Positions 1-26,141 of a stretch of DNA of 26,141 nucleotides are shown here, in pieces. The stretch covers positions 1 through 26,141 of the forward strand of contig CAYPOY010000027.1 in assembly GCA_964412395.1 (NCBI GenBank), in the 5' to 3' direction. The DNA is from an uncultured Anaerolineales bacterium. Its GTDB lineage: Bacteria; Chloroflexota; Anaerolineae; B4-G1. How positions within the stretch are numbered: the first letter of the stretch is position 1; every line of letters begins with the position of its first letter. The notes under the pieces are model-generated. The model did no database searches. It was not told the origin of the DNA and was given only the letters and a program-made list of their open reading frames with translations. The position numbers and the translations under genes are program-made.

Positions 1-79
1 ATTTACCTTTGGCTTTCGAGTTCCTCAAAGACTCTCAAATGGATAAAGTCGAGTTAAAGCCCTCACCCCTACCCCCCAA

Positions 80-119
80 CCCCCTTCCCCTCTCCCAACT
101 TTGGGAGAGGGGAAGGGGG
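80..119 (-). terminator. Perfect 19-bp inverted repeat (cccccttcccctctcccaa / ttgggagaggggaaggggg, 2-nt spacer) within a C-run/G-run tract (61-143). Candidate transcript-end hairpin for the minus-strand gene ending at 144, or a protein-binding palindrome.
   Basis: Read directly: positions 80-98 are the exact reverse complement of 101-119. The element lies 25 nt downstream of the stop of the 144..809(-) CDS. There is no U-tract after the hairpin, so it is not a canonical intrinsic terminator. G-runs (gggg/ggggg x5) follow on the + strand. Confidence 0.35.
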
Positions 120-143
120 CGAAGGGGGAGGGGGTGAGGGCCT

Positions 144-809
144 TCAAGGCAGCATCAACACCAGAACCAGCGCTGAGACGGCTGGGACGGTCAGGTTATC
201 AACGCCCCACGGTGAGATCGCCTCGATGACCGTTGCGCCAAGTGCGGTCACGGCTGCGGCGCTCACCGCTGCGGCCGGGTCCAAGGGCGCTGGGGCCAGC
301 AGCATCAGCGGCACGAGCGTCGCTGCCCAACTGGTGAGGAACATCACCAGCGATCCCTCCAGCGAGCGGGTGCTTCCGGCGACGGTGTAGCGCCGCTTCC
401 CGATGCGCCGTCCCACCACGGCGGCCAGCGCGTCTCCCCACGTCATCGGCATCAGGCTCGCCACCAGCAGGTGCGGGCGGTCCCACAGCAGCCAGATGAG
501 CACCACAAACGACATAGGGAAGTAGATGGTGCCCAACTGCCCTTTTTCTCCGGTCTCCATCGCCTTGAATGTTCCGCGCCAGTAGGAGAGGGCGTTGATG
601 GCGATGAAGGCTGCCGGGGGAATCAGCGCGAAGGTGCGGTGCTCGAACAGCAGCACCGTCCCGTAGGCCCACATGCCGACCGCGATGTGGATAAACTTGC
701 GCGTGAACTCGACCGAGTAGCCGCGCCACCTGCGCAGCCCCTCGGCGATGCCGATTGCGGCGAAGACGTAGACGAAGGAGGTGAGGAGGGCGATGGTGTC
801 TTGTGACAT
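144..809 (-). CDS. Integral membrane protein of the CTP-transferase / CdsA-dolichol-kinase-phytol-kinase family (phosphatidate cytidylyltransferase-like)
   Basis: 221-aa hydrophobic multi-TM ORF. The C-terminal motif 'WGDALAAVVGRRIGKRRY...TRSLEGSLVMF' matches the CTP_transf_1 signature (GD..A...G...GK.K ... K/R-S/T-x-EG). A strong SD (GGAGGTGA) sits 7 nt upstream of the ATG at 809. Confidence 0.65.
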   Translation of the reverse strand: MSQDTIALLTSFVYVFAAIGIAEGLRRWRGYSVEFTRKFIHIAVGMWAYGTVLLFEHRTFALIPPAAFIAINALSYWRGTFKAMETGEKGQLGTIYFPMSFVVLIWLLWDRPHLLVASLMPMTWGDALAAVVGRRIGKRRYTVAGSTRSLEGSLVMFLTSWAATLVPLMLLAPAPLDPAAAVSAAAVTALGATVIEAISPWGVDNLTVPAVSALVLVLMLP

Positions 810-902
810 GTCAGATCACCTCCGAGATAGAGAATGTTCAGCGATGAGGGCGCTCGTTAGCTCTGGGCAAGCAAGTAACGACAGGGGCTGCAAGCCTTCC
901 GC

Positions 903-3368
903 TCAGCCAGGGGATATGACCACCCGAAACCCGAGATCATCTCCACAGTTGTCCGGAACCACCCCGAAGCGGATTGCGGATCGAACGCATCCAATTACAA
1001 AGGAAAACGATCCTCCACGCATTACCCGGAGGCCCTCAGCGTCCGAATCTTTCCGATCCTTCCCAGGATCGTAAGGATACTTCCTGTACAAGCTCCGCGT
1101 CCACTCCCACACGTTCCCACTGAGATCCTCCACTCCATATGGACTTGCGCCATCTGGGAAACATCCTACCGCGCTTGTCGTACGAAGTCCTGTATCTGCG
1201 CAGTTTGCGCGCGCCGGGTCGGGCATATCTCCCCACGGATAGGGCGGTGGTGGCTCGTTTTTGGGATCATCCAAGAACTCCAAGCCGCCTCGCGCGGTTT
1301 TCTCCCACTCTGCCTCCGAAGGCAGTATCACTACCCAACCCTCTTCACGTAACAGGTGCGCTAGCGGTTCCGGTGTCCCCTCCCACCGACGCAAACGTTC
1401 TGTAAGCCAACGGCAGTACGCCATCGCATCGTGCCAAGTGACCCATACCGCTGGGTGGTTGTCCAGGCCCCGAAGGCTGTTCTTATCCGTTGGTTTGTAC
1501 CTACTGGCCTCCACGAAGGCCCTGAACTGGGCCACCGTCACCAGGTAGCGGGCAACATAACGAAGACCGAGCCGACCTCTCTTGTGAGGTTTTTCTCGCT
1601 CGTACCAATATCGTTCCCAGCCAAGCCGGTTCAACAAGATGCAGACATCTCTCTGGCTTTTCCGTGTCCCTATCTCGAAGTCTCCCGCTGGGATCTCGAC
1701 AAAGCCTAGCAGCAGTTCTGGCTTTCCTTGATAGACCTTAGGCAAGTAGGAGGCGTCAGGGTCAAAACGTGGATCGCCTATCAGCGCCAGAGTGTTCCCT
1801 GCGCTCGTCCGTTCATTCACGGTGCGGGCGGGGTCGCGTATCAATCGTAGCAACTGATCCCGCAGATTCTGGTGTAGTGGCCCTTTCTGCTCCGGCTCCT
1901 CCCCTTTCAGCCGCTCTATCGCATCCCGTATTCGCGCCCGGTCGCCACTTAACATCTCCGCTAGCAATTCGGCTGGAGCCTCCATAATTGACTCCGAAGC
2001 CCCCATCGCACTAGCCAACCATGTGTAAACAGTGATCTGATCCCGGCTCAATCCCTCAAAACGAGCTCGCTTACACACTTCCTCCCCTTCTTCCGGGAGG
2101 GGGAAGGCTAGCATCCTTTCTAGCAAGGTGTAGCGGCGCTGGTCAGTCAAATATGGGCTAATCAAGTCACTCACCACTACCTCGCCCTCCACTCTCACCA
2201 GAGGTGGGGCAAGCGGGCGTCGGTCCCCTAGAGACTTTTCCTCGGTTATGACTCGGCGAGTGTACTCCGCCTCCAGTATCTGCACAAGCGTGGGGTACTG
2301 CCGCCAATCTTGATAGAGCTCGGGCCACTGAGTCTGGATGAGGACCGTCTTGGCCAACAGCGGCCAGGCAATACTATTGGGACGTAATCCACCCTCCGAC
2401 TCTGGCCGCTTCTCTCGCTCCAGAACAATCCCCTTCAGCAGGCGGAAGACGCTCAGCGCCTGCCTCACCTGTCGAGGGTCAGGGTAGAGGCCACGGGCGA
2501 AGACTGTCCGCGTCATCTTGCCCAGGCGATCATCGGCATGCTTTCCCTTCTCCACGGTCAGGATGTATTTGTCCAGATCCTCTACCGCCAGGGAAGGCAG
2601 TTGGAGAGAAATCTGCACAGCCTTCTGCAAGTAGGGATCCCCCTGCATGGCTGATTCCGTCTGCTCGGCTCCCTTCTCCTGGAAGGAGGCTCCATAGCGG
2701 GCCTCGACCCCTTGCTGGATCACTTCTCGGTCCATCCCCAGCACAAAGACCGTACCCGATACTCCCAGAAACAATCTAATCGCCTCTAGCATCTCCATCG
2801 CCTTCCCCGGCAGGCACAGGTCTAGACCATCTACGAAGATGATCAGTCGGCCATTCTCCTTCAGGCGCAACCGCAAGATTTCTTGGAACGCGGCCTTAAA
2901 TTGCTCCATCTTGGTTGGCTGCTCCAGCGCACAAAGGCTCAAGGCCAGGCGGTCCAGGTGGTCTACTTGTTCCTTCCGTCGCTCATCTAGGTCCTCGATG
3001 GGGACACGCATCCGCCTCTCTCTGGCGTCCTCGCTCTTTTCACGAGGGTAGAGAGAGTCGAGAACCCGGAGGGTGAAGGTCCGCCAAAGGTACTCGTGAC
3101 ACTCATACTTCCAGGCAGTAAACCAGACGGTGAGGACGGAGTGACGACTCTCGTCGTCTATCTCATCATTCTTGTCTACCTCTTCCTTGAGCATCCGCAG
3201 TAGGATTGTCTTACCGCTCTCCCAGGGACCGAAAACCCCCACTGTCAGCGGGGTCTCAGTCTTCATCAGGATACGCAGCAGGGCCGGGCAGAAGTCGGAG
3301 AAGCCCAAGTTGTCCCGCGGGTCCCAACAGTCCGGCCGGTAGCCAGCGTGCCTTGAGGCATCTCCCAT
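903..3368 (-). CDS. KAP-family P-loop NTPase fused to a C-terminal formylglycine-generating-enzyme (FGE/SUMF1-sulfatase-modifying) domain
   Basis: 821 aa. Walker A 'VGVFGPWESGKT'. KAP-type Walker B 'LIIFVDGLDLCLPGKAMEMLEAIRLFL' (the hhhhDDLDRC-type motif of KAP NTPases). C-terminal FGE hallmarks: 'YLVTVAQFRAFVEAS', 'HPAVWVTWHDAMAYCRWL', 'LPSEAEWEKTARGG', 'SPYGVEDLSGNVWEWT', 'RVMRGGSFS', 'LGFRVV'. SD-like 'GGAAGTGA' upstream of the start. Confidence 0.85.
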   Translation of the reverse strand: MGDASRHAGYRPDCWDPRDNLGFSDFCPALLRILMKTETPLTVGVFGPWESGKTILLRMLKEEVDKNDEIDDESRHSVLTVWFTAWKYECHEYLWRTFTLRVLDSLYPREKSEDARERRMRVPIEDLDERRKEQVDHLDRLALSLCALEQPTKMEQFKAAFQEILRLRLKENGRLIIFVDGLDLCLPGKAMEMLEAIRLFLGVSGTVFVLGMDREVIQQGVEARYGASFQEKGAEQTESAMQGDPYLQKAVQISLQLPSLAVEDLDKYILTVEKGKHADDRLGKMTRTVFARGLYPDPRQVRQALSVFRLLKGIVLEREKRPESEGGLRPNSIAWPLLAKTVLIQTQWPELYQDWRQYPTLVQILEAEYTRRVITEEKSLGDRRPLAPPLVRVEGEVVVSDLISPYLTDQRRYTLLERMLAFPLPEEGEEVCKRARFEGLSRDQITVYTWLASAMGASESIMEAPAELLAEMLSGDRARIRDAIERLKGEEPEQKGPLHQNLRDQLLRLIRDPARTVNERTSAGNTLALIGDPRFDPDASYLPKVYQGKPELLLGFVEIPAGDFEIGTRKSQRDVCILLNRLGWERYWYEREKPHKRGRLGLRYVARYLVTVAQFRAFVEASRYKPTDKNSLRGLDNHPAVWVTWHDAMAYCRWLTERLRRWEGTPEPLAHLLREEGWVVILPSEAEWEKTARGGLEFLDDPKNEPPPPYPWGDMPDPARANCADTGLRTTSAVGCFPDGASPYGVEDLSGNVWEWTRSLYRKYPYDPGKDRKDSDAEGLRVMRGGSFSFVIGCVRSAIRFGVVPDNCGDDLGFRVVISPG

Positions 3369-3484
3369 GCTTTCACTTCCTATTCACACAGGACGTAGTT
3401 TTATCCAGCTTGTCGCCCCCATGCATCATTGTTGCATCTCTTCCCTTACGGCACCCAGAACCTCAGAGGCAAGATTTCCAGAGA

Positions 3485-6070
3485 TCAAAGACGGACGAGA
3501 GCCGCTACCAGGCGGAAGCCCCGGCGCCAGTTGACACTACCAGGGACGTCCCCACTCCGGGCAGCGCAGCGGACACGCCCACGACTGCTGCTGAAGGAGC
3601 CGCCACGCACAACCCAACTCCCCACTGCTTCCAGGTCTTCCCGGCCGTCTCCCGGAGCATAGGGATATGCCTTGAGTAGGCTTCGCGTCCACTCCCACAC
3701 ATTCCCGTTTAGGTCCTCAACGCCGTACGTGCTCACACCTCTCGGAAAGCACCCTACCGTGCTCGTAGTCCCGATGGCCGTATCGCTGTAATTAGCTTGC
3801 TCCGAGTCTGGCTCATCTCCCCACGGAACAGTACGCCCGTCCGTTCCGCGCGCTGCCTTCTCCCATTCCGCCTCTGAGGGAAGCGTGATCAGCCACCTTC
3901 GTTCCCGCAGCAGCATCGCTAGCGGTTCCGGCATCCTCTCCCACCCCCGGAATATCTCCGTCAGCCACTCGCAGTACTTCAGCGCCTCGTACCAACTCAC
4001 TCGCACCACCGGGTGATTATCCAAGCCCCGGAGGCTGCCTTCATCTTCAGGTTGATGCCCGCTCGCCTCCACGAAGGCCCTGAACTGGGCCACCGTCACC
4101 GGGTAGCGGGCGATGTAGTAGGGCGGCAGGATGACCTCGTGCTGGGGGACTTCCCGCTCGTACCATTCCTGCTCTCCACCGAAGCGCTCTAACAGCCCCG
4201 GGATTTCTTCCTCCCGCGTGCCCATCAGGAACGGCCCCTCCGGCACCTCTATGAAGCCCAAAAGCGGCTCGTCGGGGAGGTGCCAGGCATCGGGCCGGAA
4301 GCGGGGGTCGCCCAACAAGGCCAGGGCATCTCCCGTGCTCACCCGCTGCCACGCGGGGCGGGCGGGCTCACGCACCACCTCCAAAAGCCGCTTCCGTAAG
4401 GCCCGGTGCAGGGGCCCCTCCCGCTCCGGCTCCTGCTCTGCCAGCCGCGCAGCCGCCTCCTGCACCTGCGCCCGGTCGCCGCTGAGCATCTCTGCCAAGA
4501 GATCAGCCGGAGCCTTCAGGAATGGCTCTGGTGCCTCCACAGCGCCGGCCAGCCGCATGTAGATGGCCATCTCCTCCCGGCTCAACCCCTCAAAGCGCGC
4601 CCGCTCTCGCCCCCGCCCGGTCTTCTCCGGTTCTGGGAAGGTCATCGTCCGCTCTAGAAGAGCATACCTACGACGGTCGCGCAGGTACGGCGTCAGCAGG
4701 CCACCCTCCGAGGCTTCCTCTCCCTCACCACCCTTACTCCGCGGCAGCACAAGTCGACCCCACAGGGCGTCCTCCTCCGTGGCGGGCTCACGTGCGTATG
4801 CTTCCTCAAGTGTCTGCACCAGTGTGTGGTAATGTCGCCATTTGTCGTAGAGTTTGGGCCACTGGGTCTGGATGAGCACCGTCTTGGCCAACAGCGGCCA
4901 AGCCACACTTTCCTTCGGCAGCCCGCCTCGCTCCTCCCGCGCCAGCGCGATCTCCCGCAGCAGGCGGAAGATATTCAGCGCCCGCTTCACCTGACGGGGA
5001 TTGGGGAAGAGCCCGTTGGCGAAGACCGCCCGCGTCATCTCACTCAGGCGGGCATCGGCGCGCACGTCCCTCTCCAGCGCTAGGATGTACTCCTCCAGGT
5101 CTTCCACCGCCAGCGGTGGCAGGTGGAAAGGAATCTGCACGATCTTCTGCAGGTAGTCGGCCCCGCTGATGACTGGCAGTTGGCGCGCTTCCTCCGCCTC
5201 GACTCCCAGCGTCCGTTGCAGTTCCCGGTACTTGACCTGGATGCCCCGCTCGATCACCCCCCGGTCCACGCCGATGACGAAGACGCAGCCCTCTACGTCG
5301 AGGAAGAGTTTGATCGCCTCCAACACTTCCACTGCCTTCTCCGGCAGGCAGCGGTCCAGGTCGTCCACGAAGACGACCAGCCGCCCCTCATCTCCCAGGA
5401 TCAACCTCAGGGCCTCTTGGAACGTAGCCTCGAACTGCTCCATCGAGGCCAGTTGCTCCCGGTGGTAGGCGTGGACCTCGCGGCTGAGCACATCTGCCCC
5501 TTGCTCGCCATTCAGCACCCTCGCCAGCGCATCCTTGAAGAACGCAGCGCCAGGTATGAGCGCAGCGGCGATCTCAGCGGCAGCCTGACCTCCCGCCTGA
5601 GCTGCTTGCCACCAGTTCACCGTCCACCGGCCCAGTTCCTCCCAGTCCACTGGTTGGTAGACGCTCTCCTCCAGCCGCTGGAGTATATCTACCTGCCGCT
5701 TCTGCTCTCCCTGAGGGTCCGGCAGACGGGGGTGCTCCTCCCACGAGCCTTCGCCGGGCTCACGAGGGTAAAGGGCATCCAGCACGCGGAGGATGAAGGC
5801 CCGCCAGAGAGCCTCGTGGCGGTCGTATTTCCAGGCGGTGAACCAGACGGGGCGGACGAAGCGTAGACTTTCGCGCTCTATGTCACCCTTGAGCATCCGC
5901 AGGAGGCTGGTCTTGCCGCTGCCCCAGGGGCCAAAGACCCCTATCGTCAGCGGGGTCTGGGCCTTCATTAGGATATTCAGCAGTGCTGGGCGGAAGTCGG
6001 AGAACCGCAGGTCGTCCCGCAGGGTCCAGTAGTCCGTTAGGTAAGCAGTGCGCTTCGTGACATCTCTCAT
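3485..6070 (-). CDS. KAP-family P-loop NTPase - FGE-domain fusion, tandem paralog of 903..3368. The ORF-track start at 6121 is probably 17 codons too long.
   Basis: Walker A 'IGVFGPWGSGKT'. KAP Walker B 'VVFVDDLDRCLPEKAVEVLEAIKLFL'. FGE motifs 'YPVTVAQFRAFVEASG', 'HPVVRVSWYEALKYCEWL', 'LPSEAEWEKAARG', 'STYGVEDLNGNVWEWT', 'VVRGGSFSS', 'RGFRLV'. The ATG at 6070 is preceded by a strong SD 'TAGGAGGTGG' at 6-7 nt. The ATG at 6121 has only a weak 'GGTGG'. Alignment with the paralog's N-terminus ('YRPDCWDPRDNLGFSDFCPAL' vs 'YLTDYWTLRDDLRFSDFRPAL') supports the shorter start. Confidence 0.85.
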   Translation of the reverse strand: MRDVTKRTAYLTDYWTLRDDLRFSDFRPALLNILMKAQTPLTIGVFGPWGSGKTSLLRMLKGDIERESLRFVRPVWFTAWKYDRHEALWRAFILRVLDALYPREPGEGSWEEHPRLPDPQGEQKRQVDILQRLEESVYQPVDWEELGRWTVNWWQAAQAGGQAAAEIAAALIPGAAFFKDALARVLNGEQGADVLSREVHAYHREQLASMEQFEATFQEALRLILGDEGRLVVFVDDLDRCLPEKAVEVLEAIKLFLDVEGCVFVIGVDRGVIERGIQVKYRELQRTLGVEAEEARQLPVISGADYLQKIVQIPFHLPPLAVEDLEEYILALERDVRADARLSEMTRAVFANGLFPNPRQVKRALNIFRLLREIALAREERGGLPKESVAWPLLAKTVLIQTQWPKLYDKWRHYHTLVQTLEEAYAREPATEEDALWGRLVLPRSKGGEGEEASEGGLLTPYLRDRRRYALLERTMTFPEPEKTGRGRERARFEGLSREEMAIYMRLAGAVEAPEPFLKAPADLLAEMLSGDRAQVQEAAARLAEQEPEREGPLHRALRKRLLEVVREPARPAWQRVSTGDALALLGDPRFRPDAWHLPDEPLLGFIEVPEGPFLMGTREEEIPGLLERFGGEQEWYEREVPQHEVILPPYYIARYPVTVAQFRAFVEASGHQPEDEGSLRGLDNHPVVRVSWYEALKYCEWLTEIFRGWERMPEPLAMLLRERRWLITLPSEAEWEKAARGTDGRTVPWGDEPDSEQANYSDTAIGTTSTVGCFPRGVSTYGVEDLNGNVWEWTRSLLKAYPYAPGDGREDLEAVGSWVVRGGSFSSSRGRVRCAARSGDVPGSVNWRRGFRLVAALVRL

Positions 6071-6218
6071 CGCCCCACCTCCTAAATCCAGTACCGTTCG
6101 GTTAAGCGGTTCCATTTCCATCGTAGATGGTGGTAGAATACCACCAGACCGACGGAAAGGAGCCGTGCGATGGGAGTTACCTTAGAGAAGATGGTTGTTG
6201 ACACTGGCAATCTTGGCC

Positions 6219-7202
6219 CTACACTGGCTTCAGCAGCGCGGTGATGTATCCGACCTGGAAATCCTTGTCGATGTCCTCACCACCGATCACTGTAGCATCG
6301 GATCGGATGAAGTTGATTTTGCCATCGGCACCACGCTTGAAATGACCAAATTCCGGTCCGCCGAGCGTCTCCAGCACGCCGGGGCCCTCTTTATCGGCCT
6401 CCTTCCCCCGACCCACCAGCGCATAGTCCCCCTTGCTGGCGCCCAGAGTCCCACGTGCTTCATCGGGAATCTCCAGGGCATAGTACTTGACACCAGGATC
6501 CAAGAAGATGCGTCGGGTCCCCTTCAGAGGCTGCATACGGAACGACTTCCCGTTGACTATCAGCCGGCGCTCTACCCTGTACCTATCAATCTCTAGTTCC
6601 GCTATAGCGAATCCGGGCTCTTCACCCTCTGATAAGACGATGGGCACCCAGATGCCAGTGGCGAGGCTCGTATCCGTGCGGGTCCGGATGGCGGTCAGGT
6701 ATTCGCTCAGCGTCTCCATCCAGCGTCGAACGCGGGTGCAGGTCTCTACCTGGGCCAGGGCATTGACGGTGGTCCAGTCATCCTTGACCCTCTCAAACAG
6801 CTCACCCGACGCCTGGTACCACTTCAGCGCGTCCATTTCGCTGCCGAGCAACTGATGCACCAGTCCGAGAGCGTAGGCAGCCACCGCCTCATTGTGGCGC
6901 TGATAGTGGGACGGTTGACGCTGGAAGAAGCGGTAGGCTTTTTGGCAGTCGGCCAACGCCGGGCCTAGTTTGCCCATATCCCGGTGCACGTCCGCCAGGT
7001 GGATTAGAGCCACCGCCTGACTGACGTTGGCGCCTGGTTCCTGGCTGGCCTGCATAGCATCCAGCACACAGCGCTCGGCCTCCGGCAATCTGCCTTCCCT
7101 GCGCAGCGAGCGGGAGCCTCGCAATAGTTCGTCAATGGATTGCGATAGTTCCTCGCAGCAAAGCAGTTCGGACGGAGTTAGTTGTGGTGGCAAGTTGATC
7201 AT
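6219..7202 (-). CDS. Two-domain protein: N-terminal TPR-like helical repeats plus a C-terminal beta-rich domain of uncertain family (possibly an S24/LexA-like fold)
   Basis: 327 aa. The N-terminal ~170 aa have a helical TPR-like pattern ('AVALIHLADVHRDMGKLGPALADCQKAYRFF', 'AVAAYALGLVHQLLGSEMDALKWYQASGELF'). The C-terminal ~150 aa are Gly/Lys-rich beta-type sequence ('IWVPIVLSEGEEPGF...GASKGDYALVGRGKEAD...GHFKRG'). SD 'GGAGGG' 4 nt upstream of the ATG at 7202. A 24-nt gap to the upstream gene suggests an operon. Confidence 0.6.
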   Translation of the reverse strand: MINLPPQLTPSELLCCEELSQSIDELLRGSRSLRREGRLPEAERCVLDAMQASQEPGANVSQAVALIHLADVHRDMGKLGPALADCQKAYRFFQRQPSHYQRHNEAVAAYALGLVHQLLGSEMDALKWYQASGELFERVKDDWTTVNALAQVETCTRVRRWMETLSEYLTAIRTRTDTSLATGIWVPIVLSEGEEPGFAIAELEIDRYRVERRLIVNGKSFRMQPLKGTRRIFLDPGVKYYALEIPDEARGTLGASKGDYALVGRGKEADKEGPGVLETLGGPEFGHFKRGADGKINFIRSDATVIGGEDIDKDFQVGYITALLKPV

Positions 7203-7226
7203 ACGCCCTCCGGTGGCTCACCGACC

Positions 7227-8582
7227 TTACCTCTGCTCTGCGGGCGTCCCGGCTTCGGCCCCGAGCAGTGCCTGCAGTTGCCTCAACGTCCGCATCGCTT
7301 CGGGCGGCATGAACTCACGAGTGTAGGTGTTGTAGGACATCCAGCGCAGGGCCTCCACGAAGCGCAAGGCCAGGATGTAGGGCTCGATCGCTCCCTGGCT
7401 CACAACCGTGGATTGTAAGGCATCGGTAAGAGTCACCACCATCTCAGCCTGAGCCTGTATCCGGGCCATGTCCATCCGCAAAAGTTCCGCCTCCCCCTCC
7501 ACTCTGCTCGCCAGCGCTCGGGCCTCCCAGTCCGCGTGCCAGGCCTCGACCCATTGCTTGGAGACAATGTCGGAGAGTTGCTGGGCAATTTCCTTGTCCC
7601 TGGCCTTCACCTCGATCGCGCCTATTTCTACGTTGAGAATCTTGGCTCCTACGCTCCTCACCCCGTCTTGCAGTCCCTCTTCTAGCCGCTGGCGAATTTC
7701 TTCCCGTGGATGCTTCTGATCAGGTTGCGGCGGGGCGATCAGCCAATCCAGCCGGTACTCCGCCAGAATGTTGCGTAAGAGCCCCTCTACGGAACCGATT
7801 ACCACTCGCCCGGTCCACGCTATACGGGGGTCTTCACGATCTGGCTCGCGGATCCACTTGCTGGTCGCCGCCCGCAAGACAGCCTCCTCCGTATAGGGGT
7901 ACGGCGCTTCGCTAGTTGGTGTCTTGGTCTGCTCTCGCCCCTCTGCATCCTGGAATCGATCGTCAATCTTGAACAAGATGTCCGCCTCGCAACTGATCGG
8001 AATACCTTCTTTTGTCAGGGCAAACACTTCATATACCCAGTGCTGAGGACGCAGATCAATAATCTCCCAAACTTTCTCAAAGCGCTCCAACTGCGGGAAG
8101 CCGGCACCGAGAACCCGCTTGAGGCGTCCGTACTGCTCGGTGACGATCGCAGTGTCGTTGTAGACGACCAGTGAAGCAGGGCCGCCTATACGCCTGGCAG
8201 GAGTATCCTCCCCAGAGGCAATCTTTCCTTCCTTAACCAGGAGGTAGGGGCCGAACCCGAGTTTGCCGAATACAATACGGTTCAGCGAGTCGTGTGCTTC
8301 CTTGAGATCTTTAGTAGCGTGCAGTTTGTAGAATAGACGCGAAGCTAACAGAGGAACCGCTACCAGTGCGCCCACAACTGGAAGCACTATGCGCACGGAT
8401 GCAAGCGCCAGGGAAAGCATGGCCTGGATGGAGGCCAAGCCAGCCTGGTCGGGCTCAGGTGCGGTTTCAGCGCTGCGCAGCCACACCTCGGCTGCAAGGC
8501 CGAGTGCTACCGCCACCAGCAGGATCACACCCAACGTGAGCAACGTCCGCTTCAGGTTGTCCTTGTACCATTTCAGCGACAC
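7227..8582 (-). CDS. Membrane-anchored SPFH/band-7 (flotillin/HflK-like) domain protein with a C-terminal Glu/Ala-rich coiled coil
   Basis: 451 aa. GTG start at 8582 (reverse complement of 'cac' at 8580-8582) with 'GGAGAT' 8 nt upstream. N-terminal TM helices. SPFH-like core 'LVVYNDTAIVTEQYGRLKRVLGAGFPQLERFEKVWEIIDLRPQHWVYEVFALTKEGIPISCEADILFKI'. C-terminal 'ARALASRVEGEAELLRMDMARIQAQAEMVV' is a flotillin-type EA-rich helix. Clearly paralogous to 8608..10092. Confidence 0.7.
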   Translation of the reverse strand: MSLKWYKDNLKRTLLTLGVILLVAVALGLAAEVWLRSAETAPEPDQAGLASIQAMLSLALASVRIVLPVVGALVAVPLLASRLFYKLHATKDLKEAHDSLNRIVFGKLGFGPYLLVKEGKIASGEDTPARRIGGPASLVVYNDTAIVTEQYGRLKRVLGAGFPQLERFEKVWEIIDLRPQHWVYEVFALTKEGIPISCEADILFKIDDRFQDAEGREQTKTPTSEAPYPYTEEAVLRAATSKWIREPDREDPRIAWTGRVVIGSVEGLLRNILAEYRLDWLIAPPQPDQKHPREEIRQRLEEGLQDGVRSVGAKILNVEIGAIEVKARDKEIAQQLSDIVSKQWVEAWHADWEARALASRVEGEAELLRMDMARIQAQAEMVVTLTDALQSTVVSQGAIEPYILALRFVEALRWMSYNTYTREFMPPEAMRTLRQLQALLGAEAGTPAEQR

Positions 8583-8607
8583 GCCAGTATCTCCATGCCT
8601 CGTTTCG

Positions 8608-10092
8608 CTACTCTGTGATGGCCTTGCGGATACCTAGCAGCGCCTGCAGGGTCTCTCCGGGCACCAGCCGTCCCAGCGTAGGCTGCTGTCTCATCAACTC
8701 ATCTAGAATTGACACGAGCAGGTTGAGGGCTACTTCGGGGCGGAGTTCCGTTCTTGCTGTGCTCAACTCTTCCAATTGGCGGCCCAGGTTCAGGATCAAG
8801 TCCGCTTGTGCCTCTGCTCGTGCGCGCTCTACCATGCGCAGCCATTCGGCCTGCCCCTCGGCCTGCTTGAGCATGATCTTGCGTGCCCAGTCCGCCTGCC
8901 AACTGCGCACCCGTTCTACGTACACCTGAGGGTCCGCCGGCTCCAGGTCGCTGATTCCCGCACCGATTAACTGAATACCCAGCGGCTCCAGTTCTGCCGC
9001 TACCTGCTCATAGAACCTTCCTGCGATGACTTTGCGCGGAGGCTTGCCGCCGGGCTGGTAAGGACCATACAAGTCGTCAAAATTATATTCGCTTATAATG
9101 TTCTGCAAAGTGCGCTTGGCAATCATGCGCGGCAGATCGTCCCACGAGCATTGCTTCTTTTCACCGCCCTCGTGCTCCATCTTCTGGGCGTGAATGGCCC
9201 TGAATGCAGCGCCTTTGTTGTAGGGCAGAGGCTCGCCCAGCCTCGACTGCCTGCCGCGTGCATCAATCTTGAACGGTGTGAAAGCCAGCACTCTGATCTT
9301 GATGCCATCCTTGGTCAGCGCCTCCACGTGAAAGGCGCGCAACTGCGGTCGGAGATCAATGGTTCGCACAATCTGGTCGCTGAACCCGGTGAAGATAACA
9401 CCTGGACCTTTCGCTCCTTTAAACTTGAGGCCGTCAGAGATCGCCACCGCGTGGTCGCAGCCAGTGAGGATGAAGCCGGGGCTTGTCGTAAGCCGACTAA
9501 ATGGATTGCCAGGCACTCGCTCCTCCACCTTATCTTCCTCGTGTAACTCGTCCACCACAACGTAGGCGGGGAAATTCACGTGCGATATATAATCCCGCAG
9601 GAAGCTGAAGACCTTGTCCCGATGGCCCTTACTGGGAAGTGGGAGCAGGAAGCCGCTCACGACATAGAGGCCCCGCAGAAAGACTGCGCCGCCTGCAACT
9701 AGAGATAATAGAAAGATCACGGCCCCCGCTATCGGAAGTGTACCCTCCCCCCGCACATGGCGAGCCAGGCCCGCGCCCCAGAGGATGGCGAGCATCAGCG
9801 TCACAACAACTGCGGCAGGCTTGAACTTGAGCCACAAGTAGAGCAGTAAACATACGCCGAGGCCCGCCAGCACCCAGCCGAACAGGGCCGCGAACAGTAT
9901 ATTGAGTACAGGCAAAAATTCGGTTAGGTTGAGTCGAGGTAGGAGTGTGGTTAGAGGGACGTGTAGCGCAAACAGTCCTATCAGAGCAAGCACTAGGAGT
10001 AGGGTGTAACAGCCAATCGGCCTGTGCAGGATACCGCCGATTGTCTCCCTTGAGTATTTAGCGAACCGTTCTTGTGGACTCTGTACTTCCAT
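8608..10092 (-). CDS. Multi-TM SPFH/band-7 (flotillin-like) domain protein, tandem paralog of 7227..8582
   Basis: 494 aa with about 4 N-terminal TM helices. SPFH-like core 'GPGVIFTGFSDQIVRTIDLRPQLRAFHVEALTKDGIKIRVLAFTPFKIDARG'. Coiled coil 'QADWARKIMLKQAEGQAEWLRMVERARAEAQADLILNL'. A 25-nt gap to the downstream gene suggests an operon. Confidence 0.7.
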   Translation of the reverse strand: MEVQSPQERFAKYSRETIGGILHRPIGCYTLLLVLALIGLFALHVPLTTLLPRLNLTEFLPVLNILFAALFGWVLAGLGVCLLLYLWLKFKPAAVVVTLMLAILWGAGLARHVRGEGTLPIAGAVIFLLSLVAGGAVFLRGLYVVSGFLLPLPSKGHRDKVFSFLRDYISHVNFPAYVVVDELHEEDKVEERVPGNPFSRLTTSPGFILTGCDHAVAISDGLKFKGAKGPGVIFTGFSDQIVRTIDLRPQLRAFHVEALTKDGIKIRVLAFTPFKIDARGRQSRLGEPLPYNKGAAFRAIHAQKMEHEGGEKKQCSWDDLPRMIAKRTLQNIISEYNFDDLYGPYQPGGKPPRKVIAGRFYEQVAAELEPLGIQLIGAGISDLEPADPQVYVERVRSWQADWARKIMLKQAEGQAEWLRMVERARAEAQADLILNLGRQLEELSTARTELRPEVALNLLVSILDELMRQQPTLGRLVPGETLQALLGIRKAITE

Positions 10093-10167
10093 AAAACGAC
10101 CTGTGGAGAAGGAACAACTTGGGCAAGATCGTGCGCTGTTTTGAAGGCTGAGATCACTGCGCGGTCC

Positions 10168-11217
10168 TTATTTCTTTTCCTCCTCCTTCATACGCCCCAC
10201 CTTGGTTATCCGGCTCCAGGGATCCGCTTCCACCTCATAAGTGGCGTAGATAGGGCGCTCTGTCCGCTCGCCTGTCAGACTTTCCTCCGTCTTGCTGCCC
10301 GCTCTTACGATTGCCTTGAGTCTGATCCCGCCATCGGCGGTTCGTTCCATCTCGTCCCATGTCCAACTTCTTGCCCCCTGTGTCGTCCCAGTGGGTGTCT
10401 TCGCGCCGCCGATCACTCTTGGCGTGATAGCTCTGTGTACAGCACGCCCTGCCTCGCGCTGCACGACCTTTACCAGCAGGTCTTCCCGCAGGAAAATTGG
10501 CTGCGGCAGCGCATCGTTCATTTTCTGCGCATAGGATAGGGCCGACAGAAGCGATGTTGCATAGGTAATAGAAATCATGAAAGTGACGTAGCTACCCATC
10601 AACATGAAAGGGAGAACCAGTCTGATTTTCTTGCGCAGGTCATCCATCTCATCTTGATCGGGTTGTCCTTCCTCGGTAGTTGTGTCATTCGTCGTTTCTT
10701 CCTGCTCCACCTGATCCAGATACGCCTGATCCATGAAGAACCACCGCGCCAATTTCCCCGGCATACTCGACGTGGTCATGCTGTACGCGACCACTACCAT
10801 CAGAAGTAGAGAGAGCCCAGGCAGCACAACTGCCCTCAACCGGATACCACCCAGCAATGCGCGGTGTCCCCGCTTGACTCGTTGCAGCAGTTCCTGCTCC
10901 CGTATGTCGTGGCGTGCGCCGTACGCTGCATGTGCAGCGACGAGGCACAGACATACGGTGACTACCACTGCCAGTAACCGAACGGCAAGGGTGATGCCCT
11001 CCCAGAACTCTATTCCTATCAAACCGCATGCTAGAGCAAAGCCGGTGAGGAGAAAAGGTAAAAAGGTCGGTTTATAGAACGCTAATAGACCCTCTATTCC
11101 CTCCTTCTCCTCATCCTGCGTCGCTCGCCAATCGTTCCAAAGGGTGTTGTCGGAACCACATCGATTGCATTTTTCCCCGGCCTTGTGGTACCCTTTGCAA
11201 ACGATGCATTCAGGCAT
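10168..11217 (-). CDS. Membrane protein with an N-terminal zinc-ribbon (CxxC..CxxC), about 5 TM helices and a C-terminal soluble domain of unknown function
   Basis: 349 aa. 'MPECIVCKGYHKAGEKCNRCGSDN' is a 4-Cys ribbon, followed by long hydrophobic segments. SD 'GGGAGGTAA' upstream of the ATG at 11217. First gene after a 430-bp non-coding gap. Confidence 0.6.
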   Translation of the reverse strand: MPECIVCKGYHKAGEKCNRCGSDNTLWNDWRATQDEEKEGIEGLLAFYKPTFLPFLLTGFALACGLIGIEFWEGITLAVRLLAVVVTVCLCLVAAHAAYGARHDIREQELLQRVKRGHRALLGGIRLRAVVLPGLSLLLMVVVAYSMTTSSMPGKLARWFFMDQAYLDQVEQEETTNDTTTEEGQPDQDEMDDLRKKIRLVLPFMLMGSYVTFMISITYATSLLSALSYAQKMNDALPQPIFLREDLLVKVVQREAGRAVHRAITPRVIGGAKTPTGTTQGARSWTWDEMERTADGGIRLKAIVRAGSKTEESLTGERTERPIYATYEVEADPWSRITKVGRMKEEEKK

Positions 11218-11269
11218 GCTCCATTACCTCCCGCCCATTTGGGTCATCCAGCCGCACACACCACCGCCT

Positions 11270-11312
11270 TAGAATATCACAGATTTATCCCAAACGCAAA
11301 TTCACGAAAAGC
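11270..11312 (-). promoter_or_regulatory. AT-rich patch in an otherwise GC-rich 430-bp intergenic region. Candidate promoter/UP region for the minus-strand membrane-module operon.
   Basis: 'agaatatcacagatttatcccaaacgcaaattcacgaaaa' stands out compositionally. No clean -35/-10 pair with 17-bp spacing could be assigned by eye. Confidence 0.25.
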
Positions 11313-11648
11313 GGTTGACCCAGGTGCCGACCACGCCGTCGCCAGCCGCTAGCTGGCTGGGCCGCTGCTACACCAACTTACTGTGTCCAGAGCAGAGCGG
11401 TCCGCTGGTAGATGTGTCTCTGTTACAGGCACACTACCCGAACGGATCAGGCTGTATGAGGGCTGAGGTCAGTGGGGTGGCATCGGGTGTGCCAGGGGGC
11501 TTGGGCTGTGTGCTGGTGCGAGCAACCGGGTCACACCGGTGTCGTTTGAGGATGGAACTATCCTGAATCTCTGCGATGGCCAGATTGCCCTGCGCTAGAT
11601 CGAACAGCGCTTTGAGCAGTATGGGATGGCTCTGGTGGCAGTGTTGTA

Positions 11649-11960
11649 TCAGAGGGGATTGCTCAATCTGGAGTCTGCAGCCTGAGGCGATTGTAATTGG
11701 CGTAGGGGCCGGGCCAGATTTTTGACTTCCCGCAGTTCGGATATATCCTTCCTTGCCTCTAGCCATACGCGGAGCCACGGGGCCAGCAGCGCCAAACTGG
11801 CTGGGAGTAGCGTCACGCCTGCAAGATACAGCAGCTGTGGGTCGGGCCCGATGACGTTAAAGAGCCAGACTATCCCACTGGCGGGTAGCAGCAGCCACAA
11901 CGCCGCCGCCATAGCAGTGTACTTCGGGGTTATAACGCATTTCGAGATTACCCGTTGCAT
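11649..11960 (-). CDS. Small (103-aa) two-TM membrane protein, divergent from the NTPase-wHTH gene. The start is corrected inward from the ORF-track 12020.
   Basis: The ATG at 11960 has a strong SD 'AAGGAGGT' 6 nt upstream. The ORF-track start at 12020 has none. Hydrophobic core 'AMAAALWLLLPASGIVWLFNVIG...LLYLAGVTLLPASLALLAPWLRVWL'. Confidence 0.4.
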   Translation of the reverse strand: MQRVISKCVITPKYTAMAAALWLLLPASGIVWLFNVIGPDPQLLYLAGVTLLPASLALLAPWLRVWLEARKDISELREVKNLARPLRQLQSPQAADSRLSNPL

Positions 11961-12078
11961 TTCTTGACCTCCTTGCTCTTGACTCAGGTTCCGGCCGGCG
12001 CTGCAACTGTGGTGTAACACGGCCAGGGATGCACCGACTTGCTACAATGCTATATTAACAGCGACCCATTTCAAACAC

Positions 12079-12114
12079 CGTGTCATGGAGCGTGTCAAAA
12101 AGCGTGTCAAAAAC
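12079..12114. promoter_or_regulatory. Three tandem 12-bp direct repeats CGTGTCA(t/a)(g/a)(g/a)a(g/c) in the divergent intergenic region. Candidate winged-helix (OmpR/PhoB-type) binding array.
   Basis: Read directly: cgtgtcatggag / cgtgtcaaaaag / cgtgtcaaaaac at 12079, 12091 and 12103. The GTGTCA cores have exact 12-bp periodicity. The half-site resembles the Pho-box CTGTCA. The array lies about 90-125 bp upstream of a sigma70-like promoter for the NTPase-wHTH gene and about 120 bp upstream of the divergent small-protein start. Confidence 0.5.
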
Positions 12115-12205
12115 AGGTCCCCCACCACGCCATCCCTCGGCTCCACGCACTGAACTTGAAGAGTATCCCAACCTTATCCCGAGTGCAGATGCGCCAAAAT
12201 GGGAT

Positions 12206-12234
12206 TTGCAGCCCCTGACCGCCGATGCTATAAT
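12206..12234 (+). promoter_or_regulatory. Candidate sigma70-type promoter (TTGCAG - 17 bp - TATAAT) for the NTPase-wHTH gene
   Basis: Perfect -10 TATAAT at 12229-12234 and a weak -35 TTGCAG at 12206-12211 with a 17-bp spacer. About 40 nt upstream of the ATG at 12277. Confidence 0.35.
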
Positions 12235-12276
12235 ACCTTTGACCGCCTGTTCTGCAACCTGCCTTTTGGAGCAGCC

Positions 12277-13833
12277 ATGCCTCCGCGAACACCGGATGAA
12301 CGACAACCTAACGCCACATCCTCAGAGCCCTGGTGGAAGCACCATGGTTTCACGGAGAATCCTTTCGCGCTGCGGGAGGCCGGACGGGAAACCCGGTTGT
12401 CAGAGTACTTCGTGCACGGGCCGGATTACGACGCAGTAAAGGGATCTCCCGACGATCCCCAAACGACCATCGTTTTCGCTGCCCGTGGCTGCGGCAAGAG
12501 CGCCTACCGCCGGATGATCCAGACCTCTTGCCGGCCAGACGACGAAGAGAGTACCATCCTGGCCGTTCCTCACACGGAGTTCTCGGATGTTTTGAATGCT
12601 GCAGGCAACCCTGTGGACGTTGCCCTGGAGATGCACATTGAGGCGCTCCTGTGCTCAGCGGCTACTACGTTGCTACAGGAATTCCTACGTCGCCCCACCT
12701 CGTTCGATCACCTGTCGCTTGAAGGCCGTGCGTTCTTCAAGTGGTTCATTCACACCTATGCCCCCCGCACCCTACGTCCTCTCAATTTGATCGAGGAACT
12801 GAGGGCTACGGAGGAGTTCCCGGAGATTGAGGAGCGGACGATGCGGGATGCCACGCGCTCACACGAGTGGTTCCTGGAGTGGCTTGAACGTCCCCCGATG
12901 GACAGGAACACTCAAGCCCGTTTGCTCCTGACACTCTTGCGCACCCAATCTGTCTCTCCACCTGAGAAGACGGCGCGAAGCCCAGTCGCACTGGTACGAG
13001 AGTTCGTGGACCTGGCGCGCCAGAGCGGGCTCCAGGCACTCTATTTTCTCATTGATGGCCTCGATGAACTGAGGATGACCGCCTCTGACCCGGCCGCAGT
13101 CGCTGGCCTGGTGGCCCCGTTGCTGGCGGAACTTCCCCTGATGGAACTCCCGCACACCGCCTTCAAGTTCTTCCTGCCTGCTGAGGCAACGACGGCCCTG
13201 CACATGCGGCGTGATAGCCGGCTGGATCGCTTCCCCATCTACCATCTCACCTGGAGGGACACCGACCTGGAGCAGATGCTCCAGCTGCGGCTGAGGGCCT
13301 TCAACGAGCGCGGAATAGGCGACCTAGGAGCCATCTCGGAGGAGGATATCGCGAGCCGTGTTGACCGGGACCTGGTCGAGATGGCTTATGGCTCTCCCCG
13401 CCGGCTGCTGATGCTGGGAGACGCGCTGTTTGCGGCTCACGCCGCCCGGTCGGGGGCCGGGCTGCTACTGAACCAGCAGGATTGGGAAGAGGCTTGCCGG
13501 AACTTTGAGCGCATCTTCGGCCCGCTGGTGCCGCCGCTGCGCGTGGATCGGGAGATGGGCAAAGTCTTTATCGGCGATGAGGAACTTCCATCTCGCCTTT
13601 CCCCTATGGAATTTGGATTGCTCGAGTTCCTGTACCGGGCTGGGGGGGGGCTGTGCAGCCGTGACAAAATCTCCTATGACCTGCATGAGCGCCCTGAATA
13701 TGGCGTCATCAGCGATGAGGCGTTCGATTCCCTTGTCCTCCGCCTGCGCCGCAAGATCGAGCGCCATCCCAAGCGGCCCGCTTATCTGATCACCGAGCGG
13801 GGAATGGGCTACCGGCTGGAGAACATCGGTTGA
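12277..13833 (+). CDS. P-loop NTPase (Walker B 'LIDGLDE', NACHT/AAA-like) fused to a C-terminal OmpR/PhoB-type winged-helix DNA-binding domain. Putative ATP-dependent transcriptional regulator.
   Basis: Start corrected to the ATG at 12277 ('MPPRTPDE...', GGAG 7 nt upstream). The ORF-track N-terminal extension has no SD. Walker A 'TIVFAARGCGKSAYRRM', Walker B 'ALYFLIDGLDELRM', 'KFFLPAE'. The C-terminal 'LSPMEFGLLEFLYRAGGGLCSRDKISYDLHE...FDSLVLRLRRKIERHPKRPAYLITERGMGYRL' is a classic Trans_reg_C (OmpR-family) wHTH. Homologous NTPase module to the next gene. Confidence 0.8.
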   Translation: MPPRTPDERQPNATSSEPWWKHHGFTENPFALREAGRETRLSEYFVHGPDYDAVKGSPDDPQTTIVFAARGCGKSAYRRMIQTSCRPDDEESTILAVPHTEFSDVLNAAGNPVDVALEMHIEALLCSAATTLLQEFLRRPTSFDHLSLEGRAFFKWFIHTYAPRTLRPLNLIEELRATEEFPEIEERTMRDATRSHEWFLEWLERPPMDRNTQARLLLTLLRTQSVSPPEKTARSPVALVREFVDLARQSGLQALYFLIDGLDELRMTASDPAAVAGLVAPLLAELPLMELPHTAFKFFLPAEATTALHMRRDSRLDRFPIYHLTWRDTDLEQMLQLRLRAFNERGIGDLGAISEEDIASRVDRDLVEMAYGSPRRLLMLGDALFAAHAARSGAGLLLNQQDWEEACRNFERIFGPLVPPLRVDREMGKVFIGDEELPSRLSPMEFGLLEFLYRAGGGLCSRDKISYDLHERPEYGVISDEAFDSLVLRLRRKIERHPKRPAYLITERGMGYRLENIG

Positions 13834-13846
13834 CCGGAGGAGGTGA

Positions 13847-16189
13847 ATGAGAATGCCCGATGCAGCCTCGACCGTGGATGCTTCCCCAAAACCTCCTTAC
13901 CGCCTGTCAGCAGGGCCGGGCATCCTGCTCATCGTCGCGACGTTAGTCGTGTGTGGCATCGGATACCTGTCATGGCAGATCCTCGTCGTCCCGTATCAGC
14001 AGGTCGAAGTCACTGATCCAATGCCACTTGGGCCCGTGGTTGATGGCTGCCAGCCCCGGATCCAGGTCGAGTATCCTGTCTGGCTGAGCTTGGACGATCA
14101 AGGTGTACAGCAGGCCAAGCGTATCGTGTTCACACTGGACTGTGACAGGCCGCTCACGCAGATTGTTCCCGTTACCTTTGAAATCACATCCAATCCATCT
14201 GGGTGGATACGCTTTTTCGACGCACAGGGGGAGGACATATCGCCTAACCTGGTGGCTGAGGTGCCCCCTGGTGGTCAGAGCCGCGTGTCCCTGTATCCGG
14301 AATGTCTGAATCGACCAATAACCCCGACTCGTCTGCTCACCCTTACCCTCACTCTGGCTTCTGCCTCAGTAACCGAACCGGCTGCCTCTTTCACCATTGA
14401 ACTGGAATCTTATGTACAAACGTTTCTGCGCCACGTAGTCAGCAGTGCACTAGGGCCGCTTTCGGCCGGGCAGCTGACCCTGCTGGGCTCGCTGGGTGCC
14501 TTCCTCTGGCACTGTTGGAAGACGTGGAACGAAAAACAGCGGGAATTCAGCAGCCTGTATGAGAAGATGCGCAAAAATAAGGGCGATCTTGCAGCCCTGC
14601 GTGAACTGTACTCCCGCTACCAGGGACTTCAGGGGGTCTTTCCTTTCAACATCATTAATCGGGATCCCCGTATTGAGAATCTGCTCTGCACTGTCGAGGC
14701 CGAGGAACGTGTGCGTTGTGTGGTTGAGAGCCTGGAGAAGAACGATTTTGAGACAGCGCGCGAGTGGGATTGCCGCTTGTTCGCATGTGACCGCACGCAC
14801 TGGGCCATTCCTGTGCTGGGGTGCCTCGTCAATCTGCTGGCTGATGACTCCGCCCCAGACCCCCAAAAGTGCCTGGAGCAACTGCGTAGGGGGTGGGACA
14901 AGGCCGAGCCCAGGTTGCGCTGTCATATGGTCAGGGCGCTCTCTCGCATCCCTCTCGCTGGGGCTCACAAGTTTCTGAGGGAGAAAGAGGGTGATCCAGA
15001 CCTGGGCGTGCGTATCGAGATCGCCTGGGCTTTCTCCAGAGTGAAGCGCCCTCCAGATTTGGATGAGCGCTTGCGGCGGCTTGTAACCGCATCGTTGGAC
15101 GAGTGGCTCCACACGCTGGGGGAGCCTCTGGAGGTTCGCGATCCGTTCGGAGAAGCCATTGCCGAAAGTGCTTACCTCGTCGCCGAACCTTTCATCTGGG
15201 AGCATCCCCTGTACGAGCAGTTGTACATACCGGTAGCAATGGCTGTGCTCGCTCCGGCCGGCGGCGGCAAGACCACGGCTCGTCTGGCGCTCCAGCGCCG
15301 TTTCTGGGGTACTACGGACGCTTTCATGCTGGAATACACTGATTTCCACCTTATGATTGGCCGCCCTTCTCGGATCGCGGCTCGCCATCACGCGGCGGCG
15401 ATCCTCCATTGTGCAGCACAGGCGGTATCGGGCCTTTTGCTGGATGATCCTCGAAGGCTGGCCTCTGTCCATGGTCACCGGGAACGACGGCTGATCCATA
15501 GTCTGCTGGTGAACCACCTTTCTGATCTCCACCTTGCTAGACAGTTGGATGTTACTTTGCAGGAGATCTTACCGTCGCCGGATGAAGAATGGCACAGCCT
15601 GCTGTCCGGGCGGCTGCCGGCCGAGGCTATGCGCGACCTGGTGACCATCGTGCGGGCACTCGGCTTCGGTGAACTATACCTCCTGGTGGACAGGCTGAAC
15701 AATATGCCAGAGACACGGGACCTAGCTGTGGCCGAGGCGCTGTTGTGCCACCTGCTGAACGACCCTGCTTTCTTGGACGTGCCGCACCTGCACCTCAAAC
15801 TGTTCCTGCCGACTGAGTGGGAAGAGTTCGTGGTCGGCTGTGGTGGCCTGCGCAGCGGGCGCGTGTACCTGCGACGATTGGAATGGGACGAAAAATCGCT
15901 CTCGAAGATACTCAGAGAGCGTCTCCAGGTCACCGGCGTGGAGAGCCTGAACCGTTTGGCTGTGGATAACATCTACCCGTCGGATCTGGACGCGGCATTG
16001 GCACGCGAGGCGCATGACTCGCCGCGCCGTCTGGTTGAACTGGGAGAGACCCTTTTGCGCCTGAGAGCGCTGGGCTGGGAAGAGGCTGACCGTGACCCAT
16101 CAAAAGCCCGCCTGCAAACTGAGGATTGGGCTGCGATGCTGGAGTATGGCCTGCGCAGAGCTGCCGAAAGAAAGGTTGCTGCCGGGTAA
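13847..16189 (+). CDS. Membrane-anchored protein with HEAT-like repeats and a C-terminal P-loop NTPase module paralogous to that of 12277..13833
   Basis: 780 aa. N-terminal TM 'GILLIVATLVVCGIGYLSWQILVV'. HEAT/PBS-lyase-like 'RCHMVRALSRIPLAGAHKFLREKEGDPDLGVRIEIAWAFSRVK'. Walker A 'VLAPAGGGKTTARL'. Walker-B region 'ELYLLVDRLNNMPETRDLAVAEALLCHLLNDPAFLDVPHLHLKLFLPTEW' aligns with 'ALYFLIDGLDELRMTASDPAAVAGLVAPLLAELPLMELPHTAFKFFLPAEA' of the upstream gene. Shared C-terminal 'SPRRL(V/L)xLGxxL' motif. SD GGAGGAGGTGA immediately upstream. The stop of the upstream gene is 14 nt before the start, which suggests an operon. Confidence 0.7.
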   Translation: MRMPDAASTVDASPKPPYRLSAGPGILLIVATLVVCGIGYLSWQILVVPYQQVEVTDPMPLGPVVDGCQPRIQVEYPVWLSLDDQGVQQAKRIVFTLDCDRPLTQIVPVTFEITSNPSGWIRFFDAQGEDISPNLVAEVPPGGQSRVSLYPECLNRPITPTRLLTLTLTLASASVTEPAASFTIELESYVQTFLRHVVSSALGPLSAGQLTLLGSLGAFLWHCWKTWNEKQREFSSLYEKMRKNKGDLAALRELYSRYQGLQGVFPFNIINRDPRIENLLCTVEAEERVRCVVESLEKNDFETAREWDCRLFACDRTHWAIPVLGCLVNLLADDSAPDPQKCLEQLRRGWDKAEPRLRCHMVRALSRIPLAGAHKFLREKEGDPDLGVRIEIAWAFSRVKRPPDLDERLRRLVTASLDEWLHTLGEPLEVRDPFGEAIAESAYLVAEPFIWEHPLYEQLYIPVAMAVLAPAGGGKTTARLALQRRFWGTTDAFMLEYTDFHLMIGRPSRIAARHHAAAILHCAAQAVSGLLLDDPRRLASVHGHRERRLIHSLLVNHLSDLHLARQLDVTLQEILPSPDEEWHSLLSGRLPAEAMRDLVTIVRALGFGELYLLVDRLNNMPETRDLAVAEALLCHLLNDPAFLDVPHLHLKLFLPTEWEEFVVGCGGLRSGRVYLRRLEWDEKSLSKILRERLQVTGVESLNRLAVDNIYPSDLDAALAREAHDSPRRLVELGETLLRLRALGWEEADRDPSKARLQTEDWAAMLEYGLRRAAERKVAAG

Positions 16190-16222
16190 ATGTAAGCTAG
16201 GCGCAAGCTAAATGCCAGGTGG

Positions 16223-16256
16223 CTGTCATACGGTTGTCAGTCTGCTATGATATAAT
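16223..16256 (+). promoter_or_regulatory. Pho-box-like direct repeat (CTGTCATA-cgg-TTGTCAg, 11-bp periodicity) positioned 10 bp upstream of a TATAAT -10 hexamer. An activator-dependent promoter architecture in front of the STAND genes.
   Basis: Read directly: ctgtcata at 16223-16230, ttgtca at 16234-16239 and tataat at 16251-16256 (also tatgat at 16246-16251). The layout, with a Pho box replacing the -35 and sitting 10 bp before the -10, is that of PhoB-dependent promoters. It shares the TGTCA half-site with the 12079-12114 repeats. Confidence 0.5.
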
Positions 16257-16347
16257 AATAAGGGGTTTAGTCAGGTCTGGCTTGATTGTAACTGGTGAGA
16301 TAGCAGGCAGGTCATTATGGGCGGAAATTCGTTAACTAGGAGAATCA

Positions 16348-17823
16348 ATGAACCCGATCATCGTTCCTGGTGTACCGGCACTGGGTTCTTATTCATTTCC
16401 TTATGACTCAGATAAGTTCGCTGCACGTTCCGGTGAGATTGAGTTAGTCTCTAAGAAAGTCTCTACTCGACAGATTGAAGGAGACCACCGTATCACTCGT
16501 CCTCTCGTCGAGTTCTACAGCGTGTTGGGCCAGGGCAAATCCTGGCTGCTCGCTCACCTGCGCGATAAATTCCGCCGCGCCCCCCAGGCGGTTTCCTCTT
16601 CATCCCTATACCGTCCTTCTCTTAGCGCGCTGATAGACCTGCGGACTTTCCCTGATCGGGAACATTCTCTCGCGCTCCTTCAGGCCCTGGCCAGCCAACT
16701 CCGCGAGCAACTTGATGAAGCAACAGCGGGTGAGTTGCCGATTCTCTCATCGGGTGAGCGCGTTGAGGCCACGGCCGAGGCGCTGGGTAAATACCTGCGC
16801 GGCCTGGGTGGATCACGGGTTCCCGTGCTGCTTTTTGATACTGCCGACCAGGCAGATGAGGAGTTCCTGGACTGGATCGAAAACCATCTGATCTACCAGG
16901 CTATCCGCGACGACAGCGTTGTCTTCGTCTTAGCCGGCCGCACACGCCTGCGCTGGAAAAAGTTCGAGGTGCGCCGGCGCGTGGAACCGGGAGAACTTCC
17001 CCCCTTCGACCGGCCCCAAACAGGCGAGCAGATAGAGCGGCTGAGGGGCGAGGAGCCGCCCGACGGGGTCACTACCGCGCTGTGGAATTATTCCTTCGGA
17101 CATCCCCTCACCACGCGGGTGATCTACGACACACTCTGCCGGTTGAGCCCTGATGCTCCGCTGGATGCCGTAGAGACGCGGGAGACGGATGTCGCGCAGG
17201 AAGTGTATGGCCTGATCGAAAATCATTTTTTGAGCGTCGTGGCACAGTCGGAGTTGCGAGAACTGATATGGGATACCTGCGTGTTGCGCAAGTTCAACGT
17301 CGCGCACCTGCGCACATTCGCCGGCGATGAAGGTGCCACGCGTTCGGAGGCTTCTTACCTCAATGTCATCCGCCACCTGGTCGCCAGTACGCTGGTGCGC
17401 TGGAGTTCCGAGGATGGCGGATACGTGCTCGATCCGGTAGTGCGTCAGATTTTGGCGCGCAATCTGCAGATGCGGGAGCCAGGGCAATACCTGGGGCAGC
17501 ACATGACGGCAGCCGCGATGTATGAGAGATGGATACAGGAATACCCACGCAACGCGGGGGACTTCCTGATCGAGTGGATGGTTCACCAGAGGGAAGTCTG
17601 GCAAGTGCAAGGGATGCCCGACGACGAGATTGCCTTACAGTTGGCCCAGGCGTTCCAGGAGCGGCTTGATCAACTCACAAAAGAGCCACGGGTACAGTGG
17701 GAGTTACCGGACGTCGCCCGCACGCTGGACGAACGGTTGCTGAGGCGAGAGGATGCGGGCCTGGTGATTGCCCTCAGCGGGTTGCAGAAGGCTGCCCGGC
17801 CGTTTGTTGCCCAGTATGTCTGA
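16348..17823 (+). CDS. Minimal STAND (NB-ARC/NLR-like) P-loop NTPase lacking both an effector domain and C-terminal repeats
   Basis: 491 aa. Walker A 'FYSVLGQGKSWLL'. Walker B 'VLLFDTADQADEEFLDW'. Sensor-1-like 'VFVLAGRTRL'. GxP-like 'NYSFGHPLTTRVIYDTL'. These motifs are collinear with the three downstream STAND proteins. SD 'TAGGAG' upstream of the ATG. Confidence 0.75.
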   Translation: MNPIIVPGVPALGSYSFPYDSDKFAARSGEIELVSKKVSTRQIEGDHRITRPLVEFYSVLGQGKSWLLAHLRDKFRRAPQAVSSSSLYRPSLSALIDLRTFPDREHSLALLQALASQLREQLDEATAGELPILSSGERVEATAEALGKYLRGLGGSRVPVLLFDTADQADEEFLDWIENHLIYQAIRDDSVVFVLAGRTRLRWKKFEVRRRVEPGELPPFDRPQTGEQIERLRGEEPPDGVTTALWNYSFGHPLTTRVIYDTLCRLSPDAPLDAVETRETDVAQEVYGLIENHFLSVVAQSELRELIWDTCVLRKFNVAHLRTFAGDEGATRSEASYLNVIRHLVASTLVRWSSEDGGYVLDPVVRQILARNLQMREPGQYLGQHMTAAAMYERWIQEYPRNAGDFLIEWMVHQREVWQVQGMPDDEIALQLAQAFQERLDQLTKEPRVQWELPDVARTLDERLLRREDAGLVIALSGLQKAARPFVAQYV

Positions 17824-17859
17824 TGCTGGAGAACCTGCCGCATCTGCTCTACCAGCCGA

Positions 17860-17890
17860 CCCATCGCCTCCGGCGGTGGGTTTTTGTTGT
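17860..17890 (+). terminator. Rho-independent terminator: 9-bp stem (cccaucgcc / ggcgguggg, one G-U pair), short loop, then uuuuuguugu
   Basis: Read directly, 37 nt after the stop of 16348..17823. The GC-rich stem is followed by a T5 tract. Confidence 0.65.
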
Positions 17891-17917
17891 AACAAGTGGC
17901 GGAAGTGCTAATTCTGC

Positions 17918-17947
17918 TTGACATATGCCCCTCTTTTGTCGTATAAT
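17918..17947 (+). promoter_or_regulatory. Perfect-consensus sigma70 promoter TTGACA - 18 bp - TATAAT driving the STAND-TPR / SIR2-STAND operon
   Basis: ttgaca at 17918-17923 and tataat at 17942-17947. An AT-rich context in a GC-rich genome. Located between the terminator and the corrected GTG start at 18043, giving a 5' UTR of about 90 nt. Confidence 0.6.
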
Positions 17948-18042
17948 AATGATATGCTGTAACACCTTGCCAGGCGTCGTCAGACTTGACAGAGAGCATA
18001 GTATTCGACGTCAGGCCGCTACTTACTCTCCAGGAGGCTACA

Positions 18043-20937
18043 GTGAGCAAAACCTCGGCCATTGTTCCAAAGACGCGCCGTCTCGTCGGCCGCGAAGCCG
18101 AAGAGCACATCCTGCGCCAGGCCATCGAGGCTGATGGCCTGCGCGTCGTTTATATTACCGGGGAGGCCGGCCTGGGCAAGACCCGCCTGCTGGAATACCT
18201 CCCCGCCATCATTGATACCTGCCGCAACCACGACGAGTGCCTTTGGTGCGGGAACATTGACCTCTACGACCCGGAGAAACACAGCAACAGCGGCATGGAG
18301 GCAGCCATCGCCGGTGCGCTGGATCCCGAGCGGGAGGCATTTGCCACCTACTGGGATGGACGTAAGGAGTTCGAGCGCCAGCGGCGCGCTGGAGCCGATC
18401 TGTACACTCTGGAAAAACTGCGTAAGGGCCTGATCGAGAAATTCGTGGAGGACCTTAACGACGTCGGCCGGGAGAAGCGCGTCGTCGTCGCCCTGGATAC
18501 CGTCGAACTCATCCAGTACGAGAGTGACATCGTACAACAGGTGTGCGGCATTGAGCCACAGGGCATCGAGGTGCGCGAGTGGCTGACGCTGAACCTGCCT
18601 CGTTTAGAGAACGCCGTCTTCGTCCTGGCCGGCCGGCCCAGGCCTGAACTGGCGGAAGACCTGCAAAAGACATTCGGCGAACAACTGATTGAGATTCAAC
18701 TGCGGCCGTGGCCTGAGGAGGAGCAGACCCTGGCCTACTTCGCTGCCGTGGAGGAGGAGGAACTCCCTGCCGCCCGACGGAGTGCGCTGAGTGAGATGTC
18801 TGAGGACTGGCGGCGGATGGTGCATCACTACACTGGCGGACACCCGCTCAAGGTGACACTTACCATCGAATTGCTGCTGATGAATCTGCCGCTGCCACCG
18901 GTCTTCAGCGAACCCCCGCCGGCCGATATCCAAGAGCGAATGAAGAAGGAGTTGGTCGAGGGACTGATGGAAGCGGGAGATGAGCCAGCGACCGCGCTGC
19001 GCTACATGGCGGTGGCCCGCAAGGGGATGGATGCTGCGCTGTTGCACCACCTGTTGGGCGACGAGTGGCCAGAGCAGCGCTGCCAGCGCGTGCTGCAGGA
19101 CTTGCGGCCCTGGTCCTTTGTCAAAACACGACCAGGCACTGACCTTTTGTTCCTGCACGACGAGATGTACGATCTACTGGAGCGATACGCCCCGGTGCCC
19201 GACCGTTACCAGGCGGCCACGCGCATTGCCGATGCCTACGAGGAACACATCAGCGAACTACTGGCGGATGACACCAAAAGGCAGCGGCAGGTACTGCAGG
19301 TGGAGCAACTGTACTACAAATTGCTGGCAAACCGAACAGCCGGGTACGCCGGCTACACCCGGCAGGCGGCCGAAGCCATCTTCACTCACGAGGCCGGCTT
19401 CGACATGTCATTGCGTGACGAGATGTTGCGCTTCTTCAAAGACCACGGTTCGCCGGTCATCTGGCAGCGCATCAACCGCGACAGCGCCGCGCTGTGGGTC
19501 GAACGATATAACGCTATGGGCCTCCACGAGCGAGCCTACCGGGTGGCCGCCGACGTCCTGGCCAGCGACCACTCTGACTTCCGGGGCGGGCGTGATGACC
19601 CGTTATTCATGGCCGCGCTACTCTCGGGACAGGGCACCGCGCTGGCGATACAAGGCAGGAGACTGGATGAGGCGGCACAGTTGTTGCAGTACGCCATTGC
19701 CAGACTGGAGCCTGTCTCCATTCCCGGCGAAGAACGGAACCGGGCGCGCATCCTGGGAAGTGCATACAACACGCTGGGATACGTCTGTTTCGTGCAGAAG
19801 AGGTACGACGCGGCCATCGGGTCGTACGCGAGGGCACTGCCCCACCTACGGCAGGTGGAACTTGGGGCTCACCTGGCCGACGCCGAAAAGAATCTGGCCC
19901 GCACCTACAGCCTGATGGGCCGGCATCGCGAAGCGGTGGTACTGTGTGATGACAGCATTGAACTGTTCCGTCAAGCCAACAATCGCTACGGTGAGGCCTA
20001 CGGCCTGAATGTGCTGGGGCAGATCCGCACCGACATGGAGCACTTCTACCGGGGCTACATCCACTCCCGCGCCGCGCTGCGCATCTTTCGCCAGTTGGAG
20101 CACGGGCGCGGCATCGGTCTGGCGCTCCACGCCCTGGGCGAGGCGACCCGCAAGCGGGCCACCTTCGAGGAGTACACGCTCGGCGAGGCGGAGGAACTGT
20201 TCCACGAAGCGGAAAAGTACCTGGAGGAAGTACCGGAATATCTGATCGAACCGCTGCGGCTGGCCTACGCCCGCAACGAACTGGGGTGTGTCTACCGGGA
20301 CTGGGCCATCGTTCGCCAGCGACACAACAGGGACTTTGCTGAACTCGTAGAGCAGGCCAGGAAGCATCTCCTGGAGGCCGCAGACGTTGCCGGAGACACG
20401 CCGGAGTGGCACACTCACGAGGCCGACTGTTACGAGGACCTGGCCCAGGTAGAGTTCATTCGTGGCCCGGAGGGGTATGCGGAGGCGCTGAAGTGGCTGG
20501 ATAAGGCGGAGGGCAGTATTGAGCCACAATATCGAATCACGGCACGGGGGCTTCCCAGGATTGAGGAGCCGGTGCAGGGCTACTGGGTTATGTTGGGCAA
20601 GATCGAACTGCTGCGCGGGCACGTCGCTTTCGCCACAGGTCAGGAGAAAGAGAATGTAAATCAGAATCCGGATCCTGACTACCAGGAAGCGATCCGGCAC
20701 TATGTCCTTGCCACTTCTTACTTTGAAGCCTTCTCACCGAAAGCGCACGAGTTGAATACGACGCTGGACAGTATGTACGACCGGCTGCGTAAACTCTTGG
20801 CCCACCAGTTGGCCTACTTGCGCAAACACGCCGAGGGCGTTGCCGGGGACTACAATCTCGACGCAACTCGTTTCCTGGACATGTTCGATAGTACCCTGGG
20901 GGCCATCTCGTTGCTCAGCCGAGAGGAGACATTATGA
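18043..20937 (+). CDS. STAND NTPase (NB-ARC-like) with C-terminal TPR repeats and no N-terminal effector domain
   Basis: Start corrected to the GTG at 18043, with a perfect SD 'AGGAGG' 5-6 nt upstream. The ORF-track TTG at 17986 has none, and the N-terminus then aligns with paralog 23589. Walker A 'VVYITGEAGLGKTRLLEYLP'. Walker B 'VVVALDTVELIQYESD'. 'VFVLAGRPRPELAEDL'. GxP 'HYTGGHPLKVTLTIELL'. C-terminal TPR-type repeats ('AYNTLGYVCFVQKRYDAAIGSYARAL', 'AEKNLARTYSLMGRHREAVVLCDDSIELF', 'AYGLNVLGQIRTDMEHFYRGYIHSRAALRIF'). Confidence 0.85.
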   Translation: MSKTSAIVPKTRRLVGREAEEHILRQAIEADGLRVVYITGEAGLGKTRLLEYLPAIIDTCRNHDECLWCGNIDLYDPEKHSNSGMEAAIAGALDPEREAFATYWDGRKEFERQRRAGADLYTLEKLRKGLIEKFVEDLNDVGREKRVVVALDTVELIQYESDIVQQVCGIEPQGIEVREWLTLNLPRLENAVFVLAGRPRPELAEDLQKTFGEQLIEIQLRPWPEEEQTLAYFAAVEEEELPAARRSALSEMSEDWRRMVHHYTGGHPLKVTLTIELLLMNLPLPPVFSEPPPADIQERMKKELVEGLMEAGDEPATALRYMAVARKGMDAALLHHLLGDEWPEQRCQRVLQDLRPWSFVKTRPGTDLLFLHDEMYDLLERYAPVPDRYQAATRIADAYEEHISELLADDTKRQRQVLQVEQLYYKLLANRTAGYAGYTRQAAEAIFTHEAGFDMSLRDEMLRFFKDHGSPVIWQRINRDSAALWVERYNAMGLHERAYRVAADVLASDHSDFRGGRDDPLFMAALLSGQGTALAIQGRRLDEAAQLLQYAIARLEPVSIPGEERNRARILGSAYNTLGYVCFVQKRYDAAIGSYARALPHLRQVELGAHLADAEKNLARTYSLMGRHREAVVLCDDSIELFRQANNRYGEAYGLNVLGQIRTDMEHFYRGYIHSRAALRIFRQLEHGRGIGLALHALGEATRKRATFEEYTLGEAEELFHEAEKYLEEVPEYLIEPLRLAYARNELGCVYRDWAIVRQRHNRDFAELVEQARKHLLEAADVAGDTPEWHTHEADCYEDLAQVEFIRGPEGYAEALKWLDKAEGSIEPQYRITARGLPRIEEPVQGYWVMLGKIELLRGHVAFATGQEKENVNQNPDPDYQEAIRHYVLATSYFEAFSPKAHELNTTLDSMYDRLRKLLAHQLAYLRKHAEGVAGDYNLDATRFLDMFDSTLGAISLLSREETL

Positions 20938-21122
20938 AACCTGCTAGCAGTGGCAAGATTGAGACCAGTGCCTCCTATTCATCTCAAGCGCTCTCGCTGT
21001 TCCAAGTGGAGGGTATGCCAGCGTCCCAACCCCCTGTCGTTGAACTTATGGCGGAGGGCGATGACTGCAAATATCCGGCAAGACCGGAGCGCACGCTGGA
21101 TACGCAATGTGGCGACTGTTGA
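20934..21122 (+). CDS. Hypothetical 62-aa protein, translationally coupled (ATGA overlap) to the upstream STAND-TPR gene
   Basis: The ATG at 20934 overlaps the TGA stop at 20935-20937. SD 'GAGAGGAGA' 4 nt upstream. It ends 19 nt before the GTG start of the SIR2-STAND gene. It contains 3 Cys, has no recognisable domain, and no homolog could be checked. Confidence 0.35.
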   Translation: MKPASSGKIETSASYSSQALSLFQVEGMPASQPPVVELMAEGDDCKYPARPERTLDTQCGDC

Positions 21123-21141
21123 ATAGTCGCGGGGAGCAGGT

Positions 21142-23592
21142 GTGGATCTCCTCACTATCATCGGCATTTCAGCAGCCATCGTCGGAATCATTGCCGGCGT
21201 TGTACAGGTGCTGGACTATCTGCAAAAGCGACGAGCGACCGCCCAACAGCGGAGAGCCACGCCCATAACCTCAGCGGCACCCCTGGAGACCACCTCCGAC
21301 CAGACCGTGCTCTCCACTGTTCAACCCGAGGGACCGCCCATGGGCAATGCTGTTTCCACCGAAGCAACTGTCTCCGTTGTCCCAACCCGGCATCCTCTCG
21401 CTATCCCTGCTGCCGTTGAAGATCCCGTGCCGGATGAGCCAGGGCAAGATATCGAATCTATCCTGCAACGCATCGAGCAACTGGACCAGTATACCAACGA
21501 AGTCCTGGCCCAGATTGCACACGATGTACGGGAGGGCAAATGCGTCTTCCTGATTGGGGCAGGGTGCTCGGTTCAGGCCGGGATGCCCAGCGGCCGTCAG
21601 TTGACCCGCTTGCTCAAGGAACATGCCCGCTGGTCGTGTGAGAGCAGCCGATTGCCTGATGTAGCACAAACCTACGTGGATCAGAGGCGCCGTGGCGACC
21701 TGGAGGCGATCATCTACCGTGCACTTAAGGATAGAGAAAGGGCCAGGGGCTCCCCCACTATCAGGCCGACGTTTGCTCATCAAGCCTTAGCGCGCATTGT
21801 CTCTCTGTCACCTCACATGATGGCCATTCTGACCACCAACTGGGATAGGCTCCTGGAGCAGGCACTGGATGAGGAGCCCGTGGCCTACACGACGGTGGCG
21901 TCGGACCAGGCTGTGGCGAGCGCCGACTCGAAGCGCCTCAGAGTGATCAAACTGCACGGCGATGTCGAATCACGAGAATATACCATCGCCCGTGAGGACT
22001 TTGCCCATTATGCCGCTAACCACCCACGCCTGGTGGAACTCTGGAAGGAGTGTCTGCGTAACTGTACCCTGGTGGTCGTTGGATATGGGTTGGAGGACCG
22101 GAGTTTCCTGGATGTCTACCACATGGTATTGGATACACTGGGAGGCAAAGACGCCGCCAGACCCTTTTACGTCGTCTTGCCCTACACCCACCGCGAAAAG
22201 AGGCGGCACTGGCGGGAGAGGATGGGCGTCAGTGAGTTCATTGACCTGGACGCGGACACTTTTACTGTGGCCCTCTACTGCCAGATCAACGTCTTCGCCA
22301 ACCGGCAAGGTGAACTTGACCTGGTTTATCGCTTGCTGCAGGCGCTGGATGTGGATGGCCGGTCCAAAAGGATCGTCGAATTCTACGGCGTCCCCGGCAT
22401 CGGCAAGACCAGCCTGTTAGAGCGTGTTCGGGACAAACCCGATACCATACCTGCAACGCTCATTCGCCTGGGCGAGCAGTGTTTTCAAGGCCAGGTTGCT
22501 CGTCAGGCTATCCTGGCCCAGATGTCCACCGATCTGGCCATTGGCGAGACTGGAGACGAGGAAATCTTTGTGCGTCGTCTGTCCCCCTATCAGGCGATCC
22601 TCCTGTTTGATGCGACCGATCAGGCTGACGAGCAGACCTTGAGATGGCTTGGCGACTTGCTTTGCCGACTTCCCAGGGCATTCGCGATCTTTGCTGGCCG
22701 CCGGCCGTTATTGCATACCTGCTGGCGTGGGTCAGCAGCGCTGACGAGAGAACTCGCTCGCCCGCGCAGGCTTGGTCCCTTTGCTGTGGCCGATGCCAGG
22801 CAACAGATCGAACGCGAGTTATTCTGGGATCGTGCTCTGGCCGAGTACCTGTACGACCTCACGGGGGGGCATCCGGGCATCATCCGCGAGGCCCTCCAGT
22901 GGTTGAAGGACCAGCGCACCTCCCCCGGCTGGTCAGCGACGCTCCGTGACGAGCGGCAGATGGGACTGCTGCTGGAGGAATGGATAGACCGGTGCATCCT
23001 GGACAGTGTGGAACCGGATCTCGGGTCTATCATCAAACAAGTGGCGGCCCTACGGTCCTTCTCACCCGGCGACCTGCGTCTAATCTTGCCCGATGCACAG
23101 GGACAGCCAGTGGGGTACTTTGACAGGCTGATCAAGGAGCGGCTGGTACCCAGCGGGCTCGTTGACTGGCAGGGGCTGAAAGTGTACCGGCTGGATCCAA
23201 CTGTGCAACGGCTAGTCCTGCATAGCGTCAGGCTCAAGTCTCCCCAACAGTTTGCAGAAGTGTGCCGACGGATTCGACGACTGTATGACACGTATGTCGA
23301 AAGTCACCCTGAGCGTTGCGGTCAGTTTGTGGTGGAGAAACTATATCACCTGGCCTCTGAGGGCTACGCCCTGGAGTGGTCAAATGATGACCTGAGGGCC
23401 GCTCTGCTTCGTGCGCTTGAAGCCGACCTGGCCCGCGCAGATGAGGCGAGTGTGGCCGAGGACGTGCGAGAAGTGCTTGAGAACGACGTTGAGTTGCAGG
23501 AACTTATGCCGGAGGTCTACCCTGACTTGCTCCGGTCAGCCAGGCAAATGTCTGAACAACTTGTATCAGGCCAATTGGAGGTAGGCCCGTGA
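21142..23592 (+). CDS. Membrane-anchored SIR2-STAND fusion: N-terminal TM helix + Pro/Thr/Ser-rich linker + SIR2-like (DHS-like NAD-binding, SIR2_2-type) domain + STAND NTPase + helical domain, with no C-terminal repeat sensor
   Basis: GTG start with 'GGGAG' 5 nt upstream. TM 'LLTIIGISAAIVGIIAGVVQVL'. SIR2_2 motifs 'CVFLIGAGCSVQAGMPSGRQLTRLL', 'ILTTNWDRLLEQAL' (catalytic Asn), 'RVIKLHGDVESREY' (catalytic His), 'CTLVVVGYGLEDRSFLDV'. STAND Walker A 'VEFYGVPGIGKTSLLERV', Walker B 'ILLFDATDQADEQTLRWL', 'FAIFAGRRPL', GxP 'DLTGGHPGIIREALQWL'. Confidence 0.85.
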   Translation: MDLLTIIGISAAIVGIIAGVVQVLDYLQKRRATAQQRRATPITSAAPLETTSDQTVLSTVQPEGPPMGNAVSTEATVSVVPTRHPLAIPAAVEDPVPDEPGQDIESILQRIEQLDQYTNEVLAQIAHDVREGKCVFLIGAGCSVQAGMPSGRQLTRLLKEHARWSCESSRLPDVAQTYVDQRRRGDLEAIIYRALKDRERARGSPTIRPTFAHQALARIVSLSPHMMAILTTNWDRLLEQALDEEPVAYTTVASDQAVASADSKRLRVIKLHGDVESREYTIAREDFAHYAANHPRLVELWKECLRNCTLVVVGYGLEDRSFLDVYHMVLDTLGGKDAARPFYVVLPYTHREKRRHWRERMGVSEFIDLDADTFTVALYCQINVFANRQGELDLVYRLLQALDVDGRSKRIVEFYGVPGIGKTSLLERVRDKPDTIPATLIRLGEQCFQGQVARQAILAQMSTDLAIGETGDEEIFVRRLSPYQAILLFDATDQADEQTLRWLGDLLCRLPRAFAIFAGRRPLLHTCWRGSAALTRELARPRRLGPFAVADARQQIERELFWDRALAEYLYDLTGGHPGIIREALQWLKDQRTSPGWSATLRDERQMGLLLEEWIDRCILDSVEPDLGSIIKQVAALRSFSPGDLRLILPDAQGQPVGYFDRLIKERLVPSGLVDWQGLKVYRLDPTVQRLVLHSVRLKSPQQFAEVCRRIRRLYDTYVESHPERCGQFVVEKLYHLASEGYALEWSNDDLRAALLRALEADLARADEASVAEDVREVLENDVELQELMPEVYPDLLRSARQMSEQLVSGQLEVGP

Positions 23593-26117
23593 TCGAACTT
23601 GCTGTCTTCCCGGGTGCCTTACGTACCAGCAGGCTGGTCGGTCGTGCGGAGGAACTGACCGCGATCCAGTCTGCAATTGAGGCCGAGGGCACGCTGCGCG
23701 TGCTGCATTTCGTCGGTGATGGGGGCATTGGCAAGACGCGCCTGCTGGAGGAGATTCCCAACCTGATCGCGAACTCGGGCAAACCCGATACCTGCCTATG
23801 GGGCGGGATCATAGATCTCTACGACACGGCTACCCATAGCCATGCTGGCATAGAGCGAGTGATTCTGGAAGCACTTGACCCAGCCGGGGAGAAATTTGAG
23901 GGCTGCCGGACCGCAAGAAAAGAGCACGCACGTTTGCGCCGCAGCGGTGCGGAAGCCGAGCGCCTAAACCGCCTTCGTATCCAGTCGTCGGCCCTGTTCG
24001 TCGAAGAGTTCAACCGACTTTCAAATCAAAGACGTGTGGTGCTGGCCTTCGACACTGCGGTGTCCATGCAGTACGAAAGCGACTTGGTGCAGGAAATCTG
24101 CGGGTTGGGCTTCGGTGATCTGGAGGTCCGGTCGTGGCTGCTGGATCAACTGCCGCGTTTACAGAACGCCATCTTCGTTATTGCCAGCCGGCCCCAACCA
24201 CGCCTGGTGCGAGACGTGAAAGAACGTTTTGGACGAGAACCGTACCTGCTTGGACCGTTCAGCGAGGATGAGACAATTGACTACTTTGACGCTCTGGCCG
24301 AACTGACGGAGGTCGGCAGCGTTGACCTGGAAACTCGGCGTGTGATCCATCGCTATTCGGAGGGCTGGCCGCTTCTGTTATCTCTCATCATTGAGGTGAT
24401 GGTCAGCGCGGCCCCCTGGCTTGAAGAGTTCAACGCCCCTCTGCACGAGTTGGAGGCCAAGAGCGAGGAGGAACTGGCATCAGTGCGCAGAATCTTCGAG
24501 CAACGGCTGGTTGACAACATCCAGAGGCTGAGCAGTGACGTGGCAATTGCTCTCCCTTTCTTGGCGTGGGCACGGCGAGGGATGAATGCAGAATTGCTGG
24601 CGCGACTGACAGGATGGTCTGCGAAAGAATGTCGGCACGTGTTGGCCGAACTGAAGCGCTTCTCTTTCGTCAAGACTCCGGCTGGGACTGAACGGGTCTT
24701 CCTGCACGATGCTGTATATGACTTGATGGACCGCCATGTGCTACAATATCTGGTCTCGGACAGAGAGCGGGTCTGCGAGGAGACCGTCCGATACTATGAC
24801 GAGCATATTGAGAAAAGAGCGAAGAGAGCAAAAACAGGTGCGGAAGTGGCCGCGCTTATGGCAGAGCGTCTCTATTATCGGCTGCTGGTTGATCCCAGGA
24901 GCGGTTACGCTGAATATAGCCGCCTGGCAGACGAAGCCATCTTCCGGAACGAAGTTGGTCTGGACATGGCACTCCGCGATGAGGTATTGCGTTTCTTCAA
25001 TGTCGAAAGGAATCCCATATTTGCCGTGCAGTCCCAGCGTTACTATCGCCTGACCCAACAGCGGCTTGACCCCGACAGCGCCATTCGCTGGGTGAGACGC
25101 TACGTGGCGCGGGGGCAGTATGCCCGGGCGGTGGATGTGGCGCGCAGGATACGTTCTGTTGACCATCCCCATTTCCGCGCTGCCGGGCCTTTCTTCGAGC
25201 CTTCCCTTGCCATTGATGAAGGTACGGCTCTGGTGCGGCTCGGTCGGGACGTATCTGATGCTATAGAGATGCTTAAGGGTGCTGTCGCGCGTCTTGAAGA
25301 GATTAGCCCAACTGACGAATACAAGATTTGGAGCCGTGACCAGTGTCTTGGCAACGCCTGCAATACCCTGGGGTATGCCTACAAGATGCAGAAGAAATAT
25401 GACGCTGCTGTCAGGTGGTATCAGAGGGCATTACCCTACCTTCGCCGGGCCAGACTTGAGGCCCACTACGTCGATGCAGGAAAGAACCTTAGCCGGGTGT
25501 ACGGGCTACTGGGAAGATTTACAGAAGCGGTAACGCTGTGCGAAGACAGTCTGCGGATTTTCAGCGAGACAGGCAACCGGTATGGCGAGGCATATAGCCT
25601 GAACGTGTTGGGACAAATTCGCACAGATATGGGCCACCCCTATCGAGCCTATCTCCGCTCACAGGACGCCCTGCGGCTCTTTCGAAGCCTGGACAATAAG
25701 CGTGGGATTGGTCTGGCATGTACTGCCCTGGGAGAAGCGGCGCGCAAGTGGGCAACCTTCGAGTATCATTCGCTCGAGGAAGCGGAGCAATTGTTCCGTG
25801 AAGCCGAGGGATACTTGAAGGAGGCATTGACCATCTTCCCAGAGCAGGTCGTTGAGCCGCTCAGAGCAATGGCGGCACGCAACGAGTTGGGGTGCGTGTA
25901 TCGTGACTGGGCAGCGGTCTACCGGCGACACGGGCTGGCCCCCGCGTCCCTGGAACAACGGGCAAGGAAACAACTGAATCGCTGCCTCGCGGAAGCCAGT
26001 CCAGAGTGGCGGATGGAACTGGCAGACAACTGCGAAGACCTGGCCGAGGTTGAATCTGCCCGTGGACCAGAAGGGTACGACGAAGCACGGGTCTCCTTGA
26101 ATTGTTGGGAAACTTGA
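23589..26117 (+). CDS. STAND NTPase (NB-ARC-like) with C-terminal TPR repeats, paralog of 18043..20937
   Basis: The GTG start overlaps the upstream stop (GTGA, 23589-23592), and SD 'GGAGGT' is 7 nt upstream. Walker A 'VLHFVGDGGIGKTRLLEEIP'. Walker B 'VVLAFDTAVSMQYESD'. 'IFVIASRPQPRLVRDV'. GxP 'RYSEGWPLLLSLIIEV'. TPRs 'ACNTLGYAYKMQKKYDAAVRWYQRAL', 'AGKNLSRVYGLLGRFTEAVTLCEDSLRIF', 'AYSLNVLGQIRTDMGHPYRAYLRSQDALRLF'. Confidence 0.85.
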   Translation: MIELAVFPGALRTSRLVGRAEELTAIQSAIEAEGTLRVLHFVGDGGIGKTRLLEEIPNLIANSGKPDTCLWGGIIDLYDTATHSHAGIERVILEALDPAGEKFEGCRTARKEHARLRRSGAEAERLNRLRIQSSALFVEEFNRLSNQRRVVLAFDTAVSMQYESDLVQEICGLGFGDLEVRSWLLDQLPRLQNAIFVIASRPQPRLVRDVKERFGREPYLLGPFSEDETIDYFDALAELTEVGSVDLETRRVIHRYSEGWPLLLSLIIEVMVSAAPWLEEFNAPLHELEAKSEEELASVRRIFEQRLVDNIQRLSSDVAIALPFLAWARRGMNAELLARLTGWSAKECRHVLAELKRFSFVKTPAGTERVFLHDAVYDLMDRHVLQYLVSDRERVCEETVRYYDEHIEKRAKRAKTGAEVAALMAERLYYRLLVDPRSGYAEYSRLADEAIFRNEVGLDMALRDEVLRFFNVERNPIFAVQSQRYYRLTQQRLDPDSAIRWVRRYVARGQYARAVDVARRIRSVDHPHFRAAGPFFEPSLAIDEGTALVRLGRDVSDAIEMLKGAVARLEEISPTDEYKIWSRDQCLGNACNTLGYAYKMQKKYDAAVRWYQRALPYLRRARLEAHYVDAGKNLSRVYGLLGRFTEAVTLCEDSLRIFSETGNRYGEAYSLNVLGQIRTDMGHPYRAYLRSQDALRLFRSLDNKRGIGLACTALGEAARKWATFEYHSLEEAEQLFREAEGYLKEALTIFPEQVVEPLRAMAARNELGCVYRDWAAVYRRHGLAPASLEQRARKQLNRCLAEASPEWRMELADNCEDLAEVESARGPEGYDEARVSLNCWET

Positions 26118-26141
26118 CAAAAATGCACCTCCCAGGCAAAG

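Follow-up and report, generated by a model that had tools for sequence, protein, structure and literature searches.

Layout of the KAP-FGE gene pair

The window, by which we mean the whole 26,141-nucleotide contig that was analyzed, contains two co-directional ORFs on the minus strand, A2 and A1, each encoding a KAP NTPase module followed by a C-terminal domain related to the formylglycine-generating enzyme (FGE).

3485..6121, minus strand: A2, a full KAP NTPase, a helical middle region and an FGE-like domain (FGS, C-type-lectin fold); 878 aa from the ATG at 6121
4271..4945, minus strand: helical middle region of A2, ending in the helix 'ALALLGDPRF' just before the FGE domain
3369..3484, no strand: spacer between A2 and A1, 116 nt
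903..3368, minus strand: A1, 821 aa, with degenerate ATPase motifs and without the insert of the A2 KAP domain, otherwise KAP, middle region and FGE-like domain as in A2

An alternative start of A2, the ATG at 6070 called by NCBI, gives 861 aa. The original prediction described the two genes as tandem KAP-FGE fusions, and this is borne out by matches of both proteins above the Pfam cutoffs for KAP_NTPase (PF07693; cutoff 20; A1, 91.9 bits, E 5.5e-26; A2, 116.3 bits, E 2e-33) and FGE-sulfatase (cutoff 23.3; A1, 147.6 bits, E 6.9e-43; A2, 168.2 bits, E 3.5e-49). A1 and A2 are paralogues, whose identity BLASTP puts at 49% and MAFFT at 56%. In the AF2 model of A2 (pLDDT 84.7, pTM 0.76), the middle region is confidently modelled as helices; it has no match in Pfam, and its final ~45 residues are common to ToxD (7spq). 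This region is specific to the family, about 60 representative clusters of which align over the KAP module plus the middle region. The P-loop is preceded by only ~30-45 residues, in which no Pfam domain and hence no N-terminal EAD or effector domain was found. The spacer is 99-100% identical to that of L081, the closest relative with the pair, and a promoter and terminator scan, which is uninformative here, gave neither a terminator-like nor a promoter-like site within it.

The architecture had been singled out as deserving a look, but is not a novelty: a KAP module with a C-terminal FGE domain is common to more than 100 full-length homologues, and the combination appears as KAP-FGS in Kaur et al. 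2021 and among the KAP-CLec targets of diversity-generating retroelements (DGRs) in Doré et al. 2024. A search of genome contigs for related loci yielded for the most part relatives with FGE alone, and few that were full-length.

The KAP module is canonical in A2 and degenerate in A1

The P-loop domain and its motifs are located as follows.

4949..5986, minus strand: KAP P-loop domain of A2, residues 46-391 of the 878-aa ORF
5909..5932, minus strand: Walker A of A2, GPWGSGKT, read from the sequence
5444..5662, minus strand: insert of ~70 residues between Walker A and Walker B of A2, at the position of the TM hairpins in classical KAP NTPases
5348..5377, minus strand: Walker B of A2, VVFVDDLDRC, the canonical KAP hhhhDDxDR, followed by EAIKLFL
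3207..3230, minus strand: Walker A of A1, GPWESGKT, with Lys-Thr retained and Glu at the fourth position, which is Gly in all other members
2814..2843, minus strand: degenerate Walker B of A1, IIFVDGLDLC, with the second acidic residue replaced by Gly and Arg by Leu, followed by EAIRLFL

Both proteins had been credited with the diagnostic KAP Walker B motif, which is correct for A2 (VVFVDDLDRC) and incorrect for A1 (IIFVDGLDLC, together with GPWESGKT and the missing insert). All 43 members of the family alignment have the Walker A pattern GxxxxGK[ST], with GPWGSGKT as the commonest exact string, and the Walker B core DDLDRC is identical in 42 of them. Of 255 homologues, A1 is the sole full-length protein in which DDhDR is missing. 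A2 retains all ATPase motifs, whereas A1 keeps the Lys-Thr of Walker A and the first Asp of Walker B. The ~70-residue insert is likewise present in 42 of the 43 aligned members and missing from A1 only, in which Walker A and Walker B are about 130 residues apart (129), against a family median of 192. In the A2 model the insert has low confidence (pLDDT 40-50). Work by Aravind et al. in 2004 is said to describe TM helices inserted in the P-loop domain as typical of many prokaryotic KAP members. A transmembrane nature of the present insert finds no support in hydropathy, as no 19-residue insert window reaches TM level in the 43-member set, in which A1 has no insert.

Among named sequence families, the N-terminal halves of A1 and A2 best match QatA, PifA of the F plasmid and PDC-S20. 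Related KAP modules with 38-51% identity bear FGE, HEAT or EAD7/EAD1 domains or precede NB-ARC+TPR, and EAD7/EAD1 was seen only on those related KAP proteins that have no FGE domain. The resemblance to QatA is limited: the two proteins reach 170 and 114 bits in NCBIfam NF041923, where 600 bits are required, and neither a QueC nor a TatD family that would indicate qatBCD was found among the window ORFs. The pair also differs from RADAR, in that RdrA (8FNT, 8FNU) is only 11-14% identical and has no FGE-like domain, PADLOC gave no RdrA match, and there is no RdrB adenosine deaminase gene. Carriage of the pair on plasmids or phages was rejected, since plasmids yielded only ~26%-identical QatA-type KAPs and phages yielded nothing.

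The FGE-like domain keeps the fold and has lost the catalytic cysteines

3506..4255, minus strand: FGE-like domain of A2 (FGS, C-type-lectin fold), both catalytic cysteines missing
918..1703, minus strand: FGE-like domain of A1, without the catalytic Cys pair, by Pfam and alignment with human FGE

The motifs GNVWEWT, RGGSF and GFR occur in both C-terminal domains, as originally reported, and the invariant positions of the family fall in motifs that are common to FGE-like domains. In the alignment with human FGE, the sequence of which was verified against 1y1e, Cys336 aligns to Ser in A2 and to Phe in A1, and Cys341 lies within a three-residue deletion. The catalytic Cys pair, the retention of which had been left to be checked, is absent not only from A1 and A2 but from every one of the 43 aligned family members. 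A sulfatase family is matched by none of the window's 13 large ORFs, in line with the earlier statement that no sulfatase gene is nearby, and no sulfatase was found among the neighbours in eight homologue contexts. Because the catalytic cysteines are missing family-wide and no sulfatase gene is present, A1 and A2, as judged from their sequences, are not sulfatase maturases, and the doubt first cast on a maturation role was justified.

In both sequence and structure the domain comes closest to ToxD (7SPQ) and CalU17 (7ML6/6VQP), with 32-41% identity; true FGEs are weak matches with E about 1e-11, compared with 5e-31 for ToxD. Like A1 and A2, ToxD (toxoflavin) and CalU17 (calicheamicin) have no FGE Cys pair and carry an 'LLGDPR' helix before the domain, but they are stand-alone proteins of ~300 aa encoded in biosynthetic clusters and have no NTPase. 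The SUMF1 FGE and EgtB/OvoA share the fold and the Pfam family (PF03781) with the A1/A2 domain, which differs in having neither Cys336/Cys341 nor a DinB iron-binding domain, nor sulfatase or ergothioneine genes alongside. Pfam gave no DinB match in A1 or A2, and the NCBIfam enzyme models all score far under their cutoffs (EgtB, 84 vs 360 bits; SenA, 65 vs 420).

The C-terminal loop corresponds to the variable region of DGR targets

3506..3607, minus strand: A2 counterpart of the catalytic-Cys loop of FGE and of the DGR VR, RGGSFSSSRGRVRCAARSGDVPGSVNWRRGFRLV, A2 residues 839-872
918..1019, minus strand: VR-equivalent loop of A1, RGGSFSFVIGCVRSAIRFGVVPDNCGDDLGFRVV, A1 residues 784-817

Fewer than half of the positions between RGGSF and GFR are the same in the two loops. 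Across the family, few stretches of the FGE domain vary as much as this loop (2.37 bits vs 0.9-1.3 in the core), and the loops of both proteins line up in every column with the VRs of seven confirmed DGR targets. At six loci with FGE-domain relatives there are TR/VR pairs in which 86-100% of the mismatches are adenine-specific. An RT-like ORF is present at three of the six, and three loci have two VRs each; the targets at these loci are NACHT-, TIR-NACHT-, TIR- and kinase-FGE proteins. Sequence alignment thus identifies the C-terminal loop of A1 and A2 as the homologue of the segment that is hypermutated by DGRs in the NACHT/TIR/kinase-FGE proteins. The match in fold and loop position extends to the DGR variable proteins TvpA (2Y3C), TaqVP (5VF4) and Mtd (1YU0).

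A DGR within the window was rejected: in the 26-kb contig nothing repeats the 3' ends of the genes, neither an adenine-biased TR/VR pair nor an RT-like ORF occurs, and Rfam gave no match. That the same scan found DGRs at six relatives shows that it works, and neither L081-L083 nor any further full-length KAP-FGE locus that it covered has a TR-like repeat or an RT-like ORF. In contrast to the DGR-diversified NTPase-CLec proteins, no TR, RT or adenine-specific variation was found at the pair or at the further full-length loci, and the loop of the pair is germline-fixed between close relatives, being identical in L081, in which the A2 orthologue has 87.9% identity. In this comparison the FGE domain of A2 is the most conserved part (94%, vs 83% for KAP). 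A conserved domain and an identical loop give no sign of rapid diversification on the time scale that separates the window from L081.

Selection on the two genes

The L081 orthologue of A2 has a dN/dS of 0.21. That of A1 shares 96.6% identity, with a dN/dS of 0.25, and retains the degenerate motifs. The A1 ORF of 821 codons is intact in both lineages, no 80-codon window of the gene exceeds a dN/dS of 0.8, and A1 is under purifying selection despite its degenerate ATPase motifs. Positive selection was rejected for both genes, in all windows of which dN/dS is below 1. In the family tree, A1 sits on a long branch within the A2 subclade. The A1 segment is also the part most recently exchanged between the lineages of the window and L081, with 98-100% nucleotide identity.

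The pair is an insertion in a variable slot

As an accessory insertion of two genes in a chromosome of Anaerolineae type, A1 and A2 occupy a variable slot in the conserved Anaerolineae gene order SPFH-SPFH-TPR, slot, 221-aa gene, UvrC. In L092 the slot is without the pair and the TPR gene is followed directly by the 221-aa gene, which is 81% identical to that of the window, and in L091 other genes occupy the slot. The conservation of SPFH-SPFH-TPR across Anaerolineae extends to loci that lack KAP-FGE (L091, L092 and L093), on which ground the SPFH, TPR and Zn-ribbon genes were rejected as partners. A seven-gene block is kept in L081.

The statement that the pair adjoins a STAND cluster is right only in a loose sense, since ~6 kb of conserved core genes (6219-11217) lie between it and the plus-strand STAND/SIR2 cluster (12199-26117). 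This cluster is missing from L081-L083, of which L081 is the closest relative that has the pair, and was rejected as a partner. More distant homologues are solitary genes. They adjoin RM, TA, Abi or Schlafen-like genes in five of the seven other contexts, an anecdotal count, as the neighbour evidence comprises eight contexts without a background control; that of L094 contains metabolic genes only. The neighbourhood changes from each context to the next, with no recurrence of biosynthetic genes around family members, and no SPFH or TPR neighbours are found at KAP-FGE homologues elsewhere.

A predicted sensor pair with an ATPase-degenerate member

The pair belongs to an already predicted class of invader-sensing proteins, and what is unusual about it is a degenerate yet conserved A1 beside an active-type A2. 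NTPase-FGS counter-invader systems, with a direct invader-binding role for FGS, were predicted by Kaur et al. (eLife 2021, PMC8195603; for the FGS domain, Kaur et al. 2020, PMC7159879), who also noted that a KAP ATPase may displace the STAND NTPase (section 7). A1 and A2 resemble these systems in having an NTPase followed by a C-terminal FGS domain (Pfam FGE-sulfatase, C-type-lectin fold) and in occurring in multiple copies. They differ in that neither an N-terminal EAD or effector, nor matching EAD-effector genes, nor a DGR is present, and in that one copy is ATPase-degenerate; the class itself is a predicted one. KAP NTPase-CLec targets of DGRs and loci with two targets were reported by Doré et al. 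(PNAS 2024, PMC10907252), who state explicitly that sensing by NTPase-fused FGE-like domains has no experiment behind it to date. Such NTPase-fused FGE/lectin-fold domains have been proposed as bacterial 'antigen receptors'. KAP fusions are antiphage and need both Walker B and the C-terminal region (PLoS Biol 2026, PMC13552941); the likeness of A1 and A2 to these proteins is one of architecture only, a KAP NTPase plus a C-terminal module. The C-terminal regions of the tested proteins are of other kinds, and EF_KAP also has TM helices.

Taken as a whole, the explanation that we lean towards, with reservations, is that A1 and A2 are predicted NTPase-FGS sensors in which A1 serves as a co-assembling sensor or regulatory subunit of A2. 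A sensing function of the FGE-like domain is what we infer from sequence comparison, and it would fit the VR alignment, the modularity of KAP proteins and published predictions (PMC8195603, PMC10907252, PMC13581612). The lectin-fold domain would bind an invader-derived molecule, such as a phage protein or a glycoconjugate, through the surface formed by the variable C-terminal loop, and this binding would relieve the autoinhibition of the KAP module. The freed module might then oligomerize and hydrolyze ATP, as do its ring-forming relatives RdrA and QatA, the latter of which assembles as 7-8-mers (PMC13279940). The response could come from the KAP module with its insert or from a partner encoded outside the two-gene unit, in which neither an EAD or effector domain nor a DGR or known partner gene was found. 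A1 most likely binds nucleotide without hydrolyzing it, and would be no autonomous system but one that joins A2 in an assembly, as a second sensor or regulatory subunit with a different tuning, a role that may be likened to that of the sensor member of a sensor/helper NLR pair. Counting against a sensor model, the best structural matches, ToxD and CalU17, stem from biosynthetic pathways.

A bolder version, which we hold to be possible yet doubtful, is a germline KAP-lectin receptor that works as an obligate hetero-oligomer, with the ATPase-dead, insert-less A1 as sensor or brake, A2 as executor and the insert as output element. If true, bacteria would have in the KAP family an equivalent of paired sensor/helper NLRs. 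Being compact, with just two genes and neither a retroelement nor an additional effector, the pair would offer a simple system in which to study the ligand, the KAP output and a possible partnership with a dead paralogue.

Alternative explanations

The two genes could instead encode independent, equivalent receptors of different specificity, each working alone and together widening the range of recognition. The divergence of the two VR-equivalent loops and the purifying selection on both genes are in favor, and organisms often carry at least two NTPase-FGS copies (PMC8195603). However, a Walker B mutation ended defence in a tested KAP protein (PMC13552941), and A1 alone among the 255 homologues has lost DDhDR, and the insert with it. 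These losses, set beside the need for Walker B, make an autonomous A1 and thus this explanation unlikely. The original prediction of two like receptors with diversified recognition does not hold as it was put; with A1 degenerate and insert-less, a diversified specificity of recognition could account for no more than half of the picture.

Somewhat less probable is that the domain is a Cys-less enzyme of the ToxD/CalU17/PvdO type, with a small molecule or peptide as its substrate and the KAP ATPase as its regulator, which would make the pair a metabolic or biosynthetic unit. Against this reading stand the variability of the loop equivalent to the active site, which contains no conserved candidate catalytic residue, the lack of a DinB/His-triad domain and of recurrent biosynthetic neighbours, and the low scores with the NCBIfam enzyme models.

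It is more improbable still that A1 and A2 are targets of a DGR located elsewhere in the genome, for which 'two targets per DGR', the usual layout in DGR clade 5D, would offer a model. Relatives in the FGE domain are confirmed targets, some with two VRs at a locus, the KAP NTPase-CLec targets and two-target loci are on record (PMC10907252), and a DGR may sit elsewhere than its targets (Kaur et al., PMC8195603). In opposition, no TR or RT was found in the contig, in L081-L083 or in any further full-length KAP-FGE locus covered by the scan, orthologues that are 3-12% apart over the whole gene have identical loops, and the loop codons, which include Trp, do not follow an NNC/AAC-derived pattern.

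We give hardly any credence to a housekeeping membrane role as part of the neighbouring operon (Zn-ribbon/4TM, two SPFH genes and TPR), which is suggested by the shared direction and tight spacing, the block conserved in L081 and the membrane association of classical KAP NTPases. It is largely refuted by L092 and is further opposed by the operon without KAP-FGE in L091 and L093, by KAP-FGE genes that elsewhere never have SPFH/TPR neighbours, and by a family without a TM-grade segment. An equally slim chance is left to A1 being a functionless, decaying duplicate: the lost ATPase motifs, the missing 70-residue segment and the long branch would suit decay, but the intact ORF in two lineages, the low dN/dS along the gene and the recent exchange of the A1 segment speak against it. 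That A1 and A2 are genuine FGEs maturing a sulfatase, as the strong Pfam match and a JGI annotation might suggest, was rejected and is practically out of the question, refuted by the missing Cu-binding catalytic cysteines and opposed by the window without a sulfatase gene and the weak matches to true FGEs.

The analysis also corrects the annotation of these genes. JGI labels family members 'formylglycine-generating enzyme required for sulfatase activity', and this label, like 'SUMF1/EgtB/PvdO nonheme iron enzyme', is applied despite the missing catalytic residues, a mislabelling that is widespread.

Two co-directional KAP-FGE genes in a variable slot

The minus-strand genes A1 and A2, separated by a 116-nt spacer in a window that is an entire contig of 26,141 bp with ~59% G+C, encode proteins in which Pfam matched a KAP_NTPase domain in the N-terminal third (91.9 bits in A1 and 116.3 bits in A2, cutoff 20) and an FGE-sulfatase domain in the C-terminal third (147.6 and 168.2 bits, cutoff 23.3). 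The two are paralogues: BLASTP gives 49% identity and MAFFT 56%. The ORFs, the domain matches and the paralogy therefore confirm the core of the original prediction, which had placed two KAP-FGE fusions at this position. The AF2 model of A2 (pLDDT 84.7, pTM 0.76) is confident apart from an insert at pLDDT 40–50, and the hydrophobicity of this insert is too low for a transmembrane hairpin in any family member.

Minus-strand genes of the window
144–809, minus: 221-aa multi-pass membrane protein, motif GDALAAVVGRRIGKRRY
903–3368, minus: A1, ORF of 821 aa
3485–6121, minus: A2, ORF of 878 aa (861 aa from the NCBI start, ATG at 6070)
6219–7202, minus: TPR protein with a beta-rich uncharacterised C-terminal half; conserved Anaerolineae operon (6219–11217)
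7227–8582, minus: SPFH/Band-7 membrane protein; same operon
8608–10092, minus: SPFH/Band-7 membrane protein; same operon
10168–11217, minus: Zn-ribbon + 4-TM protein; same operon

The closest relative (loci L081–L083) carries the same co-directional block, in the order 352-aa Zn-ribbon/TM protein, SPFH, SPFH, TPR, A2, A1 and 220-aa membrane protein, and the flanks of the block differ from those in the window. This arrangement would fit a role of the pair in the SPFH operon. The TPR protein belongs to a 139-member orthologous family of near-constant length in Anaerolineae, and in locus L092 SPFH-SPFH-TPR is followed after 60 nt by a 221-aa gene (81% protein identity to that of the window), a 261-aa gene and UvrC, with no KAP-FGE gene, which largely rules out the SPFH/TPR genes as part of the KAP-FGE unit. 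The slot between the TPR and 221-aa genes holds the pair in the window (809–6219), is empty in L092 (9987–10048) and contains five signalling/AlaX-like genes in L091 (9987–17669), among them an AlaX-like gene, a GAF kinase and response regulators; in L093 the TPR gene is followed by other genes. These contexts identify SPFH/TPR as a conserved core operon, next to which the KAP-FGE pair occupies a variable slot as an accessory insertion.

At the nucleotide level, the comparison of the window with L081 gives a mosaic: identity reaches 98–100% over 1200–3600, which takes in the greater part of A1 together with the spacer and the A2 3' end, and is 77–94% outside this segment, including the flanking core genes. 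The dS of A1 is 0.064, compared with 0.25–0.36 for neighbouring genes. This mosaic and the low dS suggest a recent recombination or transfer of the A1 segment alone.

Loss of FGE catalysis

Human SUMF1 (residues 86–374; 100% identical to PDB 1y1e) was aligned with both FGE-like domains. In place of catalytic Cys336, A2 has Ser and A1 has Phe, and the position of Cys341 lies inside a deletion of three residues; a Cys pair at this site is absent from all 43 aligned family members. The large ORFs of the window contain no sulfatase, DinB, QueC, TatD or deaminase family. A true FGE, as the Pfam match by itself might imply, is ruled out by the lost Cys positions and the absence of a sulfatase gene in the window, and the original argument against a maturation role holds. 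NCBIfam scores far under the cutoffs for the enzyme models EgtB, SenA, PvdO, OvoA and GldK count against the rival reading as a ToxD-like enzyme, which is unlikely. The annotations 'FGE' and 'nonheme iron enzyme' are hereby corrected.

A loop homologous to retroelement-diversified regions

The RGGS...GFR stretch (A2 residues 839–872; window 3506–3607) is among the most variable of the FGE-like domain in this family, with an entropy of 2.37 bits per column versus 0.9–1.3 in the domain core. We scanned all fetched loci for the template/variable repeat (TR/VR) pairs of diversity-generating retroelements (DGRs) with adenine-specific mismatches. Such pairs turned up in six loci (L019, L022, L033, L039, L063 and L067), where 86–100% of the mismatches fall on A, and three of these loci have a reverse transcriptase (RT)-like ORF as well. 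The targeted proteins are NACHT-FGE, TIR-NACHT-FGE, TIR-FGE and kinase-FGE. Because their VRs match the A1 and A2 loops column for column, the A1/A2 domain is homologous to a ligand-binding domain that, in related proteins, is diversified by retroelements. The window has no DGR-type repeat, RT-like ORF or Rfam hit, no DGR-type repeat or RT was detected in the other full-length KAP-FGE loci scanned, and the A2 loop is identical to that of its 87% relative. A DGR acting in trans is an unlikely rival account; the A1/A2 loop is a germline-fixed version of the DGR-diversified loop.

A1 is degenerate but maintained

The original prediction assigned a canonical Walker B motif to both copies, which does not hold for A1. 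Among the 43 aligned family members, xxFVDDLDRC is identical in 42, the exception being A1, which reads IIFVDGLDLC and has lost the second acidic residue and the next Arg. Walker A (GxxxxGK[ST]) is present in all 43, with A1 (GPWESGKT) carrying Glu at a position that is Gly in every other member. A segment of ~70 residues between the two motifs, present in the 42 others, is missing from A1. Across 255 homologues, DDhDR occurs in every full-length protein except A1, whose Walker A and B motifs lie ~130 residues apart, compared with a median of 192.

Such losses might be expected of a decaying copy. The orthologue on the related metagenomic contig L081, however, is 96.6% identical and keeps the same degenerate motifs, with a dN/dS of 0.25 and no 80-codon window above 0.8, ruling out a pseudogene. 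An NJ tree places A1 within the subclade of A2 at the end of a long branch, most simply explained by fast divergence of an old, lineage-specific duplicate.

Homologues and a possible sensor role

With the A2 KAP+middle region as the query, 863 representative clusters were retrieved at E<=1e-30, ~60 of which align across the entire region and are 800–900 aa long. Full-length members come mainly from Chloroflexota MAGs (Anaerolineae, Caldilineaceae), and also from a Saprospiraceae MAG (Bacteroidota), Thermodesulfobacteriota and Burkholderiales. Related KAP modules of 38–51% identity are joined to HEAT repeats, to EAD7/EAD1 adaptor domains or, via other linkers, to FGE, or stand at the N-terminus of NB-ARC+TPR proteins, the same domain syntax that Kaur et al. 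describe for NTP-dependent conflict systems. The distant KAP-FGE homologues (50–63% identity) are all solitary within ±10 kb, and their neighbours are suggestive of defence islands.

Neighbours of distant KAP-FGE homologues
L084: IS66, AbiEii, type III methylase, NACHT-FGE gene
L085: kinase, HATPase_c_3+FokI protein, methylase, WYL protein
L086: RES-Xre pair, LexA, MmeI-type enzyme
L087: AAA_15/21 ATPase, methylase
L088: excisionase-like HTH, ParA-like gene
L089/L090: PemK pair, Schlafen-like ATPase
L094: metabolic genes only

In L084 (12727–15945), the solitary KAP-FGE gene is directly followed by the NACHT-FGE gene (1072 aa), a mixed-NTPase tandem of FGE-bearing proteins in which no DGR was detected.

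Direct binding of invader molecules by the FGE-like domain was proposed for STAND NTPase-FGS systems, in which a KAP ATPase might take the place of the STAND module (Kaur et al. 2021, PMC8195603), and FGE-sulfatase-like sensors are listed among STANDs (Nature 2026, PMC13581612). DGR clade 5D loci have two NTPase-CLec targets, in some cases KAP NTPases, with these CLec domains described as experimentally uncharacterised (Doré et al. 2024, PMC10907252). KAP NTPases with diverse fused C-terminal regions protect against phage, which requires both Walker B and the C-terminal region (PLoS Biology 2026, PMC13552941), and QatA binds DNA and forms 7-8-mers (PMC13279940). The pair is a new member of a kind already predicted but experimentally untested.

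We lean toward a counter-invader role in which a KAP switch carries a non-catalytic sensor. The lectin-fold domain would bind an invader-derived ligand through its variable loop surface, licensing ATP-dependent assembly of the KAP module. The A1/A2 unit has no effector domain, and the output may come from the KAP module and its insert or from a partner encoded elsewhere. A1 would probably bind nucleotide without hydrolysis and might co-assemble with A2, serving as its regulatory subunit or as a second sensor, a pairing we consider rather doubtful; the rival reading of two independent receptors is unlikely as well. The value of the system lies in a compact unit with neither a DGR nor a separate effector, in a unique active/degenerate paralogue pair, and in the corrected annotations.

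Surrounding features of the window

Six P-loop/STAND-type genes make up 12199–26117 on the plus strand. This cluster is absent from L081–L083, and its position in L092 holds a Trans_reg_C protein and an ATPase_2 gene.

Plus-strand genes of the window
12199–13833, plus: Sll1717/DS41_1-like ATPase fused to an OmpR-type winged helix
13847–16189, plus: HEAT + DS41-like protein
16348–17823, plus: AAA_22 protein
17986–20937, plus: STAND-TPR protein
21142–23592, plus: SIR2_2 + P-loop protein, SIR2 ThsA/PDC-S65-like
23589–26117, plus: second STAND-TPR protein, 4-nt overlap with the SIR2 gene

The 221-aa protein (144–809) has no Pfam or NCBIfam match at E<0.01; we take its motif to be reminiscent of the dolichol/phytol kinase–CDP-diglyceride synthase superfamily. 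Directly 3' of its gene lies a G/C-rich, hairpin- or terminator-like inverted repeat (56–144; 33-nt arms 66–98 and 101–133, 85% complementary). Upstream of the Zn-ribbon gene, 11300–12100 is weakly conserved relative to L081 (41–73% identity) except for 11690–12101, which is 83% identical and matches a 100-aa gene called in L081 (4175–4477), the window side containing only overlapping minus-strand ORFs.

Follow-up and report, generated by a model that had tools for sequence, protein, structure and literature searches.

A probable multi-gene NLR-like conflict cassette of Chloroflexota with two short-long pairs of STAND-type NTPases, one of them with a predicted SIR2 effector

The window analysed here, an entire contig of 26,141 bp, carries on its plus strand four STAND-type NTPase genes, all present where the original prediction had placed them. 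Gene A (16348..17823) encodes a short protein made up of an NBD, a helical domain, a winged helix and a C-terminal helical bundle. Its predicted sensor partner B (18043..20937) is a long STAND NTPase that bears an 'LHD' (MHD-like) motif and ends in a TPR/helical region of ~550 aa. A 62-aa ORF for a small Cys-peptide, s (20934..21122), is followed by C (21142..23592), a membrane-anchored SIR2 plus short STAND NTPase protein with a TM helix (21148-21204), a disordered linker, the SIR2 domain (~21493-22236) and the NTPase module (22294-23589). C is the predicted NADase-bearing partner of D (23589..26117), a long STAND-TPR protein and B paralogue. The contig almost certainly ends inside D: similarity to its full-length orthologue in locus L001 stops at 26086, and that orthologue runs ~130 aa further, followed by a second small peptide. 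Upstream of A, on the same strand, lie the first gene of the cassette, G0a (12199..13833), a Sll1717/DS-41-like P-loop ATPase with a C-terminal OmpR/PhoB-type winged helix, and its paralogue G0b (13847..16189), which has an N-terminal TM helix (aa 20-38) and a HEAT-like middle. Other conflict-type genes abound nearby, among them a KAP-NTPase with an FGE-sulfatase, which occurs twice.

The start of B is most likely GTG 18043 rather than TTG 17986; AGGAGG lies 7 nt upstream of this GTG, the protein in the database (P0013) is 964 aa long, and the orthologue in the syntenic locus L006 has ATG at the same position. The consensus promoter that had been predicted ahead of the last three genes is well supported, since the sigma-70-type element serving B-s-C-D (17918..17947, plus strand, TTGACA-18-TATAAT) matches at 12/12 consensus positions and L006 has both hexamers unchanged. 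Ahead of it, 3' of A, comes an intrinsic-terminator-like hairpin (17858..17882, plus strand), an 11-bp stem followed by a T-run, which is kept in L006 with compensatory changes. Given that this conserved terminator and promoter part A from B, stoichiometric co-translation of the two is not enforced. Translational coupling of B, s, C and D, also part of the original prediction, holds at two junctions, namely the ATGA overlap of B and s (s having a GAGGAG Shine-Dalgarno sequence) and the GTGA overlap of C and D, but not between s and C, which are separated by 19 nt without overlap and where C has a GGGGAG Shine-Dalgarno sequence.

By profile comparison, A/C and B/D are two distinct families that have one collinear NTPase, helical and winged-helix module in common. 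The two profiles aligned with an hhalign probability of 98.8% (E 4.6e-17) over 360 collinear columns, spanning aa 16-416 of A and aa 6-428 of B, while BLASTP between the short and the long family aligned only the P-loop. Invariant in both families are the Arg of 'hhGR', the Walker A G-x-G-K, the Walker B Asp (D-T-x-[DE]), the Arg of 'AGR' and G-(H/R)-P. Within families, B and D share 46% identity, and A and C 26% (E 1e-19). The collinear STAND motifs originally read in all four genes are thus borne out by the profile alignment and the invariant columns. Their STAND identity agrees with the invariant P-loops and Walker B aspartates and with the structural matches: in Foldseek the AF2 model of A (pLDDT 86.5) matched MalT at the top, CED-4 and Avs3. 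The Pfam links are weak, the short type leading to nSTAND6 and the long type to nSTAND_NTPase5; AAA_16 exceeded its gathering threshold in D (33.5 bits) and stayed below it in B. The long family keeps L371-H372-D373 of B invariant, whereas A/C have 'LD' in place of 'LHD'; because the MHD histidine is missing, the nucleotide switch of A/C may differ from that of canonical STANDs. The short family comprises 400 representatives at E<=1e-30. B has ~100 full-length homologues, every one of which, where taxonomy was available, belongs to Chloroflexota, and as far as taxonomy is known the predicted system is confined to this phylum.

The accessory domains are distributed over separate proteins, as had been proposed. 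Among A-D, Pfam found TPR_12 and TPR_10 only in B and D (TPR_12 in B at 1.1e-9) and SIR2_2 (PF13289) only in C (aa 228-363, 3.4e-22), which also has one strong N-terminal TM helix (aa 3-21); in A, no extra domain, effector or repeats were found. In the SIR2 domain of C the motifs GAG, TTNWD and LHG are retained; N233 and H272 in the latter two align to N133 and H171 of DSR2, so that the catalytic Asn and His are intact and NADase activity is predicted. By its matches, this domain is a member of the SIR2_2/ThsA/DSR2/KomC NADase group and not a CobB-type deacylase: defence SIR2 models scored 1e-19 to 1e-21 and CobB-type deacylases E>=1e-4, and ThsA, KomC, DSR2 and also Avs5 were among the structural matches. 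The majority of short-type proteins are effector-free. Those with N-terminal extensions carry SIR2, TIR+SIR2, caspase+SIR2, trypsin+SIR2, TIR+EAD7 or TIR and stop directly past the NTPase module, and C-terminal repeats were found in no short-type protein. The N-terminal effectors on the short type support the reading of an effector-bearing partner acting with a TPR sensor. Homologues with the SIR2 and TPR parts on one polypeptide had been named in advance as a sign of simple gene fission; no homologue was found to join SIR2 and TPRs in one chain with just one NTPase, and fission is thus not indicated.

Across Chloroflexota, a short-type gene lies directly 5' of 32 of the 35 long-type genes, 4-nt overlaps between the two are common, and the short-type and long-type trees are congruent, clade by clade. 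In addition, in-frame short-long fusions of the Rosetta-stone kind occur in L023 (1423 aa), P0052 and P0224. Adjacency and congruence agree with the original proposal that effector and sensor reside on separate, co-conserved polypeptides. They do not agree with its view that two sensors serve one executor, as the comparative data show A-B and C-D to be predicted cognate 1:1 pairs. A point on the other side is the placement of D in the trees, with B and not among the long-type proteins that accompany other SIR2 proteins, and of C, on an isolated long branch. C-D is missing from L006 and is, on this comparative evidence, an additional pair; its short protein has acquired both a TM anchor and a SIR2 domain with intact catalytic residues.

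The original prediction took 16348-26117 as the unit and missed G0a and G0b (12199-16189). However, the widespread cassette starts at 12199 with G0a-G0b-A-B, to which C-D is an extra pair. Judging from conserved gene order, the common arrangement is G0a-G0b-A-B-(Cys-peptide)-(GNAT)-rSAM/SPASM. G0a matched NCBIfam NF053860 (DS41_1_antiphage) at 4e-58, with 197 bits under a cut-off of 370, as well as NF047389 (Sll1717) at 9e-18 and Pfam Trans_reg_C at 6.5e-13. G0b, a family-2 member in the gene maps, matched NF053860 at 1.2e-21 over aa 593-737 (77 bits against the cut-off of 370). G0-like genes are found 5' of 21 of the 29 plain long-type genes with at least 4.5 kb of upstream DNA, but in none of the SIR2-type loci whose upstream DNA is long enough (L003, L031, L071, L080). 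An rSAM/SPASM gene lies 3' of the long gene in 24/33 cases, with 29 loci altogether, and the enzyme resembles PqqE and mycofactocin, sactipeptide and ranthipeptide maturases; since the contig ends within D, an rSAM gene is not visible in the window. The triad of SIR2-bearing short gene, TPR-bearing long gene and rSAM gene recurs in at least nine other loci (L004, L031, L042, L058, L059, L064, L071, L076, L080). By its conserved pattern 'LSLF...VEL...DxQC(x)xC', s is a member of a small Cys-peptide family found elsewhere between long-type and rSAM genes, with homologues in L001 (two copies), L002, L005, L006 and L057 and s-like peptides in L016, L018 and L034. Because rSAM/SPASM and the small Cys-peptide belong to the system, any model needs to accommodate peptide modification.

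We therefore favour, with moderate confidence, a reading in which the region holds two cognate pairs belonging to a multi-gene NLR-like conflict system for immunity or programmed death. The TPR region of the long protein would be the ligand sensor, and ligand binding would lead to NTP-dependent oligomerisation of the long protein with its short paralogue via their homologous NBD-HD-WHD modules, thereby clustering the effector at the N-terminus of the short protein. In the case of C, clustering would presumably trigger NAD+ hydrolysis at the membrane, so that the infected or stressed cell stops growing or dies. Where the short partner is effector-free, as in A, the output would probably come from the co-conserved Sll1717/DS-41-like ATPases, which are absent in SIR2-armed loci. 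The rSAM/SPASM enzyme may cross-link or otherwise modify the small Cys-peptide, which could then be recognised by the TPR sensor as an endogenous ligand, regulate that sensor, or have a secondary role as toxin or signal. As a counterpoint to the immunity reading, the rSAM-peptide-GNAT set and the wHTH of G0a would equally fit a regulated peptide natural-product locus.

Such a locus, for RiPP-type peptide biosynthesis or signalling, is the first alternative to be weighed, and we regard it as unlikely. Here the Cys-peptide would be matured by rSAM/SPASM and GNAT, the STAND-TPR proteins would be MalT/AfsR-like NTP-dependent regulators or peptide receptors, G0a (wHTH) the DNA-binding output, and SIR2 an accessory or regulatory deacylase. 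The small Cys-peptides and GNAT that accompany rSAM/SPASM (29 loci), the kinship of the enzyme to PqqE and to mycofactocin, sactipeptide and ranthipeptide maturases, Trans_reg_C on G0a and the top Foldseek match of A to MalT would all suit this explanation. The TPR region of B/D also matches the NCBIfam RiPP TPR protein HaaT and AfsR, but these matches cover generic TPRs only, at 28-40 bits against cut-offs above 1100. Moreover, a biosynthetic regulator would have no need of the effectors for cell death or immunity that the short type carries (SIR2, TIR, caspase, trypsin, EAD7), the SIR2 is of the NADase group (SIR2_2, ThsA, DSR2, KomC) rather than CobB-type, B and D have no DNA-binding domain, and the gene maps show no conserved transporter or leader peptidase.

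The network of the original prediction, in which B and D are alternative TPR sensors of different specificity that recruit C as the single SIR2 executor and A is a spare or decoy helper, seems quite improbable. B-s-C-D are tightly packed behind one promoter with a terminator cutting off A, B and D are fairly close paralogues (46% identity, sister clades), so that B might still suit C, and in L022 and L040 one short-type gene is followed by two long-type genes. However, the A/B terminator-promoter arrangement is unchanged in L006, which has no C-D, and thus does not reflect B-C coupling. Elsewhere one short gene goes with one long gene and the trees are congruent, and B orthologues adjoin A-type partners without any SIR2 protein.

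We consider it very unlikely that these genes are separate defence systems, Avs-like with a single protein each or unrelated ATPases, gathered in a defence island without forming a hetero-complex. NTPase-type conflict genes do crowd the contig (two KAP-FGE proteins, G0a, G0b), and the known norm is the single-chain Avs, with DS-41 being a single-gene system. Yet the 32/35 adjacency, frequent 4-nt overlaps, co-phylogeny and natural fusions argue otherwise, and none of A, B and D is plausible as a stand-alone system, A having neither sensor nor effector and B/D no effector. That C and D arose by a recent split, through frameshift or pseudogenisation, of one Avs5-type SIR2-STAND-TPR gene is hardly credible: the GTGA overlap could resemble a frameshift site, and Avs5, which has SIR2-STAND on one chain, is among the structural matches, but C and D each have their own complete NTPase, helical and winged-helix module, the split is retained in L001, L002, L057 and at least nine distant triads, and PADLOC, a check put forward with the original prediction, matched no Avs model to C or D.

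Returning to the paired conflict system, no PADLOC, NCBIfam or Pfam model captures it, and it is best seen as a split form of NLR-type immunity in bacteria that is missing from the catalogues and for which the mechanism above is proposed. The original statement that such a system had not been described was too strong, as related paired STANDs and STAND-TPR couplings with rSAM-peptide modules were predicted by Kaur et al. in 2020 and 2021. Kaur, Iyer, Burroughs & Aravind (2021) predicted two-gene paired-STAND operons, nSTAND2, likewise with two adjacent STAND genes, a proposed hetero-multimer and varying effector domains (PMC8195603). However, nSTAND2 is another STAND clade, to be set against the weak Pfam links to nSTAND6 and nSTAND_NTPase5 here; one nSTAND2 partner has degenerate NTP-binding motifs, whereas both P-loops are invariant here, and a TPR partner and rSAM module were not described for it (PMC8195603). 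Kaur et al. (2020) reported AP-ATPase-TPR proteins coupled to peptide and rSAM/SPASM modules, in which a small, rapidly diverging FxSxx-COOH peptide and rSAM/SPASM are genomically tied, as here, to a STAND NTPase with C-terminal TPRs, and the peptide was proposed as a toxin or a signal amplifying the conflict system (PMC7159879). Those modules are actinobacterial, end their peptide in FxSxx and are tied to vWA-MoxR ternary systems and a zincin peptidase (PMC7159879). In contrast, the peptide here ends in QC(x)xC, peptidase and vWA-MoxR are not conserved, and the STAND is a short/long pair behind Sll1717-like ATPases.

Avs5 (AVAST type 5, SIR2-STAND; 9nc9, 9jap) is a single polypeptide that includes a C-terminal sensor, whereas C is TM-anchored and stops past the winged helix and helical bundle, the repeats are on a second STAND with its own NTPase, and the locus has rSAM/SPASM-peptide genes. 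In the defence sirtuins ThsA (Thoeris), DSR2 and KomC the regulatory part is SLOG, an alpha-solenoid or KomB, in place of the STAND NTPase and separate STAND-TPR seen here. DS-41 ('AAA2', DefensePredictor, PMC13092281) is an experimentally validated single-gene ATPase defence protein to which G0a and G0b are distant relatives with scores far under the family cut-off (197 and 77 against 370 bits); G0a adds a wHTH, G0b adds a TM helix and a HEAT-like region, and both are within a multi-gene cassette. The likeness to paired or helper NLRs of plants and animals (NRC helpers, NAIP/NLRC4) is one of analogy, not orthology; hetero-oligomerisation is here a prediction, SIR2 stands where those NLRs have CC, TIR or CARD as effector, and the sensor repeats are TPRs in place of LRRs.

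Divergent to G0a, on the minus strand, the window has two multi-TM SPFH/Band-7 proteins (7227-8582 and 8608-10092, with Band_7 matches) and a Zn-ribbon protein with four TM helices (10168-11217), a trio (7227..11217) whose link to the cassette is tentative. The same trio is also upstream in L006, an SPFH gene lies 3' of the rSAM gene in the SIR2-type triads of L031, L064, L071, L076 and L080, and a homologue of the Zn-ribbon/TM protein is present in L064.

Most of the bacterial antiviral STANDs characterised to date (Avs, bNACHT) join sensor, switch and effector in one chain, and the sharing of tasks between separate sensor and executor NLRs has, to our knowledge, so far been a hallmark of plant and animal immunity. 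We show here, by sequence comparison, that the window encodes two homologous families of STAND NTPases, a short type, A (16348-17823, +) and C (21142-23592, +), and a long STAND-TPR type, B (18043-20937, +) and D (23589-26117, +), and that C retains the catalytic residues of its SIR2 domain. B and D are paralogues with 46% identity, and A matches the last 430 aa of C (26% identity, E 1e-19). Across the two families BLASTP finds the P-loop match only, and profile-profile comparison of A/C with B/D reveals that they share a homologous, collinear module spanning 360 columns (98.8%, E 4.6e-17). This module and its invariant columns bear out the original prediction that all four proteins share collinear motifs.

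STAND membership was judged by the definition of Leipe, Koonin and Aravind (2004), and the Walker A and B, hhGRExE and GxP motifs and the three-domain fold were all found. Walker A (G-x-G-K-[ST]) and Walker B (hhhhD, here D-T-x-[DE]) are invariant in both families, as is the Arg of the pre-P-loop motif hhGRExE (LVGREAE in B, LVGRAEE in D, FAARSGE in A, FANRQGE in C). The GxP motif in the helical (ARC1) domain reads G-G/H/W-H/R-P, where the invariant residues are G251-H252 for the A family and G266-P268 for the B family, and the 'AGR' motif is an invariant column in families A/C and B/D. In the winged-helix domain B and D carry an invariant L-H-D (L371 H372 D373) equivalent to MHD, a position at which A and C align 'xLD' or 'xMD' and lack the His. 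Because profile searches against PDB sequences returned only TPR matches and a weak match to the STAND-TPR protein PH0952 (6mfv), leaving membership unsettled, structure prediction was needed. In the AF2 model of A (pLDDT 86.5) a nucleotide-binding domain is joined by helical and winged-helix domains and a helical bundle, and Foldseek ranks MalT, CED-4, Avs3 and a wheat resistosome as its closest structures, just ahead of Cdc6/ORC. The proposed Pfam checks gave a mixed answer. SIR2_2 (3.4e-22) was found in C alone and TPR_12/TPR_10 in B and D alone, which confirms that the accessory domains are partitioned; however, only D passes the AAA_16 gathering threshold (33.5 bits vs 32.6), and the NB-ARC, NACHT and nSTAND5 matches of A, B and C stay below threshold. 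Weak AAA_16, NB-ARC and NACHT signals are present in all four proteins, and database homologues add weak links to nSTAND6 (P0143, 28.2 bits vs 27.7) and NB-ARC (P0197, 2e-4).

The N-terminus of C has one strong TM helix, as predicted, followed by a disordered linker of ~60 aa, and the chain, whose last elements are the winged helix and a short helical bundle, stops at aa 816. Its SIR2 domain keeps the NAD-binding GAG motif, Asn233 (TTNWD) and His272 (LHG), the latter two aligned with catalytic N133 and H171 of DSR2. Fold, GAG and the Asn/His pair are thus those of the defence SIR2 NADases of the SIR2_2 group (ThsA, DSR1/2, KomC). PADLOC matched C through its SIR2 domain only (PDC-S65, ThsA, Dsr2, pAgo-SIR2) and found nothing in A, B and D besides a generic TPR; neither PADLOC nor NCBIfam gave the locus a system-level assignment. 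While Avs5 combines SIR2, one STAND NTPase and a C-terminal sensor in a single polypeptide, C has no sensor in the same chain, the repeats sit on D, which has its own NTPase, and no Avs/AVAST profile in PADLOC matches C. An Avs5-like gene fission, the outcome that would have counted against the original proposal, was rejected because C and D each carry a full NTPase module.

Scanning genomes with a B/D family profile yielded 51 Chloroflexota loci, whose ORFs were searched with the window proteins and an iterated short-type HMM. Of the 35 long (B-type) genes with enough upstream DNA, 32 have a short (A-type) gene immediately before them, and the two often overlap by 4 nt. Two of the three exceptions have a second long gene in tandem and the third, L023 (8828-13099; 1423 aa), is an in-frame fusion. 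Such fusions (L023, P0052 and P0224; 1423-1574 aa) retain both NTPase modules, and the TPRs are kept in P0052 and P0224. The neighbour-joining tree of the short modules mirrors that of the long modules in each clade, with the SIR2-linked pairs in a clade of their own. These maps and trees show strict adjacency, co-evolution and occasional fusion of the two families, and they lend indirect support to a physical and functional interdependence of the partners. The split between sensor and executor therefore holds, but as 1:1 cognate pairs (A with B, C with D) and not as the four-gene network originally envisaged. It is worth noting that in L022 and L040 one short-type gene precedes two tandem long STAND-TPR genes, followed in L040 by a radical-SAM peptide-modifying (rSAM/SPASM) gene; in L022 the second long gene runs off the contig. 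This 1:2 arrangement leaves some room for sensor multiplicity.

An exhaustive profile search for the short type returned 5391 cluster representatives at E<=1e-3, of which 1716 reach 1e-10 and 400 reach 1e-30. A word-indexed search had found only 12 matches with C and 15 with A; the rarity it implied is overturned by the 1716 representatives, and the 400 speak for a sizeable uncatalogued family in which the split is the conserved state. Among the 150 matches listed, most are stand-alone proteins of ~480-500 aa, and the N-extended ones, which carry SIR2, TIR+SIR2, caspase+SIR2, trypsin+SIR2, TIR+EAD7 or TIR, terminate in every case with the NTPase module and have no repeats, showing that the N-terminal effector slot of the short partner is modular. 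In L003 a caspase (Peptidase_C14) + SIR2_2 protein without NTPase (5697-7346) overlaps the SIR2-short STAND gene downstream, which suggests a stacking of extra effectors. When metagenomes were scanned with the SIR2 motif 'TTNWD' as seed, most of what came up were unrelated SIR2_2 proteins, and only 7 of 80 loci were informative. The order SIR2-short, long STAND-TPR, rSAM/SPASM recurs in L004, L031, L042, L058, L059, L064, L071, L076 and L080. An SPFH protein often comes next, as it does after the rSAM gene in L031, L064, L071, L076 and L080.

Unsupervised clustering of all neighbouring ORFs gave a stereotyped gene order: two to three ATPases resembling G0a (12199-13833, +) and G0b (13847-16189, +), the Sll1717/DS-41-like genes 5' of A; the short STAND; the long STAND-TPR; sometimes a GNAT gene; and rSAM/SPASM. 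The rSAM/SPASM gene is present in 29 loci and lies no more than 1.5 kb downstream of the long gene in 24 of 33 cases. It resembles peptide-maturase-type SPASM enzymes, and no curated family fits: the 25 best NCBIfam matches listed, all well under cut-off, are of the AhbD, PqqE, GeoRSP and mycofactocin types. In several loci a peptide of 58-67 aa that carries 'LSLF/LDFF' and has QC(x)xC at its C-terminus is encoded between the long and rSAM genes. The 62-aa product of s (20934-21122, +), between B and C, belongs to this family of small Cys-peptides with a QC(x)xC end. When all rSAM-bearing loci were searched, convincing precursor candidates appeared in only about half. Long-form rSAM/SPASM proteins (L025 13769-15232, L028 13708-15165, L039 13610-15082) start with one or two 'D-C-A-C' motifs resembling the C-termini of the small peptides (QCGDC, QCTCN, QCDCATS), which suggests a fused precursor or a pseudo-substrate. 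Seven loci have a GNAT-like acetyltransferase of 160-190 aa, assigned by reading motifs, between the long STAND-TPR and rSAM genes (for example L023 13053-13544, L026 13124-13603 and L039 13050-13613). The gene maps show, as far as synteny can, that the STAND pair is conserved with rSAM/SPASM, Cys-peptide and Sll1717/DS-41-like ATPases. The proposal of a four-gene unit thus gives way to pairs lying in a larger cassette that includes peptide modification.

The closest syntenic relative, L006, whose B is 76% identical to that of the window, has divergent SPFH-SPFH-ZnTM genes and then G0a-G0b-A-B-peptide-rSAM without C-D, while L001 (79% nucleotide identity) reads ...B-s-C-D-s'. Because of these two orders we regard C-D as an extra pair inserted into the cassette. 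The trees gave an ambiguous answer on import of C-D from the SIR2-triad clade, since D clusters with B and L006-B, and C forms a long branch apart from the others; the pair could have arisen either by duplication and SIR2 gain or by recombination. An rSAM gene is expected just past the window end. Two multi-TM SPFH/Band-7 proteins (7227-8582, -; 8608-10092, -) and a Zn-ribbon protein with four TM helices (10168-11217, -) form a trio that also flanks the cassette in L006, and this trio may be a membrane arm of the system.

Every gene from G0a through D has a good Shine-Dalgarno sequence. Between A and B, a strong terminator hairpin (17858-17882) precedes a perfect TTGACA-18-TATAAT promoter (17918-17947); L006 keeps both, upholding the promoter predicted before B. 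Translational coupling was predicted for B to D and stands for the B/s (ATGA) and C/D (GTGA) overlaps; s and C do not overlap and are 19 nt apart. The similarity of D to its full-length L001 orthologue stops at 26086, 55 nt short of the contig end, and its stop codon falls 24 nt before that end. The last codons, stop and length of D are therefore probably an assembly-end artefact, and a natural end at 842 aa was rejected. The window spans a whole 26,141-bp NCBI contig, B is identical to P0013, the sister assembly GCA_034430995.1 carries the same genes, and all relatives with taxonomy labels are Chloroflexota MAGs or Candidatus genomes. We know of almost no characterised immunity in Chloroflexota.

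Our literature searches did not find bacterial sensor/helper NLR pairs, or a STAND pair with SIR2 and SPASM, described. The nSTAND2 operon (Kaur et al. 2021, PMC8195603) has nSTAND2-clade modules in both genes, one with degenerate NTP-binding motifs; in contrast, both window families keep intact Walker A and B motifs and belong to a different clade, with no nSTAND2 Pfam match at E up to 0.1 for the window proteins and 0.001 for relatives. The FxSxx-COOH system (Haft; Kaur et al. 2020, PMC7159879) comprises an FxSxx-COOH precursor, a zincin metallopeptidase and an FxsB-type rSAM/SPASM, whereas the peptides here end in QC(x)xC, the conserved gene maps of neighbouring ORFs hold no peptidase family, and FxsB is absent among the best 25 NCBIfam matches of the rSAMs. 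DS-41 (NF053860, cut-off 370 bits) is a validated single-gene defence protein of which G0a (197.5 bits) and G0b (77.2 bits), both below cut-off, are only distant relatives. Thus, the concept of a bacterial NLR-like conflict system with trans-encoded effector and sensor is anticipated, and the family is uncatalogued.

On balance, we favour a paired NLR-like conflict system, a reading that is probable but far from secure. The TPR region of the long protein would sense a trigger, and the long protein would co-oligomerise with its short paralogue in an NTP-dependent manner, switching on the effector, which in C would deplete NAD+ at the membrane. Where a pair has no effector, the output would probably come from the G0 ATPases, because their distribution is complementary to that of SIR2: G0-like genes accompany 21 of 29 long-type genes overall, but no SIR2-type locus whose upstream DNA is long enough has any. 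The rSAM-modified peptide could act on the TPR sensor as its endogenous ligand or regulator, or could serve as a secondary toxin or signal, the role that Kaur et al. (PMC7159879) proposed for the peptide in actinobacterial FxSxx-COOH modules linked to AP-ATPase-TPR proteins. As the main rival, the cassette with its peptides and rSAM enzymes might instead be a locus for regulated RiPP production or signalling in which STAND-type proteins are the regulators; this reading is weakened by the death-type effectors that short proteins carry, and we think it unlikely. Equally doubtful is a stricter version, in which the NLR pair is an obligate hetero-oligomer and the cell's own rSAM-modified Cys-peptide gates its TPR sensor. 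There the long STAND-TPR would bind or monitor the modified peptide as endogenous ligand, guardee or intercellular alarm signal, and would then assemble with the short paralogue, setting off the SIR2, TIR or caspase effectors. If true, filamentous Chloroflexota would possess a peptide-controlled, NLR-pair-driven cell-death circuit, and two things would be new to prokaryotic immunity: paired sensor and executor NLRs, and an NLR ligand that is RiPP-like. The favoured conflict system is of interest for its modular effector slot (SIR2, TIR, caspase, trypsin) and attached rSAM peptide-modification arm. Should its pair be interdependent, it would offer a simple prokaryotic model of mutual activation in paired NLRs, possibly the first NLR-type receptor tied to a ribosomally made, enzymatically modified peptide, and more Chloroflexota systems for defence-finder catalogues.

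Other conflict-type genes lie on the opposite strand. Two paralogous proteins (903-3368, -; 3485-6121, -) join a KAP-family P-loop NTPase to a C-terminal FGE-sulfatase (FGS, C-type-lectin-like) domain, an architecture that Kaur et al. linked to conflict systems and DGR diversification. Within the window no reverse transcriptase or template repeat was seen, and its direct repeats are merely paralogous gene pairs, so that a DGR or repeat explanation was discarded. Next to these genes, a 327-aa protein (6219-7202, -) has an unassigned C-terminal half of ~170 aa behind N-terminal TPR_12/MalT-like TPRs.

What the first reader, a model, noticed from the sequence alone, without database searches (positions are those of the whole stretch)
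21142..23592. Membrane-tethered SIR2-STAND with intact catalytic Asn/His but no sensor repeats
The protein starts with a single TM helix. A roughly 80-aa low-complexity Pro/Thr/Ser/Val linker follows, then a SIR2_2-type domain. The catalytic residues are present: 'TTNWD' carries the Asn and 'KLHGD' the His. A full STAND NTPase module comes next. The protein ends after the helical (winged-helix/HD-like) region, with no TPR, WD40 or LRR array. SIR2-STAND fusions are known as Avs5-like, but a membrane anchor plus the absence of a sensor array is an unusual combination. It suggests the NADase is pre-positioned at the membrane and activated in trans.
Basis: partly seen in the sequence, partly recalled or inferred. 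Interest (0 to 1): 0.75.

Follow-up and report, generated by a model that had tools for sequence, protein, structure and literature searches.

The report
Membrane-anchored SIR2 half of STAND pair
This gene encodes a membrane-anchored, NAD-destroying enzyme fused to a molecular switch with no sensor of its own; it always sits next to a second switch protein that has a sensor but no weapon, so the two probably work as a bacterial sensor/executor pair like the paired immune receptors of plants and animals.

Summary

The "in trans" idea is supported and extended. The NOD belongs to a large uncharacterised "short STAND" family: about 1,200 representative clusters, mostly ~490-aa proteins with neither effector nor sensor. 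In all 19 informative loci, a homologue of the window's effector-less STAND-TPR lies directly downstream, often overlapping. Three proteins fuse the two genes. The two families co-diverge (r = 0.80). Other short STANDs carry TIR or nothing. TM-linker-SIR2 recurs in relatives only 32% identical.

The pair sits in a larger conserved cassette: a wHTH ATPase, a HEAT protein, a second short STAND plus STAND-TPR, a small Cys-motif peptide and, in relatives, a radical SAM/SPASM enzyme.

It is not an Avs5 member: it has no sensor and matches no Avs profile. The best reading is a prokaryotic sensor/executor STAND pair driving membrane-proximal NAD+ depletion. All of this is computational. The trigger, phage or the cassette's own peptide, is unknown.

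The parts
21142..23592 (+). TM-linker-SIR2-shortSTAND gene (816 aa, GTG start)
   Evidence: ORF list. SD-like GGGGAG lies 5 nt upstream. dN/dS is 0.165 against orthologue L001.
21148..21213 (+). N-terminal transmembrane helix (aa 3-24), followed by the juxtamembrane motif VLDYLQKRR
   Evidence: Hydropathy maximum of 2.6, the only TM candidate in the protein. Conserved in P0002, P0077 and P0082. A near-identical anchor occurs on the unrelated NLR-like proteins P0011 and P0012.
21229..21456 (+). Low-complexity Pro/Ala/Thr/Val/Ser linker (aa 30-105)
   Evidence: Composition. AF2 predicts it as unstructured. Constraint is relaxed, dN/dS 0.58.
21475..22236 (+). SIR2_2-type domain (aa ~112-365) with GAG motif, Asn233 and His272
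   Evidence: Pfam SIR2_2, E 3e-22. PADLOC ThsA, Dsr2 and PDC-S65 SIR2 profiles. PDB alignment to DSR2 N133/H171. These residues are invariant in the family.
22294..23241 (+). STAND NOD (aa ~385-700): NBD with Walker A K422, Walker B D490 and sensor-1 R520; helical domain with the GHP (GxP) motif; winged helix
23242..23568 (+). C-terminal six-helix cap (aa 701-809), conserved across the short-STAND family; not a repeat sensor
   Evidence: AF2 helices 327-435 of model m01660dd6f964. Nearly invariant E..YH and D.EL motifs in a 113-sequence alignment. dN/dS 0.11.
23589..26117 (+). Cognate partner: effector-less STAND (AAA_16)-TPR gene. Its start overlaps the SIR2-STAND stop by 4 bp. It diverges from its orthologue after about 26087.
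   Evidence: Pfam AAA_16 plus TPR. Conserved directly downstream in all homologous loci. End divergence.
20934..21122 (+). Small conserved ORF (62 aa) with an LSLF motif and a C-terminal Cys motif (..DTQCGDC). Its start overlaps the stop of the upstream STAND-TPR (ATGA).
   Evidence: dN/dS 0.15 against L001. Homologues follow STAND-TPR genes in L001, L048, L051 and L053.
17986..20937 (+). Second effector-less STAND-TPR (983 aa), 46% identical to the downstream partner; by conserved gene order, the partner of the 491-aa short STAND
16348..17823 (+). Standalone short STAND (491 aa): paralogue of aa 385-736 of the SIR2 protein, with no effector and no sensor
   Evidence: BLASTP 26% identity, E 1e-19. 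Typical member of the ~1,200-cluster family.
12199..16189 (+). Two upstream conserved cassette genes: a P-loop ATPase with a C-terminal OmpR-type wHTH (12199..13833) and a HEAT-repeat protein (13847..16189)
   Evidence: Pfam and NCBIfam. Conserved upstream of short STANDs in L052, L053, L055, L056, L058 and L066.
17858..17947 (+). Terminator-like hairpin (17858-17882), then a 12/12 sigma-70 consensus (17918-17947) ahead of the STAND-TPR / peptide / SIR2-STAND / STAND-TPR run
   Evidence: Pattern scan only.

Best explanation
The gene encodes the executor half of a two-protein STAND (NLR-like) pair.

Shown by sequence and structure prediction:
- A single N-terminal TM helix, N-out/C-in, and a flexible linker of about 80 aa hold a cytoplasmic SIR2 domain at the membrane. 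The SIR2 is of the ThsA/DSR2 type and has an intact Asn/His catalytic pair.
- The SIR2 is fused to a complete nucleotide-binding oligomerisation module (NBD-HD-WHD plus a 6-helix cap) that has no ligand-sensing repeats.

Shown by comparative genomics:
- This 'short STAND' module is always encoded immediately upstream of an effector-less STAND-TPR protein.
- The two genes are sometimes fused into one polypeptide.
- The two families co-diverge.

Inferred:
- The STAND-TPR partner (23589..) is the sensor.
- Ligand binding to its TPR arm opens its NOD, which then nucleates or templates hetero-oligomerisation with the short-STAND NOD.
- That brings the N-terminal SIR2 domains together. SIR2 NADases of this type are active only as oligomers or filaments.
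- The result is NAD+ depletion next to the membrane, with growth arrest or death of the cell (abortive infection or programmed cell death).
- The TM anchor pre-concentrates the executor in two dimensions. Clustered TM helices may add membrane damage.

The ligand is unknown. It could be a phage protein, or the small Cys-motif peptide encoded in the same cassette, which is presumably matured by the associated radical SAM/SPASM enzyme.
For: - Domain anatomy.
- Pairing: a homologous effector-less STAND-TPR lies directly downstream, often overlapping, in L001/L002, L003, L004, L005/L006, L007, L013 and L047 (SIR2-type). The same holds in L047b, L048-50, L051-55, L058 and L061-64 (standalone type). 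In this window the overlap is 4 bp.
- Rosetta-stone fusions: P0122, P0144 and the 1,475-aa ORF of L065 are short STAND plus STAND-TPR in one chain.
- Mirror tree over 14 pairs: r = 0.80, Mantel p <= 2e-4.
- Effector modularity lies on the short STAND, not on the TPR protein: SIR2 (window, P0002, P0004/6/8, P0077, P0082, P0135), TIR+EAD7 (P0052), TIR (P0137), or none (most members).
- The partner NOD starts at aa 15-32, so the partner carries no effector.
- TM-linker-SIR2 is retained at 32% identity in P0077 and P0082.
- All parts are under purifying selection.
- Precedents: EfAvs5 SIR2 is activated only on assembly, and deleting its sensor abolishes function (PMC11897194). NAIP/NLRC4 and plant sensor/helper NLR pairs are described in PMC9975940 (abstract).
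Against: - No experiment exists. No complex model could be computed, because the tool predicts single chains only.
- BLASTP similarity between the two NODs is limited to the P-loop. Homology shows only at profile level.
- Most short STANDs carry no effector at all, so the primary role of the pair may not be to deploy a fused effector.
- The partner's TPR region is as conserved as its NOD (dN/dS 0.09-0.15). It shows no arms-race signature.
- The conserved association with a Cys-motif peptide, a radical SAM/SPASM enzyme and a wHTH ATPase fits a signalling or regulatory cassette as well as a phage sensor.
- In this window the partner gene departs from its orthologue about 30 nt before a premature stop, at the window edge. 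It may be truncated here.
- The TM call rests on hydropathy and conservation only.
Confidence: 0.6

Rival explanations
1. The cassette is a self-signal (peptide) sensing or regulatory system rather than phage defence. The small Cys-motif peptide is matured by the radical SAM/SPASM enzyme, with a GNAT in some loci. The STAND-TPR binds that peptide, as TPR receptors of the RRNPP type bind signalling peptides. The usual output is transcriptional, through the wHTH ATPase. In some lineages SIR2- or TIR-bearing short STANDs add a dormancy or cell-death output, for example for kin or filament control in multicellular Chloroflexota.
For: - The conserved order is wHTH-ATPase / HEAT / short STAND / STAND-TPR / peptide / (GNAT) / rSAM-SPASM across divergent loci.
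- The peptide is under purifying selection, dN/dS 0.15.
- The DCAC-type motif is fused to the rSAM N-terminus in L004, L007, L013 and L058.
- TPR regions are conserved, not diversifying.
- Most short STANDs have no effector.
- Kaur et al. 2020 proposed that processed peptides coupled to AP-ATPase-TPR proteins act 'as a peptide toxin or signal' (PMC7159879).
Against: - No rSAM gene lies within this window.
- SIR2_2/ThsA/DSR2-type and TIR domains are hallmark abortive-infection effectors.
- The wHTH ATPase is a distant relative of a protein of the validated anti-phage system DS-41: NF053860 at 197 bits, below its 370 cut-off.
- The neighbourhood is full of conflict-system genes: KAP NTPase-FGE-sulfatase, SPFH.
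- Peptide binding by the TPR is pure conjecture.
Confidence: 0.2
2. The protein is an autonomous single-chain Avs5-like sensor-effector. The C-terminal six-helix cap, or the NOD itself, is a minimal sensor, and the neighbouring STAND-TPR genes are independent defence genes that merely cluster in an island.
For: - The order SIR2-NOD-C-terminal domain and the overall length (816 aa, against an 833-residue EfAvs5 chain in 9jap) resemble Avs5.
- The window is rich in unrelated STAND/KAP NTPases.
Against: - Adjacency with the same partner family holds in 19 of 19 informative loci. There are also gene fusions and co-divergence.
- The cap is about 110 aa, highly conserved across about 1,200 clusters, and is also present in effector-less members. 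That is atypical for a sensor.
- No PADLOC Avs profile matches.
Confidence: 0.08
3. The SIR2 domain is not a bulk NADase. It acts as a protein-modifying enzyme (ADP-ribosyltransferase or deacylase) or as a signal-nucleotide generator, working on a membrane-proximal target. The TM anchor serves substrate proximity rather than pre-positioning for NAD+ depletion.
For: - Weak hits to classical Sir2 deacylase models (NF001755, E 2e-4).
- The anchor is retained in relatives only 32% identical, which suggests that location matters.
Against: - The best matches by far are to NADase-type defence sirtuins: DSR2, ThsA, KomC, and PADLOC ThsA/Dsr2.
- Hits to deacylases are far below their cut-offs.
Confidence: 0.07

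Closest known systems
Avs5 / AVAST type 5 (e.g. EfAvs5, PDB 9JAP)
   Same: N-terminal SIR2 NADase-type domain fused to a STAND NOD. Similar overall length. SIR2 expected to be switched on by NOD-driven assembly.
   Different: - Avs5 is a single-gene system with an essential C-terminal sensor (PMC11897194). Here there is no sensor, only a conserved 110-aa helical cap.
- There is an obligately linked effector-less STAND-TPR gene.
- There is an N-terminal TM anchor.
CED-4 (C. elegans), a sensor-less STAND
   Different: CED-4 carries a CARD and is held by CED-9, which is not a STAND. Here the N-terminus is TM plus SIR2, and the trans partner is itself a STAND-TPR.
Paired or networked NLRs: NAIP-NLRC4, plant sensor/helper NLRs (NRC network)
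   Same: Sensing and execution are divided between two NOD-containing proteins. The genes are tightly linked. The executor is activated in trans.
   Different: - Eukaryotic helpers keep their LRRs. Here the executor has lost, or never had, repeats, and the sensor has no N-terminal domain at all.
- Hetero-oligomerisation here is inferred only.
- Different NOD clades, with no evidence of common descent of the pairing.
Two-gene STAND operon with GT4/HEPN effectors predicted by Kaur, Iyer, Burroughs & Aravind 2021 (PMC8195603, section 15)
   Same: A mobile bacterial operon encoding two STAND proteins predicted to form a hetero-multimer, with variable effectors fused to one of them.
   Different: - That family is Dap3/RNA12/CR-ATPase-like, and the effector-bearing STAND there is catalytically eroded.
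- Here both NODs keep Walker A/B, the clade is AP-ATPase/AAA_16-like, the effectors are SIR2 or TIR, and a peptide/rSAM module is attached.
Defence sirtuins DSR2, ThsA, KomC
   Same: The SIR2 domain is homologous (E 1e-8 to 1e-12) with aligned catalytic Asn/His.
   Different: Those use other sensor and assembly modules (the DSR2 C-terminal domain; SLOG in ThsA). None is fused to a STAND NOD or a TM anchor.
Archaeal short Walker-type ATPases PAB2304 (2QEN) and SSO1545 (2FNA)
   Different: About 350 aa, with no C-terminal cap, no effector, and unknown function and partners.

Membership tests
SIR2_2 / defence-type sirtuin NADases (ThsA, DSR2) | Match to the SIR2_2 profile above the curated threshold | tested here: met
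   PF13289, E 3.4e-22, 79.5 bits against a cut-off of 24.5.
SIR2_2 / defence-type sirtuin NADases (ThsA, DSR2) | Catalytic Asn and His, and the GAG NAD-binding motif, in aligned positions | tested here: met
   N233 aligns with DSR2 N133 and H272 with DSR2 H171 in the phmmer alignment. G139-A140-G141, N233 and H272 are invariant in the family.
SIR2_2 / defence-type sirtuin NADases (ThsA, DSR2) | NAD+ hydrolysis activity | not testable with these tools
   Needs a biochemical assay.
STAND NTPases | Walker A, Walker B, sensor-1 Arg and the GxP motif in the helical domain | tested here: met
   GVPGIGKT (416-423), LLFD490, AGR520 and GHP578. hhalign to the neighbouring STAND NOD gives 97.3% probability.
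STAND NTPases | NBD-HD-WHD fold | tested here: met
STAND NTPases | C-terminal repeat or sensor domain (typical, not universal) | tested here: not met
   No TPR, WD40, LRR or HEAT Pfam hit. The model shows only six helices after the WHD.
Avs5 (AVAST type 5) | N-terminal SIR2 fused to a STAND NOD | tested here: met
Avs5 (AVAST type 5) | Essential C-terminal sensor domain in the same chain | tested here: not met
   Absent. In EfAvs5, deleting the sensor abolishes defence (PMC11897194).
Avs5 (AVAST type 5) | Sequence match to Avs profiles of a defence-system library | tested here: not met
   The 24 PADLOC hits are all SIR2-only models (ThsA, Dsr1/2, PDC-S65, pAgo-SIR2, LmuA). None is an Avs model.
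Avs5 (AVAST type 5) | Functions as a single-gene system | not testable with these tools
   Context argues against it: the partner gene is linked in 19 of 19 loci.
Sensor/helper (paired) NLR systems | Two NOD proteins, one carrying the sensor and the other the executing domain | tested here: met
   SIR2-shortSTAND has no sensor. The STAND-TPR has no N-terminal domain, its NOD starting at aa 15-32.
Sensor/helper (paired) NLR systems | Stable genetic linkage and co-evolution of the two genes | tested here: met
   Adjacency in all informative loci. Fusions. Mirror tree r = 0.80, p <= 2e-4.
Sensor/helper (paired) NLR systems | Sensor-dependent oligomerisation and activation of the executor | not testable with these tools
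   Needs complex modelling or biochemistry.
Single-pass membrane-anchored protein | One hydrophobic helix of about 20 residues with flanking charge asymmetry | tested here: met
   aa 3-24, Kyte-Doolittle 2.6, with KRR on the C-terminal side. Conserved in P0002, P0077 and P0082, with a conserved juxtamembrane L-D-[YW]-[LW]-x-[KR]-R-[RK] motif. No TMHMM-type predictor was available, and membrane insertion was not tested.

The most novel reading that the evidence does not exclude
This is a prokaryotic sensor/helper NLR pair whose sensor, the STAND-TPR, reads a self-made, radical-SAM-matured Cys-motif peptide or its perturbation during infection. The sensor then templates polymerisation of a membrane-tethered, sensor-less SIR2 executor. 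The clustered N-terminal TM helices carry an AxxxGxxxG glycine-zipper-like motif and occur as a portable anchor on other NLR-like proteins. They would co-assemble in the membrane, so the complex would act like a resistosome that both depletes NAD+ and damages the membrane. The ~1,200-cluster short-STAND family would then be a general 'helper NOD' layer of bacterial immunity or cell-death control that has gone unnoticed.
Probability: 0.15. Interest if true: 0.9.

Novelty: new variant of a known kind. Interest (0 to 1): 0.7.

Why it matters
Characterised bacterial STAND/Avs immune proteins are single chains that sense, oligomerise and execute by themselves. Division of labour between a sensor NLR and a helper or executor NLR is regarded as a feature of plant and animal immunity.

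A large, conserved bacterial family would give a tractable prokaryotic model for NLR-pair activation. In it, a sensor-less NOD carrying SIR2, TIR or nothing is obligately linked to an effector-less NOD-TPR. That would bear on how such pairs originate.

The recurrent TM anchor poses the question of why an NAD+-depleting enzyme must sit at the membrane.

The linkage to a Cys-motif peptide and a radical SAM/SPASM enzyme points to an unexplored connection between RiPP-like peptide chemistry and NLR-type signalling in filamentous bacteria.

Tried and rejected
- The full-length AF2 run with the 5-sequence alignment gave a poor model (pLDDT 50.7). I used it only for secondary structure of the TM and linker. 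Modelling aa 375-816 with a 113-sequence alignment worked.
- BLASTP between the short-STAND NOD and the partner NOD showed only P-loop similarity. Profile-profile comparison was needed.
- Two word-index homologue searches returned few relatives (12 and 16 proteins). The family size emerged only from the exhaustive HMM search.
- The search for related loci with the 113-sequence alignment failed because it had no conserved stretch. A 14-sequence alignment worked.
- I looked for a radical SAM gene in the window. None of the larger ORFs scanned is one.
- I looked for DGR-type template/variable repeats near the two KAP-FGE-sulfatase genes. The only direct repeats are the paralogous gene bodies themselves.
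- I rejected iSTAND (inactive STAND) as a label. The Pfam iSTAND profile hit only P0020, weakly, and the window protein keeps intact Walker motifs.
- I rejected amyloid-motif signalling between the neighbours, because no shared short terminal motif was visible on reading the termini of the neighbouring proteins (by inspection; no search was run).
- Term searches of the 2026 STAND survey (PMC13581612) and the Aravind-lab papers found no description of this pair. Their supplementary tables were not examined.
Full report
**1. What is at 21142..23592**

The ORF is real: 816 aa, GTG start, with a GGGGAG Shine-Dalgarno-like motif 5 nt upstream.

I compared it codon by codon with a 78%-identical orthologue from an independent metagenome (P0002, locus L001). 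dN/dS was 0.10 for SIR2, 0.16 for NBD-HD, 0.15 for the WH, 0.11 for the C-terminal cap, 0.37 for the first 30 codons and 0.58 for the linker. Every part is translated and constrained, the linker least.

- **TM helix.** Residues 3-24 (LLTIIGISAAIVGIIAGVVQVL) are the only strongly hydrophobic segment, with a Kyte-Doolittle mean of 2.6. KRR follows, so the bulk of the protein should be cytoplasmic.
- **Linker.** Residues 30-110 are Pro/Ala/Thr/Val/Ser-rich and predicted unstructured.
- **SIR2.** Residues ~112-365 match Pfam SIR2_2 at E 3e-22 and the SIR2 parts of the PADLOC ThsA, Dsr2 and PDC-S65 profiles. They align with solved DSR2, ThsA and KomC structures. Asn233 (TTNWD) falls on DSR2 N133 and His272 (KLHGD) on DSR2 H171.
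- **STAND module.** Residues ~385-700 carry Walker A GVPGIGKT, Walker B LLFD490, AGR520 and the GHP (GxP) motif.

**2. Is it a STAND, and is there really no sensor?**

The first AF2 run, on the full length with 5 sequences, was poor (pLDDT 50.7). Residues 375-816 modelled with a 113-sequence alignment gave pLDDT 91.0 and pTM 0.89.

The model has a five-stranded P-loop NBD, a helical domain, and a winged helix with its beta-hairpin. Six helices follow (protein aa 701-809).
- Foldseek finds the PH0952-type STAND-TPR 6mfv, MalT, RPP1, Avs3, CED-4 and ZAR1.

No repeat family is detected. The C-terminal cap is about 110 aa and carries nearly invariant motifs across the family. It is not a variable sensor.

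**3. The NOD is a member of a large family of sensor-less 'short STANDs'**

The window itself contains a 491-aa paralogue at 16348..17823. It corresponds to residues 385-736 of the SIR2 protein (26% identity, E 1e-19) and has neither effector nor sensor.

I searched a profile of the two paralogues against 1.84 billion representative proteins. It found 1,210 proteins at E <= 1e-3 and 133 at E <= 1e-30. Most of the listed hits are 450-520 aa, that is, the NOD plus cap alone.

The exceptions are informative:
- SIR2 + short STAND: P0077, P0082, P0135.
- TIR + EAD7 + short STAND: P0052.
- TIR + short STAND: P0137.
- Two short STANDs in tandem: P0020, P0024.
- Short STAND fused to a complete AAA_16-TPR STAND: P0122 (1,574 aa), P0144 (1,541 aa).

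No Pfam model above its gathering score (only weak AAA_22), and no NCBIfam or PADLOC model, describes the standalone 491-aa member.

**4. The pairing**

A homologue of the window's effector-less STAND-TPR proteins follows the short-STAND gene in every locus that has enough downstream DNA. The two genes frequently overlap.
- SIR2-type loci: L001/L002, L003, L004, L005/L006, L007 (Anaerolineales MAG), L013 (Anaerolineae MAG) and L047.
- Standalone-type loci: the second cassette of L047, L048-L050, L051-L055, L058 and L061-L064.

That is 7 of 7 and 12 of 12 distinct informative loci.

In the window, the SIR2-STAND stop overlaps the start of the downstream STAND-TPR (23589..26117) by 4 bp. That partner's NOD begins at residue ~15, so it has no effector.

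P0122, P0144 and a 1,475-aa ORF in L065 are fusions of the two genes in the same order. Their C-terminal parts match the window's STAND-TPRs at E 1e-84 to 1e-116.

Pairwise identities of 14 short STANDs and of their 14 partners correlate (r = 0.80, Mantel p <= 2e-4). The two NODs are homologous at profile level (97.3% probability, E 2e-11 from the P-loop to the GxP motif). Both keep Walker motifs.

By conserved gene order, the cognate partner of the SIR2 protein is the downstream gene. The upstream STAND-TPR (17986..20937, 46% identical to the downstream one) belongs to the 491-aa short STAND.

**5. The membrane anchor is recurrent**

P0002 (78% identity) keeps it. So do P0077 and P0082, which are only ~32% identical overall. 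Each has a TM helix, a basic juxtamembrane motif (LDYLQKRR / LDWWQRRKR / IDWLERRRR), a low-complexity linker, and then SIR2.

Other family members lack it (P0004, P0006, P0008, P0135). They carry a soluble helical N-terminus or none.

L007 encodes a separate four-TM protein immediately upstream instead.

A nearly identical anchor (MDTLTVIGIIAAIVGIIAGIVQVLDYLQKRRE) heads two single-chain DUF4062-NB-ARC-TPR proteins, P0011 and P0012. The anchor therefore behaves as a portable module on NLR-like proteins of these organisms. Its AxxxGxxxG spacing is glycine-zipper-like, but that pattern is confined to the closest relatives. I treat it as a lead only.

**6. The larger cassette**

Upstream of standalone short STANDs, divergent loci repeat two genes. 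One is a P-loop ATPase with a C-terminal OmpR-type wHTH (window 12199..13833). The other is a HEAT protein (13847..16189).

Downstream of the STAND-TPR comes a small ORF with an LSLF motif and a C-terminal Cys motif:
- window 20934..21122: ..DTQCGDC
- L001: ..QCSDCACE and ..DDQCGCN
- L048: ..DCACVSDSNCACE
- L051: ..DSQCTCN
- L053: ..DQDCACE

Its start overlaps the STAND-TPR stop, and its dN/dS is 0.15.

A radical SAM/SPASM enzyme follows in L004, L007, L013, L048, L051, L053 and L058, sometimes after a GNAT. It resembles generic peptide maturases, and no curated family reaches threshold. In L004, L007, L013 and L058 the DCAC motif sits at the N-terminus of the rSAM protein itself.

L051 is a 72-77%-identical relative of the window's first cassette. 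There the rSAM gene directly follows the peptide. So in the window's lineage the module [TM-SIR2-shortSTAND + STAND-TPR2 (+ second peptide, seen in L001)] appears to have been inserted or duplicated between peptide and rSAM.

A terminator-like hairpin (17858-17882) and a perfect sigma-70 consensus (17918-17947) precede the translationally coupled run STAND-TPR / peptide / SIR2-STAND / STAND-TPR. These are pattern matches only.

**7. Mechanism**

*Shown:* the domain content, the catalytic residues, the absence of a sensor, and the linkage, fusion and co-divergence with a sensor-only STAND.

*Established elsewhere:* EfAvs5 shows NADase activity only in its filament-bundle form and needs its own C-terminal sensor; that paper describes SIR2 acting as a monomer in SIR2-APAZ/Ago and as higher-order assemblies in DSR2, SIR2-HerA and Thoeris (PMC11897194). 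Sensor and helper NLRs cooperate in plants and animals (PMC9975940 abstract).

*Inferred:* the STAND-TPR senses the trigger. Its opened NOD nucleates co-assembly with the short-STAND NOD. The tethered SIR2 domains are brought together and deplete NAD+ at the membrane.

I put this at about 0.6. The main uncertainty is the trigger and the biological role. Three observations keep a self-signal or regulatory reading alive (about 0.2):
- Most short STANDs have no effector.
- The TPR regions are not fast-evolving (dN/dS 0.09-0.15).
- The peptide, rSAM and wHTH components are conserved.

Kaur et al. 2020 already proposed that processed peptides coupled to AP-ATPase-TPR proteins act as toxin or signal. 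An autonomous Avs5-like reading is unlikely (about 0.08).

**8. Comparison with the known**

It works like a SIR2-STAND such as Avs5, but it fails Avs5 membership: no sensor and no Avs profile match, and its NOD is structurally much closer to other STANDs than to EfAvs5.

Architecturally, the executor resembles CED-4, a NOD plus helical domain with no repeats that is regulated in trans. The pair resembles NAIP/NLRC4 or plant sensor/helper NLRs.

The only prokaryotic precedent I found for a two-STAND operon is a different family with GT4/HEPN effectors on an inactive STAND, predicted by Kaur et al. 2021. In the term searches I ran, the 2026 survey of 589 STAND clades does not mention paired STANDs. 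Its supplementary tables were not examined, so prior cataloguing of these clades cannot be excluded.

**9. Caveats**
- Everything here is computational.
- The TM call has no dedicated predictor behind it.
- In this window the partner gene departs from its L001 orthologue at ~26087 and stops at 26117, 24 nt from the window end. That could be real truncation or a contig-end artefact.
- The source organism is not identified. All informative relatives with taxonomy are Chloroflexota (Anaerolineae) MAGs.

**Verdict:** Interest 0.7.

Noticed in passing
window 20934..21122 (+); L001 64..261 and 5126..5326; L048 5120..5344; L051 ~5712..5915; L053 ~9704..9904: A small ORF of about 62-74 aa follows the STAND-TPR genes. 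It has an LSLF-type motif and a C-terminal Cys motif (QCGDC, DCACE, QCTCN). It is under purifying selection (dN/dS 0.15) and looks like a RiPP-type precursor. In other loci the same DCAC motif sits at the N-terminus of the associated radical SAM/SPASM enzyme (MGDCAC...).
   Followed up: partly
L004 5817..6815; L007 ~6660..7652; L013 6222..7238; L051 5922..7160; L053 10434..11657; L058 13070..14446: A radical SAM/SPASM enzyme is a recurrent third or last gene of the cassette. It matches no curated NCBIfam family above threshold. No such gene lies inside the window, which may end before it.
   Followed up: partly
window 903..3368 (-) and 3485..6121 (-): Two paralogous KAP-family P-loop NTPase + FGE-sulfatase proteins, with DNA segments 71-79% identical. 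This architecture is known as a sensor type, often diversified by DGRs in multicellular bacteria. No reverse transcriptase or template repeat was found in the window.
   Followed up: partly
window 6219..10092 (-): A TPR protein (327 aa) followed by two SPFH/Band-7 proteins (451 and 494 aa), with a 349-aa protein at 10168..11217 that has no family match. This may be another membrane-associated conflict module.
   Followed up: no
window 12199..13833 (+): A P-loop ATPase with a C-terminal OmpR/PhoB-type DNA-binding domain. It hits NCBIfam NF053860 'DS41_1 anti-phage protein' at 197 bits, below the 370 cut-off. DS-41 is a validated system of the DefensePredictor study. The gene is conserved upstream of short-STAND cassettes.
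   Followed up: partly
P0011, P0012 (N-terminal 31 aa), compared with window 21142..21234: A near-identical TM anchor plus juxtamembrane motif sits on otherwise unrelated single-chain DUF4062-NB-ARC-TPR proteins. The anchor seems to be a shuffled module among NLR-like proteins. It has AxxxGxxxG glycine-zipper-like spacing.
   Followed up: partly
L003 5661..7346: Directly upstream of, and overlapping, a SIR2-shortSTAND gene lies a caspase (Peptidase_C14) + SIR2 protein. Its SIR2 has the catalytic His replaced (KLRRD), so it may be an inactive SIR2 serving as an adaptor to recruit a protease.
   Followed up: no
window ~26087..26141: The downstream STAND-TPR diverges completely from its L001 orthologue about 30 nt before a stop at 26117, and lacks the last ~150 aa. 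This is either a truncation or rearrangement, or an artefact at the end of the contig.
   Followed up: partly
window 17858..17947: A strong terminator-like hairpin (11-bp stem) is followed by a 12/12 match to the sigma-70 consensus. They lie between the 491-aa short STAND and its STAND-TPR, which suggests the two genes of the first pair are transcribed separately here.
   Followed up: no
P0020, P0024: These proteins consist of two short-STAND modules in tandem (932-960 aa). That hints that short STANDs can also pair with each other.
   Followed up: no
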